64,000 nucleotides of DNA from an uncultured Acidobacteriota bacterium (GTDB lineage Bacteria; Acidobacteriota; UBA6911), in contig CAWHCF010000014.1 of assembly GCA_963827655.1 (NCBI GenBank), positions 86,424 to 150,423 of the forward strand, written 5' to 3'. The notes under the pieces were generated by a model, which saw only the letters and a list, made by a program, of their open reading frames with translations, did no database searches and was not told the origin of the DNA. Positions within the stretch are counted from its first letter, which is position 1; every line of letters starts with the position of its first letter. The position numbers and the translations under genes were made by a program. Shown here in pieces: positions 1 to 64,000 of the stretch.

Positions 1-1
1 G

Positions 2-820
2 GACATCAAGTCGCGCGAAGATGAAATCGACTATGCACAGTCCCGCAAGATACCGATTACCGCCACGAAAGATAAGATCTACAGCGAGGATCGGAACCTC
101 TGGCATCTCAGTCACGAAGGGGGCGTTCTAGAGAACCCGTGGAATGAGCCCAACGAGGACATGTTCGTGCTCACGGCTTCCCCGGAACGCGCGCCTGACA
201 AAGCTCAGTATGTCGAGATCGAGTTTGAACGAGGAACACCGATCGCGGTGGACGGGAAATCTCTGGATCCTGCTCCACTGGTTCAGCGCTTGAACGAGAT
301 CGGGGGGATTCATGGAGTCGGCCGGGCCGATCTGGTGGAGAATCGCCTGGTTGGTATCAAATCGCGCGGCGTTTACGAAACCCCGGGCGGGACGCTCATC
401 GTGTCAGCGCACCGGGAACTCGAGAGCTTGACCCTCGACCGCGCCACCCTTCACTTCAAGGATCTGCTCGCGGCGCAATACGCCGAGCTGGTTTACAACG
501 GCCAGTGGTTCTCCCCGCTGCGGCAAGCTCTGGACGGGTTCGTGAACTCCACCCAGGCGCGCGTCACCGGAACCGTGAGGCTGAAGCTCTTCAAGGGAAA
601 CGTAATCATCGCTGGAAGAAAATCTCAGTATTCTCTCTACCGGGAAGATCTGGCCACTTTCAGCGCGGACACTGTCTACGACCAGAAGGAAGCCGAGGGT
701 TTCATCAACCTGTTCGGCCTCCCCAGCAAAGTCGAGGCGCTTCTCGACCTGGCCGGGGTTCGCAAGACGGATTACCGGCAGCGTCAAAGCCGCTCGCCCG
801 CAAAGACTCTAAGTCGCTGA
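2..820 (+). CDS. argG: argininosuccinate synthase, C-terminal part (5' truncated by window edge)
   Basis: Frame open from base 2 ([12 protein letters not shown]...[18 protein letters not shown]). Motifs [19 protein letters not shown] and AEGFINL are characteristic of ArgG. Confidence 0.97.
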
Positions 821-877
821 AAGGATCGCCAGGAACCGTTTTTGTTATAATGCCGGAAACTATTTGGAGTGAGGTTA

Positions 878-1204
878 ATGCCCAAGGTCAAATTCCTGAA
901 TCAGAAGACGGAGCTTGAAGTCCCCCAGGGAGCAAACCTGCGCAAGGAAGCCCTGCGGGCCGGCATCCAGCTTTACCCCGGAATTCATAAGTACCTCAAC
1001 TGCCGTGGATTTGCTCTGTGCGCCAAGTGCGCGGTACTGGTAAAGGAAGGCAGGGAAAACTGCTCTCCCCCCGGATGGCGCGAGAGGCTCCGCCTTTTTC
1101 TCAGCTATCTTCCGATTGGCCGCGAGGGGCAGGTACGCCTCGCCTGCCAGACCCAAGTGGTTGGCGACATCGGCGTCGAGACCACACCCAAGCTTAAGAT
1201 GTAG
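878..1204 (+). CDS. 2Fe-2S ferredoxin-like protein
   Basis: CRGFALCAKC...RLACQ cysteine pattern; ATG at 878 preceded by GAGG. Confidence 0.85.
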   Translation: MPKVKFLNQKTELEVPQGANLRKEALRAGIQLYPGIHKYLNCRGFALCAKCAVLVKEGRENCSPPGWRERLRLFLSYLPIGREGQVRLACQTQVVGDIGVETTPKLKM

Positions 1205-1262
1205 GATGTTCCTTCGCGTCTTTGCATTACTACGCCGTAACTTCTTGCTTTTTGGGCAAGCC

Positions 1263-1346
1263 CCTTGGTGTTTCTTCGTGTCTTTGAGTCTTAGTGGTAT
1301 TTGTTAGACAGCTCTAACCACGAAGACACGAAGAAACACTAAGACA
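1263..1346. repeat. REP-like palindrome of the CACGAAGA/TCTTCGTG family (representative copy)
   Basis: CTTGGTGTTTCTTCGTGTCTTTGAGTCTTAGTGG...CCACGAAGACACGAAGAAACACTAAG. Related copies near 2863, 7441, 10309, 17085, 18631, 22166, 22300, 24826, 24976, 32592, 34015, 39756, 43236, 43783, 47642, 51681 and 54788. Confidence 0.9.
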
Positions 1347-1377
1347 CTCGGTTGCGGCCTCACGGCTCCTTTGCGCC

Positions 1378-2610
1378 TTAGCGGTCATCTGGATTCTTCA
1401 ATATTTCCCAGGTTTGATGGGCCGCCTGCTGGAGCGCGGTATCAATATCCATCTCCCCGACGATCGCGGCTCGCACCGACGTCCAGAGAGCGTCTTCGAC
1501 AGCAGGATACTCGGGGAATTTCGGTGGGATCAGCATGTGGTTCTCGACCGTGATTCGCAGCAGGTCGAGCCGGTGCGAATCGAGTGAGCCGGGCGGCGTT
1601 TCAGCCTGGATCCTGGCTTGGATTTCGGACCTCGCCGGAAGGGCGCCCAGTGTCGCCTCCAGGTACTGGCTGTCTCCAGATGTGAGAAACCGCAGCAACG
1701 ACAGAGCTCGTTCGAGATTCCGAACGCTTCGCGGAATTGCGAACGTGTGGCCGCCGGAATAGACGAAGCGTTTTCCCGAAGGGCCCACCGGGTACAAGGC
1801 AACGCCGAACCTGTCAGCGACCTTCGAGGTTGCCGGATTCTTGAACAGGTGGTATCCGCCGGGCCAGTCGGTCGTCATAGCAGCGCGGCCATCGACGAAG
1901 AATTGAGTCACCTCGTCGTAATGCCAGTTCGCAACATCGTGCGGCACGATGCCCTTTTGATAGAGGTTGGTTAAAAGGCCAAGAGCCCATCGGGCCGCCT
2001 CTTCCTGAAAGTTGAGACTGGGTCCTTCACCGAAGAGATCGCCGCCAGCCATCGCATCCAGCTCGAAAAAATGCCCGAACAAACCGGAGAAGCTGCCAGG
2101 AAAGACAAAGCCATACATCGCGGGAGGGCGCGTGAAAAACACCGCGGTGTCCCAGAGTTCGTCCCAGGTTTGGGGAATCCGCAGCTCTTGACCATACCGG
2201 TTTTGATAAGCTTCCTTGTTGCCGGCATCGTCAAAAAGATCGGTGCGGTAATAGAGCAATTTGACGTCGATATTGCGCGGAATCCCGTACAGGCGGCCGT
2301 CGATTCGAGCATGTTCCAGCATAGCGGGAGAGAATGGGTCCAATTCCGCGTTCAACAAGTCGTCGAGAGGCCGCAGAAATTCTCGTTGAGATGGGGCGTA
2401 TTTAGTATGGGTGGAAATCAGATCGTAGCCGGGATCGCGGCCGCCGGCAAAATCGGCCGCCATGCGAGCGTTGAGCGCCGGATGATTGAGCCGCACGGCA
2501 ATGTCAACGCGAGTTCCGGTTTCGGATTCAAACTGTGGTATCCGTTGGTACAGGCGATCGTACATCGGCCCGTCTACAAGCGCGACCTTTAGAATGTTTT
2601 CGTCGGACAT
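1378..2610 (-). CDS. sugar-type ABC solute-binding protein (family 1), no signal peptide
   Basis: Motifs DGRLYGIPRNIDVKLLYYRTDLF, IPQTWDEL and FVDGRAAM. Start placed at MSDENILK because the upstream ORF extension runs through a MITE. Confidence 0.85.
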   Translation of the reverse strand: MSDENILKVALVDGPMYDRLYQRIPQFESETGTRVDIAVRLNHPALNARMAADFAGGRDPGYDLISTHTKYAPSQREFLRPLDDLLNAELDPFSPAMLEHARIDGRLYGIPRNIDVKLLYYRTDLFDDAGNKEAYQNRYGQELRIPQTWDELWDTAVFFTRPPAMYGFVFPGSFSGLFGHFFELDAMAGGDLFGEGPSLNFQEEAARWALGLLTNLYQKGIVPHDVANWHYDEVTQFFVDGRAAMTTDWPGGYHLFKNPATSKVADRFGVALYPVGPSGKRFVYSGGHTFAIPRSVRNLERALSLLRFLTSGDSQYLEATLGALPARSEIQARIQAETPPGSLDSHRLDLLRITVENHMLIPPKFPEYPAVEDALWTSVRAAIVGEMDIDTALQQAAHQTWEILKNPDDR

Positions 2611-2634
2611 GGCTCTCAAATACCACAAATACCA

Positions 2635-2860
2635 AGGGTTCGCGCAGAAATAAGTTCGCATTCTGCTGCAGGCCCCCAGGCCCGCTGGCGAGGCGCGAGC
2701 GACGATGCGTACCCGGTGCGGTACGTGAGGAGCGAGCAACAAAGCCAGCGGGCCTGCGGGCCGCAGCCCGAAGGGGAGCGATACTATGCTACTTAACAAA
2801 CCGGTTCATGATTGCCACCGACCCTTGCGCCAGAATGTGAAGTTATTTCGCGCGACCCTA
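2635..2860. mobile_element. non-autonomous MITE-like element, copy 1
   Basis: About 30-bp imperfect terminal inverted repeats AGGGTTCGCGCAGAAATAAGTTCGCATTCTG / CAGAATGTGAAGTTATTTCGCGCGACCCT. An internal segment of about 80 bp is shared (inverted) with 49054-49243. Confidence 0.75.
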
Positions 2861-2992
2861 GGACTCAAAGACACGAAGAAACACCAAGAAATCACGTATG
2901 AATGTGGAATGATGCTAAGCTTGGTTCGTCCCGGATTGGATTGAACGGGCGCGGCATTCTACCCCCTGCGCCCTTTTCAAAAGACTCTGGAT

Positions 2993-4648
2993 ATGCACGA
3001 CGCCACTGGAGTTCCCTTCCCCAAGATTCCGCACCAGTCCGAGTTGTTTCTCGACTACCTGGCGCAGTCACCCAAGGCGCTGTCTTTCTACCGCCGGCCG
3101 CCAACGGTGGAGAGTTTCGAGCGCGCCGCGCGGGAAGACATTCCCGGAATTACCATCCCCCGCCGCGAGATCGCGGTTATTCTCAGGCGTCAGAATGAGG
3201 CCTACGGCTCCGCCCCTCGGACGATGGATCACATTCAGGAGCTGGAGGAAACCGACTGCGCCGCAATCGTCACCGGGCAGCAGGTGGGCCTCTTCACCGG
3301 CCCACTCTACACCATTCATAAAGCGTTCACAGCCATTCGCATTGCGCTGGACTTGCGTCGCCGCGGCGTCCGCGCCGTCCCTGTCTTCTGGATGGATTCA
3401 GAGGACCACGACCTGGCCGAGGTCACCCGCGTCTCGATCCTCGGACCCGAGTCTGTCCCGCAAACGCTCGACTACCGTCCGCTGCTCTTTCAGGACACCA
3501 ATCAAAACGAAAAGGCGCGCGCCGTAGGATCGATCGCGTTCCCGACCTCCATTCACGAAGCCACCGAACATTATCTGGCTTCACTCGCGGGCTCGCCCTG
3601 GCAGAACGAGGTTCGATCTCAACTACAATCAACCTATAGCCCGGCGTCTACGTTTGCCCAGTCCTTCGGCCGTCTCATGGCACGCCTCTTCCGGGACCTC
3701 GGCCTCGTTCTGTTTGATCCTCAAGATCGCGAGGCAAAGCGCCTGCTCTCCGACCTGATCGAGAGGTCGGTGCGCAACTCCCATCAGATTTATGAGCGAC
3801 TGCTGGCGCGCAACGTCGCGCTTCAAGACTCGGGTTATCATACCCAGGTCAGCGTGCTCGAGAATTCCACCGTTCTCTTTCTGCACGACGAAGGAGAAAG
3901 GAAAGCTCTCACGCGCCTCGACAGCGGATTCGGTCTCAAGAATTCCGACAGGCGCTTCACCGAATCGGAGCTGGCCCGGCTGGCACAGGCCGCTCCCGAA
4001 AACTTCAGCCCTAACGTGCTGCTTCGACCGCTGGTTCAGGATCATCTCTTCCCGACGATCGGTTACGTGGCCGGTCCCTCGGAAATAGCCTACTTCTCCC
4101 AGATCCAGGTCCTGTACGAGCTGTTCGGGCGGCCGATGCCGGTCATATGGCCACGCGCCAGCATGACGTTTCTCGAGCCCGAGACCAGCGCCGAAATGAA
4201 GGCGGCCGGTCTCGCATTCGAGGACTGCTTGCAAGGCAAGCATCACGTCGTGGAACGACTGATCACCGCCAACAACGATTCAAACACCAATCTCATGCTT
4301 CAACAACTTCGGGAAGTCCTGGACCGCGAACTGCAGGAACTGCGACCCGACATGGAGGCGGCTGACTCTTCGCTTGGACCCGCGCTCGAGACAACAAGTC
4401 GCAAGATTTTCCACCAGGTTGAAGCATTGCAGACCAAGTTCATCCATTTCGAGACGCGGCACAACCGGGCCATTCTGAATAAGGCCGACTTTCTCTTGAA
4501 TAACTGCTACCCTAACAAGAACCTTCAGGAACGCGAGCTCGGCATAAACTACTTTCTCGCCCGCCACGGTCCCTCGTTCATGGCGGAGATCTTTGCGCAG
4601 GTGGAGCCTGAGTCATTTGTGCATAAAGTCATTTCGATTGACGATTGA
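2993..4648 (+). CDS. bshC: bacillithiol biosynthesis cysteine-adding enzyme BshC
   Basis: Motifs TGQQVGLFTGPLYTIHK, PVFWMDSEDHD, FSPNVLLRPLVQD, YVAGPSEIAY and LQER; 551 aa. Confidence 0.93.
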   Translation: MHDATGVPFPKIPHQSELFLDYLAQSPKALSFYRRPPTVESFERAAREDIPGITIPRREIAVILRRQNEAYGSAPRTMDHIQELEETDCAAIVTGQQVGLFTGPLYTIHKAFTAIRIALDLRRRGVRAVPVFWMDSEDHDLAEVTRVSILGPESVPQTLDYRPLLFQDTNQNEKARAVGSIAFPTSIHEATEHYLASLAGSPWQNEVRSQLQSTYSPASTFAQSFGRLMARLFRDLGLVLFDPQDREAKRLLSDLIERSVRNSHQIYERLLARNVALQDSGYHTQVSVLENSTVLFLHDEGERKALTRLDSGFGLKNSDRRFTESELARLAQAAPENFSPNVLLRPLVQDHLFPTIGYVAGPSEIAYFSQIQVLYELFGRPMPVIWPRASMTFLEPETSAEMKAAGLAFEDCLQGKHHVVERLITANNDSNTNLMLQQLREVLDRELQELRPDMEAADSSLGPALETTSRKIFHQVEALQTKFIHFETRHNRAILNKADFLLNNCYPNKNLQERELGINYFLARHGPSFMAEIFAQVEPESFVHKVISIDD

Positions 4649-4721
4649 CGATTGACGATTGACGATTGAAAACCACTCAATAGGTTTTTCAATCGTCAAT
4701 CGTAAATCGTCAATCGTAAAT
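4635..4721. repeat. inverted pair of heptamer tandem arrays (GACGATT)n / (AATCGTC)n
   Basis: CGATTGACGATTGACGATTGACGATTGACGATTGA, a short palindromic spacer, then TCAATCGTCAATCGTAAATCGTCAATCGTAAAT. The bshC TGA lies inside the array. Confidence 0.95.
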
Positions 4722-4738
4722 TGATTCGGGGAGGGTCC

Positions 4739-7417
4739 ATGAAACGCGTTTCTAAATTGCGCCCAGCGGCGTTGTTCCTGCTCGCCGGCCTGGCTGTTGC
4801 CGGCTCATTCTCGCGGGCGGGACATCGCAATGCCTATCCCTTGCCCGAAGAGCGGGGAACAGCCGGTATTCTGAACGCGCTCGAGAAGCTGCCGGTCTTC
4901 GTACGCGTGCTTCACACTACGGCTCACCCCGACGATGAGAGCGCCGGAACTCTAACCTGGCTGGCTCGCAGGATGCACGCCCGAACCGCCCTTTTCTCTC
5001 TCACCCGGGGAGACGGCGGGCAGAATGTGCTGGGCGACGAGAAATACGAAGCCATGGGACTCGTACGCACCGGAGAGCTTCTGGAAGCTTGCCGGGTCTA
5101 CGGAGTTGAAACTTACTTCTCGACGGTTTTCGAGTTCGGATTCTCGAAGAGCGCCCAGGAAACACTCAGAGTCTGGGGACATGAAGCCACGCTGGAAGAA
5201 GTGGTCCGGTTCATACGCACCTGGAAGCCGGCGATTGTCATTTCGAAATGGCTAGGGAATTCGAGGGACGGCCACGGACACCATCAGGCGGCCGGATTGC
5301 TGACCGTCGAGGCTTTTCGGGCGGCGGGAGATCCCTCGAAATTTCCCGGCCATCTCCAGCAAGGCCTCCGCGCCTGGCAGCCGAAGAAACTCTACCTGCC
5401 TGCCCGCGATGATAGCGCGGGGGGGAACGGTCAGGGAACGCCGCCGGACGGCACGATACGGATCAATGTCGGGGAGTATGATCCGCTCCTCGGCCGCTCC
5501 TATCGCGAAATCGGCTCCGAAGGATACAGCAAGCATCGCTCGCAGGGGAACGGCGCAAGGTTTTCATTGCCCGGCCGCGGCTTCGATAACTTCAAACTGG
5601 CGGATTCGACCCTTGGGACCGGAGGTAAAGAGGACGGTTTCTTCGATTCGATCGACACGGCCCTCACGTCCATTGCCGGATTGGCAGGACCGGATTCAGC
5701 CGCTGTCCCCTGGCTGGCTCAGGATCTGGCTGCCGCAAAATCAGCAGCGGAGTCTTGTGTACGAGCCTTTCGTCCCCGCGAACCAGAAGCCAGCGCCGAA
5801 CAGGCGGTGCGGGGGCTCGCCATTCTCACCGGCCTGATCCAGAAGGTGGAAAGCTCCGACCTGCCGCGCCCCACAAAGGAGCTGCTGCACGACGCCCTCA
5901 CCGAAAAACGGACCGATTTCCAGGACGCCGTGAACGCCGCTCTCGGGGTTTATATCACTGCTGGAACCGAAGAACCGACCGCAGTGCCCGGACAGGAGAT
6001 CGCGGTGACCGCTCAGGTCTTCAACCGCGGAGCCAGGACCATCGACCTGAAACGCGTCACCCTGTGGACTCCCGACGGTTGGATCTCTTCGTTGCCGGCC
6101 GGGGCGCCGCTGGGAAAAGTTGCACCCGGAGAAAGCGTGTCGTTCAAACATAATGTCCAGATACCTCCTGGCGCGAAAATTACCGAGCCGTTCTGGTATC
6201 GCGAAAACAAAAACGACTCACGGTACAAAACGCATCCGACTCGGAACGTCTTCGCTCCCTTCGATCCGCCCGAAATCACGGCTCAGGCAACCTATCGTTA
6301 CAATGAAACTGAAGTATCGATATCGGCACCGGCGCGCGCTCAGGCAGGCGATCCGATCCGAGGCGTAGATTTCGTGGACTTCCAGGTTGTGCCGGCGCTC
6401 TCGGTAGCGCTGAACCCCGATCTGGTTGTCATCCCGGCGGCAATCGAAAATCAAACTCGCGAATTTCAGGTGTCGGTCGTGAGCAATGGGAAGTCGCCCC
6501 TCCAGGGACAGGTTGAGATTGTTGCGCCTCAAGGATGGAAGGTCGAGCCCGTCTCCGCGCCGTTTTCCCTCTCTCGCAAAGAAGAGTCATTCACCGTGCG
6601 CTTTAATCTCCGCATTCCCCCGGGCGGCAGCGAAGGTAATCACTCCGTGGATGCCATCGCCAGGACGGCAAACCAGGAGTTCCGCCGCGGGTATCGCGTC
6701 ATATCCTATCCCGAGAACTGGACGCGTCACCTCTACTCGCCGGCGCGCGCAGAGGTCAAGATCTTCGATGTGAAAGTCGCTCCCAACCTCACGGCCGGCT
6801 ACATCGTGGGGGCAGGCGACGAGGTGCCGGCATCTCTCCAGCAACTTGGAGTGAAGGTCGAAATGCTCTCGGCGAAGGATCTTGCTTTCGGCGAACTCAG
6901 CCGGTTCAGCGCGATCGTAACCGGCATCCGCGCCTACAACATCAATGAAGATTTGAGGGCCAATAACCAGCGGTTGATCAAGTACGTCGAACAAGGCGGA
7001 ATCCTCATCGTCCAGTACAACACGCCCATGGGGCGCGGGAATTCGCCGTTTCCCTATGGCCCATTTCCGATGAGCAGTTCAGCCGGCGATCGTATTACGG
7101 TCGAGGATTCGCCAGTGAAAATTCTCGAGCCGCAGCATCCGATCCTGTCGGTTCCCAACAAGATTACCATGGCGGATTTCGAGGGCTGGGTGCAGGAGCG
7201 AGGGCTTTATTTCATGACCCAATGGGACAGCAGGTACACGCCTCTGATCTCGGGAAATGATCCTGGGGAAAAGCCCAGTTTGGGCGGGTTCCTGGTAGCG
7301 CGCCACGGGAAGGGATACTACATCTTCACAGGTTACGCCTGGTTTCGTCAGCTGCCCGCCGGGGTGCCCGGCGCTTTCCGAATCTTTGCGAATATGCTGA
7401 GCCTGGGGAAGAATTGA
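4739..7417 (+). CDS. secreted PIG-L/LmbE-family deacetylase with NEW3-like Ig domains and a C-terminal class-I GATase-like domain
   Basis: Signal peptide; motifs AHPDDE, LTRGDGGQN, RTGEL, HGHHQ, SKHRSQG, GWVQERGLYF and FRQLPAGVPGA. Confidence 0.88.
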   Translation: MKRVSKLRPAALFLLAGLAVAGSFSRAGHRNAYPLPEERGTAGILNALEKLPVFVRVLHTTAHPDDESAGTLTWLARRMHARTALFSLTRGDGGQNVLGDEKYEAMGLVRTGELLEACRVYGVETYFSTVFEFGFSKSAQETLRVWGHEATLEEVVRFIRTWKPAIVISKWLGNSRDGHGHHQAAGLLTVEAFRAAGDPSKFPGHLQQGLRAWQPKKLYLPARDDSAGGNGQGTPPDGTIRINVGEYDPLLGRSYREIGSEGYSKHRSQGNGARFSLPGRGFDNFKLADSTLGTGGKEDGFFDSIDTALTSIAGLAGPDSAAVPWLAQDLAAAKSAAESCVRAFRPREPEASAEQAVRGLAILTGLIQKVESSDLPRPTKELLHDALTEKRTDFQDAVNAALGVYITAGTEEPTAVPGQEIAVTAQVFNRGARTIDLKRVTLWTPDGWISSLPAGAPLGKVAPGESVSFKHNVQIPPGAKITEPFWYRENKNDSRYKTHPTRNVFAPFDPPEITAQATYRYNETEVSISAPARAQAGDPIRGVDFVDFQVVPALSVALNPDLVVIPAAIENQTREFQVSVVSNGKSPLQGQVEIVAPQGWKVEPVSAPFSLSRKEESFTVRFNLRIPPGGSEGNHSVDAIARTANQEFRRGYRVISYPENWTRHLYSPARAEVKIFDVKVAPNLTAGYIVGAGDEVPASLQQLGVKVEMLSAKDLAFGELSRFSAIVTGIRAYNINEDLRANNQRLIKYVEQGGILIVQYNTPMGRGNSPFPYGPFPMSSSAGDRITVEDSPVKILEPQHPILSVPNKITMADFEGWVQERGLYFMTQWDSRYTPLISGNDPGEKPSLGGFLVARHGKGYYIFTGYAWFRQLPAGVPGAFRIFANMLSLGKN

Positions 7418-7440
7418 GGGAGTCATGCGTTGCGTCGTAT

Positions 7441-7530
7441 CCCTTGGTGTTTCTTTGAGTCTTTGCGGCTTGGTGGTATCTGTTAGACAGCTCTAACCAC
7501 GAAGACACGAAGACACCAAGAAACGCGAAG
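7441..7530. repeat. REP-like palindrome, CACGAAGA family
   Basis: Near-identical to 1263-1346, including the loop GTTAGACAGCTCTAAC. Confidence 0.9.
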
Positions 7531-7599
7531 CTCTTGACGGAACGTTTGAATTCTACGCTAGACTTTGGCTCCCGCTGGTCTTGACCTGCTGATCTCGTC

Positions 7600-8853
7600 A
7601 TGCTGACACCCATCTCTCGCCGCGGGTTCCTCGCCGCTCTAGCGCAGGCGACTGCTCCTGATATCCGGCGCGAAGTTTTTCTGGCTTCACCCGCCCAAGG
7701 GACCGCGGTCATGGCCTATGCCTTCTATTCGCGGCCGCGCGGCGGAGACATGATCTCGATCGAGCAACGCTGGACGCGCTCGGATACGGTCGACATCGCC
7801 TACATCCGTCGCTCGCGCGACCACGGGCGCACGTGGAGCAGACCGACCGCGATACGCACAGGCGAGCGCCGCCCGGAAGGGATGCTGCGACGCCATCCCC
7901 GTTACGGCTTCGTCGATGCCCGCACGGGCCTCTATCTCGAATTTTGGATCGAGGGGGTGCTGCCTACAGACGATCCGCTCGAGGGTCTGCGCAACTGGAA
8001 TATCTATTACCGGGTTTCCCGCGACGGCGGCCGCACGTTCGGTCCCTCCTGTCAGGTCATTCATGCGGGCGCGGAATTCAATGAGCGCCATCCGCTGCCT
8101 GGCGTGTGGACGGGCAGGAACGCCGCGATGCTCGGCGACATGGCCTGTGTGCCCGTGGCGACCCCCGATGGCCGCATCCTGCTTCCGGTCGAGATCTCAC
8201 CGCTCGGAGCCGACGGCAAGCTTTACAACCCGGCCGGCGGATACACCTATACAGACGCTGCTGTTGTCGGTGGACGCTGGCGGGGCGAGCGCCTCGAATG
8301 GGAAATGTCCGACGTGATCAAAGGCGATCCTGCGCGTTCGACACGCGGCATGGTTGAGCCCACGATCGAGTTTCTCGCCGACGGACGCTTGCTAATGGTG
8401 CTGCGTGGTTCGAACGACCGGCGCCCGGAGCTACCGAGCTACCGCTGGATTTCTTTTTCTTCCGACGGCGGCCGCCGCTGGACAACACCGGAGCCGTGGA
8501 CCTACGACCGGGGCGAGGCGTTTTTCAGCCCCAGCGCCTGCTCACAGTTGCTGCGCCACTCGTCGGGACGCCTCTTTTGGCTGGGCAACATCACCGCGGA
8601 GAATCCGCGCGGCAATCGCCCGCGTTTTCCCTTCGTGATCGGGGAAGTCGACCGGCGCTCAGGCCTGCTGATGCGCTCGAGCGTGCGGACAGTCGACACA
8701 CTGGCGCCTGGAGAAGATCCTGTCCTGTCGTTATCGAATTTCTACGCGCGTGAAGATCGTCGGACACGAGAGATCGCAGTCCACATGACGCGCTTGTTTG
8801 CAAAGCCGGAGGGATGGGCCGGTGACGCATACCTGTATCGGATACGGGTGTGA
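7600..8853 (+). CDS. Tat-exported sialidase-like (BNR/Asp-box beta-propeller) protein
   Basis: SRRGFL twin-arginine motif; Asp-boxes SRDHGRTW, SRDGGRTF and SSDGGRRW. Confidence 0.8.
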   Translation: MLTPISRRGFLAALAQATAPDIRREVFLASPAQGTAVMAYAFYSRPRGGDMISIEQRWTRSDTVDIAYIRRSRDHGRTWSRPTAIRTGERRPEGMLRRHPRYGFVDARTGLYLEFWIEGVLPTDDPLEGLRNWNIYYRVSRDGGRTFGPSCQVIHAGAEFNERHPLPGVWTGRNAAMLGDMACVPVATPDGRILLPVEISPLGADGKLYNPAGGYTYTDAAVVGGRWRGERLEWEMSDVIKGDPARSTRGMVEPTIEFLADGRLLMVLRGSNDRRPELPSYRWISFSSDGGRRWTTPEPWTYDRGEAFFSPSACSQLLRHSSGRLFWLGNITAENPRGNRPRFPFVIGEVDRRSGLLMRSSVRTVDTLAPGEDPVLSLSNFYAREDRRTREIAVHMTRLFAKPEGWAGDAYLYRIRV

Positions 8854-8867
8854 GCCCAGACGCGGAC

Positions 8868-8920
8868 TTTTGGAGTGCCTCAGCTTGCTGCCGCTTTGAC
8901 TTGGCGAAGCTTGCTTCGCC
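8868..8920. repeat. REP-like element (TTTGGAGTGC... family)
   Basis: TTTGGAGTGCCTCAGCTTGCTGCCGCTTT plus the palindrome GGCGAAGCTTGCTTCGCC. A degenerate reverse half (GCACTCCAAA) lies near 56377-56403. Confidence 0.55.
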
Positions 8921-9151
8921 AAACGGCTACGGAATTCGTCCTGAACAGCCAGGGAGTCGCAGACCCTGATGACCCCATCATGAAAATGCGTATCCGATAG
9001 GGCTGGAACATCCTCAGGAGAGCTGGGAACAGGGCAGGAGAAACCATCGGCCGCGGTGGACCTCCTGCAGCCGAGGATCAACGTTGCAAGAACCTACCCC
9101 AAAGTCTTGGCCGGATGCCTATGCGTCACATGCTTTCTTGGTTTCGCGGCC

Positions 9152-10301
9152 TCAGGCGCAGAATTCCAGTCCCGCCGCCAGCACTATCTCAGAGCACTGC
9201 CGCACCGACTCGATATCAACCCACTCCACGACACCATGAAGACCCTCGCCCGTAGGACCGAAAACCACGCTCGGAATCCCAGCGTCATTGAGCAGCGCGG
9301 CATCGGTCCAGAACGCCGAGCCGATGAGCTCCGGTTTCCGTTCCAGCGTGGAGGACGCGCGGCGATACAGCAGCTCAACCAGAGGATGGTCGCTTGCAAT
9401 CTGCATCGGATGGCGCACAAAGGTGGTTCGCAGCGATCCGCTGAATGAGGGATCGCTCCGGGCGACGCGCGTTGAGCAAACCCTGGATCTCGTCTTCGAC
9501 CAGTTTCTGGCTCTCGCCTGGAAGGGTTCGCCGCTCGACCCGAAGCACGCAGCGCTCCGGATAGCTTGACAACTCCTGTCCCCCCTCGATGAGGGAAGCA
9601 TGGAGCGAGCCCCAGCCCAGCAGCGGATGGGGTTGGGTGCGGCGCAGCGATGCATCGAGCGCCTCCAGCCCGACGAGTACCTTCCCCATCTTTGTAATGG
9701 CATCGATCCCGGTCGTGAAGTCGGATCCGTGGGCGGCCACGCCACTGGTTTCAACGTCGAGCCAGATAAACCCCTTGTGGGCCGTGGTGATTCTAAGATT
9801 GGTCGGCTCACCGACGATGGCCGCATCGGCTCGGCACCTTCGCACCAGCGCTTCGGTTCCGGCGCTCTCGAATTCCTCGTCCGCCACGGCCGCCAGGACG
9901 AGATCGCCTCGCAGCCTGTGTTGTCGTATCTCCGCTGCCGCCGCCATGAATGCAGCCAGAGCCCCTTTGGTATCGCAGGCTCCCCGGCCGTAGAGCCGCC
10001 CTTCTCTCACCTCGGGCTGGTGCGGCCTTTCCATGCCGGCCACCCCCACGGTATCGAGGTGGGCGTTGAGCATCAGGGTCCGGCCTCCGCCCGAGCCGGG
10101 GGCGCGGCCAATGACGTTGGCCCGGCGATGGCCGAGATCCTCGACCTCGACTTCGAGTCCGGCGCGCTCGAGCCATTCAGCGACAAACGCGGCGATCGCC
10201 TTCTCCCCGGCTCCTCCCGGCACAAGCCCGGGATTGACCGAGTCAATGGCGACCAGCCTTTCAAGCAGCGTTTCGAGTTGGAAAGCCTGCGTGAGAGCCA
10301 T
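9152..10301 (-). CDS. M20 ArgE/DapE-family deacylase (one +1 frameshift near 9472)
   Basis: NAHLDTV, LYGRGACDTKG, ADEE, VGEPT and GVAAHGS are in ORF 9375-10331. The C-terminal WTDAA...VFGPTGEGLHGVVEWV is in ORF 9152-9826. Confidence 0.88.
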
Positions 10302-10330
10302 TGAAATCAACCGCCAAGACACGAAGACCA

Positions 10331-10364
10331 AAAAAAAAGCCCCTGGCAGACCAGGGGCTTTTTT
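10331..10364. terminator. bidirectional-type intrinsic terminator after the DUF1501 gene
   Basis: AAAAAAAAGCCCCTGG-CAGA-CCAGGGGCTTTTTT. Confidence 0.85.
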
Positions 10365-10383
10365 GGGCGACGGAAGGAATCCC

Positions 10384-11826
10384 TTAAAAGACGGCGTTTA
10401 TCGGCCCGTAGACGTCATCGTCCGCTTCCGGAACGTATTCGAATCCACGATTGAACGGGTCATCGTAGCGGACCGTGGTCCAGTCGATACCCAGAGCCGT
10501 GTAAATAGTCGCGGCGATGTCTTCAACCCGGACCGGCCGGTTTCTCTCCCAGCCGGATTCGACTGTGAAGGCTCCCATATTGTTGGTGGCGCCGATCACG
10601 CGCCCTCCCTTGGTGCCTCCGCCTGCGAAAACGACGAACTGCTGCAGATAGTGGTCCCGTCCGGCCTGATTGTTGAGCGACTGAGTCTCTCTTCCGACCG
10701 TCCGGCCGAATTCACCCATCATCACGATGAGGGTTTCGTCGAAAAGGCTTCCACCGCCGACTCCCGGGGTTTGTGCCAGGTCCTCAAGCAAGGCGGCCAG
10801 CCCGCCGTCGAGCGTTCGCGTCCGGCCGTAGAGCTGGGCCTGCGAGTAGATGTTCTGGTGATGATCCCAGCCGCCGAATGCGATCTGGATAAACCGCGTA
10901 CCCATATCCGCCTTGAGGATGTTGCGCGCCACGATGCAGGCATCTCCGAACGCATTGGCGCCGAACCTGTTGCCCGCATTGGGGCCGTTGCCGGCGGGAA
11001 AGTCGCCGTAGCGCATGCGCTCCTCGTTGCTGAATCGGAATACGGCATCAATCGTCGGGTTGTACATCAGACCCCGGGCCTGCTCGTAATAAGCCGACAT
11101 ATTTTCAGGCTCCCTCCCGAAAGGGGCATTCATACGCAGTGCTCCGTCGAGGGAAGCGAGGAGCTGCAGCCGCGTATCAAACCGCGGCTGCCCGTCGGGA
11201 TGCGCAACCTGCGCCAGGCCGGCCTGGTTTGGCGTAACGACGAACGGGGATAACCGGCTGGGAAGGTAACCCGACCCTACGGGATTGCCGGTGTTCATGG
11301 CGATGAATCCCGGCAACCTGGCTCCCTGCCTTTCCTTTTCCAGCGCCACGACCGCCCCGATGTTGGGCGCGATCCGACCTAGTGCCGACGTGGGATTGCG
11401 CGCGATCTGGGTCCATGTCTGAGCCAGCGAATGCACCGCCGCCCAGGACTGAACCGACCGAACGATGGTGAGCCAGTTGAGCCGCTCGGCGAGCTTGGGC
11501 ATCAGCCCCTGCGGAAACCGAGTATCACCGTAGCTTGTCGGGTTGAAGTCCGCGGGCGTCCACGAGCCTTCCTTCAAGTCGAAGGTATCGATATGGCTGG
11601 GAGCGCCGGTGAGAAAGATGAATATGCAATTGCGCGCGGTCCCTCGGGTGGCGACCTTTCCGGCTGCCTTCACATCGAGCGGGCGCGTGACCTGGGTGAA
11701 ATAGTAGCCCGTCAGGGCGGTGCCGGCCACTCTGAAGAACTGCCGCCGGCTGAATCCGGGGCCATCCCAAAGGGAATTGTTTGCGCGCGGCTGAGTGCAG
11801 CATCCGAATCTATCTTTCGTGGACAT
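10384..11826 (-). CDS. DUF1501 domain protein (Tat signal)
   Basis: FSRRQFF, IFIFLTGAPSHIDTFDLK, GGWDHH, GEFGRT, GRDH and GGTKGGRVIGAT. Confidence 0.9.
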   Translation of the reverse strand: MSTKDRFGCCTQPRANNSLWDGPGFSRRQFFRVAGTALTGYYFTQVTRPLDVKAAGKVATRGTARNCIFIFLTGAPSHIDTFDLKEGSWTPADFNPTSYGDTRFPQGLMPKLAERLNWLTIVRSVQSWAAVHSLAQTWTQIARNPTSALGRIAPNIGAVVALEKERQGARLPGFIAMNTGNPVGSGYLPSRLSPFVVTPNQAGLAQVAHPDGQPRFDTRLQLLASLDGALRMNAPFGREPENMSAYYEQARGLMYNPTIDAVFRFSNEERMRYGDFPAGNGPNAGNRFGANAFGDACIVARNILKADMGTRFIQIAFGGWDHHQNIYSQAQLYGRTRTLDGGLAALLEDLAQTPGVGGGSLFDETLIVMMGEFGRTVGRETQSLNNQAGRDHYLQQFVVFAGGGTKGGRVIGATNNMGAFTVESGWERNRPVRVEDIAATIYTALGIDWTTVRYDDPFNRGFEYVPEADDDVYGPINAVF

Positions 11827-11859
11827 GCTCTTAACTCCCCTCGCTCCTCGTGTGACCCA

Positions 11860-13786
11860 TCAATAGTTGTAAAGAAAGTCGATCTTGTTGAGCAGGACCC
11901 ACATCAGGTTCTCGGCCCCCTGAACTCGATTCGCCTTCAACGCGGCCGTCCCTACCGTGAGTTCCTCGGCAGTGGGAAACCGGCTCAGCGCCCACAGGAA
12001 GAGTTCTTCGACGACGTGGCTATCCGAATAGTCCCGATTGGCCAGCAAACGGTTCACCGTGCTGCCCGCCGTAGCATTCCGGAGCCGCGTGGTAACGAAC
12101 GTATTGTTCATCATGTTCAGGGCCTGAAGAATCGTCGCCTCGCCGGAGCGGGCATTCTGATCTCGATTGCCGCGCAGGAAGAGGTTCAGGAAGGTGTTCA
12201 CTGCGCCGTTCGAGCGCGGTTCGGGAGACGCCTCCGGGAGCTGCATGGCCCACTGCACGGTGGGCAGCTGCCCGACCCCGTATGCAGTCGGCACTCCCGT
12301 CGCCGTCACAATGGCGTCGTGAACTTCCTCGGCCCAAAGGCGGCGCACGAACTTGCGGGCGAAATAGCTGGTGTATTCCGGCTGCCATTCCTCCGTGAAC
12401 CTCGAGGAGAGCTGGTAGGCGCTGGATTCCGCGATCGTGGTCAGAAGGCGCCGCACGTTGTACCCGCTCCCAATGAAATCATCGGTCAAGGCCTCGAGCA
12501 GTTCGGGATGGGATGGCTGAAGATTCCAGCCGGAGGGGACCTTGTTTGGATCCAGGCGGGCCAGATCGAACTGGTCCGCAGGTTCGACGATCCCCATTCC
12601 CATCATGTATTTCCACATGTAATTCGCCGTAGCCCGGGCGAACTGGCGGTCCGCCACCAGGTTATTGGCAAACCTCTCGCGATAAGTGCTGCCGGAGGCC
12701 TGCGTGTCCGAGAAGATGTAGCGCGGGCGGATCAGATTCGTGCCGCCGAATGGCGTCCTGGCCGTTCGATTCCCTGAATTCGTGTTCAACTGATACTCGC
12801 CGGTGGGAGCATCGGCAACAGACCAATAATAGAGCTGCTGTCCCCCTTCCACCTGGTTGGGCGATCTCGGAAAGCGGGTGCGTGAAAAGAAAGCGGCCAT
12901 TTCCCATGCCTGCATTCCGCCGCGTGCTCGCCCCCCAGGCATTCAGAGCATCCAGATGCCCGCGACCGTCATGGCAGAGGAGACAATCAAACGAGGAGAG
13001 CCCCAGGAACTGAGTGGCGGCGCGAGAAAGCATCATGTCGTAGTGATCCTGGACCGGCCCCATGGACTGCGTCCCCTTCAACAGCCAGTTCAACTCTCCT
13101 TTTTCCCAGGAGCTGCCCTCGCCCGCAATGAAGTATTTCGCGAAGGCGTCATACGGCCACTGGCCCTCGACACCCCGTTTGATCGCCATGTAGAAGGCGT
13201 TTCGCCCCTCGACGTAGATGTTTTGAACCGCGCTGGTGGTGTCGGTCACAGCGGCCTTCAGCAAGTCGCCGTAATACATCGTGAGCTTGTCGGTGCAGTC
13301 GGCGCTCCCGACCAGATCTCGAATGACGTCGTTTCGCTTGGTAGAAATGTCGCTGCCGAGGAAGTTGCGGACAGCGCCGGCGCTCGGAATGCGCCCGGTG
13401 AGGTCCAGAGTTACGCGCCGCAGGAACTCCGTGTCATCTGCGAGAGGGGCATGAGGAATGCCGGCCTGTTGCATCTTGCCGAAAATAAAATCGTCAATGT
13501 AGTTTCGATGCGGGATATCGCTGGTGAAGCCGCTGCCCTGTCTGGGCGCCCGGGCGGGTGAATACTTGACCCTGCCCGAGACTCTTTCGGTATCGGCCGC
13601 CAGTTGTTCTACGTGCCGCCGCACACGATCGAGATAAGCACCGGGGTCGCGCTCGAAAGTGCAATCGGCGACCGACGTCGTCCGGAGCGCGTCGTCACTG
13701 GTGTCGTTTTCACCTTCGCGGCCGACGCCCAGGCCGGCTGCGAGCAACAACAAACACAAAACCTTCGCGCTGAATCGAGGTCTCAT
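11860..13786 (-). CDS. DUF1549/DUF1553 (PSD1/PSCyt2-like) protein (one +1 frameshift near 12916)
   Basis: NYIDDFI, EFLRRVTLDLTGRIP and CLLCHD in the 5' ORF. GMGIVEP, PSHPELLEAL, RRLWAEEVHDAI and QALNMMN in the 3' ORF. Confidence 0.88.
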
Positions 13787-14047
13787 AAGGGCTCCCGATT
13801 TCTAATATGCAGCAGGGCACACGAACATCAATGTGTTTGACCCAACGACTCACGTACCGCAGGTAACGGACAATAATCGCGGGGAGATGGCTTCATAACT
13901 GCCCAGGCATAGCAGCCGAACCATTAGTTAAGCAGTCGTATGATATTAACCCCACTCCGAGCAAAAAGTCGCGAAAAAAACTAAAATTCTAAAATTTTCT
14001 CCGGAAAGGGTCTCACCGTCGGCACTAACCGCCCCGACGCGAAGACG

Positions 14048-14977
14048 TTAGGACACCGCCCGGGAGGCTTTTCCCTCGGCAATGACGCGGTTGCGCATGG
14101 TGCCCACGCCTTCGACGAACAACTCGACGATATCGCCGTCCTGCAGGAAAACCTGCGGGCGGCGCGCGAAGCCCACACCCGGCGGTGTTCCAGTCGAGAT
14201 GATGTCGCCGGGTTTGAGGGTAAACATGTGCGAGATATAGCTGATAAGGGTGGGGATATTGAAGATCAGGTTGCGCGTGTTCGAGTCCTGCATGACCCGC
14301 CCGTTAAGGGTGAGGCGAATGTCGAGATCGTGCGGGTCATCGATTTCGTCCGGAGTGACGAGGTGCGGCCCGCAGGGAGCAAAGTTGTCAAACGTCTTTC
14401 CGGAAACCCACTGACCGGTGCGAAACTGCCAATCCCGGGCGCTCACGTCGTGCATCAGCGTGTACCCACCGACGTAATCGACAGCCTCCTCCGGCGACAC
14501 TCTCTTGGCCTGTTTTCCGAGAATCACGGCCAGCTCCGCCTCGTAGTCAACCTGTGTGGAGTTCGAGGGGAGGATCACGGGTCCGGAAGCTCCCACCAGC
14601 GCATTATTGTACTTGTTGAAAATTACCGGCTCCTTGGGAATCTCCATCTTGGACTCCGCGGCGTGATCCCGGTAGTTCAGCCCGATACAGATGATTTTTT
14701 CCGGGACGGCAACCGGCGGCAGCCAGTCGAACTCCTGTGACGGCTCGCATAATTGATCCCAATCCGCCGGCACACCCGACGCGCGAATCTCCTGATCCAG
14801 CTTGTCCAAAACAGCTCTGGCTGCCGGAACCCACAGCGCGGTAGCATCTCTCGCTTCCGCCAGGACTTCGTATCCCCGCCGGCCGCTCCTTCCCAGCTCG
14901 GTCAGGTTCAGCGTCCGATCTCCATGAATCAATCCCAGGCAGGCAGTATTCTGTTTCGAAAAGCTTCCAAGCCTCAT
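14048..14977 (-). CDS. fumarylacetoacetate hydrolase family protein
   Basis: KIICIGLNYRDH, DYEAELAV, HDVSARD, GKTFD and GDIISTGTPPGVG. Confidence 0.93.
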   Translation of the reverse strand: MRLGSFSKQNTACLGLIHGDRTLNLTELGRSGRRGYEVLAEARDATALWVPAARAVLDKLDQEIRASGVPADWDQLCEPSQEFDWLPPVAVPEKIICIGLNYRDHAAESKMEIPKEPVIFNKYNNALVGASGPVILPSNSTQVDYEAELAVILGKQAKRVSPEEAVDYVGGYTLMHDVSARDWQFRTGQWVSGKTFDNFAPCGPHLVTPDEIDDPHDLDIRLTLNGRVMQDSNTRNLIFNIPTLISYISHMFTLKPGDIISTGTPPGVGFARRPQVFLQDGDIVELFVEGVGTMRNRVIAEGKASRAVS

Positions 14978-15041
14978 GAGTCCTCCGAGTAAAATTCAGA
15001 ATTGGACGTAAGCAGCGTCCCACTATATAACAGTGGCCGCC

Positions 15042-15812
15042 ATGAAACACAGTGCCAAGCTCGATCGAAGAGTCGCCGTGATCACGGGGGCGGGCGCCGG
15101 GATCGGCGAGGCCGCCGCCCGGCTCTTTGCTCGCGAAGGGGCCCGCCTGGTCGTGGTCGACATCGACCCAAGAGCGCTGGCGGCTATTGTGGCGGAGTTG
15201 GAAGCAGCTTCGGTCATTGTGCTTGACCTTGCCGGAGATGTCTCTCAAGGAGACTTTTGCAAAACCGTGATTGACAGAACGATGGCGCAGTTCGGCCGGC
15301 TCGACATTCTCTTCAATAACGCCGGGATCGTGTTCAACGGCAGCCTGGTGGAATGCACCGAAGAAGAGTGGAACAAGACCCTGGATGTAAATCTGAAGTC
15401 GATGTACCTGCTCTCCCGCAGTGCCGTTCCGGTCATGCAGCGCCAGGGGGGAGGCAGCATCATCAATATGGCCTCGGTCGCGGGTCCCACCGGCGTCACC
15501 AACCGGGGGGCCTACTCGGTCTCGAAGGCCGGTGTGATCGGGTTGACCAAGAGTCTGGCCGTCGATTTCGTCAAAGACGGAATCCGGGTAAATTGCATCT
15601 GTCCCGGAACGGTCGATACGCCGTCGCTGAGGCAGCGAATCGCCAGCTCTCCGGATCCCGAAGCAGCGCTCCGGGCCTTCGTCGCGCGCCAGCCGATGGG
15701 TCGGCTCGGCTCGCCCGAGGAGATCGCCGCGATGGCCCTGTTCATGGCGTCCGATGACGCGCGTTACATGACGGGCCAGGCTGTGTTCATGGACGGGGGG
15801 ATGAAGCTGTAG
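15042..15812 (+). CDS. SDR oxidoreductase (BDH2 / 2-keto-3-deoxy-L-fuconate dehydrogenase-like)
   Basis: TGAGAGIG, NNAG, YSVSK, CPGTVDTPSL and ARQPMGRLG. Confidence 0.88.
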   Translation: MKHSAKLDRRVAVITGAGAGIGEAAARLFAREGARLVVVDIDPRALAAIVAELEAASVIVLDLAGDVSQGDFCKTVIDRTMAQFGRLDILFNNAGIVFNGSLVECTEEEWNKTLDVNLKSMYLLSRSAVPVMQRQGGGSIINMASVAGPTGVTNRGAYSVSKAGVIGLTKSLAVDFVKDGIRVNCICPGTVDTPSLRQRIASSPDPEAALRAFVARQPMGRLGSPEEIAAMALFMASDDARYMTGQAVFMDGGMKL

Positions 15813-16954
15813 CGGGACTGGTAAGGTAAACGTTGATCTTCGCCTGAGTGCGCAGCTCATCGACGAGCTTCGCCACGTCCTGATCTGTCTTCTGACGCTT
15901 GAGGAATTCGGTGAGCTCGGTGCGAGCCTCGTCAAGCGTGGCGAGACCCTCCTTCTTCTTCTCCGTCACTTTTATGATGTGGAAACCGAATTGGGTACGC
16001 ACCACGTCGCTGATTCCGCCCGCCGGCAGCGAAAACGCAACCTCTTCGTACTCCCGCGCTAACTGACCTTTGGGAACCAGGCCCACGTCTCCGCCCTGCG
16101 TGGCGGAGGCGGGATCCATCGAATTCTCTCTCGCGAGCTTGGAGAAATCCTCGCCTTTCTTTACGCGCGCGAGAATCGCCTCGGCTCTCTGTTTTGCCAT
16201 GGTCTCCTGTTCCTGCGTCGCCCCTTCCTTGACCAGGATCAGAATATGGCTGGTCCGGACCAGGTCAGGATGCCGGAACTCTTCCTTATGCTGCTCATAG
16301 TATTGCGATAGCTCCGCCGGAGTGATGGCAATCTTTCCGGCGATGGTCTCCTGGATGAATTTCGCCACCGTCAGTGATTTCTCCAATTCGCGAGTCAAAC
16401 CCGCTCGATCGAGCCCGCGGTTGGCCAGGGCTGCGTTCATCTCGGCATCCCCGCCGAAGTTCTTGGCAAGCTTGGCAAGCTCCGCCTGAATCTCGGGCTC
16501 GCTCGCTTTGATGCCGCCAGCCTGAGCCTTTTGATACACCAGTTCGGTCCCGATGAGCGCTCCGAGCGATTGGCCTATCAACTCCTGCCGGTACTCCTCC
16601 CGGAGGTTATTCCACTTCGGATTTCCGATTGGGGCCAGTTGGGCCTGGATGCGCTGTTCGAGGTCTCTTCCCAGTATGGCCTTGCCGTTCACCCGCGCCA
16701 CGACCGCAGGAAAGAGAGCGCCCGGCGCGCGCCGCCAGAACCTGCTCCTCCTCGGGAGCTTCCTTGGAGGGCGAGGTCTGTGGAGGCGCAGGAGCGCTCT
16801 TGGCGGGCGTCGCTGGTCGCTTCGTCTGTGTCTGCGCGAAACCGTGCGCGGTCAATCCCAGAACAGCAGCCCCAAAGACCGCAATAACAAAAAGCCTCAC
16901 AAGCCAGGCGCACTGTGACACGCGCAAGAGTTCCCTACCCGTAAGATCTTTCAA
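15787..16954 (-). CDS. parvulin-type peptidyl-prolyl isomerase (PrsA/SurA-like), +1 frameshift near 16720; start uncertain
   Basis: ARVNGKAI, SHILI, FSKLARENSMD, GGDVG and TQFGFHII. The signal peptide and Pro/Ala-rich N-terminus are in the adjacent frame (ORF 16607-16954). Confidence 0.85.
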
Positions 16955-17184
16955 GACTCCCCCGATCTTTCCCGCGATTGTTTATAGCCGATGGCCATAA
17001 TAATACCATCGAAAGCGTCGACGTCAAATCCGCCTCGGTCATGAACCGGTTTCCTCAGCTACGCACCCCGAGGATCGCGAACCCTTAGTGTTTCTTCGTG
17101 TCTTCGTGTCCTGGTGGTATCTGTTTTGCATTTGCATTCAAAAGTCCTTGGGATATTGGTGAACCCTTTTTCGGGAGCGATGTT

Positions 17185-18636
17185 GTGGGCTTCAACTGGA
17201 TTGACGGGACCATCGTCGTCTTTTACCTGATCGCCATCACGCTCTTCGGCGTGCGATTCCGGAAGAAGCAGCAGTCGATCCACACCTATTTTCTGGGTGG
17301 AAAAACCATTCCCGCCTGGGCGCTGTCGCTCTCAATTGTCGCGACCGAAACCAGCACCCTCACGATTATCGGAACCCCGGGAATAGCCTTTGGCGGCGAC
17401 CTATCGTTCCTTCAACTTGTTCTCGGCTACATGGTCGGACGCATCTTTATCAGCCTGGTCTTGATCCCCGCCTATTTCAAGGGGGAGATGTATACGGCCT
17501 ACCAGCTCATGGAGCGAAGATTCGGCCAGCGGATCAAACATGCCACGGCAAGCCTGTTCCTGGTCACACGAGCGCTGGCGGAGGGAGTGCGCGTCCTGGC
17601 CATTGCTACCGTTGTCGGCATCGTCCTGGGAACAGGAGACCTCGCCTCCATTCTGATCATCTCCGCCCTGACCCTGATCTACACGTTCGAAGGGGGCTTA
17701 ACAGCGGTAATCTGGACCGATGTGGTTCAACTCTTCATTTACATAGGGGGAACGCTGGTCGCCTTCTTTACGATTTTGAGTTACATCCCCGGGGGCTGGG
17801 AGGGAGTGATGGCGAATGCGGGACACAAATTTGTGCTCTGGAATTTCTCAACCAGCTATCACGTGCCTTACACCTTCTGGGCCGGCGTGATCGGCGGGGC
17901 CTTTCTCAACACGGCCAGCCACGGCGTGGACCAGTTGATCGTGCAGCGCCTTCTGGCAGCCCGGAACGAGCGCGACAGCAAAGCTGCCCTGCTCTCGAGC
18001 GGACTCGTAATCTTCTTCCAATTCAGTCTCTTCCTTGTTGTCGGGATCATGCTCTACAGCTTTTATCTCTACCATCCGGAAGAGTCGGTTCCCGCCATGC
18101 GCGACCGGATCTTCCCGACCTTTGTTGTCCGCCATCTCCCTCACGGAGTCTCCGGCTTGATGATCGCCGCCATCCTGGCCGCCGCGATGTCGAATCTCAG
18201 CAGTTCCCTCAACTCGCTGGCCTCGACTACCGTCGTCGACTTTTACATTCCCTTCCTGAAGCGGGGCGCGGGCACACAAGAGCAACTGCGCATCTCGCGG
18301 TGGATGACGGTCGTCTGGGGAATTATTCTGGTAGTCCTGGCTTTCCTGTCACGAGGCGTGGAATCGGTACTGGAGGCCGGCCTGACCATAGCCTCCATCA
18401 CATACGGCAGTCTGCTGGGTGTCTTCCTCCTCGGGGTCCTCACGCGAAAGGCGAATGAATCTGGTTCGATCCTCGGCTTGGGGGTCGGTTTATTCTCAAT
18501 GCTGGCGATCTGGTACTACAGCACTTATTACAATGCGATTGCCTTCACCTGGTACGTCCTGATCGGAACGGTAATAACGTTTTCTGTGGGCTACCTGGCC
18601 AGCCTTTACCTGGGCGCCAAAAGAATCAACCGCTAA
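17185..18636 (+). CDS. sodium:solute symporter (SSS family)
   Basis: YFLGG, SIVATETS, GGLTAVIWTDVVQ, DQLIVQRLLAAR and AAAMSNLSSSLNS; GTG start after GGGAG. Confidence 0.93.
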   Translation: MGFNWIDGTIVVFYLIAITLFGVRFRKKQQSIHTYFLGGKTIPAWALSLSIVATETSTLTIIGTPGIAFGGDLSFLQLVLGYMVGRIFISLVLIPAYFKGEMYTAYQLMERRFGQRIKHATASLFLVTRALAEGVRVLAIATVVGIVLGTGDLASILIISALTLIYTFEGGLTAVIWTDVVQLFIYIGGTLVAFFTILSYIPGGWEGVMANAGHKFVLWNFSTSYHVPYTFWAGVIGGAFLNTASHGVDQLIVQRLLAARNERDSKAALLSSGLVIFFQFSLFLVVGIMLYSFYLYHPEESVPAMRDRIFPTFVVRHLPHGVSGLMIAAILAAAMSNLSSSLNSLASTTVVDFYIPFLKRGAGTQEQLRISRWMTVVWGIILVVLAFLSRGVESVLEAGLTIASITYGSLLGVFLLGVLTRKANESGSILGLGVGLFSMLAIWYYSTYYNAIAFTWYVLIGTVITFSVGYLASLYLGAKRINR

Positions 18637-18694
18637 GACACGAAGACTCGAAGAAACGCTGAGAACGCCGTCACTCTCCGATCAAGGCGCCCGA

Positions 18695-20107
18695 TCAGGC
18701 GTTGGCGGTTCCGGCTGTCCGGCGATAGTAGAAGTAGAACGGCAAGCCCAGCGTAAGAAGAATCAGTCCCACTGCAGACTCCACCGGGCTGGTCTGCAGC
18801 GTGTTTATCAGCAACCACACCGCAACAAGCACGAACACAAGCGGGACCAGCGGGTAGCCGAAGGTTCGGTAGGGCCGCGGGAGATCGGGTCGCCTGCGTC
18901 TCAAAACAAAGACCGCTGAGGTAGTCAGACCATAAAAGATCCAGGACGCAAACAGCACGTAGTCGGTCAGTTGATCGAAAGATCCCGATATCGCCAGCAC
19001 ACTGGCCACTGCAGCCTGAATAACAATGGACCACACCGGCACGCGCGCGCCTTCGCTCAGGCGGCCGAAACGCGCGAAGAACACGCCGTCGCGCGCCATC
19101 GCAAAAGGAACCCGCGCGTTTGACAGGATTGACCCGTTCAAAGCCCCGATCGCCGAGAGCATGAACGCGATCGAGACCAGTTTACCCCCGGTGGATCCCA
19201 GAAACGATTGCGCGGCTTTAGTCGCAACCGGCAAGGCGTTCCGGTAGGCGGTGGAGTTTGAGGTTATGACCTCGATTGCCGGCAATGCATAAAAGTATGC
19301 CAGGTTGGCCACGCAGTAGACTGCCGTCACGACCACCATCCCGGAGATCAGAGCGCGCGGGATGTTGCGGCCCGGGTTGCGAACTTCGCCGGCAACCATG
19401 GGCATGTTGTTCCAGCCGTCGTAAGCCCAGAGCGCCGCGAGCATCGCCGCGCCGAACGCTTTAAGCCCGCTCCAGGGCGGAGTGCCCGGAGACGGTGCCA
19501 GATTCTCCCAGGTGGCGGTTCTCGAGAAAAAAAACACGCCGCCGACTATGACTGCAATACCGAGCAGCTTTGCAACCGTGAGAAAGGATTGGACACGGCC
19601 GCCGAATGCGACGCCTATGCAGTTGATGGCGGAAAAGAAAAGAATGGCCGATACGGCCACAACCTGGACCAGGCCGAACTGCCACTGGATCTCGCGTCCG
19701 AATACTTGAAAGGTATGATTTGCCCAAACGCTGTGGAGTGGAAGGATGGCCGAAAGAAATGTTGCGAATCCCACCCCCAGAATAGCGATCGAACCAGGAG
19801 CGGCAACCGCGAAGCGGGTCCAGCCAAACAGGAAGGCTGGAGCCTCGCCGTAGGCCGCGCGCAGGTAAACATATTCTCCGCCGGCTTCCGGCAGAGCTGC
19901 CCCCAGTTCCGCGTAGGTCAGCGCCCCTGCCAGCGACAGCAAGCCGGCCGCTATCCAGGCCGCCAGAACAAGGGCAGGGGTTTCAACCTGCTGCATCATG
20001 ACGGAAGTCTTCATGAACACACCCGTACCGATTACGGTGCCAATCACGAGCATCGTGGTGTCGGTAAGGCCAAGAGCACGGATCGGCTGGTTCGTTGATT
20101 CCGTCAC
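18695..20107 (-). CDS. APC-family amino acid permease
   Basis: [27 protein letters not shown] and [10 protein letters not shown]; multiple TM segments. Confidence 0.93.
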
Positions 20108-20470
20108 TATTCGGAAACCTGAATGATGGTACGGCGGTGTTGGCCCTCGCCAATAATCTTGTCACCTTCCGTGACGCGGACCTCGAACAGGAGCTTGCGG
20201 CCGTCGGCTTCGAGCAGCTTGCACGAGATCTTGATCACCGCCCCGATAAGGGCCGCCGCTTTGTGCCTTATGTTGACCTCAAAGCCGACCGTGGTAAAAC
20301 CGGCGGGAAGCAGCGGCTGCACGGCATCCTTGGAAACGATTTCCATCAGGCCGATCATCATGGGGGTGCTCAGGACAGGAACCTTTGTATGCGACACGGT
20401 GTGTTTCTGTTCCACCGTCAACGGTCGCCTCGTTCGTTATGCCCGCCGTTATTCCGTCAAAGCTAGCCAT
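20107..20470 (-). CDS. FlK-like hotdog thioesterase (+1 frameshift near 20422)
   Basis: [19 protein letters not shown] and IGEGQHRR. The N-terminus [16 protein letters not shown] is in the adjacent frame. Confidence 0.85.
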
Positions 20471-20479
20471 CGCTCCTCC

Positions 20480-20576
20480 GATTTACGATTGACGATTGAC
20501 GATTGACGATTTCGAAAAACAGGACGCGGTGAACAGTTAAATTCAATCGTCAATCGTAAATCGTCAATCGTCAATC
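20480..20576. repeat. inverted heptamer arrays (GACGATT)n/(AATCGTC)n
   Basis: Directly visible; abuts the stop codon of the aldo/keto reductase gene. Confidence 0.95.
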
Positions 20577-20579
20577 TCG

Positions 20580-21551
20580 TTAGCGGTTGTATTTTGGCGT
20601 AACACCTCGGAGCTCGGTCCAGATGGTTTCGCATTCTTTCAGGACCTGCTCGCTCAGCAAGGGCCCCTGGCAAGCTTTAACGTTCTCGTCGATCTGCTCG
20701 AGCCGGGTTGCTCCGAGGATGATGCTGTCGACCAAAGGCTGCGCCAGAAGCCAGCGGAACGCGAGCGCGACGAGAGACATCCCTTCCCGCTGCGCGATCG
20801 CCGAGAGCTTTTCCACCGCCGAAAAGAGTGCGGGGTGCCAGTATCGATCCAGGTACATCTTGTTGTCGTGGAAACGTGTCCCTGCCGGCGGGCCTTCTTG
20901 TGCGGAATGTTTTCCCGTGAGCAGACCCCCGGCCAGTGGATTGTAAGGAACTACCGCGACATTGTACTCCTTGCAGAAAGCCAGGAATTCCTGTTCGATG
21001 CCTCGGGCCAGAAGGTTGTACATCGGCTGGGAGACGGTGGGTGGCGTGTAGCCATGGTTTTCGGAAAGCCATAGCGTCTGGCAAATCTGCCAGGCAGAGT
21101 AGTTCGACGCCGCCGGGTAGCGCACTTTCCCTTCCCTCACCAGTTCGTCCATCGCGGCCAGCGACTCCTGTATCGGCGTGTTCCAGTCGGGCAGGTGCAT
21201 GTAGTACAGATCAACGACGTCGGTCTGGAGGCGCTTGAGACTGCCATCGATGGCTCTGCGGATGGCGGCGCGCGTCAGCCCCACATCGTCAGGCTCCTCC
21301 CCCATCTTCCCGCGCACCTTGGTGGCCAGCACCACGTTATGCCGCCGCCCTTTCAGTGCTTTTCCGGTGATTGTTTCGGCAAGACCATTATTGTAAACGT
21401 TAGCGGTATCCACAAAATTGATTTCATGCTCGAGGCAGCGGTCCATCATCCGAATCGCGTCAGCCTCGGACACTTGACTGCCGAAGGTCATCGTGCCTAT
21501 GGAGAGTCGGGATACTTTGAGGTCGGTCTTGCCCAGAGTTCTGAATTCCAT
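20580..21551 (-). CDS. aldo/keto reductase
   Basis: GTMTFG, DTANVY, LATKV, SLKRLQTDVVDLYYMH and YNPLAGGLLTGK. Confidence 0.93.
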   Translation of the reverse strand: MEFRTLGKTDLKVSRLSIGTMTFGSQVSEADAIRMMDRCLEHEINFVDTANVYNNGLAETITGKALKGRRHNVVLATKVRGKMGEEPDDVGLTRAAIRRAIDGSLKRLQTDVVDLYYMHLPDWNTPIQESLAAMDELVREGKVRYPAASNYSAWQICQTLWLSENHGYTPPTVSQPMYNLLARGIEQEFLAFCKEYNVAVVPYNPLAGGLLTGKHSAQEGPPAGTRFHDNKMYLDRYWHPALFSAVEKLSAIAQREGMSLVALAFRWLLAQPLVDSIILGATRLEQIDENVKACQGPLLSEQVLKECETIWTELRGVTPKYNR

Positions 21552-21610
21552 GGCTCTCCTTTGATTGGATGACACTTACCGCCGGCCAATGCGCACAGGT
21601 TCAGCGGCCA

Positions 21611-21632
21611 TTGACAATTGTCAATATTGACA
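21611..21632. promoter_or_regulatory. overlapping palindromes, candidate operator in a divergent promoter region
   Basis: TTGACAATTGTCAA overlapping TGTCAATATTGACA. Confidence 0.5.
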
Positions 21633-21739
21633 CATCGTCGATTCAAGAAATTCGCGCTCAATGACACTTGGATTATAATCGGAACCGGTCGAAATCAATC
21701 GTCTATTACCCAGAGACTATAGTATTTTCGGGGCCCCAG

Positions 21740-22162
21740 ATGACAGAACGGCAGATCCTCAATAATAAAGACTTTTCCGAGCTGATTGGCCTGGTTACTC
21801 AGCGACACCAGGACGGGACCTGCGTCTCGGAAATGGAGCTGGACCAGCGCCACTTCTCGCTGGCCGAGCGCGTGCACGGAGGCGTCCTGGCTTCAATGCT
21901 CGACACTACCCTGGGAGGTGCGGTGTTTGGCGGAATCCCGAAAGGGAAGGGATGCGCCACGCTGTCGCTGAACATTAATTTCTTTCGCCCGGTTACGGCC
22001 GGGAAACTGGTGTGCACGGCCCGGCTCGGAAACTTGTCGCGCCAGACGGCCTATGCGTCCGGCGAGATTCATGACGAGAAAGGTCGGCTTATCGCATCCG
22101 CAACCGCAACGTTCTTCCTGACACCTACCGTCCAACAGCCGCCTAAGAATTTCGCCCCGTAG
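21740..22162 (+). CDS. PaaI-family thioesterase
   Basis: VHGGVLASMLD and TLSLNINFFRPV hotdog motifs. Confidence 0.88.
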   Translation: MTERQILNNKDFSELIGLVTQRHQDGTCVSEMELDQRHFSLAERVHGGVLASMLDTTLGGAVFGGIPKGKGCATLSLNINFFRPVTAGKLVCTARLGNLSRQTAYASGEIHDEKGRLIASATATFFLTPTVQQPPKNFAP

Positions 22163-22323
22163 GTATCTTTTTTTCGTGTCTTTGTATCTTTGTGGTATTG
22201 GATTCATTCCCCTTTGTTGGATTTGCGATCGAAGGTTTCCGTGAGGGGTTTTTTAAATCGTCAATCGTCAATCGTAAATCGTCATCCGTTTCGCAGCCCT
22301 AACCACGAAGACACGAAGAATCT

Positions 22324-24786
22324 TCAGTGGCCGAGAAAGCGAATGCGCCCGGTGAAGACTCTTCCCTGCCCTCCACTGAAAGTTCGGAAATCGGGAGAGC
22401 TGATGTTGTTGTTCACTACCACCGGGTTGTGATGGCCCGTGATGTTGTTGAATCCTGCCCTTAACGCCCATTGCCAGCGCCCCACCCGAAAGCGTCGCTC
22501 CATATGGACATTCAAGCTGAAGTAATCGGGCAGGCGGCTGCCGTTGGGCGGGCCGATTAGTTCTTGAAGCTCGTTCACCACGGTATATGGAAAGCCCGTG
22601 TGCCACTCCATGAAATAGGCGACCGAGTATTTCTTCAGGAACGGGGCTGGAAGAAAGGCCCAGGAAATGACCCGGTTCGGAACATCCCAGTCGAGCGGCC
22701 CACCCGCCTGCCTGCCAAGAATCGGGTTCTCGAGAGAAAAGTCAATAACCGCCGTGGAACGCGCGCTCGAATAGGCGTAGGAAAGAAGCCACGGGTATTT
22801 CTCTTTGAACGTCCGCGTAGCCGTGAATTCCAGGAGGCGATAGTTGTCCCTGCGCAGATTGTCAAGCTGGAAAGCTCTCAGCAGTGAACTGTCGTCGAAC
22901 GAGGCGGGGCCGGCATCATAAGACCACCCGTTGCGCCCGTGCTTGCGGATAAAATTGCTGCGGAAGTAGAAAGACCCTGGTAACTTCTGCTCCCACCCCA
23001 CGCTCCAGTTCAAGTAAAAAGGGGGTTTCAAGCCATGCTCGTTAGCCCGATAGAAGCTGAGCACCGGTTCACGCATGGTCGTAAGTCCGTCTTCATCGTA
23101 GAACGTGTCCAAGCGCTGCTGATCCAACTCCCGGGTCAGGAGGTCCAGGTGCGTGGCATCGTAGAATACACCGATACCGGCTGAGAACTTGGAGTCCGGC
23201 GCCCGGGTGGGACTCCAGGTCGCCCCAATCCGGGGAGACCACAACGGCTCCCGAATGATCTGATCCCAATCGAATCGCATTCCAGCTTCGACCAGAAGCC
23301 TTTCATTGAGCGACCATCGGTCCTGGATAAAGCCTCCGAATTCGAAGTTGTGCCGGCCGAAATTCGGGTTGCCGCTGAATGAAACCGCTCGGGCCAGGCT
23401 TCCGGCGTAGCGATGCACCTCGAAAGGGCGGCGATCTGCCAGCTGGTCGTAGTCGATCTTGTTAGCGTCGATCCCGAACTTCACGCTGTGCTTCCCGCGC
23501 CAGTTCCACGACGGAAGGATGACGTTGGCCAGCCACTGCGCTCGCTGTACCATTCCCTCCGAGTTCAAGAAGTAATTGCCCGATCGGCCTTCAGGGCTGA
23601 TTTGATAGAGCTCTTCCCCAAGCGGGCGCTCCCTGGTATTGATCTGATTCAGCCCGAACCCCGTCTCCAGAACCCAGCCGCCCGGCAGAAAGGCCTGGTC
23701 CTTGATGTTAAAAAAATAGAAGCGCTCGCGCCGGTTCCGGCTGGTTTCAACCGGGTCCAGCGGCGTGATGCCCAGGTGGCGCGAGTTCTGAAAATTGACC
23801 ATCAGGCCAACGCTGAGAAGGTTGGAATCGGTGAGGTTCACTTGCACGCGGCTCAGATTGCTTCCGAACCAGTTTCGATTCTTATTCGCCGTCGAGGGAA
23901 GCTCGTCTATGATGTTCAAGTCGTACTGCAGTGACATGGCGTTAAAATACCAGGCCCGACCCTTGACAAGAGGTCCCGAAACCGTCCCGCGCGGGTTCCA
24001 GTTACTGATGCCGAACCCATCATGAAATTCGTAAGAAGGCAGAAAATTCGTGGCCGAAAACCGAAGCCGATCGTCGCCGCGCGAAGACTCCAGCGCCATG
24101 ACTCCGGCCGAGCCTTTGCCATGCTCAGCGGAGTAGCGGCTGGTCTCGAGCCTGACCGCCCGGATCGCATCCACGGAGATTCGATTTTCCAGGATGCCTG
24201 AAACCGGGCTGGTAATGTTGAAGCCATCCAGGCTGTAGAGCACCTGATCCTCCCCGCCCCCGTTCACATGAATTCTCCCTTTGGTATCTTTCACCACACC
24301 GGGGATCAATGGCAGGGAGTTGCGAAAATCGTGAGTCGCCGGGACCGGGATGTCGATGATCTGTTCAGAGGTAAGGGTATTCTGGACCGCTATCTCCTCT
24401 CGGTCGATGATGGGGGCGGAGTAAACGACGTCAACCTTCTCCTCATATTCCTGCTGGTGATTCAAGACAACTTCCAGAACGTTGGAGCCTTCGCGCAGAG
24501 ACATTGATTTGGAGACAAAAGCATAAAAGCCCTGCTTTTCGACCTTAATCTCACACTCACCCGGTGGAGCGGCGGTGAAGAGAAACCGCCCGATTTCATC
24601 ACTGCTACGATAGATGGGCGCGGGCAGGCTCGACCCGCTCAGAGTGACAAGCGCGCCTTCGACGGCCAGGCCGTTCTCATCCACGACTCTGCCGGACAGC
24701 TGCGTGGACGCGGCCCATAGCACTTGCCCGATCAGAAGGAACATGGTCGCCCCGATCGAGCCACGTGCACACCAGCGCTGGAACAT
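22324..24786 (-). CDS. TonB-dependent receptor with N-terminal carboxypeptidase-regulatory-like domain
   Basis: Signal peptide, SGRVVDENG, plug motifs LPLIPGV...YSLDGFNI and FIQDRW, C-terminal beta strand. Confidence 0.85.
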   Translation of the reverse strand: MFQRWCARGSIGATMFLLIGQVLWAASTQLSGRVVDENGLAVEGALVTLSGSSLPAPIYRSSDEIGRFLFTAAPPGECEIKVEKQGFYAFVSKSMSLREGSNVLEVVLNHQQEYEEKVDVVYSAPIIDREEIAVQNTLTSEQIIDIPVPATHDFRNSLPLIPGVVKDTKGRIHVNGGGEDQVLYSLDGFNITSPVSGILENRISVDAIRAVRLETSRYSAEHGKGSAGVMALESSRGDDRLRFSATNFLPSYEFHDGFGISNWNPRGTVSGPLVKGRAWYFNAMSLQYDLNIIDELPSTANKNRNWFGSNLSRVQVNLTDSNLLSVGLMVNFQNSRHLGITPLDPVETSRNRRERFYFFNIKDQAFLPGGWVLETGFGLNQINTRERPLGEELYQISPEGRSGNYFLNSEGMVQRAQWLANVILPSWNWRGKHSVKFGIDANKIDYDQLADRRPFEVHRYAGSLARAVSFSGNPNFGRHNFEFGGFIQDRWSLNERLLVEAGMRFDWDQIIREPLWSPRIGATWSPTRAPDSKFSAGIGVFYDATHLDLLTRELDQQRLDTFYDEDGLTTMREPVLSFYRANEHGLKPPFYLNWSVGWEQKLPGSFYFRSNFIRKHGRNGWSYDAGPASFDDSSLLRAFQLDNLRRDNYRLLEFTATRTFKEKYPWLLSYAYSSARSTAVIDFSLENPILGRQAGGPLDWDVPNRVISWAFLPAPFLKKYSVAYFMEWHTGFPYTVVNELQELIGPPNGSRLPDYFSLNVHMERRFRVGRWQWALRAGFNNITGHHNPVVVNNNISSPDFRTFSGGQGRVFTGRIRFLGH

Positions 24787-24825
24787 GAAACTATTTTAAC
24801 CTACAAGGACGTAACGATTCGAGAT

Positions 24826-25022
24826 CTTAGCGTTTTCTTTGTGTCCCTCGTGCGGCATTTTCTTTGTTTTTCGACACGTCCTTAGCGATTGTTTGAGTCT
24901 TAGTGTCTTAGCGGAGCTATCAGCTGTCAGCCGTCAGCTTCTGGACGAAGAACACTTGGTTGCGGCGGGAGGCTGCGTCTTCGAGTCTTAGTGGTGGCTT
25001 TTTTTTGAGCGCCAAGACGCGA
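24826..25022. repeat. cluster of mixed repeats (CACGAAGA-family halves and TCAGC heptamers)
   Basis: CTTAGCGTTTTCTTTGTGTC..., TTGAGTCTTAGTGTCTTAGCGG, GCTATCAGCTGTCAGCCGTCAGC and CTTCGAGTCTTAGTGG. Confidence 0.7.
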
Positions 25023-25031
25023 GGGCGTGGA

Positions 25032-25553
25032 TCAGAAAAGCCGGGACAGAATGTCGGAAGGAACCTCGGGGCGGAGGAGCGGATAGGCTTCCAGGATCCG
25101 TCCGATATCCGCGAGATCTTTTTGCCGCTTGCTGGGACGCCGCCCCTCGTCGGTCACTGCCCAGACTTTGGCACGCAGAAGATCCTTGATATCTGCGACC
25201 GGCATTTCTATTCCCAGGACCGGCATGGGTCTTGAGCGCGCAACGAAATCGAAGTAGCGCGGATCCGTTTGGATCTGCACGCGCAAGTCCGAACCTGGAA
25301 ACGACAGGTTAATGCTGTGGGGGAAGCGTTCGGCTTTGAAATCGCGAGACAACTTTCGCACGGCATCTTCGATCTGCTCCGAAGCCAGCACCAGGTCAAG
25401 ATCGAGACTGACGAGAGGTTCGACATAGGCGTTGATGCCCTGGCCCCCGATAACGCAGAACTTGATCTGCGCCTTCTCGAGCCACTCGAGGAGCTTGGCG
25501 AGCGCGCCGGACTCATCGGACACTATGGTTCTCCAGAACTCTGCGGCAAGCAT
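25032..25553 (-). CDS. nucleotidyltransferase-family protein (Pol-beta fold, AbiEii/MNT-like)
   Basis: VIGGQG.NAY.EP..SLDLDLV motif; C-terminal K...R..K..KD..D pattern. Confidence 0.75.
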   Translation of the reverse strand: MLAAEFWRTIVSDESGALAKLLEWLEKAQIKFCVIGGQGINAYVEPLVSLDLDLVLASEQIEDAVRKLSRDFKAERFPHSINLSFPGSDLRVQIQTDPRYFDFVARSRPMPVLGIEMPVADIKDLLRAKVWAVTDEGRRPSKRQKDLADIGRILEAYPLLRPEVPSDILSRLF

Positions 25554-25557
25554 CACT

Positions 25558-25640
25558 TCGATTGACGATTGACGATTGACGATTGACGATTGCAACGTTC
25601 GCAATCGTAAATCGTCAATCGTAAATCGTCAATCGTCAAT
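25558..25640. repeat. inverted heptamer arrays (GACGATT)n/(AATCGTC)n
   Basis: Directly visible; fills almost the entire intergenic space. Confidence 0.95.
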
Positions 25641-26108
25641 CTACTGGACTTCGGTTACGGGTTTTCCATAGGGGATGACCGGTTGGATCCGGCTAGAGGG
25701 CTCGGCCGATTCAATCCGCCACGACTCGCCCTCTTTCCTCAAGCTCATGCGCTGGCGCTCGTTCTGATCCTGGTAGACATATTCGACCACGAGGGTTGCG
25801 GCGCCTTCGCCGGATCGCTGAACATCATAGACAGCGACGCCCTTCACCTTTTCAATGCTCTCCCTGAGATACTCCGAGAACCGGGGGAGTGTCATTCCGC
25901 GCGCCGTAACCTCCAGTTGCTCGCGCATCGACCCGGTGAAGCAATCCATGTATCCCTCGACGCTTCCCGCGCGGGATTGATCCAGCACCCGCCAGATCAC
26001 ATTCTCCGGTTCCTCGGGAGTCTTGGGCCGCTGACGGTAGGACAGAAAGACTGCGCCGGCAACCAGCGCAAGAGTCAATGCGAATGCGAAAGCCTTTTTC
26101 GAAGCCAT
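25641..26108 (-). CDS. small single-TM membrane-anchored protein with a possible NTF2-like domain; fourth gene of the ATPase-HflKC operon
   Basis: N-terminal hydrophobic helix; C-terminal KEGESWRI strand pattern; co-oriented with hflK. Confidence 0.7.
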   Translation of the reverse strand: MASKKAFAFALTLALVAGAVFLSYRQRPKTPEEPENVIWRVLDQSRAGSVEGYMDCFTGSMREQLEVTARGMTLPRFSEYLRESIEKVKGVAVYDVQRSGEGAATLVVEYVYQDQNERQRMSLRKEGESWRIESAEPSSRIQPVIPYGKPVTEVQ

Positions 26109-26114
26109 GTCTCA

Positions 26115-26185
26115 CGATTGACGATTTACGATTGACGTTCCACGTTCTCCAAAATCGTCAATCGTAAATCGTAAATCGTCAATCG
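26115..26185. repeat. inverted heptamer arrays
   Basis: Directly visible; contains the TGA of the upstream HflK gene. Confidence 0.9.
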
Positions 26186-27195
26186 TTGGGTCTCTTCTCG
26201 ATCAAATCGAGATCGATTCCTCCAGATCCGGATTCAACCACGATCTTCTTCAGCCGAGGCAGCACCTCCTCCATCGTCTCCAGAAAAAGCCGGGCGCTCG
26301 TGACATCGCGCGCGCGGGCATACTCCGTCGCCAGGCTTACGAATCGAGCTGCGTCACCCTCGGCCTCGTTGATCTTGCGCTCGCAGTAACTGGTGGCTTC
26401 GGCCGTCAAGCGGGAAGCTTCGCCGCGCGCCCGAGGCACCACGGCATTTAAATAGCTTTCCGCCTCCTGCATGATTCGGTCCTTGTCTTCTCGAGCGCTT
26501 GCCACGTCGCGGAAGGCTTCCAGAACTTCGTCGGGGGGAGCGATGGATTCAAGGCTGATGCTCGAGATGAGCGCGCCGCAGCGGTACTCATCAAGCAGGT
26601 TCTGGGCGGATGACTGCACTTCCTGCTGTACCACGACCTTTTCGGTCGTAAGCAAGTCATCCACCCTGCGCCGCACAATCACGGCGGAGAGCGCGGTCTC
26701 CACGGATTTGGCGATCACGGATGTTACATTGCTGGCGTGGAAGAGGTACGCGACCGGATCCTGCACCGTGTACTGCACCGCCAGACGCACATTAATGATG
26801 TTCTGGTCGCCGGTCAGGAACTGCGCTCTGACTTCGCCGGCGCCGCGGCCGAGGACCTGATCCGGGGCTTCTACTCCGACGGTGAGGCGTTTGGTTTCAA
26901 GCACCTTCAGCTTGTGAACCTGGGCCAGAGGATACGGCCAGGTCCAGTGAATGCCGGGAGGGACGCGTGTCTCGTGGACCCGGCCGAACAACAAGACTAC
27001 CGCCTGCTGGTCGGCAAAAACGAAAAAGAAGCCCGAGAGCACATAAAGTACTGCAAGCACAGCCAGAAGGTGACGCCGGTTCCGGCGCTCCAGCCAGTGA
27101 TCGGCTCGGTGTGCAATCGAATGAAACAGGCGGAGACCACGGCCCTGGTCGTGGTGGTGCGAGTGATTATGGCCGCTAGTGTTATTGTGCCCCAA
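26179..27195 (-). CDS. hflK: HflK-like SPFH protein with His-rich N-terminus
   Basis: PGIHWTWPYP, FLTGDQNII, AFRDVASARED, EAESY...VPRARGEA, AEGDAARF and RLFLETMEEVL. TTG start after GGGGAGGGG, overlapping the hflC stop. Confidence 0.88.
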   Translation of the reverse strand: MGHNNTSGHNHSHHHDQGRGLRLFHSIAHRADHWLERRNRRHLLAVLAVLYVLSGFFFVFADQQAVVLLFGRVHETRVPPGIHWTWPYPLAQVHKLKVLETKRLTVGVEAPDQVLGRGAGEVRAQFLTGDQNIINVRLAVQYTVQDPVAYLFHASNVTSVIAKSVETALSAVIVRRRVDDLLTTEKVVVQQEVQSSAQNLLDEYRCGALISSISLESIAPPDEVLEAFRDVASAREDKDRIMQEAESYLNAVVPRARGEASRLTAEATSYCERKINEAEGDAARFVSLATEYARARDVTSARLFLETMEEVLPRLKKIVVESGSGGIDLDLIEKRPND

Positions 27196-28060
27196 CCTTA
27201 CCCCTCCCCTGGGTCAGCAGTTTCAAGAGTTCTGAATCTGAAGACAGGATGATGCTGGTCTTGTCGTCCAGGATTCGCTTGTAGGAATCGAGGGTCCGAA
27301 CCAGCTTGTAGAACTGGGGATCGCGAGAGTATGCCTCTCCGTAGATCCGGGTGGATTCCGCGTCGCCATGACCGCGAAGCTTTTCCGCTTCGCGATAGGC
27401 CTCGGCCAGCATCACCTCTCTTTGCCTGTCGGCGTCGGCCCTGATTTGTATCGCCCTTTCCTCACCCTCGGCCCGGTACTGCTTGGCGATTCTCTCCCGC
27501 TCCGCGCGCATACGGGCGAACACCGACTTCTTGTTCTGTTCGGGAAAGGTCAAGCGCTTGAGCTGCACATCCATCACCTGGATTCCAAACTGATCGCCCG
27601 ACACCTTGCGCCGAACCGCCTGAGTCACCTCGGCCGTTTTGATGCGGCTCGGCTCCACCGACACCAGGTCTTCCAGTTTCAGATTGCCCAGCTCCGCTGC
27701 CAGGGCCGCCCAGACGATGTCGTGGAGTCGCATCTCGGCGGTCACGACGTCTCCGACCGTCTGAAGGAAACGATTCGGATCCGATATGCGCCAGATGACA
27801 TCGCTATCAAGAACCAGATTCTTCTTGTCGCGAGTCAGGAATTCGGAAGGCCTGGGGTTGTATACCAGGAGCCTCTTCTCAAACCGCAGCAATCGCTGGA
27901 TCGGCCACTTCAAGTACAGGCCTGCATGCAGGACGGTGCGTACCGGTTTGCCGAACAACGTAACGATGCCCGTCTCGGTCTCCGGCATAACATAGAATGA
28001 GTTCCAAACGATCAGGACGGCGATGAGTACCAGCGCCGCACGCTTCCAACGATCATTCAT
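27182..28060 (-). CDS. hflC: HflC-like SPFH protein
   Basis: LTRDKKNLVLD, RMRAERERIAKQYRAEGEE, LRGHGDA and AYSRDPQFY...R.LDSY. Confidence 0.92.
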   Translation of the reverse strand: MNDRWKRAALVLIAVLIVWNSFYVMPETETGIVTLFGKPVRTVLHAGLYLKWPIQRLLRFEKRLLVYNPRPSEFLTRDKKNLVLDSDVIWRISDPNRFLQTVGDVVTAEMRLHDIVWAALAAELGNLKLEDLVSVEPSRIKTAEVTQAVRRKVSGDQFGIQVMDVQLKRLTFPEQNKKSVFARMRAERERIAKQYRAEGEERAIQIRADADRQREVMLAEAYREAEKLRGHGDAESTRIYGEAYSRDPQFYKLVRTLDSYKRILDDKTSIILSSDSELLKLLTQGRGKVGAQ

Positions 28061-28073
28061 AATCTCTCCATTT

Positions 28074-28131
28074 AAGCAGTCAGCTGTCAGCTATCAGCAG
28101 TCAGCCATCAGATTCTGCCTACTGCCTACTA
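28074..28131. repeat. heptamer arrays (TCAGCAG/TCAGCTA and GCCTACT)
   Basis: AGCAGTCAGCTGTCAGCTATCAGCAGTCAGCCATCAG...CTGCCTACTGCCTACTA; begins at the ATPase stop codon. Confidence 0.8.
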
Positions 28132-31100
28132 CCGTTGCCTGCTACCGTCGCCTGCTTCCTGCTGCTTTTCCTTACCCGGCTCGACCAGGTTGAGCAGGTT
28201 CAAGTCTTTGGCATCCAGAAACAAGAATCTGCGCCTCCCAAGCTTCTTGGAATCGGCAATATACTTTTGCTTGTTGGGGAGCACCTGTTCAACGGTCTCA
28301 AAATAGAGCCGCAGGCTGGTGACCTCGGGAACCTTGCGATAGGCCTGCTCTCTTTCCGCGAAGCGGGCGCTTTCACCGCGACTTCGTTCGATGCGGGATT
28401 TGGAGTAACCCTCGGCCGCCAGAAGACGCGCGCGAGCCTGGCCTCGCGCCAGGGGGACTTGTTCCAACAAGTAACTCTCGGCTTCGTTGATGCGCGTGCT
28501 CTTCTCCTCCAGCGCGCTGGCGACGTCCCTGAACGACTCGACCACCTCCACCGGAGGATGAACGTCCTGAAGGCGCACCGACAGCACTTCAAGCCCGCTG
28601 TCGTATCGTTTCAGCATCTCACTCAACTCTCCCTGCCACGCCAGCTCGATTTGAGATCTCTGGTCGGTCAGGATGGCATCGAGAGGATGCCGCGCCACAA
28701 TCCAGCGCAGCGTCCGCTCCGCGACTACACGAATCAGGGTCTCGGGTTCCTTTACGTTAAAGAGATAGAACGCGGGATCGCGAATGCTGTACTGAGCCAC
28801 CGCGTTGACTTCGACCAGGTTTTCATCGCCGGTAAGCATCAGCGATTCCTCGGCAACTTTTCGATAGCGTCCCTGCCGATGCTGCGTATTCCACTCGTAG
28901 ACGCTCGGTCCCTCTTCGCCTGACGCGGCCTCCAAGTTAGTCCGGTAGCCGATCTCCACGACCTGAACCCGGCGCGGTGCCAGTCGAGTCACCTTCTCGA
29001 TCGGCCAGGGCCAGCGGTAGTGGATACCTGGATCGAGGTTCACGGCCAGACGGCCGAAACGCCAGACCACGCCCACCTGATCGGGTCCCACCAGGACCAG
29101 CCCGGACAGTATCCAGAGCAACGTTATCGCCGCAACACTCCAATCGCGGATCGCGCGGCGGTTGTGCGAGAGCTTGTGTGAAAACTCGTGCCAACCATGT
29201 AGGGCCAGGTGCTGACGGGCGTGCTGCCAGCGATGCCGCCAGACGGACGCGGCGGCTGACAGCCGGGATTCCTCTACCGCCTTTCCTTCGATCAGCAAGC
29301 GAACACAATTCAGGATCACAAAAAGAGAGGCCGCCTGGTGAACAATCGCCGCGATCGGCGGACTAAGATAGCCGAAGGCTGCGCCCAGGATCGCGATCAG
29401 ATTCACGCCGAAGGCGAACAGGATAATGCTGGAACGGATGCGCTGGATGGTCTTGCGCGCGAAGGCGATAAGATCCGGGATCTGTTCGAGGCGATCCTTG
29501 AGGAAGACTACATGAGCCGCTTCGGCGCTTATGTCCGCGGCGCCCCGCCCCATCGCAAGGCCCACGTCAGCGACCGCAAGGGAAGGTGAGTCATTGACGC
29601 CATCGCCGGCCATCAGAATGCGCAGTCCCTCGTTGCGCAGTTCGCGAATCTTCTGGGCTTTGTCCTCCGGCAGCAAACGGGCATAGACCTCGGAGATGCC
29701 CGCCTGCCGGCCGATGTTTTTTGCCGCCAGCTCCTCGTCGCCGGTTACCATCAAGATGCGGGAGATTCCCATTTCCTTGAGGCGCAGCACCGCGTCCGCA
29801 GCATCCGGGCGGAGAGGGTCGCTGAGACCGATTACGCCGATCGGCTTGCCATCCGCCAGCACAATCACTCGTGTCTGACCACTGTGCGCGCCGGCGAAGA
29901 GGGCGGCCTCGGCCCAATCCAGGTTTTCGGCGGCAGCTTCGCGAGCCAGAGCGAGGTTTCCGACCCGTACCTGCTTGCCGTCAATCCGGGCCTGCACTCC
30001 CAGCCCGGGGCGTATGGAAAAATCCTTCGGGTCCTGAAGGGCGAGTCCGCGACGGGCCGCCTCCTTTACAATCTCCCGTCCCAGCAAGTGCTCGGACGGT
30101 TTTTCCGCGGCCGCGGCCAGAGCGAGTAAATCGTCCTCGGGCACACCGGGTGCGGGCACGACGTCGCTCACACGGGGGCGGCCTGCCGTCAGAGTGCCGG
30201 TCTTATCGAAGGCAACGGCCCGAACCCGCGCCAGCGCCTCGATAATGGTCCCCCCTTTGACGAGCACTCCCTCCCGCGCCAGACGCGCGATCGATGCCGC
30301 TACCGCCGCAGGAGTCGCCAGCACCAAAGCGCAGGGACATGCAACAATGAGCGCGGCGACGGCTCGAAGCGTCTCTCCGGTGAAGAAGTAAATAGCGCCG
30401 CCCGCGACGAGGACCACGGGGAGGAAGTACTTGGCAAATTCGTCCGCCGTGCGTTCTATCGGAGCGCGGTGTTTCTGAGCTTCAGCAATAAGACGGCTGA
30501 TACGAGCCAGGGTCGTGTGCTCGCCCACCCTCTCAGCCCGGGCTTCGAGCACGCCGTATTCATTCACACTGCCGCTATAAAGGGCATCCCCGGGGCTCTT
30601 CTGGGCCGGAAGGGGCTCACCGGTGATCATGCTCTCGTCAACCGAGGACTGGCCCAGCACGACGATCCCATCCACCGGAACCTTCTCTCCGGCCCTGACT
30701 ATGACGGTATCGCCAACCCTCACCTCATTGGGATGTAGCTCGACCTCGGCCCCGTCGCGCCGGACGCGGGCCACCGTGGGGGTCATTTGAACAAAACCGG
30801 CTATCGCCCGCTTGGCGCGGGCGACGGTGTAGTGTTCCAGCCCCTCTCCCACCAGCATGATGAACATGACTTCGGCGGCGGCGAAGTATTCACCGACAGC
30901 GACGGCAGCGATGGCCGCGACTGCGATCGCAAGGTCCGCCGACAGCCGACGACTGAGCAGGTCGAGCATGGCCTGGTAGATGATCTTGTAGCCCGCGACA
31001 ATTGCGATCAGAAGCGCCGTGTTGAAGCCAAACAGGGTGGTAAACTTGCCGAGACCGTTCAGCAGCAATAACACCCCGACGGCCGCGGTGAAGGCAAAGT

Positions 31101-31185
31101 AGCCCCACATCGATGTGCCATGCACATGGACGTGGTCCCCATGCGTACCGGGGGAATGATCATGATCATGAAACGATCCGCTCAC
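28129..31185 (-). CDS. heavy-metal P1B-type ATPase fused to a C-terminal HflK/SPFH domain (1018 aa)
   Basis: ATPase part: His-rich N-terminus, [32 protein letters not shown]. After a further TM: [34 protein letters not shown] and [11 protein letters not shown] (HflK). Confidence 0.9.
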
Positions 31186-31251
31186 TCAAGCTCCCTTTGA
31201 ATAGACAATCATTAACATAAAGAGGCCGGGACAGAAAGCCTGATGCTTCCC

Positions 31252-31322
31252 AAAAAGTAGAAAGTAAAAAGTGCTGAGTTGAAAGTTGCCTTTTTACTCA
31301 GCACTCAGCACTTTTTACTTTT
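31252..31322. repeat. 19-bp perfect inverted repeat built from heptamer units in the divergent promoter region
   Basis: AAAGTAAAAAGTGCTGAGT (31261-31279) / ACTCAGCACTTTTTACTTT (31303-31321). Confidence 0.85.
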
Positions 31323-31330
31323 CTTAGGGC

Positions 31331-31336
31331 TATAAT
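31331..31336 (+). promoter_or_regulatory. candidate -10 box for the ANTAR gene (very short leader)
   Basis: TATAAT 11 nt upstream of the ATG; no SD and no clear -35. Confidence 0.4.
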
Positions 31337-31347
31337 CACTGACTCAT

Positions 31348-32595
31348 ATGCCGCGCACGAACTCAATCGAGATCATTCGCAAAACGCTGGATCTTGCCGG
31401 CCACGAGCTGCAGATCCTGCATCAGATCAGCCAGACCATAAGCTGCAGCCTTGACCCGGACCAGATCCTGCGGCACATCATCGACCTGGTGGTCGACGTC
31501 ACGCGCGGAGATTCCTGCCTCCTGTACCTGCTCGACGAGACCGAACAGTCACTCATCCTGAGGGCTTCCAAGAACCCTCACCCCCGGATCATTGGCAACA
31601 TCTCGCTCAAGGTCGGCGAGGGGATCACCGGTTGGGTGGCGCGTGAGGCCAAACCGGTGGCGATTCCCAGGCATGCGAGCAAGGATGCCCGCTTCAAGTT
31701 CTTTCATAATCTGCCGGAGGACCGTTACGAAGCCTTTCTCTCGGTTCCCATCATCGCACCCACCGATCGCATGATCGGAGTCATCAACGTGCAGCATCGG
31801 CGGGCGCATCGCCACACCGAACAGGAAATAACCCTCCTGTCGATAATCGGACATCAGGTCGGAGGGGCAATCGAAAATGCCCGCCTCTATCAGGAGACGA
31901 GCCGCCGGGCGCAGCATCTTTCGGCGCTGGCGCAGGTCGGGCAGATCATCGTCTCCGGGAAATACCTCGAGGAAATGCTGCAGCTCATCGTCAGCTTCGT
32001 GACCGAAATGATGCCGGCCCGCGTCTGCTCGATCATGCTGGTGGATCGGAAAAAGAACGAACTGGTGCTGAAGGCGGCAAAGTGCTCCAGCCAGGAGTAC
32101 TGGCAGCGACCCAACCTGAAGATCGGACGGAGTCTTATCAGCCGGGTCGTCAAAGAAAAACGGCCGCTGATTGTCCGCGACGTAACCCATGAGGTCGAGT
32201 ATCGCTATCCGGAGCTAGCCAAAAGGGAAGGTGTGCGCTCTCTCCTGTCGGTCCCGATGATCGTCAAGGACCATGTCATCGGCGTGATCAATATTTATGC
32301 CGCCGAGGAACGCGAGTTCTCCGATGAGGAAGTCCGCCTGCTCTCGACCGTGGCCGACCAGGCAGCCCTGGCAATCGAAAACACGAAGTTGATGGTGGAG
32401 GCGCAGGAGAGCCAGGAAGCTCTTCATGCGCGCAAGCTGGTCGACCGGGCCAAGAGCATCCTGCAACGCCAGGCGCAGCTTTCTGAGGACGAGGCTTACC
32501 GGCGGCTCCAGGAACAGAGCATGCGCACACGGCGCTCGATGCGGGAGATTGCCGAAGCCGTCATTCTCGCCCACGAAATGCAGACCAACCGCTAG
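31348..32595 (+). CDS. GAF-GAF-ANTAR RNA-binding antiterminator
   Basis: Two GAF repeats (GEGITGWVA...FLSVPI...IGVINV; LLSVPM...VIGVINI). C-terminal ANTAR RKLVDRAKSIL...SEDEAYRRLQEQSM...MREIAEAVI. Confidence 0.92.
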   Translation: MPRTNSIEIIRKTLDLAGHELQILHQISQTISCSLDPDQILRHIIDLVVDVTRGDSCLLYLLDETEQSLILRASKNPHPRIIGNISLKVGEGITGWVAREAKPVAIPRHASKDARFKFFHNLPEDRYEAFLSVPIIAPTDRMIGVINVQHRRAHRHTEQEITLLSIIGHQVGGAIENARLYQETSRRAQHLSALAQVGQIIVSGKYLEEMLQLIVSFVTEMMPARVCSIMLVDRKKNELVLKAAKCSSQEYWQRPNLKIGRSLISRVVKEKRPLIVRDVTHEVEYRYPELAKREGVRSLLSVPMIVKDHVIGVINIYAAEEREFSDEEVRLLSTVADQAALAIENTKLMVEAQESQEALHARKLVDRAKSILQRQAQLSEDEAYRRLQEQSMRTRRSMREIAEAVILAHEMQTNR

Positions 32596-32626
32596 TGTTT
32601 CTTCGTGTCTTCGAGAAACGCTAAGA
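32592..32626. repeat. CACGAAGA-family repeat between convergent genes
   Basis: CTAGTGTTTCTTCGTGTCTTCGAGAAACGCTAAG; both flanking stop codons lie at its ends. Confidence 0.8.
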
Positions 32627-33838
32627 ACCTGGTACTTTCGCGATTACGATCGTCGTATCGTCCTCGGGCTGCGCTCTTCCACTGAAGCGACTCAGCTCCC
32701 CATAGATTTGCTCGCACAGCTCTCGCGCGCCGAGCATCGCATGAGCCCGCACGAAAGTCTCGAGTCGCTCTGTCTCGAACATCTCCCCTTCCACGCTCTC
32801 CGTCTCGACCACTCCGTCGGTGTAAAGAACCAGGGTGTCTCCCGGCAGGAGATCGATGAAGCGCTCGTTGTACGCTGCTCCCGCAAGAATACCCAGGACG
32901 GGCCCGCCACTCGAGAGATAGCGCCGACGGCCGTCGGCGCGCAAAAGGATTGCGGGATGATGCCCGGCGCTGCTGTAGGTCAGGCGGCGACGCCCGGTAT
33001 CCAGTACTCCATAGAAGGCCGAGACGAACTGGTTGTCCTTGAGCCACTCCTTCAGCAGGTTGTTTACCTTGGCAAAGATGGTTCGGATCGCGTAGTTGTT
33101 TCGGATCTCAGCTCGCAAAAACGCGCGAAAACTGGCCATGATCAGCGAAGCCGGGATGCCTTTACCGACCACGTCGGCTATCACAATCCCAAGATGCCCC
33201 TCCACGATGGGAATGAAATCGAAGTAGTCGCCCCCGATCTCCTCCGAGGGAATGTAGATGCCACTGAGGTCGAGACCGGAGAGTGTTGGAGCGCCCGTCG
33301 GCAGCAGGCTTAACTGCACGTCTCGAGCGATTCTCAATTGCTCACCGAGTCGCCGCTTTTCAGCCATTCCCTGGTAGATCGCAGCCTTGGCAAGGGAGAT
33401 GGCGGCTTGCGAAGCGACCACCGACAGCCATTCCAGGTCCTGCCGGTTGAAGCCGTCAGGTCGATTGCTTTCCAGTTTGAATGCGCCCAGAACCTTTTCC
33501 TGATTCACAATCGGCACAGTCAGCTGGCTGCGCGTCGCTTTCTCAGGCTGCGACATGTTTTCCACCAGGATGGCCTCACCCGTTTCAAGCACCTTCCGGA
33601 CCATCCCTCCCACCTTCTCCAGGCTAAGCTCGGGTTGATCGAGTCCGCTGGAGTTCCGCCCGGCGACGCGGCTCACGGATCCGTCGTCCTGGTTAAGGAC
33701 GTAGATTTCGGCGGAATCGTAAGGGATCACAGTGTGCACCGAATCGACGATGAAGCTCAGGTCCTCGCGCGCATCAAGCGAAGCGCCGAGCTTTTGATTT
33801 ATCGCAAGAAGCACTCGAAGTCTCGATTCGTCCGCCAT
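32621..33838 (-). CDS. GAF + PP2C/SpoIIE (RsbU-like) phosphatase
   Basis: IARDVQLSLLP, IGGDYFD, IADVVGKG, SAGH, LYTDGVVE and DDTT. Confidence 0.92.
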   Translation of the reverse strand: MADESRLRVLLAINQKLGASLDAREDLSFIVDSVHTVIPYDSAEIYVLNQDDGSVSRVAGRNSSGLDQPELSLEKVGGMVRKVLETGEAILVENMSQPEKATRSQLTVPIVNQEKVLGAFKLESNRPDGFNRQDLEWLSVVASQAAISLAKAAIYQGMAEKRRLGEQLRIARDVQLSLLPTGAPTLSGLDLSGIYIPSEEIGGDYFDFIPIVEGHLGIVIADVVGKGIPASLIMASFRAFLRAEIRNNYAIRTIFAKVNNLLKEWLKDNQFVSAFYGVLDTGRRRLTYSSAGHHPAILLRADGRRRYLSSGGPVLGILAGAAYNERFIDLLPGDTLVLYTDGVVETESVEGEMFETERLETFVRAHAMLGARELCEQIYGELSRFSGRAQPEDDTTIVIAKVPGS

Positions 33839-34074
33839 CCCGAAAACCCTGCCTGTCTTGGTCTGTTCCCGGGCGGGCGGTCGTCTCGAACCTGAACCGC
33901 CACGCATGGGAAATACGGATAGTAACATTTGGGCAGGGGTTGCGGGTGGAAGACGTAAAGAATTGCGAGCGCGTGTTACGGAAGGAAATTCGACCTTGCG
34001 TTAGTGTCCCCGCGCCTTCGTGGTCAGGCGCTCACCACGAAGACGCGAAGACGCGCAGGAATGCTTAAGGAACT

Positions 34075-35427
34075 CTAACGCTCCTGACCCATCAGGTAAA
34101 CAAGACCGATGGTCGCGGTCGTCTGGCTGCGGCTCAGGACGCCCGATCGCTTTTCGAAAAAGGGCCGGTCAGACCAATCGCCCCGGTACTCTGCCCGCAT
34201 GAGCAGCGCGCCGCGAGCCTTGAATTCCATGGTGAAGGTCGCTTCCTTGAGCGTCTGAGCCAGGCCGGTAGTAAACCCCTGAGGGTCGTCAAACCACTCT
34301 ACCCGGGGGGCAATGGCAAACCACGGTGTGACGGCGAAGCGGAAGTATCCTGCCACACCCTGCCATCGAACTCTCTCCCCCAGGAGTCGATCCATTCCGT
34401 AGTCATAGTTGAACATCAGCGACAAACGGTCGGTGGCATTCACCGTAAGGATCGTGTCCAGGACGTGGCGGCTGTCGTCGCTGTTGTCGAGCTGCTCGGC
34501 GCCCACAATGTAGTTCTGGATCAGGTTCAGTTTCCTGAAAGGCGTGAAATTGACCGAAAGACCGACGCTCTTTCCGCCATTATTGTCGACCACATTGTTC
34601 CAGCCGTTCACGAGTAATCCCGCCACCGTCAGTTTGTCACCCAAGGGGTACGAGACGCGCGCGCCGAAGTGGTAGTAAGGAATTGCCCATGAGAAGAGCA
34701 GGGATCGCGAATAGTTATAGTTCAAGGGCGTCTCGATCACCTCGGCTCCCATATGGGTGACGAATTTCCCGACGTCCACGCTGAGGCCTTTTCCCAGCGG
34801 CGCCTTGTAGGTCACATAGGCTTGCTGCAGGTACTGGTAGACGTCGGAGCCGCCGGGCTCGGCGGCATGCACGAACTTGGCGGTGTCGCCGAAATTCAGG
34901 TCCAACCGGAATCCCAGCGGGTCTGCTTTCCGCTCCATCGCGAGCTCGATCAGGTTCAGGCTGAACTGGTTATGATTGAGGTCGAAATTCCGTAACGGGT
35001 TCTTCCGGCTCGGTGGGCGGTTGAAGTTGTAACCATAATACGTGTCGGCAAAGCCGCTGAATTCGATCTTGTCAAAAAACGAGGCTCTGTTGCCGGCAGG
35101 CGGGGCAGGATCGGCCTTAGCCGGCTCTGCGGTCGAGCCATTCGCTCCCTCGGCAATCACAGCTTCCGGCGCTTTCCCGTTATCCTGGCTTGCCGAGCCT
35201 CGACCCTCCAGTTCCCGGAGGCGAGCCTCCAGCACGCGAATGGTTTCCTCCAGACTGCTGATCCGTTCCTCGGTCGAGGCTGCTTTGGATGCGGAGCCGG
35301 TTGGAGTGTTTCCTGCAGTGGCAGCCTCATCCGGGGATGGATGCGCCCGGAGAGTCGTGAGGTTCAGACCTGCAAAGAAAAGCAGCAGTAACGAAAGCTC
35401 TATCAGACTTCGTCTTGCTAAAAACAT
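34075..35427 (-). CDS. outer-membrane beta-barrel porin (BBP2/OmpL-like)
   Basis: Signal peptide, coiled coil, FSGFADTYY.YNFN, GKFVTHMGAEVI, NYNYSRS.LF...PYYHFG and NGWN. Confidence 0.82.
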   Translation of the reverse strand: MFLARRSLIELSLLLLFFAGLNLTTLRAHPSPDEAATAGNTPTGSASKAASTEERISSLEETIRVLEARLRELEGRGSASQDNGKAPEAVIAEGANGSTAEPAKADPAPPAGNRASFFDKIEFSGFADTYYGYNFNRPPSRKNPLRNFDLNHNQFSLNLIELAMERKADPLGFRLDLNFGDTAKFVHAAEPGGSDVYQYLQQAYVTYKAPLGKGLSVDVGKFVTHMGAEVIETPLNYNYSRSLLFSWAIPYYHFGARVSYPLGDKLTVAGLLVNGWNNVVDNNGGKSVGLSVNFTPFRKLNLIQNYIVGAEQLDNSDDSRHVLDTILTVNATDRLSLMFNYDYGMDRLLGERVRWQGVAGYFRFAVTPWFAIAPRVEWFDDPQGFTTGLAQTLKEATFTMEFKARGALLMRAEYRGDWSDRPFFEKRSGVLSRSQTTATIGLVYLMGQER

Positions 35428-35654
35428 GGACCGCCTCTCTTCTGAAGAGGCAGGGCGGATACTCGGACGAGCCTTGCAGCTTCAAGCGCGGATCGGGTAT
35501 GTGATAGGATTCCCGTCACGAGAAACTGGCCCTGCCAGTTGATCGCCTAGAGACGAGGGGGAAGGCCGACCAGACACTCTCCCTCGCCTCACCTCAACGC
35601 CATCAGGCCATTACCTGAGATCGCCTGCCTTCTCGGGACTGGAGACGACAGGGC

Positions 35655-35730
35655 AAAAAAAAACGTCTGCAAGCCGAGAGATCTCCTCTTCGGCTTGAAG
35701 ACGTCGTCGTCAGAATATGACTTCGGTGTC
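35655..35730 (-). promoter_or_regulatory. ANTAR dual-hairpin attenuator, module 2
   Basis: Minus strand: GAC-ACCGAA-GUC, a 7-nt linker, then GAC-GACGAC-GUC overlapping the terminator ACGUCUUCAAGCCGA...UCGGCUUGCAGACGU plus U-tract. Confidence 0.82.
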
Positions 35731-35732
35731 GT

Positions 35733-35810
35733 AAAAGAAAAAAGTCTTCAAACCCGGCTCGGGGCTCGAAGACTTCGTCGTCTCTCCGTCAGCGATACGT
35801 CCTTGTATCG
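35733..35810 (-). promoter_or_regulatory. ANTAR dual-hairpin attenuator, module 1
   Basis: Minus strand: CGAUAC-AAGGAC-GUAUCG, a linker, then AGAC-GACGAA-GUCU overlapping the terminator AAGUCUUCGAGCCC...GGGUUUGAAGACUU-UUUUCUUUU. Confidence 0.85.
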
Positions 35811-35819
35811 TTGGCGCAT

Positions 35820-35848
35820 CTTTTAAGCTCTATCGCGCCGGGAGTCAA
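35820..35848 (-). promoter_or_regulatory. sigma70-type promoter of the porin leader
   Basis: TTGACT-N17-TAAAAG immediately upstream of the first ANTAR hairpin. Confidence 0.6.
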
Positions 35849-35883
35849 GAGAATTGTGCAGGGAAGTAACTTGACCGCGAAGA

Positions 35884-38400
35884 CTATCGGAGGGTCACGA
35901 AGAAAGGGCTTCCCCAAGCCATCTCGGGATCCCGCTCAGGCGCCTCGACATCCTTCTGAATGACCCGGACGTAATAGTAATGTTTTCCCGAAGGCGCTTC
36001 CGTATCCTGGTAGCTTCCGCGAAATTCCCTGCCCTTCCCCGGCACCGTGTAGACCACTTTGCCATCGCGCACCAGGTCGACGCGCACGAGATCGTTGCGC
36101 GCCCGCACAAAAATCTTCAGGCTCGGCTTCGCCGTCAGCTCGAATTCCTCTCCCATCGCGTGGTCGTTCATCGAGGCATCCAGAATAATGTCGTCGGAAG
36201 CGGCAAAGGTCCGTCGTGCCAGCATCGCGTCGATGATTCCGCCGCGCGTCGCTTCTTTCACGTAGACACAGGCGTAGGAATTATGCGTGGAGAAGTGATC
36301 CGAGCTCGCGATGAACCCGTATCGATATCCTTTGTTGAGGGCGTCCTGGGCGAAGGTTCCCGACTCTTTCAGCTGCGACTGTCCCCGTTTTTCACCCTGA
36401 ACGGCTTCAGCCGTTTCGTACGAGCTGCGCGCCCCCTGATAGATTTCAAGCACCGGTTCGAACGCCGGATTCTCCCAATCCCAGCGGCCGATCGACTGCG
36501 TGGTTTCGGCGAATGTGTGCGGGATGATTACAGCTTTTTGCGCCGAACCATTTCTGAGTACGCCGCGCATCCACTCCCACAAGCGCTCCGGCAGATTATC
36601 CTCCTTCACCCGCTCGCGATCCACCAGGCGCAACGGCGCGCCGCGCCGGAGAAAAACGATGTTGCGATGACCGCTCGGCGTCGCGAGGGAATGCTCGTAC
36701 GCATACATGCCGTTGAAGGCCGGAGGATTCGAAAACATGTCCGCAGCCTTTTGAGTCCACCACCATTGATAGTCCCTCAGTCCGTCGGGCCAGCGGCCCC
36801 CGGTCGCCTGGTTATGATCGGTGGTACCGAGAAAATCCAGCTCGGCGGCGTCGAGGGCGTACCGGTAGGTGTCAAGAATTGATCCGTCGACGCCATTGTG
36901 TCCGCGAATGTCGGTATGCCGGTGAAGATCGCCATACAGGAGCTGGTAGCGCTGCCCCCCTATGTTAGTACTGTAGCGCGAGCGCGGCACGGCGGCAGGG
37001 CGCTCCTTTTCCGGCACGACGGTCTGAAGCGCGGGGCCAGGCGCCGCCGGGCCAGGCGGAAGCGACGCACTGTAGATCCGATAGGTGCGCGCTTTTTCCG
37101 ATGAGGGAGATTGCTGAGGTTGGTCGCGGCCATCGCTGGAATAGACTACCTGAACCGTGCCGTCTTTCCCCAGCGCGACCGCCGCGCGCTGGGAGTTCTG
37201 GCCCGCGCTGTTTTGGAGCTGAGCCGGAGCCGTCCAGCCATTTCCATTCCAGCGAGTGGCGTAGAAGTGGTAGATCTCGCTGGGTGCCGCGCTGGTCCAG
37301 TGGCGGAAAACCAGCACGGGCCGGTCATTCCCATCAAATGCCAGAAGCGGGAGTTCGGCGAAGCGCTCCATGCGGCCGGTCAGAACAGTCGAGACCGCGC
37401 TGGCCGGCTCCGCCAGCCCGTCACGCGAGTGAATCCGAATTCCGATCCTGCGTGACTGATGCAATCCTCCGCTTCCAGGGGCCGCAGTCTTGCTGCCTTG
37501 CGAGAAGTCCTTGCCCCAATTCTCGCCGGCAATATCGTAGACCACCCAGAGCCTGCCCTGCGAGTCGCAGGCGGCAGAGGCATGAAATTCGGCCTGGAGC
37601 GAATCGGCCACCGGCACAACCGGGCCCAGCTTTCCCCGGTCGAGGCTGCGCGCGTAGACGTTGTAATCGCCCGTCTGGTACGAATCCCAGGCGATGTAGA
37701 CCATACCGCCGGAGTCAACCGCCAGGGCCGGCTCCCAATCGTTGGCGTCGCTGGACGAGACCCGGATGTCGCTGCTCCACTGGTCCCCTTTCAGCTGGCG
37801 CGCAAGAATATCCGATTTCCCGTTTCGGAATGCCTGCCAGGCCAACGTGATCGTTCCCGCGCGATCCGCGATCAGCCTGGGATTGACATCGGACCCTGCT
37901 GCGTTCGTCAAACGCCGGGGCGTCCCGGCTTTCCCGTCAGGCTCAATCCAGGCCGCGTAAACCTCCCAGTCTTCACCGGCGCGCCCTGACCAGGCACAAA
38001 GAAGACGTTCTCCGCGGGCGGCCATGACGGGGCCGTGGTGAGCCGCATTCCCATCGTTCACGATAATCGAGGGACGACTCCGCTCCCACCTCGGGTTGCG
38101 AACGACCACCCGGTCGGAATCTCTGCCATCCCATTCCACCCACGAAGCCCAGAGCTCTCCGGCAGCCGTGGACACCAGCGATGGGAAGTCGGATTGATCC
38201 TCCGTGATCGAGACCTGACTGGACGCGATCACCGGATACTGTCTCTGTTCGGCCGCCGGGGTGGCTTGTCGTGGCTGCTGAACGGCCTCCACCTCCGCAG
38301 CCTGATCGCGCTTGATGGCACTCGAACTATTGTGCGACAGAAGCTGCCAGCCGGCACTCAGGATCAACAGCACAAAGGCGAACACGACACGTCCAAGCAT
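35884..38400 (-). CDS. secreted beta-propeller + PHP-like metallohydrolase (DUF3604/CehA-McbA-like)
   Basis: Signal peptide, repeated blade motifs, GDLHRHTD, TDHN, GHRN, EIYQG and ASSDH; paralog at 57720-60677. Confidence 0.75.
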   Translation of the reverse strand: MLGRVVFAFVLLILSAGWQLLSHNSSSAIKRDQAAEVEAVQQPRQATPAAEQRQYPVIASSQVSITEDQSDFPSLVSTAAGELWASWVEWDGRDSDRVVVRNPRWERSRPSIIVNDGNAAHHGPVMAARGERLLCAWSGRAGEDWEVYAAWIEPDGKAGTPRRLTNAAGSDVNPRLIADRAGTITLAWQAFRNGKSDILARQLKGDQWSSDIRVSSSDANDWEPALAVDSGGMVYIAWDSYQTGDYNVYARSLDRGKLGPVVPVADSLQAEFHASAACDSQGRLWVVYDIAGENWGKDFSQGSKTAAPGSGGLHQSRRIGIRIHSRDGLAEPASAVSTVLTGRMERFAELPLLAFDGNDRPVLVFRHWTSAAPSEIYHFYATRWNGNGWTAPAQLQNSAGQNSQRAAVALGKDGTVQVVYSSDGRDQPQQSPSSEKARTYRIYSASLPPGPAAPGPALQTVVPEKERPAAVPRSRYSTNIGGQRYQLLYGDLHRHTDIRGHNGVDGSILDTYRYALDAAELDFLGTTDHNQATGGRWPDGLRDYQWWWTQKAADMFSNPPAFNGMYAYEHSLATPSGHRNIVFLRRGAPLRLVDRERVKEDNLPERLWEWMRGVLRNGSAQKAVIIPHTFAETTQSIGRWDWENPAFEPVLEIYQGARSSYETAEAVQGEKRGQSQLKESGTFAQDALNKGYRYGFIASSDHFSTHNSYACVYVKEATRGGIIDAMLARRTFAASDDIILDASMNDHAMGEEFELTAKPSLKIFVRARNDLVRVDLVRDGKVVYTVPGKGREFRGSYQDTEAPSGKHYYYVRVIQKDVEAPERDPEMAWGSPFFVTLR

Positions 38401-38527
38401 AGGAGTTCCTCCTTAGTTCAGCGAGTCACAATTACGCTAACTGTATTTGGATCGGCGCATGTCCACTCGCCCTAGCACGTGAAACACCAAGGTCTGCACT
38501 GAATTATGCGGCCCTTAGCGGTGAACC

Positions 38528-39717
38528 TTATCTCGAATCGCCTGGGCTAAGCTTGATGAGCGCTCGCGCGCCGGCGCGAAGACCGTCGAGCGTGAGCTCG
38601 TACATCGGAAAGATCCGGCGAATAGCCTCCGTCGTCGGAATGGAGTTCCACCATCTCTTCGGCTCGGGGTTCAGCCAGATGGCTTTCTTGAACCGCTTGC
38701 GGATATCCTGCAGCCATTCAATGCCGGGACGATCGTTCCGATACCAGTAATCGATGGCCCCATTGGGCGACATCAACTCGCTCGGGGCCATGTAGGCGTC
38801 CCCCACGAGAAGCACCTTATAGCTGCGGTCCGTTTGCTCCAGTACCCGGCGGGTTGGAATGCTCTTGCGCTGCCCGATGTCGGTATACAGGTCCTGGTAA
38901 ATGCAGTTGTGGAAATAGTAGAACTTCAGCTCGCGCACGATGTCTCTGGCAGCCGAAAACAACCGGCTCACGATTTCCGCGTGAGGCGTCATGGTTCCTC
39001 CCGCGTCCATTAACAACAGCAGCTTGATTTTCTTCTTTCGGGTGCGATCCCAGACGAACTCCAGTTCTCCGGCGTTCCGGCTCGTGGCATCAATCGTACG
39101 GTCCAGATCCAGCTGGTCCTTGGGCCCGTCCCGAACCATCTGGCGAAGGTAGCTGAGGGCCATTTTCAAGGAGCGAGTGTCGAGCAGGATATCGTCGCGG
39201 TAGTTCTCGAACGCGCGCCGCTCGGCGATTTTGACGGCGCTGCCCATCCGCCCCGCTCCCTGGCCCAGCCGCACCGCGGCAGGATTGAATCCGCCCGCCC
39301 CCTGGGTCGACTTGCCCCGCACGCCGATAGCCCGGTTCCCCCCTTCGTGCCGGGCGAAGTTCCTGCCCCGCAGCTGCTCGAGGAAATTGGCCTCGATCTG
39401 CGCCAGCTCCAACTTCTCGACCAGCGCCTTCTCCTCTTCCGTCAGTTCCAGGGGAGGAAGCCTCAGCATCTCGGCCTCGACAAGTTTGACCAGTTCCTCG
39501 GTCGATTCGATGTGACGGAAACACTCGAGGAAAGCCCGGTCATACTGTCGAAATGGGCCTCACTCTTGACCAGGATGGACCGCGCCAGGTAATAGAACCG
39601 GACCAGTGAGCTATCCGCCAGATTCTCGGATAGCGCGCGCTGCAGCAGCAGCCACTCATTGAAGGTGACGGGAACGCCGTGCTTGCGCAAGGCCCGGAAG
39701 AGATTGATGAACATCAC
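38528..39717 (-). CDS. VWA-domain (CoxE-like) MoxR partner (-1 frameshift near 39546)
   Basis: FYYLAR..LVKSE.HFD, ELDLD-like QLDLDRTI, MIDAS-like LMDAGGTM, YYFHNCIY, VGDAYM and WLNPEP. Confidence 0.85.
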
Positions 39718-39793
39718 ACGCCCCTGAATTGCCGGCTGCAGTGGGACGAACCGCTTTCTTGGAGTCTTCGCGGCTTCGCGGTAAAAATCGAAT

Positions 39794-40597
39794 TCAATGG
39801 ACGGCGAATTTATCCACGTCCTCTTCCATTTTCAGCAGCACGCCGAGGAAGGGCAGCCGGCGGTTGAGTTCCTCTTCGGTAATGCCCGCCGCGGTCACGG
39901 CCTGGATCCAGTCGAGCAGCTCGCTGGTCGACGGTCGTTTCTTCAAGTCGTGTTTCTGACGGACAAAATAGAATCGGGCAATGATCTGCGAAATGAGGGT
40001 ATGGCGCAGTCCGGGGAAGTGTACGTCGGCAATCCGCTGCATCATGGCAGGATCGGGAAACTCGATGTAGTGGAAGAGGCAGCGGCGCAGGAACGCGTCC
40101 GGCAATTCCTTCTCGCTGTTGCTGGTGATCACTACGATGGGGCGGCGCTTCGCCTTGAAGTGATCCCCGGTCTCGATAATGTCGAAGCTCATCTGATCCA
40201 GCTCGTACAGCAGATCGTTGGGAAACTCCAGGTCGGCTTTGTCGATCTCGTCAATGAGCAGCACGACCTGGTTTTCAGACCTCAGGGCCCGCCCGAGTTT
40301 TCCCAGCCTGATGTATTGCCTGATATCGGAGACATCCTTATCGTGAAATCGGGAGTCATTCAATCGCTGCACCGTGTCGTACACGTACAATCCCTCGCTG
40401 GCCTTGGACGTCGACTTGATATTCCAGGTAATGAGCTCCAACCCGAGATCGTCCGCAATGACGCGCGCCAGCTCAGTCTTGCCGGTACCGGGCTCTCCCT
40501 TCAGAAGCAACGGGCGCTGAAGGACGATGGCGGCATTCACGATCTCCCGCAAAGCGTCGCTGAGGATATAGGTATCTGTCCCTTTGAATCGTTCCAT
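39794..40597 (-). CDS. MoxR-family AAA+ ATPase
   Basis: GEPGTGKT, VLLIDEIDKAD and TSNSEKELPDAFLRRC. Confidence 0.93.
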   Translation of the reverse strand: MERFKGTDTYILSDALREIVNAAIVLQRPLLLKGEPGTGKTELARVIADDLGLELITWNIKSTSKASEGLYVYDTVQRLNDSRFHDKDVSDIRQYIRLGKLGRALRSENQVVLLIDEIDKADLEFPNDLLYELDQMSFDIIETGDHFKAKRRPIVVITSNSEKELPDAFLRRCLFHYIEFPDPAMMQRIADVHFPGLRHTLISQIIARFYFVRQKHDLKKRPSTSELLDWIQAVTAAGITEEELNRRLPFLGVLLKMEEDVDKFAVH

Positions 40598-41559
40598 AAA
40601 GTCTTAACCGGACGTCTCGCGCTTTTTCCCGGCACGCACCATCCGCCCCGCTTTATCCGGAAAACCCGGGAACCGGTGTGGGAGCTCCCTTTGGCAAGCG
40701 CGGCGCGGCGAAGGATGCGATCGGCCGCCGCGCGATGAGGGTTATCGATAAGCTGACCATCGAGCGTCGAGAGCGCGCGCCCGCGCGTCTCGGCCTGGTT
40801 CAATTCCGCGACGACTTTTTCGGCCCAGGCGATCTCGTCTGAAGTCACATCAAAAATCTCGTTAATGACTTCGAGCTGCGCCGGGTGAAGCGCATTCTTG
40901 CCGTCGAATCCGATCCGGCGCGCCTGCGTTGCTTCCCGCCGGAGCCGCTCCTGGTCGCGCAGCTCAAAGCAGGGCGCGTCGATAGCTTCGATGCCGGCGG
41001 CGCGAGCCGCAATGACAATCTGCTCGAGCGCCAGCAGGAGTTCCACGCGATCCTCGCCCGGATGACAGCGCACATCCTTGATGTAGTCGGCCGAACCGAA
41101 GATGAGAGTGGCCAGGCGCGGCGAAGCCGCGGCGATGGCGGGCGCTTGAAGCAGTCCGCGAGCGGACTCGATCATCGCGTGGAATCTCAGTTCTCCTTCG
41201 TCAATACCGTAGCCTTGTTCCAGTTCCAGAACCGCGATGTCGGCCGCGCAAATCTCGGCCGCCGACTCCACCTTGGGAAGGCAAATTCCATCGGGACGGC
41301 ACGGCACGATGGCGGCGAGATCCTTCCGGCCGATTTCGGAATCGATCGAGTTGATTCGCACCACGATCTCTTTCGAACCGAATTCCAGGTTCCGGAGCGA
41401 TTGCGCCACATTTTCGCGCGCCTCATCCTTTTTCGTCAACGCGACCCCGTCCTCGAGGTTGAGCAGGAGCAGGTCGGCTGCGGTTGCCGCCGCCTTGCGC
41501 AGCATCTTCTCGCTGTCTCCAGGGACGTAGAGCGAGCTGCGGCGGAGTCCGGTGATCAT
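40537..41559 (-). CDS. CitE/HpcH-family acyl-CoA lyase (3' end uncertain)
   Basis: RRSSLYVPG, LEDGV, VVRIN, LPKVE, MIES, FGSAD, GFDGK..HP.Q and LDGQLID. Confidence 0.88.
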   Translation of the reverse strand: MITGLRRSSLYVPGDSEKMLRKAAATAADLLLLNLEDGVALTKKDEARENVAQSLRNLEFGSKEIVVRINSIDSEIGRKDLAAIVPCRPDGICLPKVESAAEICAADIAVLELEQGYGIDEGELRFHAMIESARGLLQAPAIAAASPRLATLIFGSADYIKDVRCHPGEDRVELLLALEQIVIAARAAGIEAIDAPCFELRDQERLRREATQARRIGFDGKNALHPAQLEVINEIFDVTSDEIAWAEKVVAELNQAETRGRALSTLDGQLIDNPHRAAADRILRRAALAKGSSHTGSRVFRIKRGGWCVPGKSARRPVKTLWNDSKGQIPISSATLCGRS

Positions 41560-42029
41560 GCCATTTGGTCCTCGACGGCAAAGCCTTTCTTGGGCACCAG
41601 GACACGACGCCGGAAGGTCAAAACCGTCTCACCCCGCTGATTGCGAACGCGGGTCTCAACCCGGACGATGCCGCGATCGGGCTTCGATTCCGACTCTCTC
41701 TTGTCGAGCACGGTGGTTTCCGCATAGATCGTGTCGCCATGAAAGACCGGGGCCTCATGTCGAATCTGTTCGTACTCGAGGTTAGCGATGCACTTGCCAC
41801 TGACGTCACCCACGCTCATCCCTACCGCAGTGGAAAAGATCAGAAGCCCGACGACCAGACGCTGGCCGTGCTGCGTGCGCTCGGCGTAATTCGCGTCGAT
41901 GTGAAGAGGATTGTGGTTCATGGTCAGCATGCAGAAGAGGGTGTCGTCCATCTCGGTAATGGTTCTTCCGGGCCAGTGCCGGTAGACCTCGCCGATGGTG
42001 AATTCCTCGTAGTACCTTCCGAATCCCAT
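41556..42029 (-). CDS. MaoC-family (R-specific) enoyl-CoA hydratase
   Basis: GRYYEEF..G, GRTITE.D, TMNHNPLH.D and PVFHGDT. Confidence 0.92.
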   Translation of the reverse strand: MGFGRYYEEFTIGEVYRHWPGRTITEMDDTLFCMLTMNHNPLHIDANYAERTQHGQRLVVGLLIFSTAVGMSVGDVSGKCIANLEYEQIRHEAPVFHGDTIYAETTVLDKRESESKPDRGIVRVETRVRNQRGETVLTFRRRVLVPKKGFAVEDQMA

Positions 42030-42062
42030 TCGACCTTTACGACTACAGACTGCGAAAATCCG

Positions 42063-43214
42063 CTAAGAGATCGCGTATTTCTTTAGAAGATTGCGAGCGA
42101 TCACGAGCTTCTGAATTTCGTTGGTTCCTTCGCCGATGATGAGCAAAGGCGCGTCCCGATAGTAACGCTCCACGTTGAACTCGGTAGTATAACCATAGCC
42201 CCCCAGAATTCGCATGGCCTCCAGGCTGACTTCCTGGCAGGTTTCCGAGGCGTATAATTTCGCCATCCCTGCCTCAAGATCACAGCGCTCGCCCTGGTCC
42301 TTCTTCAGTGCGGCCTGGCGCGTGAGGAGTCGCGCCGCCTCGATCTTGGTCGCCATCTCGGCGAGTTTGAGCTGGATGGCCTGATGCTCGGCAATGGGTC
42401 GCCCGAAGGCGCATCGTTGCTGGGCATACTTGATCGCATCCTCGAATGCCGCGCGGGCTACTCCCACACCGCGGGCCGCGATGTTGATGCGCCCCACTTC
42501 CAGGCCCGCCATGACCTGTCGAAAACCGCAGCCCTCTTCCAGGCCGACCAGGTTCGACGCCGGGACTCGAACACGGTCGAAAACGAGCTCCACGGTTTCG
42601 ACCCCCTTGTATCCCAGCTTGCCGATGTTCTTGCCGGCCGTCAACCCGGGATCTCCCTTTTCGACAATGAACAGGCTGATTCCCTTGTGCGCCGGCACTG
42701 CCTGAGGATCGGTCTTCACCAGCACCGCAAAGGCGTTGCCATGGCGGCCATTGGTAATGAACATCTTCGACCCGTTCAGAACATAGCGGTCACCGTCACG
42801 AGTCGCGGTCGTGGAGATGGCCTGAACGTCGCTGCCCGCATGACTCTCGGTCAGAGCCAGCCCGCCGCGTTTTTCTCCGCTGGCGAACGCCGGCAGGAAC
42901 CGGCGCTTCTGCTCCTCGGCGCCGAATGTCTCGACCACGTAGGCCATGATCAGGTGCGTGTTGAAGACGCCGCTCAGGCTCATCCACCCTTTGCAGATTT
43001 CCTCGACGATCATGGCGTAGGTCGTGAAGTCCAGTCCCAGACCGCCATGTTCCTCCGAAATGGTGGCGCCGAAGAGCCCCATTTCCTTCATGCGCTCGAC
43101 CAGCTCGAAAGGATAGACATCGTCTCGCTCGAGCTGCGCAGCCACGGGAATAACTTCCCGTTCGACAAAGGTTCGAACGGTTGATAGGAGCAACTGCTGT
43201 TCGTCGGCTCGCAT
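42063..43214 (-). CDS. acyl-CoA dehydrogenase
   Basis: LTESHAGSD, LNGSKMFITNG, QRCAFGRPI, MAKLYA, GGYGY and IGEGTNEIQ. Confidence 0.95.
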   Translation of the reverse strand: MRADEQQLLLSTVRTFVEREVIPVAAQLERDDVYPFELVERMKEMGLFGATISEEHGGLGLDFTTYAMIVEEICKGWMSLSGVFNTHLIMAYVVETFGAEEQKRRFLPAFASGEKRGGLALTESHAGSDVQAISTTATRDGDRYVLNGSKMFITNGRHGNAFAVLVKTDPQAVPAHKGISLFIVEKGDPGLTAGKNIGKLGYKGVETVELVFDRVRVPASNLVGLEEGCGFRQVMAGLEVGRINIAARGVGVARAAFEDAIKYAQQRCAFGRPIAEHQAIQLKLAEMATKIEAARLLTRQAALKKDQGERCDLEAGMAKLYASETCQEVSLEAMRILGGYGYTTEFNVERYYRDAPLLIIGEGTNEIQKLVIARNLLKKYAIS

Positions 43215-43349
43215 AGGTATGGACTCGCCCTACAAACAAATACCACCAAGACGCAAAGACACGAAGAAACACCAAGAATCTTTCCGACCCCGCCTAGTGA
43301 TCGTGGCGGTTTTTTATATCTAACATATGACGCACGTCGAGCGGGCAAG

Positions 43350-43751
43350 TCAAATCATGGTTCCGCTGGTCTTCTTGCGACCTTGCGGTTTCCGGATCGC
43401 AATAACAAGCACGATCATCCACAGGCCGACGATCAACAAGCCCAGTGTTTCGCGGCCTTCTTCCGCAAGAAGCGCGACGTTGCTCAGCGTGAGTATTTCT
43501 GCCAGCGTGATTCTCCCGGCCACCCCTGGCGCCAGTGCTGCGGCCCACGTCAGAGCCACAGCGGCAATCAGAGCGGCGGCAAGCACGGAAAGCCGGCCGC
43601 GCAGCGCCAGCACGCAGGCGCCCGCCGCAACACCGTAGATGGTCATCCATTGCAGCGGGTCGGGATCGTTGTATTGCACGGCCGCGCACAGGAGGAAGAT
43701 GATGGTCATCCCGATGTTCAGCGGACGCAGGATTCCCTGCCCCGGACTCAT
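43350..43751 (-). CDS. TMEM220-family membrane protein
   Basis: AVQYNDPDP..W..IY and EEGRETLGL motifs; about four TM helices. Confidence 0.75.
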   Translation of the reverse strand: MSPGQGILRPLNIGMTIIFLLCAAVQYNDPDPLQWMTIYGVAAGACVLALRGRLSVLAAALIAAVALTWAAALAPGVAGRITLAEILTLSNVALLAEEGRETLGLLIVGLWMIVLVIAIRKPQGRKKTSGTMI

Positions 43752-44096
43752 ACCCACACGATAATCGAGATCGGGGCAGATTTTTAGTGTTTCTTCGTGT
43801 CTTCGCGTCTCGGTGGTATTTGCCGCGCGCTGACCACGAAGACACGAGGACGCCAAGAGTGGTTCAAACCCGATGTAAGCTTGAAAAAAAATATTGCGGT
43901 CTCGCTTCGAGCGGTGTTAGGATGAGGTCAAATTCCAACAAAGTGGGCCGTTACGTGGTTGGATGGATTTCCCCGCACCCTGGAGACGGGAAATAAGGAC
44001 AAGAATTGGCTTTCGAAGGGGCCGATTGCTCGAGTTGCTGTCCGTTTCTTTTTGGTTTTTTAACAAAGCCTAAAATTCAACGATCCCGAGGAGGAT

Positions 44097-47000
44097 ATGA
44101 TGGGGGATTTGCAAGCTTTCATCGGAGGCTCGCGCAGTCGCCTCTTATGGCTCAGCTTGATGAGCCTGATTCTGGCGACAGCCTTCGTTCCACAGACGAG
44201 CTACGCCCAGGTGCTGTACGGTTCAATCATCGGCAACGTGAAGGATTCCAGCGGAGGCGCGGTCCCGGGCGCCAGCGTGTCGATCACGAACAAATCGACC
44301 AACCAGACACGCGAAAGCATCACGGACGAACTGGGTAATTACAGCTTGACGACGGTCCAGACCGGAAGCTACACCATGAAGGTTTCGCTTACGGGTTTCA
44401 AAGAGTTCCTGCAGACCGACGTTCAGGTGGCCTTGAATACCGTGGCCCGCGTCGATGTTACGCTGGAGGTCGGACAGGTAGCCGAAACGGTCACGGTATC
44501 GGCTCAGGCCGTGACCCTGCAGACCGACCGGGCCGAGGTGAAATCGGAGCTGAACACGAAGGCATTGCAGGATCTGCCGGTCCCGATGGGGCGGAACTAC
44601 CAGGGCCTGTTCAAGACCCTCCCCGGCTTCAGCATGCCGGAAAACGCGCACTCGATTCCGTCGAATCCATCGCGCGCCCTGGCCTTCAACGTCAACGGAG
44701 CCAGCAGAAGCTCGAATAACATCCGCATCGACGGTGTGACCGGAACCAACGTCTGGCTGCCGCACATGACGTCCTACATTCCGGCGCTCGAATCGATCGA
44801 CGCCGTCAACGTCGTCACCAACAGCTTCGACGCCGAGCAGGGGCTCGCGGGCGGCGCCGCGGTGAACGTACAGATCAAGAGCGGAACCAACGAACTGCAC
44901 GGTTCGGCCTTCGAGTACCACAGCGACAATGCGCTCAAGGCCAGGCCGTACTTCACACCGGTCAACCAGAGAAACCCGAAGCTGGTCTACAACCAGTTCG
45001 GCGCTACCCTGGGCGGACCGATCCTGAAGGACAAGCTGTTCTACTTCGCGAGCTACGAGGGGACCTACGACCATCAGTTTGCCTCGCGCACGGTGTCGGT
45101 CCCGACGCCGGAGATGAAGCGCGGTGACTTCAGCGCCTCGCCCAACCCGATTTACGACCCGGCCACCGGCGACGCCGCGGGCGCGGGCCGAACGCCATTC
45201 CCGGGCAACATCATCCCGGCCAACCGGATCGATTCGATCGCAGCCAACATCAACGCCCGATGGCCCGATCCGAACATACCGGGGCTGGCTCCCGGCACAA
45301 TCAGCAACAACTTCTACAAGGGTGACAGCTTCTACCTCCAGCGTCACACGCTCGATACCAAGCTCAACTGGAACATCACCCCGAAGCTCGCCATGAACGG
45401 GCGCTTCTCCATCCTCGACTACTCCATGCACAACCCGGAGATCTTCGGCGATCAGCTGGGCGGCATGTTCGTGGCCGCCTATGGCGGGAATTCCGGCGAA
45501 GGCTGGGGCAAGACGTACTCGACCACCATCGGGGCAAACTACGTGGTCTCGCCGAAATTCATCGTGGACGCGAACTTCGGCTGGACCCGGATGGATACTA
45601 ATGTCGAACAGTGCTGCCTTGACGAGAACATCGGCCGCGACGTCCTCGGGATTCCGGGGACGAACGGAACGCGTCGTTTCGAGGGAGGTTGGCCGGATAT
45701 CGAGATCTCGAACTTCGCCAACATCGGCGTGAACGACAACTTCATGCCGTACTATCGCTCCGACCCGCAATGGCAGTACACGGCCAACGCGAACTGGATC
45801 AAGGGGAGCCACAACGTGCGGTTCGGGTTTGACGCCTCGCACCAGAACCTGAACCACACGCAGCCGGAGTTTGCCGGCGCCTCGTACGGGGCGCAGGGGG
45901 GCTTCGCGTTCGCCGGCGGCCCGACCCAGATCGCCGGTGGGCCCGGCGGGAACGCCTTCAACAGCTACGCGACCTTCCTGCTCGGCCTGCCGACCCAGAT
46001 GGGGCGCATCCTCCAGGTGCCGGATGTCTACTCGACCCGGACGTGGGCGCACAGCCTCTATATCCGCGACTCGTGGCAGGCTCACAGGAAGTTGACCTTC
46101 GCCATCGGCACACGCTGGGAGTATTTCCCGATCCCGACGCGTCCGGACCGCGGCCTGGAGCTCTACGACATCAACACTAACAAGATGCAGGTCTGCGGTG
46201 TCGGCTCCATCCCGGTCGACTGCGGCGTCAAGATGAGCAAGACCATGTTCGCGCCCCGCTTCGGCCTGGCCTGGCGCGTGACCGAGGACTTCGTCGTCCG
46301 AGCCGGGTACGGGATCACCAACGACCCGTACAACCTCGCTCGGCCGATGCGGACCAATCACCCGATCCTGCTCGCGCTGACCGTACCGCAACCGAACTCG
46401 CTCAGCGCGGCGGGCACGCTCCGTACCGGGATTCCGGCGATCCCCGTCCCGGACCTCGGCAACGGGATCCTCGATGTCCCGAGCAACATCGGCGTCAACT
46501 ACCTCCCCACCGAATTCAAGCGCGGCTACATCCAGTCGTGGAACCTGACGCTGCAGCACACGCTGCCGCTGGGCTTCGTCGGTCAGGCGGGCTATGTCGC
46601 CACCCGGACGATCCGCCAGCTCGGCCAGCACAACATCAACACGCAGCAGGTCGGCGGCGGGCTTGCCAGCGCGCCGCTCAACCAGAAGTTCGGTCGAGTG
46701 GGATCCACGCAGTACATCGGCCCGATCGGCGGGAGCCACTACGACTCGGCGCAGCTCACGCTCGACCGCCGCTTCGCGCACGGCTTCCAGATGAACCTGG
46801 CCTACACCTTCTCGAAGGCGATCGGCGCGGTGCGGGAGAGTGACAGCGACAACAGCCCCGCGATCCAGCTCTTCGACTACTACCACCTCAACCGCTCTCT
46901 ACTGAACATTCATCGCCCGCACAACTTCCAGCTGTCCACTATCAACGAGCTTCCGTTCGGCAGGGGGCGGAAGTGGCTCAATGACGGCGGCTTCGGCAGC

Positions 47001-47511
47001 GCCATCCTGGGGGGCTGGCAGGTCAACGCGATCTTCAGCCGCCAGTCGGGCGTTCCGCTTCTCGGTCACCGCTTCGGGCACGTCCCTCAACGCAGCCGGC
47101 AACACGCAGCGCGCCGATCAGGTCAAGACCAACGTCGAGTACCTGGGCGGCCACGGCCGGGGCGAGTCCTGGTTCGATCCGTTCGCGTTCGCGCCGGTAA
47201 CCGAGGCCCGATTCGGGACCACGGGCTACAACACACTGGTCGGTCCGCGCTACTCGAACATCGACGTCGGACTGTTCCGCGAGTTCAAGATGACCGAACG
47301 CGTCGGAATGCAGTTCCGGGCCGAAGCTTTCAACTTCACTAACACGCCCCACTTCGGTAACCCCGGGTTGAACCGCTCGGACATGACCCTCAATCCCGAC
47401 GGAACCATCCGGAGCCTCGGCAGCTACACCGAGATCACGACCACGCGCGGTACCGGCCGTGAGGGGATCGATGAGCGGCAGTTCCGCTTCGGGCTCCGCT
47501 TGACCTTCTAA
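44097..47511 (+). CDS. TonB-dependent receptor, Oar-like (+1 frameshift near 47058)
   Basis: Signal peptide, [36 protein letters not shown] and APRFGLAW. The C-terminal FRAEAFN...[11 protein letters not shown] is in ORF 46981-47511. Confidence 0.92.
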
Positions 47512-47539
47512 GCTTTTCGAGCTTGCCTGTTAGCCTGCA

Positions 47540-47578
47540 AGAGGGATCGCGCCGGCGGCGCGATCCCTCTTTTTGTTT
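47540..47578 (+). terminator. intrinsic terminator
   Basis: AGAGGGATCGCGCC-GGC-GGCGCGATCCCTCT-TTTTGTTT. Confidence 0.88.
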
Positions 47579-47722
47579 CAGACTGTTGACCAGAGATCAA
47601 TCGCGCATACAATAACGGCGGTCGATTTGGTCTTAACGGTTCCTTCGCGCCTTTGCGGTTAAAAGGGGAATAACAAAAACCACCGCCAAGACGCAAAGCC
47701 ATGCAATGAACGGAGAGCTGAA

Positions 47723-48493
47723 TTGACAGTACTGGATAAATTTCGTCTTGATGGGCGCACGGCTCTCGTGACCGGCGGAGCTCGCGGGCTCGGCTGGGAG
47801 ATCGCTTCCAGTCTGGCCGAAGCCGGCGCGCGTGTCGCCGTGACCAGCCGGAATCCCGATACCGCCCGCGCCGCGGCACAGAAGCTGCTGAAACTGACCG
47901 GTCAGAATTGTATCGGCGTCGCCTGCGAGGTCAGCGAGCCAAGGTCGGTGGAAGAAACCGTCACGCAGGTTCGCCAGCAGCTGGGCCCGATTCAAATTCT
48001 GATCAATAACGCCGGAATCAATATCCGAGGCGCGATCCAGAACCTTTCACTGGAACAGTTCCGGAATGTGATGGACACCAACGTCACAGGGGTCTGGCTC
48101 ATGTGCCGGGCCGCGGCGCGCGATATGCTGGAGGCGCGCTGGGGTCGGGTCGTCAATCTCGGATCGATTCTATCCAGCGCCGGCTTCGAAGAACGCACAC
48201 CCTACGCCTCGTCCAAGGGAGCCGTGCTTCAGCTCACTCGAACCCTGGCGCTCGAGTGGGCGACCACCGGGATCACTGTGAATTGCGTGTGCCCCGGCCC
48301 TTTCGGAACGGAAATGAATCGCCCGCTGATGAACGACCCGGAAAAATACGCCGCTTTCGTAAGCAAGGTTCCGATGCGGCGTTTTGGCAGCCTCGACGAG
48401 ATAGGACCCGCCGTGCTCTTCCTGGCTTCGGAGGCATCGAGCTTCGTCACGGGTTCGGCATTGTACGTCGATGGCGGCTGGACTGCCCAATAA
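47723..48493 (+). CDS. SDR oxidoreductase (gluconate-5-dehydrogenase/KduD-like)
   Basis: TGGARGLG, NNAG, YASSK and VDGGWTA; TTG start after GGAG. Confidence 0.9.
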   Translation: MTVLDKFRLDGRTALVTGGARGLGWEIASSLAEAGARVAVTSRNPDTARAAAQKLLKLTGQNCIGVACEVSEPRSVEETVTQVRQQLGPIQILINNAGINIRGAIQNLSLEQFRNVMDTNVTGVWLMCRAAARDMLEARWGRVVNLGSILSSAGFEERTPYASSKGAVLQLTRTLALEWATTGITVNCVCPGPFGTEMNRPLMNDPEKYAAFVSKVPMRRFGSLDEIGPAVLFLASEASSFVTGSALYVDGGWTAQ

Positions 48494-48504
48494 GGTTTCG
48501 CCCG

Positions 48505-49056
48505 ATGGATACAATAAATCGATTTGTCGAAGGGCTCTGTGCCATCAAGGAGAGCGAGTTCACGATTCCGCGTGTGGCACGCTACGTACTGGAACACCCG
48601 GTTGATCCGGTTTCCCTCGAACCTTATCTTTTCTACACTGCCACTCACTACACGCGAAATCTCATTCACAAATCGGACATTTTCGAGCTGATCGCCATCT
48701 GCTGGGATATCGGGCAGGCATCACAGATCCATAATCACCAGAACCAGAACTGCTGGATGGCCGTCCCGGTGGGATGTCTGGCGGTGCAGAACTACCAGCT
48801 GGTAAGGTTCGACGAAAAGGGATTCTGCCAGCTCAAGAAAGCCAATCGCGTCATCATGGATCCGCAGAATCCATCATTCGTCGACCCGGCAATGCCCATT
48901 CATGCCGTCCTGAATCTGCCGAAATTCAGGCAGAGAGCCACGAGCCTTCACATTTATTCCCGCCCCTACGATCGATGCCTGGTTTATTCGGCACAAAAAA
49001 GCTCGTATTGGGGTGTTGCGCTTTCGTACGATTCGCAATACGGAATCAGATCTTAG
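48505..49056 (+). CDS. cysteine dioxygenase family protein
   Basis: YTRNL, SQIHNH, IHAV and SLHIYS (3-His facial triad and Ser-His-Tyr triad). Confidence 0.85.
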   Translation: MDTINRFVEGLCAIKESEFTIPRVARYVLEHPVDPVSLEPYLFYTATHYTRNLIHKSDIFELIAICWDIGQASQIHNHQNQNCWMAVPVGCLAVQNYQLVRFDEKGFCQLKKANRVIMDPQNPSFVDPAMPIHAVLNLPKFRQRATSLHIYSRPYDRCLVYSAQKSSYWGVALSYDSQYGIRS

Positions 49057-49243
49057 GGCTCGCGCAGAAATAACTTCACATTCTGGCGCGAGAGTCGGGA
49101 GTTAATTTTGAACCGTCTTTCTGTTAGCTGCACAGTCTGGCGCCCTCCGGCTCGCGCCCCTTCGGGCTGCGGCCCGCAGGCCCGCCGGCTTTGTAACTCG
49201 CTCCTCACTTACCGTGCTGGGTACGCATCGTCGCGAACCCTTA
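49054..49243. mobile_element. MITE-like element, copy 2 (inverted, internally deleted)
   Basis: TTA-GGGCTCGCGCAGAAATAACTTCACATTCTGG...GCGAACCC-TTA; shares internal sequence with 2635-2860. Confidence 0.75.
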
Positions 49244-49336
49244 GACCACCGGGAATCCTGGCGCCGCGATTCTTGTTCAAGGTCTGGTCTCTTTTCTGGT
49301 AGATTGGGCAACAACCATCTCGCCCAAGGAGTCGCT

Positions 49337-50677
49337 ATGGAGAACAAGACGATTGATCGCCGCGAGTTTGTGAAGAAATCCGCCATGAGCGCCGGCGCTA
49401 CCGCCCTCGGTGCGATGTACGTTCCGCGCCGCGCATTCGGCGCGAACGATCGCATTTCGCTCGGTCTGGTCGGTCCCGGGAGCCGGGCTCAGGCTCTCAT
49501 AAAATGGGTCTACCAGGTCGAGAAGAGTCACAATGCCGAGTTCACCGCCGTCTGCGACATCTGGAACCAGCGGCGGGAACAAGGCGCCGCGAAATTTCAA
49601 GAGCACTACAACCGCGAGGTCCGAAAGTGCCGGACCCTGGCAGAAATCTGCGCGCTGAAGGATGTCGACGGACTCGTCATCGCGACCGCCGATTTCCAGC
49701 ATGCGTACCACCTCACCCAGGCGGTGAAGGCCGGCAAGGATGTCTACGTTGAAAAGCCGCTCGGCTGTGATTTCGACCAGATCAAGACGGCCTTGAAGAC
49801 AGTCAAGGAATCCGATCGCGTGGTCCAGCTCGGCACTCAAAGCCGCTCTGAGGGAAAATACTACGGCGCCCGAGACTTCATAAAGTCGGGCTGGCTCGGC
49901 AAGGTAAGCTTCGTCGAAATCTACGAACCCATTTTCCAGGAGCGCTGGCGCATCCCCGGCTCCGAAGACTCGCTCAAGGAGGCGGACACCGACTGGAAAG
50001 AGTTTCTCTGCTACCTCGATCCCAAGAAGCATAAATGGAATCCTCGCCACTACCGGGAGTTCCGCATCTTCTGGCCTTTTTCGAGCGGCTGCTTCTGCCA
50101 GTGGATGAGCCACCGGATCGACCTCGTGAATCTCGTTCTGGGAGAGCTGCCCCGCTACGCCGTCGCGGCCGGAGGCGTCTACATCTGGAAGGATGGCCGC
50201 ACCAATCCGGATACGGCGCAGGCATTGCTGGAATATCCCAGCGGAACGCTCGCTACCTACCACATGCGCATGGGCAACAGCGCCGAGAAACGAGGGATTA
50301 CGCTCTACGGCACCAACGGGACGATGGACCTCGACGAAGGGATAGCCTATGGAGATGGCGGCGGCGGCGAAGTAGTGGCCGAGCATCCCGGGGATCCGAA
50401 TACCAAGTTTGTGATTGATCCAAAGCGGCTCTTGAAAACGAAGAAGGACGGCGGTGTGAAATGGGAATCGCCTCCCGACCAGCATCACATGGGAAACTTC
50501 CTCGAGTGCATGCGCAGCCGCAAGAAACCTGTGGCCGACATCGACGCGGGCTACGGTCATGCCCTGGCCACCATCCTGTCGAATATGTCCTACCGGAACG
50601 GAGTCCGGATGGAATATGACGCTGCGCGTTTAGAGATGAAGAAATCCCCGGTATCTCCAATGCCTGTCACCGGGTAG
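49337..50677 (+). CDS. Tat-exported Gfo/Idh/MocA oxidoreductase
   Basis: DRREFVK, LGLVGPGSR, GKDVYVEKP and VQLGTQ.R. Confidence 0.9.
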   Translation: MENKTIDRREFVKKSAMSAGATALGAMYVPRRAFGANDRISLGLVGPGSRAQALIKWVYQVEKSHNAEFTAVCDIWNQRREQGAAKFQEHYNREVRKCRTLAEICALKDVDGLVIATADFQHAYHLTQAVKAGKDVYVEKPLGCDFDQIKTALKTVKESDRVVQLGTQSRSEGKYYGARDFIKSGWLGKVSFVEIYEPIFQERWRIPGSEDSLKEADTDWKEFLCYLDPKKHKWNPRHYREFRIFWPFSSGCFCQWMSHRIDLVNLVLGELPRYAVAAGGVYIWKDGRTNPDTAQALLEYPSGTLATYHMRMGNSAEKRGITLYGTNGTMDLDEGIAYGDGGGGEVVAEHPGDPNTKFVIDPKRLLKTKKDGGVKWESPPDQHHMGNFLECMRSRKKPVADIDAGYGHALATILSNMSYRNGVRMEYDAARLEMKKSPVSPMPVTG

Positions 50678-50683
50678 AAATCG

Positions 50684-51673
50684 TTGGCGATCGTTACGAT
50701 CTCGCATCAGTGCGGCAGCCGGGGAGAGGCCATTGCGCTCGAGGTTGCTCAGCGGCTGGGCTTCTCCCTGGTGACATCGGACAACGTTGACGAGGTTATC
50801 CGGGAGCGGTATCGACTTAACTATTCCCTTTCAGGCGAAATCGACCAGACCCCGCGAGAAAGCCAGGCCGGCAAATTCCTGGCCAACCTCATATCCGCTA
50901 TCCTCACGGATATGGCGGTGCTTCAGGATCTGGTCGTGCTGGAATGCGGAGGGCAGTTCATTTTTCGGGCCTTTCCCAATGCGATGCACGTGCGTGTCAT
51001 CGCCCCCGAGTATATCCGCGCCAACATTCTCATGCAGGAGCGACATATTTCCTTCGAGCAGGCTGCGAAGGAAATCGAGGATTACGAACGCCGGCAGATT
51101 CGGTTTTTTCGTTCGACTTTTCGGCGGCCGAGCGAGACACCGGAGCGCTACGATTTGATCGTGAACACCGGGTCTTTGGAAAGTCAGCACGCCGTCGAAC
51201 TGATCCTCCAAGCCGTGCATCTCAAGAGGCTGCCGGAATACGGTCTGGTTTCCAGCGAAACGGTCGAGCGGGCTCGCGTGCGCAACCATATCCGCCTGGC
51301 CCGCGCGCTCAGCCGGCTGTCGATCGACTCGAACCAATCCTCGACGCAGTTTGCCCATCCCAGCGAGCGCCTTTTCGCGCAACTACTCGACTTCTACGGA
51401 ATACCGTGGAAATACGAGCCCCGGACCTTTCCCCTGGAGCATGACGCCGGCGGCAACGTGGTCGAGGCCTTCTCGCCCGACTTTTATCTTCCCGGCAGCG
51501 ATCTGTACGTGGAGCTCACGACCATGAAGCAGTCGCTCGTAACCAGGAAGAACCGCAAGGTAAAACGCCTGCGCGAGCTCTACCCCGACGTGAAGATCAG
51601 GCTTCTTTACCAGAAAGACTTCGAAGACCTGATCTTCAAATACGAGGCTCGAAAATCTGGCTCGCCGGACTGA
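50684..51673 (+). CDS. cytidylate-kinase-like domain fused to a PD-(D/E)XK-like domain
   Basis: N-terminal VTISHQCGSRG...HVRVIAP...YDLIVNT; C-terminal AHPSE...WKYEP...FSPDFYLP..DLYVELTT. Confidence 0.75.
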   Translation: MAIVTISHQCGSRGEAIALEVAQRLGFSLVTSDNVDEVIRERYRLNYSLSGEIDQTPRESQAGKFLANLISAILTDMAVLQDLVVLECGGQFIFRAFPNAMHVRVIAPEYIRANILMQERHISFEQAAKEIEDYERRQIRFFRSTFRRPSETPERYDLIVNTGSLESQHAVELILQAVHLKRLPEYGLVSSETVERARVRNHIRLARALSRLSIDSNQSSTQFAHPSERLFAQLLDFYGIPWKYEPRTFPLEHDAGGNVVEAFSPDFYLPGSDLYVELTTMKQSLVTRKNRKVKRLRELYPDVKIRLLYQKDFEDLIFKYEARKSGSPD

Positions 51674-51728
51674 GAGAGCGTTCTTGGTGTTTCTTCGTGT
51701 CTTTGAGTCTTGGTGGTATTTGTTAGAC

Positions 51729-52271
51729 ATGCACAACGATCTCGAAAGAGTGTTATTCACCGAAGATCAAATTCATCGGCGGATCGTCGAACTGGCCGCG
51801 GAGATCTCGCGGGATTACCAGGGACGTGAGTTGATGCTGGTTAGCGTCTTGAAAGGGGCGGTGTTCTTCCTGACTTACCTGGCGCAGGCGTTAGAGAACC
51901 CTGTGAAGCTCGATTTTCTGGGCATCGCCAGCTTCTCGCCCGGACGGGCCCTTCCGGGGGTCGTGCGGATTACGAAGGATCTGGATCAAAACATTCAGGG
52001 GATGGACGTGCTTCTGGTCGAGGACATTGTCGATACCGGCTTGACCTTGCGCTACCTCCTCAACGTCCTCTCGGGACGTCAGCCCAACAGCCTGGAAGTC
52101 TGTACTTTCCTCGATAAGGCTGTCCGACGGCTGGTAGACGTTCCAGTCAAGTACCGCTGTTTCGAAATTCCTGATCGCTTCGTGGTGGGGTTCGGCCTGG
52201 ACTACGACCAGCGTTACCGCACCCTCCGGTGTGTTGGAATCTTGAAAAGCCAAATCTACCGTACCGATTGA
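51729..52271 (+). CDS. hpt: hypoxanthine phosphoribosyltransferase
   Basis: VLKGAVFF, LLVEDIVDTGLT, FLDK and FVVGFGLDY. Confidence 0.92.
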   Translation: MHNDLERVLFTEDQIHRRIVELAAEISRDYQGRELMLVSVLKGAVFFLTYLAQALENPVKLDFLGIASFSPGRALPGVVRITKDLDQNIQGMDVLLVEDIVDTGLTLRYLLNVLSGRQPNSLEVCTFLDKAVRRLVDVPVKYRCFEIPDRFVVGFGLDYDQRYRTLRCVGILKSQIYRTD

Positions 52272-52381
52272 CGATTTACGATTGACGATTGACGATTGAA
52301 CGAATGAGTCGACCTGTGAATGGCAAACCAGTAATGACACATTATGCTTGTAGTGACTCGATTTCTAATCGTCAATCGTAA
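52266..52381. repeat. inverted heptamer arrays; the right arm is interrupted and resumes at 52881-52905
   Basis: CGATTGACGATTTACGATTGACGATTGACGATTGA...AATCGTCAATCGTAA; the hpt TGA lies inside the array. Confidence 0.9.
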
Positions 52382-52880
52382 TGCAGTCCAAACTGTATCA
52401 CGCGGGCATCCGTGGTCCTGTTTCGCGCAGCACTCTCGCAGACGCCAACGAGACTCGCGACTGGCGGATCTACGCCGACTTTGCAGCCGTGCTCATAGCG
52501 AAGGCAAGGACGCTGTATGTCCACGACGACTTTGGTCTCGCTCTGGATCAGACCGCCTATGCCTTCGATTCCACCACGGTCGATCTGTGTCTGACTTTGT
52601 TTCCATGGGCCCAATTCCGTCGACACAAGAGCGCCGTGAAGTTGCACACGTTGATCGACCTGCGCGGGAATATTCCTTGTTTTGTGCATATTACAAGCGG
52701 TCGCGTGGCGGATATGACGGCACTGGACGCCCTGCCCGTCGAGGCCGGAGCGTTTTACGTGATGGACCGGGGATATACCGACTTTCAACGACTCTATGCT
52801 TTCACGCGCGGCTTGGCATTCTTCATCATTCGGGGCAAGCACGATTTGGATTTCGTGCGTCGGTCGTATCGGAACGTGGA
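52381..52880 (+). pseudogene. internal fragment of an IS4-family transposase
   Basis: KLYHAG.RGPVSRSTLADANE.RDWRIY, DSTTVDLCL..FPWA.FR..K.AVKLHT and YVMDRGY.DF. Both termini and the IRs are missing. Confidence 0.88.
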
Positions 52881-52977
52881 CAAATCGTCAATCGTCAATC
52901 GTAAATTGTTAGGTTTGGTTGCTGGAAAGCTTATTACGGCACTGTGGGGATGCTGCAGCAACAGCAAAAACAAAAAT

Positions 52978-53132
52978 GGGCTCCAAGTGACTTTCTCCAA
53001 CTTTCGCTTTGGTTACCTCGGAACCTTCCAGCGACTTTTTAAATCCAGCACCTCTGACAGTGCCTTCTTTACCTAACCGCTTTCAGTTCCGACTTCACCG
53101 TAGTTCCGGTTGGTTACAATCTCTTGGAACCC
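52978..53132 (-). ncRNA. 155-nt rod-shaped structured RNA, 6S-RNA-like candidate
   Basis: 5' GGGUUCCAAG pairs with 3' CUUGGAGCCC. Nested stems GAUU/AGUC, CCAAC/GUUGG, UCGGAACU/GGUUCCGA, AGCGGUU/AGUCGCU and GGCACU/GGUGCU surround a central bubble. Starts 7 nt after a -10 box and ends at a U-rich tract. Confidence 0.75.
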
Positions 53133-53138
53133 GCGTGA

Positions 53139-53198
53139 ACTATAGGCGCGCTCACGAAACATGTCAACAGTTTTTTCACAATTTTTTTCAGTTTTTTT
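53139..53198 (-). promoter_or_regulatory. strong sigma70 promoter with UP-element-like A-tracts
   Basis: AAAAAAACTGAAAAAAATTGTGAAAAAACTG-TTGACA-N17-TATAGT. Confidence 0.88.
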
Positions 53199-53251
53199 GT
53201 CTTCTCTCGCTCTGAAGCTCGCCGAAATCTCTCGCGATAGTGCGAGCAGCG

Positions 53252-54745
53252 CTATTTGTCGCGCACGAACACCGTGAAGCCGCGGAATTCCTGCTTGCGC
53301 CACGCCCCATCCTTGACCGCCGGGGCGCGAAAGCCCTCGCATGGATCCGGTTTCAGATTATTGAAACATGCAACATAGCGACGGCTTATCTCGCCGCCGC
53401 GGAGAGAGCCAGGCCCCGGGTCAAGGTCTCCAACCCTGAAGTTTTTTAGCGCCGGGGCATTGTATTCAAGAAGCACATAGACTCCGGGCATGGTCACGAC
53501 ATCGCCCGGGCGCAGGTTATTCTGTAAAAACTTCGCGGTGCCGAGCCAGTCCTCCGTTTCTTTCTTCCAGTGACTCTGGTTGATCCAGACCGAGATCACA
53601 ATCACGAGAGCTGCATAAGTGATCGCCGGAGCGCTGATGCGAGAAGGAAGGCGTTCCAGAATGGTCAGGCGCTCGCCTATGTACGACAGACCGTACCCTG
53701 CCAGCAGTATCAATGGCGGCGTGGCATGCAATACATGACGGATCGCGAAAAAATAACCGGACCAGATTTCGAGCACGATCACAGCCGGGATAGAAATTCC
53801 AAACCAGGTGAGAAACCACACGAGAACTCGATCCTGTCCGTGTCGTCGCAGGGCCTGGACGCCCGTCGCCGCTCCGAGAAGGAGAAGGCCGGCCATGGGA
53901 TAGCTGCCGTCTCCCAACTCTTTTATCATCCTTAAAATCAGCCTGGGATCGACTACCTCCGAGGCTTTCGTCACCAAAGGCTTGGCCCAGGCGAAATAAA
54001 CCCAGGGAAGATAAAGGGCGCACGCCAGGCCCGCAGCCACGCTGTAGGCCAGGACGTGCCACCGGCGCGCCCGTTCAATGACGACCGCGCTCTCTCCTGT
54101 GTTTAACGCAGACGGTGCGCGAGAATTCTTGGGATCCCAGGCCGCCGAAATGACGAGCGCAACCCATTGGGAGCCCAGAACCAGGATTCCAAGAAAGCTG
54201 GCATAGAGGAGGAGGGTGAGCACGCAGCAGAGGAGAGCCCAGGCCGGCAACCGTCCGTCGTTCTTCGAAAGGATTCTGAACAAGAGGTCATACGAGACCA
54301 GCGATAAGAAGACCAGCAGCGCATAAGGCCGCCCCTCCTGACTGTAGTGATAGTGGAGCGGATAAAAGGTCAACAGTACTGTGGAGTAGATGGCAACCCG
54401 GTCGCCGAAGAGATGACGCGCGATGCGAAAGAAGATCCAGAGCGAGAGTGTGCCGAAAATTACGGCGTGCAGCCGCATGGCCCACGAGGCTTCGCCCAAA
54501 AGCGAAACGATTCCCTTCTGGACGAAGTAGTCAAGCGGAGCGGGAATCGCCATGCCGTCCCGCAGGCCCTCCAACATCTCGCGCATCGATGAAGCGCGCA
54601 CAATGAGCCCCTGCATGATTTCGTCAGTCCAGAGCTGTCGCCTACCCAGGAACAAGAGTCGAAAGAGGAAACCCACGGCCAGAATGATGGCCAGGATCCT
54701 GTTCATTTGGCTGCCCAGATTCAGGGTCTTTGCGTTCGCAATCAT
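53252..54745 (-). CDS. GT-C / GT39 (PMT-2-like) membrane glycosyltransferase
   Basis: LWTDE, PAPL, E...RL, YSQEGRPYAL and many TM segments. Confidence 0.85.
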   Translation of the reverse strand: MIANAKTLNLGSQMNRILAIILAVGFLFRLLFLGRRQLWTDEIMQGLIVRASSMREMLEGLRDGMAIPAPLDYFVQKGIVSLLGEASWAMRLHAVIFGTLSLWIFFRIARHLFGDRVAIYSTVLLTFYPLHYHYSQEGRPYALLVFLSLVSYDLLFRILSKNDGRLPAWALLCCVLTLLLYASFLGILVLGSQWVALVISAAWDPKNSRAPSALNTGESAVVIERARRWHVLAYSVAAGLACALYLPWVYFAWAKPLVTKASEVVDPRLILRMIKELGDGSYPMAGLLLLGAATGVQALRRHGQDRVLVWFLTWFGISIPAVIVLEIWSGYFFAIRHVLHATPPLILLAGYGLSYIGERLTILERLPSRISAPAITYAALVIVISVWINQSHWKKETEDWLGTAKFLQNNLRPGDVVTMPGVYVLLEYNAPALKNFRVGDLDPGPGSLRGGEISRRYVACFNNLKPDPCEGFRAPAVKDGAWRKQEFRGFTVFVRDK

Positions 54746-54908
54746 GTGAACACCGCAGAGCAAGGTTACCACGATGTGTCTCTCACTAACCACGAAGACG
54801 CGAAGAAACGCAGCCAGCAACCCGCGGCCATTAAAAAGTTGGCTTCCTGCACCATGCCGTTTATGATCGGCAATCTTCGCGATCGCCGATCAAAAACGGC
54901 GTCTGCGC

Positions 54909-56324
54909 GTGAATCGAGGAACCGACGTGAAAGTCACGGCAACGAACAGGTATCACAATCTTGGAGACACAGGACTCGCCTGCCACCCTCTGGGTTTCGG
55001 CTCTTATCGTATCAGTCAGGGGAACCGCGAGCACGAGACCGCGCTGCGCGCGTACCTGGACCGCGGCGGGAATCTCATCGACACGTCGGCGAACTACGCC
55101 GATGGCCTATCAGAGACCCTCATCGGCACTGTTCTGCGCGACCACCCGCGCGAAGAAGTGATCGTGGTGACAAAGGGAGGCTATATCCAGGGACAGAACA
55201 TGGAACTGGCGCAAAGGCGAAACTTCCCTGAAGTGGTGTACTTCGGCGAAGGAATCTGGCACTGCATCCATCCCGAATTCCTCGAGACCCAGATCCAGCG
55301 CTCGCTGGAGCGGATGGGTCTGCAGCACGTGGATATCTATCTCCTTCACAATCCCGAATACTATTTGACCGAGAAGGAATACCACGGCGGACCGACACCG
55401 CAAGATCACGAGGAGTTTTACCGACGGATTCGAGAGGCCTTTCGCTTCCTCGAGAGCCAGGTGGACTCCGGCGCCATCCGGTGGTATGGAATCAGCTCCA
55501 ACAACTACGGCTTGCCCCGGTCAGAGCCAACCATGACTTCGGTCAGCCGCTGCCTGGAAGAAGCTCGAAGCATCCGACGCGAGCACCATTTCCGCATCAT
55601 CCAGCTTCCGATGAATCTTTATGAGTCGGGCGGCGCGCTCGAACAGAATAACAACGGAAAAACTGTGCTGGAGTTCTGCCGGCAGGAAAGGCTGGGGGTG
55701 CTGATCAACCGCCCGCTGAATGCCTTTTACAACGAGCGAATGATTCGGCTGGCTGACTTCATCCAACCGGGTCAGAAGCCACCGGATTCCGAAGCGCTGA
55801 AGGCAGTTCTGAAGCCCTTGCGGGATCACGAGCAGCGGCTCGCCGAAGAATTTCGAGTTCCACTGGTTGAAGGAGACAAAGGACTCGCCGGCGTGGTCGA
55901 GGAACTCATTCCCCGGCTCCAGTCCCCTACCGATTGGGAAAGAACCGCAGGTCCGAACGTCATTCGCCCTATGCAATCCTGGCTGAGAGAGCGCAAGCAG
56001 TCGCTCAGCGGTGACGCCAGGTGGGAGGCGTGGCAGCGCGACTTCATCGAGCACATCAATTCGCTGTTCGAAGAGATCGGCCGTTTTTTGTCATTCAAGA
56101 AGCAGAGCGTCTCGGACACCGTTCGGACCAGGTTATACGCGGCCGGCTATCCTGAAACCAAAGAAACCCTGAGCCGGATGGCGATGAACGTTCTTGCCAA
56201 TCTTCCAGGGTTGGATTGCATCTTGAACGGAATGCGCCGCATCCATTACGTCGAGGACGCCATGGGAGTACCAGGTCTGGCTCCCGTCGACGGACTCAGC
56301 ATCCTGCGGAATTTCCGTCGCTAA
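54909..56324 (+). CDS. aldo/keto reductase with a large helical insertion
   Basis: LGFGSYR, LIDTSANY, VVTKGG, SLERM..DIYLLHNP and GISSN; start uncertain. Confidence 0.82.
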   Translation: MNRGTDVKVTATNRYHNLGDTGLACHPLGFGSYRISQGNREHETALRAYLDRGGNLIDTSANYADGLSETLIGTVLRDHPREEVIVVTKGGYIQGQNMELAQRRNFPEVVYFGEGIWHCIHPEFLETQIQRSLERMGLQHVDIYLLHNPEYYLTEKEYHGGPTPQDHEEFYRRIREAFRFLESQVDSGAIRWYGISSNNYGLPRSEPTMTSVSRCLEEARSIRREHHFRIIQLPMNLYESGGALEQNNNGKTVLEFCRQERLGVLINRPLNAFYNERMIRLADFIQPGQKPPDSEALKAVLKPLRDHEQRLAEEFRVPLVEGDKGLAGVVEELIPRLQSPTDWERTAGPNVIRPMQSWLRERKQSLSGDARWEAWQRDFIEHINSLFEEIGRFLSFKKQSVSDTVRTRLYAAGYPETKETLSRMAMNVLANLPGLDCILNGMRRIHYVEDAMGVPGLAPVDGLSILRNFRR

Positions 56325-56326
56325 CT

Positions 56327-56485
56327 CGATTGACGATTTACGATTGACGATTGACGATTTAAGGGTCGAGTCAATGAGCGGCCGCAAACTTGCGCACTCC
56401 AAAAGGAAGCTTGCTTAGTAGTTAATCCGTGGATACCCGGTACCACCTATGGCAATCGTCAATCGTCAATCGTCAATCGTCAATC
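56327..56485. repeat. inverted heptamer arrays (56327-56360 and 56453-56485)
   Basis: The left array follows the AKR stop; the right array of four AATCGTC units follows an ATG at 56449. Confidence 0.92.
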
Positions 56486-57718
56486 CGAGGCCTTGCCCGA
56501 TCCGTTCTTGAAGTTCCCCACTCGCGAATTCGGGAACTCGCGGATATCGCCATGTCAATGGACGGCGTGCTGCGCCTTTATTTCGGCGAGTCCAACCTCC
56601 CCACCCCGCGGTATATAAAGAATGCGGCGGTTCAAGCTCTCCAGGACGGCTACACCTTCTACACCGAGAACGCAGGCCTTCCAAGCCTGCGCCAGGCCAT
56701 CGCAGAAAAATACCGGGAGATTCACAGGGTAAACCTCGACCCGATGCGGCACATCGTAGTCACGGCTTCGGGAGTCCAGGCCTTGAATGTTTCAATCCGA
56801 TGCCTGCTCGACCCGGGCGACGAAGCGCTGATTCTGACGCCTGCATGGCCCAACGGTTCGGCGATCGTGGGGATGTGTTCCGCGCGCGCCATTCACATTC
56901 CTCACGTGCTGAGCGGCCAGCGCTACGAGATAGACTTCACGGCGCTCCAATCGGCCATCGGACCACGTACGCGTCTGATTCTTTACACTTCGCCTTCCAA
57001 CCCACTCGGCTGGGTCGCCACGGAGAGCGATCAGAAGCGTCTCCTGGAACTCTGTCGACAGCACGGGCTCTGGCTCCTGGCCGACGAGGTTTACGAAAGG
57101 CTGTACTACCGCGGGCCGGTGGCGCCTTCTATCCTGCGCTTATCTGCGCCTGACGACGCGGTCGTTGTGGCGCACTCTTTTTCGAAGAGCTATTGCATGA
57201 CCGGATGGCGTCTCGGCTGGCTGGTGTCTCGGCCCGACCTGGCACAAAAGGCAACCCAGTTGAACGAGTTCATCGTTTCACATGCGCCTTCCATGGCCCA
57301 GAGAGCGGCCGAAGCGGCGCTGAAAGAAGGAGAAGACGAATTGCGCGCCATGGTGGGCCGGCTCCGGGAGAACAGGGATTTTGTCAGGTCTGCCCTGCAA
57401 CAGATGCCCGGCGTCACGGTGCCGCAAGCGGAGGGCGCCTTTTACCTCTTTCCTCGCATCGAGGGAATGTCCGACTCTTTTGAATTTTGCCGGCGGCTGC
57501 TGATCGAAAAGAAAGTTGGAATTGCGCCCGGCGTGGCCTTTGGAGAGGGTGGCGAGGGATCGGTTCGAATATGCTATGCTGCTGATCGCGCGGTGCTCGA
57601 ACCCGCGATGGAACGCATCAATTCTTTCCTGGCGTCTTCGCGTCCTGGCGCTGAAAGCCCGAAAACAAGATCCGACTCGAAGACGCAGAAGCGCAAGCCT
57701 CGACGCAAAGGGGGTTGA
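56429..57718 (+). CDS. class I/II PLP aminotransferase (start ambiguous: GTG 56429 or out-of-frame ATG 56449)
   Basis: YTENAGLPSLR, SPSNPLG, ADEVY, SFSKSYCMTGWRLG and GAFYLF. Confidence 0.92.
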   Translation: MDTRYHLWQSSIVNRQSSIRGLARSVLEVPHSRIRELADIAMSMDGVLRLYFGESNLPTPRYIKNAAVQALQDGYTFYTENAGLPSLRQAIAEKYREIHRVNLDPMRHIVVTASGVQALNVSIRCLLDPGDEALILTPAWPNGSAIVGMCSARAIHIPHVLSGQRYEIDFTALQSAIGPRTRLILYTSPSNPLGWVATESDQKRLLELCRQHGLWLLADEVYERLYYRGPVAPSILRLSAPDDAVVVAHSFSKSYCMTGWRLGWLVSRPDLAQKATQLNEFIVSHAPSMAQRAAEAALKEGEDELRAMVGRLRENRDFVRSALQQMPGVTVPQAEGAFYLFPRIEGMSDSFEFCRRLLIEKKVGIAPGVAFGEGGEGSVRICYAADRAVLEPAMERINSFLASSRPGAESPKTRSDSKTQKRKPRRKGG

Positions 57719-57719
57719 T

Positions 57720-60677
57720 ATGGGCATTGATCTTCGTTCGGCTTCTCCGGCAGTGCGTTCGGCAGGACGGGCCTTTCTCCTATCCGCCATCCTTCTCGCT
57801 CTGGCCCTGTCAGCCCGAACACGGGCCTTGCCCGTCGCACTGCAGAATCCGTCGGCCGAGGAAATTCCGGGGCTCGGCTTTCGCATCACCCTGGGCCAGG
57901 GAGACGACGCGCCGCGGGACTGGAGCGGCGAGATTACGCTCTCCGGCGGGCGGGTTTCACGGCTCGAGGGCTGGCATTTTGCCCTGGAGGACAGGATCGA
58001 AGGGCAGACCTGGAAGGCAACGAGCAAGAAGCCGGTCCAGAGCCGCCTGCCCAATCCTGCCAATCCTCCACTGGTCGACCCGCTGGGCATCTTCACGGTC
58101 GGGATCCAGGCTGTGATTGACGCTCCTGGAACCACCAAGGTCAGCATCCGTACAACGCCGGGTGATTTCTCTTTCCAGGTCAAAGAGCTGGTTTATGGCA
58201 AGCCGCTCAGTTTCCTGGACGGGTCTGTGGTGGTGGAACGCCAGCCCGTCACCCAGCGCGTCACTGCTCCGGAGCTCGAGGATGATGATCCCGCGGTTGC
58301 GGTAACGCGCGACGGCACCGTCTGGATGGCCTGGATCGCTTATCGCAATCGAAGCGACGAGGTTCTGGCGCGCTCGCTCAAGAGCGGGCGCTGGTCCGAT
58401 CCGGTGCGGGTAAGCCCGGGCGGCGGCGATTTCTTTCGCGTAACGCTGGCCGAAGACGCTCAGGGCCGTATCTGGTTCGTCTGGTCGGCGCAAGAGAATG
58501 GAAACTGGGATCTCCAGGCCCGAAGCCTCGAAGGAGGGAAATGGTCGGCCGTGACTCGGCTCACGCAGAACCCGGCTCCCGACACCTTCCATTCGCTGGC
58601 CGCGTCAAAGAATGGCAACCTGGCCCTCGCCTGGATGAGCTTTCGTGAAGGGCAGTCCGACGTCTACCTGAAAGGCTGGGACGGAACTCGCTGGTCCGAC
58701 GAAATCAAGGTCAGCGACAGCGCCGCCAACGATTGGGAACCCTCCGTGGCAGTGGATTCTCAGGGAAGGTCCTGGGTCGCGTGGGACAGCTACGAGCGGG
58801 GAAGCTACAACGTGCTTCTGCGCAGCGTCGCCGCCGGACAGCCCGGAGATTTGATCCGGGTCACCGACTCGCCGCGCTACCATGCGCGCGCTTCCGTCAC
58901 GGTTGACCCGGCCGATCGCGTCTGGGTGGCATGGGAAGAATCTGAAGCCAACTGGGGCAAGGATTACGGCTACCTGGCAAGCCCTACTCCCTGGCAGGCC
59001 AGCGGAAACCCGCTTTATCGCTCGCGCGCGGTGCGCGTTGCCGTGCTCGACAACAAGGTTCTGAAGACACCGGAGCGCGATTTGATGGAGGCGGTGCCGG
59101 CCTGGCTGCGGCAGTACACGCAGATGCCTCAACTGCTCAGCGACCCGGCCGGACGCATCTGGGTTCTGCTGCGCGTTCGCAGCTTCGTGCGGACCGAGAC
59201 CGCGGACGTCTGGGCTTCCGGCGGACGCTGGAATGTCTTCCTGACCGCCTATGCCGGCGGGAGCTGGCTCCCGGTCATTCCCTTCCCCGACAGCGTCGCG
59301 CGCAACTACGTCCGGGCCGCCGGCGCCATTGCCCCGGATGGAAAACTCTGGGCCGCCTGGCCGACCGATGGACGCCTGTTCGCGAATCCGCCCAAGCCCG
59401 TTCCGGCCGCCGCCAATCTCAAACCGAATGACCTTCAGGGATTCGGCGCGGTTCCGCAGGCGTACGATGTCTTCACAACCTCGGTCGATCCCTCCGGTCT
59501 GCAGAGCGCGACGACGATTTCGAAAAGCGAACTGGTGCTGCTGCGGCCGGACCTGGCGTCCGCCGGCCCCGTGCATCCCGATGAGGAGGCCAGCGTGCGC
59601 CGCATTCGCAGCTACGAGATCCGGTCGGGCGGAAAGACTTACCGGATCTATCGCGGCGACATGCACCGGCACACCGACATTTCCGCGGATGGCGCAGGCG
59701 ATGGCTCGGTCATGGATCTTTTCCGTTACGCAATGGATGCGGCCCGCATGGACTACGCCATGGTGACGGACCACAACTCGGGTTTCGACCAGGAGTACTC
59801 CTGGTGGCGCATCGAAAAAGTCGATGATCTCTTTCACGTCCCCGGTCATTTCACGACCCTGTTCGGATACGAGCGGAGCCTGGGTTATCCCAACGGACAC
59901 CGGAACCTGGCCTTCGCTCAGCGCGGCGTGCGCACGCTCCCGGCGGCCCCGGGCGAGCAGCCCCAGCAGGGGATCGTCAAGGTCAACAGCGGCAGCGTGC
60001 TCTACCCGTATCTGCGGCAGAATCGCGGCATCGCCTTCGGTCACACGTCGCATACCGGGATGGGAACCGATTGGCGCGACAACGACCCCGATCTCGAGCC
60101 GCTGGTAGAGATCTACCAGGGAATGCGCACCTCGGCGGAATACGAAGGCGCCCCGAAAGCTCCCACGCAAGACAGGCCCGCCACGCATCAGGGAGGGTTT
60201 CAGCCCGCGGGTTTCGTCTGGAACGCATGGGCCAAAGGATGGAAGCTTGGGGTACAGGCCAGCTCCGATCACATTTCGACCCACATTTCCTACAGTTGTC
60301 TCATCTCCGAGGATGGCAGCCGGGAAGGTTTGATGAACGCGATGCGGCGCAGGCATACCTACGCGGCAACCGACAACATCATCCTGGACATTCGGATGAA
60401 GGACGGCAGCGCCGAGTATCTGCAGGGAGATATCTTTGTGGCTTCCGGACCGGCTCAATTAACGGTGAAGGTGATTGGAACCCAGCCGCTGAAGGAGGTC
60501 CGGGTCGTCAAGAATAATCGCTTCGTCTACGATCAGAAGCCGGGCGTGCGCGAAGCCGAGTTCAGCTTCAGCGATGCGGATGCGCAGCCTGGCGAGAGTT
60601 ATTACTACGTTCGTGTCCTGCAGGAAGACGGGCAGGTGGCCTGGTCCTCGCCCATCTGGGTCACCCGAAAAAAGTAG
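57720..60677 (+). CDS. secreted beta-propeller + PHP-like metallohydrolase (paralog of 35884-38400)
   Basis: Signal peptide, ANDWEP, AWDSY, NWGKD, GDMHRHTD, TDHN, GHRN, EIYQG and ASSDH. Confidence 0.75.
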   Translation: MGIDLRSASPAVRSAGRAFLLSAILLALALSARTRALPVALQNPSAEEIPGLGFRITLGQGDDAPRDWSGEITLSGGRVSRLEGWHFALEDRIEGQTWKATSKKPVQSRLPNPANPPLVDPLGIFTVGIQAVIDAPGTTKVSIRTTPGDFSFQVKELVYGKPLSFLDGSVVVERQPVTQRVTAPELEDDDPAVAVTRDGTVWMAWIAYRNRSDEVLARSLKSGRWSDPVRVSPGGGDFFRVTLAEDAQGRIWFVWSAQENGNWDLQARSLEGGKWSAVTRLTQNPAPDTFHSLAASKNGNLALAWMSFREGQSDVYLKGWDGTRWSDEIKVSDSAANDWEPSVAVDSQGRSWVAWDSYERGSYNVLLRSVAAGQPGDLIRVTDSPRYHARASVTVDPADRVWVAWEESEANWGKDYGYLASPTPWQASGNPLYRSRAVRVAVLDNKVLKTPERDLMEAVPAWLRQYTQMPQLLSDPAGRIWVLLRVRSFVRTETADVWASGGRWNVFLTAYAGGSWLPVIPFPDSVARNYVRAAGAIAPDGKLWAAWPTDGRLFANPPKPVPAAANLKPNDLQGFGAVPQAYDVFTTSVDPSGLQSATTISKSELVLLRPDLASAGPVHPDEEASVRRIRSYEIRSGGKTYRIYRGDMHRHTDISADGAGDGSVMDLFRYAMDAARMDYAMVTDHNSGFDQEYSWWRIEKVDDLFHVPGHFTTLFGYERSLGYPNGHRNLAFAQRGVRTLPAAPGEQPQQGIVKVNSGSVLYPYLRQNRGIAFGHTSHTGMGTDWRDNDPDLEPLVEIYQGMRTSAEYEGAPKAPTQDRPATHQGGFQPAGFVWNAWAKGWKLGVQASSDHISTHISYSCLISEDGSREGLMNAMRRRHTYAATDNIILDIRMKDGSAEYLQGDIFVASGPAQLTVKVIGTQPLKEVRVVKNNRFVYDQKPGVREAEFSFSDADAQPGESYYYVRVLQEDGQVAWSSPIWVTRKK

Positions 60678-60684
60678 AAAGAAG

Positions 60685-60773
60685 AAATCTGGGGACAGGC
60701 TCCGAATTGCGCAGCAAAACATCGGTCTCTTGGCCGATCTTGCCAGCGCAATTCGGAGCCTGTCCCCAGATTT
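60685..60773. repeat. 28-bp perfect inverted repeat between convergent genes (REP-like, probably also a terminator)
   Basis: AAATCTGGGGACAGGCTCCGAATTGCGC / GCGCAATTCGGAGCCTGTCCCCAGATTT with an inner hairpin. Confidence 0.85.
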
Positions 60774-60783
60774 TTATTCGTGA

Positions 60784-63700
60784 TCAGAACAACAGCTTCA
60801 GATCAAACTGAATCACGCGCTGGAAGGGAGTCTGCCCCAGCCCGCCGCTGAAGATCGTCTTGTCCAGAAACTGAGACGAGCCCGGATTGGCATAGCCCAG
60901 GAAATTGGCGCTGGTGTTGTTCGGATCGGGAATGGCCCCGCCATTTCCGATCGAGAAGCTGGGATGGTTGAAAGCATTCATCAGCTGGACGCCGAAACGA
61001 AGGCTGCCCCCTTCCCAGAGCGGAGTGTTCTTGAATAAAGCCAGGTTGACGTTGTTGACTCCGGGGGTCGTAACGTTGCCACGCCCCGTCTGGGTCAATC
61101 CGACACCGATCCCGGCGCCTGCTTCTCCCTTGACGAACTGGGCGTTCGGGTTTCGCGCCACGTACCCGACCACGTTCGCGTTCCCGCCGCATGCCGCCGC
61201 GGTGGCAGCAATCGTGGGCGACGTGCCGCTGAAACAGACGAAGTTCGACGCGCTACCCGTGCGCAGCGTCCCGCCCGGATTCTCGAACGCAGGATCGGCG
61301 GCCGTATCGGCGTTGCCGTTCAGGTCGGCAAATGACAGCGTGGAGATGGCCTGTCCCGTCTCGGCGATGTATGACCCGTTGAGCCCCCAACCGCTCAGGA
61401 AGCCCCGGAGAAAAGCTCCTCCTCCGGTATACCTGGGAGCTTCCCACAACCACGACAGAGCGAACTTGTGCTCGTGGTGCAACCCGGAAAGACCCTTTCC
61501 GGCGAATATGTCGTAATGATCGAACGGCCGGCGCGGATTGACCTGGCTCGTGAACAGCTCGTTCTCGATCAAGTCGATGGTTCGGCTCCAGGTATAGTTC
61601 GCGTTGAAGCCGAGTCCTTGCGCAAAGCGCTTCTGAAGCATGATCGAGCCGCCGTGATACCAGGACTGGCCATCAGGCGTGAACTCGGTCAGCGCGCCAT
61701 TGAACCCGTATGGAGCCAGGAGGCGAACGTTGCCGGCATTGAACTGGGCCAGGGTCGGGCGTCCGGCGTAATTTGCCGACAGCGCGTCGCTCTCATTCAA
61801 ATAGATGGGAAGTCGAATGGGATTGGGCGCAGTCGTATTGAGCTGGCGCTGGATCGGGAGATGGATGGCGTGAGTCCCGACGTAGCGTGCCTCGACCAGA
61901 AAGTCACTGAAGATGCTGCGCTGCAGCGACAGGGACCAGGTATAGGTCTCGGGGCTTATATCATCCACGACGAAATTTCCCGACGCGCTTCTCGCGGCCG
62001 CCCGGTTCGTGGAGTTCAGCGGAGAGAGCACCGGAAGCAAGGCGCCTCCCTCCAGAAACCCCGTGTTGGAAAACATGCACCGAGCCCGCGACCGGGTTGC
62101 CGGGATTCGGGCCGGCGAAAGCGCACCAGGCCGGAGCCGGACTCAACAAGCAGGCATTGCTTTCGCGGTTCTCGATCTGCAGCTGGGGAGGCAACTGAAG
62201 CAGGGCCAGATTGCCGAAGAGGAAGTCGTGAGCGACGGCGAACCCGCCTCGCAGCGAAGTCTTGCCGTCTCCGAATACGTCCCACGCCATTCCGAAGCGC
62301 GGAGCCCAGTTGTTCTTGTCCGGCTTCGGGTTCTTGAAGATCACGCTTTCGCCCACGTAACCGATGAGAGCGGACTGATGGAGCGGGGAGAGTGTGTCGA
62401 AGATCTTGACTCCCTGGGCATTGGTCTCGTTCCGGATCGAATCGACGTTGGAGAGCGCGTTCAGTTCCTGCAAATTTGTGTCGCGAGGCACCTCGGTGAA
62501 CTCGTAACGGATGCCTAAATCCATGGTAAGGCGGCGATGAATCTTCCAGGTATCCTGCGCGAAGCCGTAGTACGCGGGGCGGCTTTGCGAGAAGGAACCG
62601 AGTCCCGCACCCCGGATCGCAACGTTAGCGGGAAACAGGTCGCGGACGAAAGCATCCAGGTTCGGCCACTGAAAATCGCCGCGCGCCCGCGGGAGAAAAT
62701 CTCCGGCTGCGATGATGGCCCGTCCCTCGCCGCCGAACTTGAAGGTGTGGGCGCCGCGCATCCAGGTGAAATTGTCAATCACCTGGTAGACATTATTGAA
62801 CGACGTCTGCGGGAAATTGCTTTGCGGACCGATGTTGAGGCTCAGATCCGCCACGGCATAGTTTCCGAAAATGTCGCTCGCCCCGGGCGCTGGAGGTAAA
62901 TCGACCGGAGCGCGTCGAGACCGAACGGTTGTATCCCAGGCGCAGCTCGTTGACGATTTGCGGAGTAGCGGTCCAGACATCGCTGACGGTGACCCGCCGG
63001 GTGTCGAAGCCTCGATTACTGTTGAACTGCGCAATCGGAAGTGAGCCGACAGTCAGGAAGCGTTCCTGGCTGTAATGAACCCGGCCCGTCAAGCGATGCA
63101 TCGCCGTCTGATAGTCGCCGCTGATCAGGAACAAATGGGTTCGATCGAAGTTTGGGGCCGCGGCGGCGAATGCCCCCAGCTCGATGGGAACCTGCTGCCC
63201 GGTTCCCTGGTTAAGGACCGTCGTCGTGCGAGTCGAAAGGGGAGCTACCGGGACGAGACTCTTCAGTATGCCCACATTGATCGGGCTGACCCCGCTCGCC
63301 GCGTTGCTCGCCAGGCTCTCGAGCGCCGACAGACCCGCGCTGGTCGGAACCAGTATGATCGCCGCCGGGGGGGAGGCCAGCGACAGGTTCCGGTATTCAT
63401 AGGAACCAAAGAAGAAAGCCTTGTCCTTCTTGATCGGCCCGCCCAGCTGTCCTCCGAAGCGGTTCCGGTCGTAGCGCGGCTTGTCGCCCCCCTCGGGCGT
63501 GTTCGCCCGGGTAAGGTTGTCGAGCGCGTTGAGATGGCGATTCTGGCTGTACCACCAACCGGTACCGTGAAAATCATTGGTGCCGGACTTCGTGGTCGTG
63601 ATGAACTGCCCGGCCGTCGAGTGACCAAACTCGGCGTTGAACTGATTGGTCAGCAGCGTGAATTCCTCCACCGCTTCCTGGATGACGGGCGTTAAAAATC

Positions 63701-64000
63701 CGGTCACGCTCGGGCTGTTGTTATCGACCCCATCAACCACGAAGTTGTTGTTGCGCGGGCGATTTCCGCCGACCGAACCTCCCATTCCAGTCACTCCGCC
63801 CGACTGGGTCGTAACCCCTGGAGCAAAAACAGCTAGCTGAATGGGGTTCCCGGTCCCGAAGGGATCGTTAAACGGAAGTTCCGATGACTAGCTTCGAATT
63901 AAAACTTACCCCCTCGAGCTGAGATGACGAGGTTTTCACCAGCTCGCCGCCGGCCGTCACCTGGACCGTCTCCGCTACGTTGCCGATTTCGAGAGTCATC
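60784..64000 (-). CDS. TonB-dependent receptor, Oar-like (5' truncated by window; +1 frameshifts near 63882, 62913 and 62077)
   Basis: LEIGNVAETVQVTA, NNFVVDGVDN, TKSGTNDFHG, NRFGGQLGGPI, NNWAPRFG.AW and RVIQFDLKLLF spread across successive frames. Confidence 0.88.

Follow-up and report, generated by a model that had tools for sequence, protein, structure and literature searches.

The leader at positions 35848-35655 on the minus strand of the window (the whole 64,000-nt stretch of DNA analyzed, which corresponds to positions 86,424-150,423 of contig CAWHCF010000014.1 in the assembly GCA_963827655.1 of an uncultured Acidobacteriota bacterium, UBA6911) consists of a promoter-like site followed by four hexaloop hairpins, named P1, P2, P1', and P2', two of which overlap strong intrinsic terminators (T1 and T2; Table 1). 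This organization raises the question as to whether a single leader may harbor two ANTAR-type antitermination modules in series, as a previous sequence-only reading had proposed, and which regulator and which genes might be involved. The anatomy given in that reading (the promoter-like site, the four hairpins and their loops, the G at loop position 4, the pattern of A and G at position 1, and the terminator overlaps) was confirmed to the base. Its central claim, that of two serial modules, is well supported by the comparative evidence, since the regulator gene is adjacent and unique, the RNA and the ANTAR gene co-occur in the class, the motif lies next to regulator homologs in Nitrospirales, P1 shows covariation, and 21 of 22 strong second terminators are associated with a hexaloop hairpin. 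We consider it probable that transcription attenuation in this leader involves two successive ANTAR-type checkpoints and that the leader belongs to a nitrogen regulon.

Table 1. Features of the tandem leader and of the genes around it (coordinates refer to the window)
Feature	Position	Strand	Description
Promoter-like site	35820..35848	-	-35 TTGACT at 35848-35843, 17-nt spacer, TAAAAG at 35825-35820; from the sequence
P1 hairpin, module 1	35793..35810	-	6-bp stem, loop AAGGAC (A1, G4), closing C-G
P2 hairpin (antiterminator), module 1	35769..35784	-	4 bp plus one G.U, loop GACGAA (G1, G4)
Terminator T1	35733..35776	-	Stem 35776-35741, U-tract UUUUUUCUUUU to 35733
P1' hairpin, module 2	35716..35733	-	GAC/GUC core of 3 bp (6 bp with one C.A mismatch), loop ACCGAA (A1, G4)
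P2' hairpin (antiterminator), module 2	35700..35711	-	GAC/GUC, 3 bp, loop GACGAC (G1, G4)
Terminator T2	35655..35704	-	Stem 35704-35663, then T9 to 35655; -24.8 kcal/mol (fold)
Long 5' UTR	35428..35654	-	From T2 to the porin start codon; partly conserved with the G007 porin UTR
OmpL-like beta-barrel porin (BBP2), predicted first regulated gene	34075..35427	-	Pfam PF07642, E 2e-90
GAF + SpoIIE/PP2C phosphatase, second gene	32621..33928	-	Pfam
GAF-GAF-ANTAR protein, presumed regulator	31348..32595	+	Convergent with the operon; Pfam ANTAR and two GAF domains

All four loops are 6 nt long by sequence, are closed by a C-G pair and carry a G at position 4 (G4), while position 1 is occupied by an A in P1 and P1' and by a G in P2 and P2'. 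P2 contributes its 3' arm and the last three bases of its loop to the 5' arm of T1, and P2' contributes its 3' arm and the last two bases of its loop to that of T2. The same promoter and two-module leader precede an amt gene located on contig C25 of the same genome and an amt gene of the related genome G007, and the tandem architecture is kept in all three close leaders (porin, C25 amt, and G007 amt). The arrangement TTGACT-N17-TAAAAG recurs upstream of the C25 amt leader, and G007 carries TTGACA...TATAAA. No site was called in the leader by a consensus promoter scanner because the -10 element has no T at position 6, and the label "promoter-like" was retained on the grounds of this conservation only.

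The whole leader folds with a z-score of -5.8, and none of 200 shuffled sequences folded equally well. The motif ACRNNGNNGT occurs 69 times on the two strands of the window (49 +/- 7 expected), and the leader's own four copies form the sole same-strand quartet found inside 106 nt. A scan of the 8.2-Mb genome for dual C-G-closed R..G.. hexaloops with an overlapping terminator gave six matches, three of which are modules of the porin leader and its amt paralog. The genome-wide search suggested earlier as a means of defining the regulon brought out only two leaders, those of porin and amt, the completeness of the assembly being 90%; the further matches of the RNA models R1 and R2 in this genome were weak (E 0.6 or worse) and have no terminator downstream. 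None of the 4227 models of Rfam release 15 reached its gathering score between 30000 and 40000. The best matches, ctRNA_p42d (19.1 bits, gathering score 50, E 3.8) and LOOT (18.6 bits, gathering score 46.4, E 6.7), merely fit the terminator hairpins and were rejected as identities. A long-range helix between 35783-35776 and about 35648-35641, which is present in the minimum free energy (MFE) structure of the whole leader, is found neither in the C25 leader nor in that of G007 and was taken to be due to chance.

In module 1, where stems of 6 and 5 bp are separated by an 8-nt linker, P1 (-5.5 kcal/mol) and P2 (-4.4 kcal/mol by folding) are present in the nascent-RNA MFE structure of all three leaders; T1 comprises 15 pairs according to the terminator scan and folds at -21.9 kcal/mol. 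The P2 core, GACGACGAAGUCUUC, is identical in the three leaders, and the P1 stem shows compensatory changes across leaders. Module 2 has 3-bp cores and a 4-nt linker. P1' folds at -2.2 kcal/mol, P2' at -0.7 kcal/mol as a hexaloop and at -2.5 kcal/mol in an alternative G1-C6 tetraloop form, and the nascent module-2 RNA favors another fold (-11.5 kcal/mol, vs. -3.0 kcal/mol for P1' and P2' together), as it does in G007 and C25. A simple terminator scanner missed T2 because of its internal loops. The expected structure was recovered by folding as far as P1, P2, and the strong terminators T1 and T2 are concerned, but P1' and P2' are absent from the MFE structure, and module 2 is thermodynamically marginal, with no free-energy support.

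The comparative data on module 2 are based on an alignment of 12 second modules, from which the tandem leaders L060, L085a, and L079 were left out. In this alignment, 88.7% of the P1' cells pair, vs. 17-42% when the alignment is slid, and G4 is found in 12/12 P1' loops and in 12/12 P2' loops. The covariation of P1' is modest: double changes occur at two pairs, and 20 of 500 shuffles match the pairing and 42 of 500 the covariation score. The P1' loop reads ACCGGA in G007 and is a pentaloop in the C25 paralog, and the P2' of the window is strongly similar to P2.

The presumed regulator is encoded about 2.8 kb from the leader and is the sole PF03861 match in the 8.2-Mb assembly (64.1 bits, cut-off 27.3). 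Its alignment with the EutV structure 6wsh showed that the residues corresponding to Tyr164, Met172, and Arg175 are kept, whereas Asn173 is replaced by Arg and Arg177 by Ser; its ANTAR domain, the score of which exceeds the cut-off, was accepted as one that carries the EutV residues contacting RNA. According to the available account of the EutV-RNA complex, the Tyr stacks on G4 and the Met plugs the loop (PMC8934654). The first GAF domain resembles that of PtsP (EI-Ntr; 3ci6, E 6e-20; NF008283, 1.8e-37), and the second one that of NifA (TIGR01817, 2.9e-31). Judging from these domain similarities and from the general background on the GAF domains of PtsP and NifA, nitrogen limitation is the most likely signal, which would be perceived via the two GAF domains in the form of 2-oxoglutarate and/or glutamine, by analogy.

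Among 137 genomes of the class, model R1 found matches in two (the source genome, G000, and G007) and ANTAR was found in three (G000, G007, and G058), both of the R1-positive genomes thus carrying ANTAR. In Nitrospirales, homologs of the regulator showing 53-57% identity have a promoter, a dual hexaloop, and then a terminator within about 100 nt on their 3' side, upstream of nadE. Model R2 gave non-training matches in two of the five regulator-bearing genomes, in both cases upstream of homologs of the window porin, with a P2 loop reading GACGAA or GAUGAA; the Nitrospirales leaders of both kinds (nadE and porin) are single-module ones. The Terriglobia genome G137, the regulator of which is 58% identical, showed no R2 match at E values up to 1. 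A MAFFT alignment of the acidobacterial and Nitrospirales modules matched P1 of Nitrospirales with P2 of the acidobacterial modules and was discarded in favor of model-based alignments. The exact P2-T1 pattern was present in only one of the 401 genomes of the phylum sample, G000 itself, and the metagenome matches described below must therefore originate mostly from lineages outside this sample.

At least 120 related leaders were identified in the metagenome scan, upstream of amt, glnA, porin, nadE, permease, and nitrite reductase genes. The 59 ORFs called 3' of 81 of the metagenome matches comprise 33 amt, 6 glnA, 5 porin, 2 nadE, 2 amino-acid permease, and 1 nitrite reductase-like sequences; the other 10 (two clusters of two and six singles, including a response-regulator receiver protein) have no assigned nitrogen role. 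In a tblastn search of the 80 metagenome loci, the contigs of which are too short to bear on linkage, the regulator was found in one (L072) and the PP2C protein in none. Even when no loop filter was applied, a hairpin with a hexaloop and a stem of 4 bp or more was found 5' of P2 in 63 of the 73 distinct leaders, and position 4 of its loop was a G in 53/63 cases, vs. 8/35 in control stretches. After 71 distinct rows were fitted to the model, 97.7% of the P1 cells were found to pair, with 61 double-change cells, and none of 500 shuffles equaled this result, which indicates that P1 is a real hairpin.

The region of the second terminator lay outside the metagenome search pattern. A second terminator is present in 26 of the 70 distinct leaders having at least 120 nt downstream; its frequency depends on the gene (amt 19/27, nadE 2/2, porin 0/5, glnA 0/6), and since all five porin leaders from the metagenomes have a single module, the tandem control predicted for the porin of the window is an exception. 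In the leaders with a strong T2, a GAC/GUC hairpin with a G4 hexaloop lies over the 5' arm of T2 in 21 cases out of 22 (A1 in 17, G1 in 4). About one third of the tandem leaders have a single hexaloop hairpin in the second module, and the second checkpoint may not always be a canonical dual site.

The suggestion that G1 in P2 might define a variant specificity was not supported. Position 1 of the unfiltered P1 loops is an A in 38 cases, a G in 21, and another base in 4 (n = 63), and the P2' loops of the two sister leaders are AACGAC and AACGGA. In the EutV-RNA structure, as far as the available text describes it, A1 makes no specific protein contact (PMC8934654). Position 1 thus appears to be simply a purine in this family of leaders. 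The match with the ANTAR dual-hexaloop target, which had been regarded as established, stands as regards G4, the loop size as read from the sequence, and the terminator overlap, but P2 and P2' depart from the published A1 rule.

The porin gene which is predicted to be the first one regulated has homologs 3' of single ANTAR-type modules in two Nitrospirales genomes and at five metagenome loci. Part of its long 5' UTR (35583-35502) is 74% identical to the G007 porin UTR. The gap between the porin and GAF-PP2C genes contains no convincing terminator, and these two genes are probably co-transcribed; the GAF-PP2C gene is missing at the corresponding place in G007/L023. On the other side of the leader, a metallohydrolase-like gene ends at 35884 without any terminator of its own. 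In a soil RNA library, one 312-nt contig covers 35472-35763 and spans T2 (5 mismatches, 2 gaps). The contigs in this library, which leave several parts uncovered, reach 35801 and none extends farther upstream, which gives a weak hint as to the promoter; they have a low depth, come from relatives, may reflect DNA carry-over, and cannot reveal 3' ends, strand, or the level of expression.

Based on these data, the following mechanism can be put forward. The sigma-70-like promoter near 35848-35820 would fire constitutively. When the active regulator is absent, the nascent RNA would fold into T1 and any read-through RNA into T2, and the porin/GAF-PP2C operon would be off. The active GAF-GAF-ANTAR protein, presumably a dimer, would bind the hexaloops of P1 and P2 and keep the weak P2 closed, making the 5' arm of T1 unavailable, and a second binding event at P1' and P2' would have the same effect on T2. 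Expression would then require two antitermination events in succession: the leaks at the two terminators would multiply to give the basal leak, and the active regulator would elicit a steeper response than with a single module. The regulon would include amt, glnA, porin, glutamine-dependent nadE, permease, and nitrite reductase genes. The data directly show the anatomy of the sequence, the overlap with the terminators, the conservation and covariation, the co-occurrence with the regulator, and the gene content of the regulon, whereas binding, antitermination at each site, the nature of the ligand, and the advantage conferred by a second module are all deduced from sequences. The low leak and sharper response attributed to serial attenuators constitute a reasonable inference, and the tandem design, which recurs upstream of ammonium transporter genes of soil bacteria, probably serves to keep nitrogen-scavenging genes tightly off until nitrogen becomes short.

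It might be argued that only module 1 is an ANTAR switch and that T2 either serves as a backstop which is not regulated or results from a duplication that has decayed, P1' and P2' being no longer bound. The 3-bp cores of P1' and P2' and their absence from the MFE structure are consistent with this idea, as are the C25 pentaloop and the weak covariation of P1', and the similarity between P2' and P2 in the window is what a recent duplication or conversion would produce. We nevertheless regard it as unlikely, since a terminator as strong as T2, if it were unregulated, would shut off expression permanently; in addition, the tandem form has been retained in most of the metagenomic amt leaders, nearly all the strong second terminators have a GAC/GUC hexaloop with an invariant G4 over their 5' arm, and G4 is constant in both hairpins of the aligned second modules.

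Two other explanations, both of which we find very improbable, depart further from the two-checkpoint reading. One is that the hairpins may be part of a riboswitch for a small molecule, respond to a leader peptide, or be read by an RNA-binding protein other than ANTAR, the likeness to ANTAR hexaloops being incidental. Position 1 does diverge from the ANTAR consensus in two loops, ANTAR binding is predicted from the sequence, and the leader of the window contains a 23-codon ATG ORF starting at 35819; however, this ORF is missing from the C25 and G007 leaders, which led us to reject leader-peptide attenuation, no Rfam match has an E value below 3.8, and the unstructured parts are too short and too variable for an aptamer. 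The co-occurrence of the RNA and the ANTAR gene in the class and the proximity between regulator homologs and the motif in Nitrospirales and at the metagenome locus L072 also argue against a chance resemblance. The other explanation is that the main product may be the T1-terminated RNA of about 80 nt, which would act as a small RNA or would titrate the regulator as a decoy, in the manner of EutX/Rli55, and that the function of the terminators would be mainly to end this RNA and the upstream gene. A promoter which looks constitutive would indeed make short terminated RNAs plentiful, and the metallohydrolase-like gene has no terminator of its own. In the terminated RNA, however, P2 is buried in T1 and a dual site would not be displayed by a decoy, and the fact that the element always immediately precedes genes for nitrogen assimilation lying on the same strand fits a cis-acting leader.

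If the two-checkpoint reading is correct, this locus would couple a GAF-GAF-ANTAR protein to a defined RNA site and to a coherent nitrogen regulon which occurs in two phyla and includes an outer-membrane porin. ANTAR antitermination has been described so far in a few single-module model leaders (eut, nas, and ami), and in the literature available to us, no targets were found to have been assigned to GAF-type ANTAR proteins. Two ANTAR checkpoints would be stacked in one leader here, preferentially upstream of ammonium transporter genes, and this natural stacking therefore makes the idea of serial tightening and sharpening directly testable. Loosening the A1 rule to a purine at position 1, combined with a fixed AC/GU stem top, should improve genome-wide searches for ANTAR sites. 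There is also a hint as to how poorly studied soil phyla may control the uptake of ammonium independently of the classical NtrC/sigma-54 route. In a wider reading, which we put forward tentatively and believe to be somewhat more doubtful than probable, the leader might be an instance of an undescribed, laterally spread soil nitrogen-scavenging regulon, in which a one-component GAF-GAF-ANTAR protein would read 2-oxoglutarate/glutamine directly, amt, glnA, nadE, a dedicated porin, and nitrite reductase would be switched by antitermination alone from constitutive promoters, and the two-checkpoint leaders of the amt class and of the porin would have evolved for near-zero leak and switch-like induction. 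The known range of such a regulon would include the present acidobacterium, relatives in Nitrospirales, and many metagenomic lineages, and if true, tandem riboswitches would have here their first counterpart in which a protein does the reading.

As defined in the accessible part of PMC3369931, an ANTAR target consists of two adjacent stem-loops of at least 3 bp with a variable linker and 6-nt loops carrying A1 and G4, where P2 excludes the terminator. The leader has two adjacent stem-loops of at least 3 bp, G4 in both loops, and mutually exclusive P2 and terminator structures, and the genome carries an ANTAR gene; the loops of P2 and P2' begin with a G instead of A1, and the leader was therefore filed as a variant rather than as a canonical ANTAR target. 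As far as the sources available go, it resembles the E. faecalis EutV system, with its eutP, eutG, eutS, and eutA leaders, in its pairs of hairpins with loops of 6 nt by sequence, the G4 which is essential there, and the exclusivity between P2 and the terminator (PMC3369931, PMC8934654), and the proposed binder is likewise a dimeric ANTAR protein, in which the Tyr and Met RNA contacts are kept. According to the same sources, the sensor part of EutV is a phosphorylated receiver, whereas that of the window protein is GAF-GAF; the eut loops have A1, whereas a purine (G in P2 and P2') and a fixed AC/GU stem top are found here; the four eut terminators are spread across the locus, whereas one leader contains two full modules here; and the eut genes are devoted to ethanolamine use, whereas the present regulon would involve ammonium and glutamine metabolism.

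NasR/nasF of Klebsiella oxytoca and AmiR/amiE of Pseudomonas aeruginosa are also one-component ANTAR systems controlling nitrogen-source genes, and their leaders, in the accessible descriptions, have two hairpins with A1/G4 hexaloops upstream of a terminator (PMC12591593, PMC3369931). Those descriptions mention sensing by NIT or by the AmiC partner and one locus with one module, in contrast with the PtsP-like and NifA-like GAF domains, the two or more genome loci, and the two modules per leader observed here. In Geobacter sulfurreducens, the GnfK/GnfR system includes an ANTAR protein which relieves premature termination in nitrogen leaders, among which is that of glnK-amtB, and the GnfR site GGC-AANGGC-GCC, in the part of the paper available, can be read as a hexaloop that is closed by C-G and has A1 and G4 (PMC2995071). 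Unlike the presumed regulator of the window, GnfR is described there as a response regulator placed under a sigma-54 cascade, with one termination signal per leader; the word "tandem" occurs in this paper in one reference title alone. The covariance search by Ramesh et al. (2012) gave similar regulons, with predicted ANTAR sites upstream of amt, P-II, glnA-type, and nitrite reductase genes, several sites per unit, and 13 attenuators in six transcription units in Desulfotomaculum acetoxidans; in the portion of that text available, GAF-ANTAR proteins are stated to be uncharacterized and nothing is said about two sites in series within one leader (PMC3369931). We did not find the serial two-checkpoint ANTAR design in the literature, although the site tables of PMC3369931 and PMC8164766 might hold tandem cases.

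Judging from the sequence and the folds, two sensor-plus-terminator units would be present between a single promoter and the start codon, as in tandem attenuators. Tandem riboswitches and tandem T-boxes likewise have two such units in series per 5' leader, from which a lower leak and a switch-like or combinatorial output are expected, and Salmonella mgtCBR reportedly has a tandem attenuator leader as well. In all these systems, metabolites, tRNA, or translation are sensed by the RNA itself, whereas in the present leader, one protein would read both units.

The promoter-like site, the four hexaloop hairpins and the two terminators that the sequence-only reading had placed at 35655-35848 are present to the base in the minus-strand sequence, where they form two modules (hairpins P1 and P2 with terminator T1, then P1' and P2' with T2). 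All four loops of this leader have six bases, a closing C-G pair and G at position 4. The two P1-type loops (P1, P1') start with A, the two P2-type loops (P2, P2') with G. The 3' arm of P2 and the last three bases of its loop form the start of T1. Folding of the whole leader gives z = -5.8, a stability matched by none of 200 shuffles. A 23-codon ATG open reading frame, whose start at 35819 (-) adjoins the -10-like element, spans most of T1 as well as P1 and P2; neither of the two sister leaders compared, on contig C25 of the same genome and in G007, a genome of the same class, conserves it.

Features of the porin leader and of the neighboring genes (window coordinates)
Feature	Coordinates	Strand	Details
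Promoter-like site	TTGACT 35848-35843, TAAAAG 35825-35820	-	17-nt spacer; from sequence
P1	35810-35793	-	6-bp stem, loop AAGGAC
P2	35784-35769	-	4 bp + one G.U, loop GACGAA
T1	stem 35776-35741, U-tract to 35733	-	15 pairs (terminator scanner)
P1'	35733-35716	-	loop ACCGAA
P2'	35711-35700	-	loop GACGAC; overlaps T2
T2	stem 35704-35663, T9 ending 35655	-	from sequence and fold
Porin 5' UTR	35428-35654	-	227 nt, T2 to porin start codon
OmpL-like BBP2 porin	35427-34075	-	Pfam E 2e-90; downstream of leader
GAF + SpoIIE/PP2C phosphatase	33928-32621	-	downstream of porin, same strand
GAF-GAF-ANTAR protein	31348-32595	+	415 aa; ANTAR 64.1 bits, cut-off 27.3; convergent with porin and phosphatase
Protein with P-type ATPase domains (E1-E2 ATPase, HAD hydrolase)	28129-31185	-	1018 aa; C-terminal Band 7/SPFH

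In a DNA search, the leader was found again in two of 41 related genomes, namely on C25 (74% identity) and in G007 (83%), in both cases directly upstream of an Amt gene (PF00909, E 4e-128 for that on C25). The promoter-like site and the two modules are common to the three leaders (alignment A1), the P1 stem carries compensatory substitutions and the P2 core GACGACGAAGUCUUC is identical in all three. The P2' loops of the sister leaders read AACGAC or AACGGA, so that G1 of the window's P2' is not fixed. When the 137 genomes of the class were searched with R1, a covariance model of the modules, only the window's own genome and G007 matched; both encode an ANTAR domain, which occurs in just one further genome, G058, in a reading frame (246 aa) much shorter than the window's regulator. 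Two serial ANTAR-type modules in the leader are corroborated by the sister leaders, by this co-occurrence and by the recurrence of second modules elsewhere. Two related contigs (L003 1-195; L023 about 8747-8943) stop about 196 nt before the porin ATG, at the expected start of an amt-like leader; these ends may reflect assembly breaks caused by near-identical leaders at two loci.

The motif ACRNNGNNGT occurs 69 times on both strands of the 64-kb window (49 +/- 7 in shuffles), and only in the leader do four same-strand copies lie within 106 nt. The genome-wide scan proposed from the sequence was run on the 8.18-Mb assembly for pairs of C-G-closed R..G.. hexaloops on stems of 3 bp or more, joined by a linker of at most 32 nt and followed by a T-run whose preceding arm complements the P2 region. 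It returned six matches, three of which are the window's modules 1 and 2 and module 1 of the C25 leader; an earlier, stricter version gave seven, two of them real. R1 scored well in this genome on its training modules only, and no terminator accompanies the weaker matches of R1 or of R2, a broader module model. One of these, at 46284-46312 (-) within a coding region (E 0.6-3.9), contains GACGACGAAGUC and is probably due to chance, since no terminator follows it.

Metagenome contigs were scanned with a pattern covering P2 and T1 only, which matched at least 120 stretches; the matches listed number 81, at 80 loci, and make up 75 distinct leaders. Among the matches listed, 59 downstream ORFs were callable: amt (33), glnA (6), BBP2 porin (5), nadE (2), amino-acid permease (2), a Rieske + NIR_SIR nitrite reductase-like gene (1) and 10 without any assigned role in nitrogen metabolism, these last consisting of two clusters of two and six singles, one of which encodes a response-regulator receiver protein. 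P1 lay outside the search pattern and was sought without any loop-sequence filter, stretches 300 nt downstream serving as controls. Among the matches listed, 63 of 73 distinct leaders have, upstream of P2, a hairpin with a six-base loop and a stem of 4 bp or more; loop position 4 is G in 53 of these 63, versus 8 of 35 control hairpins. Of the 63 loops, 38 begin with A, 21 with G and 4 with another base, and the stem top is AC/GU in 42. In an alignment of 84 R2 matches (71 distinct rows), which is model-fitted and therefore leans towards the model, 97.7% of the cells pair, versus 22-51% when slid, and 61 cells are changed on both sides, a number reached by none of 500 shuffles.

The tandem leader that precedes the Rieske + NIR_SIR gene, at L053 2099-2212 (-), closely resembles the window's and shares its P1 stem, which indicates that this type of leader is reused before different nitrogen genes in close relatives. 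Extra R2 matches away from the pattern (L047 1759-1799, L049 2690-2729, L074 159-193, L106 7057-7094 and L040 12251-12288, the latter with duplicates L058 and L086) are likely to be further ANTAR sites in or beside amt operons. A CACGACAAUGAYGCGUG-like hairpin lies between the terminator and the start codon in four of the five porin leaders among the matches listed (L054, L076, L081, L102); the window lacks this hairpin, which may be an additional control element in porin mRNAs. The window's porin 5' UTR matches no known family; 35583-35502 is 74% identical to the G007 porin UTR, and a strong hairpin lies around 35592-35551.

Second terminators were counted in the 70 distinct leaders for which 120 nt or more of downstream sequence is available. 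Among the matches listed, 26 of the 70 have a second hairpin plus T-run about 50-80 nt after the first (weak in 3 of the 26): 19/27 before amt, 2/2 before nadE, 5/28 before other genes or where no ORF was called, and none before porin (0/5), glnA (0/6) or permease (0/2) genes. Hairpins of the P2' type were sought, without a loop filter and in a part of the leader outside the search pattern, at the 22 strong second terminators (-15 kcal/mol or stronger) among the matches listed: at 21 of them, a (G)GAC-NNNGNN-GUC(C) hairpin reaches with its 3' arm into the 5' arm of the terminator, and its loop has G4 in all 21, A1 in 17 and G1 in 4. About half of these listed tandem leaders also have a P1'-type hexaloop hairpin, and the rest a single hairpin. 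Alignment A7 of 12 second modules with the window's (L060, L085a and L079 left out) gives modest support for P1': 88.7% of the cells pair, versus 17-42% when slid, and two pairs are changed on both sides; 20 of 500 shuffles reach this pairing and 42 of 500 the covariation score.

T1 (-21.9 kcal/mol) and T2 (-24.8 kcal/mol) are strong. P1' (-2.2 kcal/mol) is marginally stable, as is P2', at -0.7 with a hexaloop and -2.5 with a tetraloop formed via G1-C6. Because GAC/GUC is used in every hairpin, P1' can pair through its 3' arm with the 5' arm of P2', and the nascent RNA of module 2 favors this cross-pairing over the two hairpins (-11.5 vs -3.0 kcal/mol), as it does in G007 and C25. Module 2 would therefore adopt its dual-hexaloop form only while protein holds it in place, and this instability would fit an antiterminator built to lose by default.

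The regulator gene carries the only PF03861 match in a profile search of the genome. Its ANTAR domain aligns with those of EutV (6wsh), Rv1626 and NasR, with the equivalents of EutV Tyr164, Met172 and Arg175 retained; in the part of the EutV-RNA structure report consulted, Tyr164 stacks on G4, Met172 plugs the hexaloop, and A1, not specifically contacted by the protein, may contribute to folding of the RNA (PMC8934654). Across the window-type family, among the matches listed, the loops of P1, P2 and P2' alike have a purine at position 1. The two facts together make G1 most readily a family-wide relaxation of the published A1 rule, and no evidence was found for the earlier suggestion that G1 in P2 defines a variant specificity. 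GAF1 is closest to the PtsP/EI-Ntr GAF domain (3ci6, E 6e-20; NF008283, E 1.8e-37) and GAF2 to that of NifA (TIGR01817, E 2.9e-31). The PtsP/EI-Ntr and NifA GAF domains sense glutamine and 2-oxoglutarate. Given these likenesses and the ammonium/glutamine regulon, the signal is probably nitrogen status. The phosphatase gene, located between the porin and regulator genes, is missing there in G007/L023. SpoIIE and STAS are among the domains found fused to ANTAR, according to the part consulted of a 2025 review (PMC12591593), and by analogy such SpoIIE fusions hint at a functional link between phosphatase and ANTAR.

Relatives of the regulator occur in an Acidobacteria record (88% identity), a Terriglobia record (58%) and seven Nitrospirae/Nitrospirales records (53-57%). 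At four Nitrospirales loci (L026, L027, L030, L031), the stretch of about 100 nt after the regulator gene contains a TTGA...TATAAT-like promoter, two C-G-closed hexaloops (e.g., AACGAA, AAUGAC) and a terminator overlapping the second, all ahead of the glutamine-dependent NAD synthetase gene nadE. A P1 hexaloop hairpin could not be made out in the nadE leaders of L028 and L029 (about 7230-7340), where P2 (loop AAAGGC) and the terminator are clear; as in the second modules of some amt leaders, the ANTAR site there may consist of one hairpin. In five regulator-bearing genomes, R2 matched its training sites and two new ones (34.2 and 22.9 bits), single modules with a terminator upstream of homologs of the window's porin (tblastn E 1e-33, 8e-40), which makes the porin a conserved regulon member across phyla; their P2 loops, GACGAA and GAUGAA, show that G1 in P2 recurs. 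The exact P2-T1 pattern is present in one of 401 sampled genomes of the phylum, the window's own, and outside its own lineage the regulator is most closely related to proteins from Nitrospirales; together these suggest that the regulator and its leaders were acquired jointly.

Serial protein-dependent antitermination at the two modules is the best reading of the leader. Each module would have to be bound separately by a dimer of the regulator, so that read-through would be the product of two probabilities. Under a constitutive promoter and in the absence of other visible control, the pair of terminators would shut expression off more tightly and make the response steeper. Four soil metatranscriptome runs contain low-depth contigs of close relatives (90-99% identical), which may be DNA carry-over and cannot show ends. 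None extends upstream of 35801; one of 312 nt covers 35472-35763 and so spans T2. In another contig (RNA-library run X16, record 4), a match to 35714-35801 (P1 through P1') is followed by 102 nt unlike the window and A-rich in the RNA sense; a variant leader, a chimera or RNA tailing could each account for this.

No description of two serial ANTAR modules per leader was found in the literature, whose figures and supplementary tables may show cases; the word "tandem" is absent from the parts consulted of PMC12591593, PMC8164766 and PMC8934654. As far as the portion consulted goes, a 2012 study predicted ANTAR sites before amt, P-II, glnA-type and nitrite reductase genes, with thirteen attenuators in six transcription units of one species, and called GAF-ANTAR proteins uncharacterised (PMC3369931); in Geobacter, GnfR controls the glnK-amtB and nif leaders (PMC2995071, seen in part). 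Judged from its sequence, the window's leader is a real, well-conserved ANTAR-type attenuator of a nitrogen regulon, and its serial two-module architecture and purine-1 loop rule are best regarded as variants of known ANTAR leaders.
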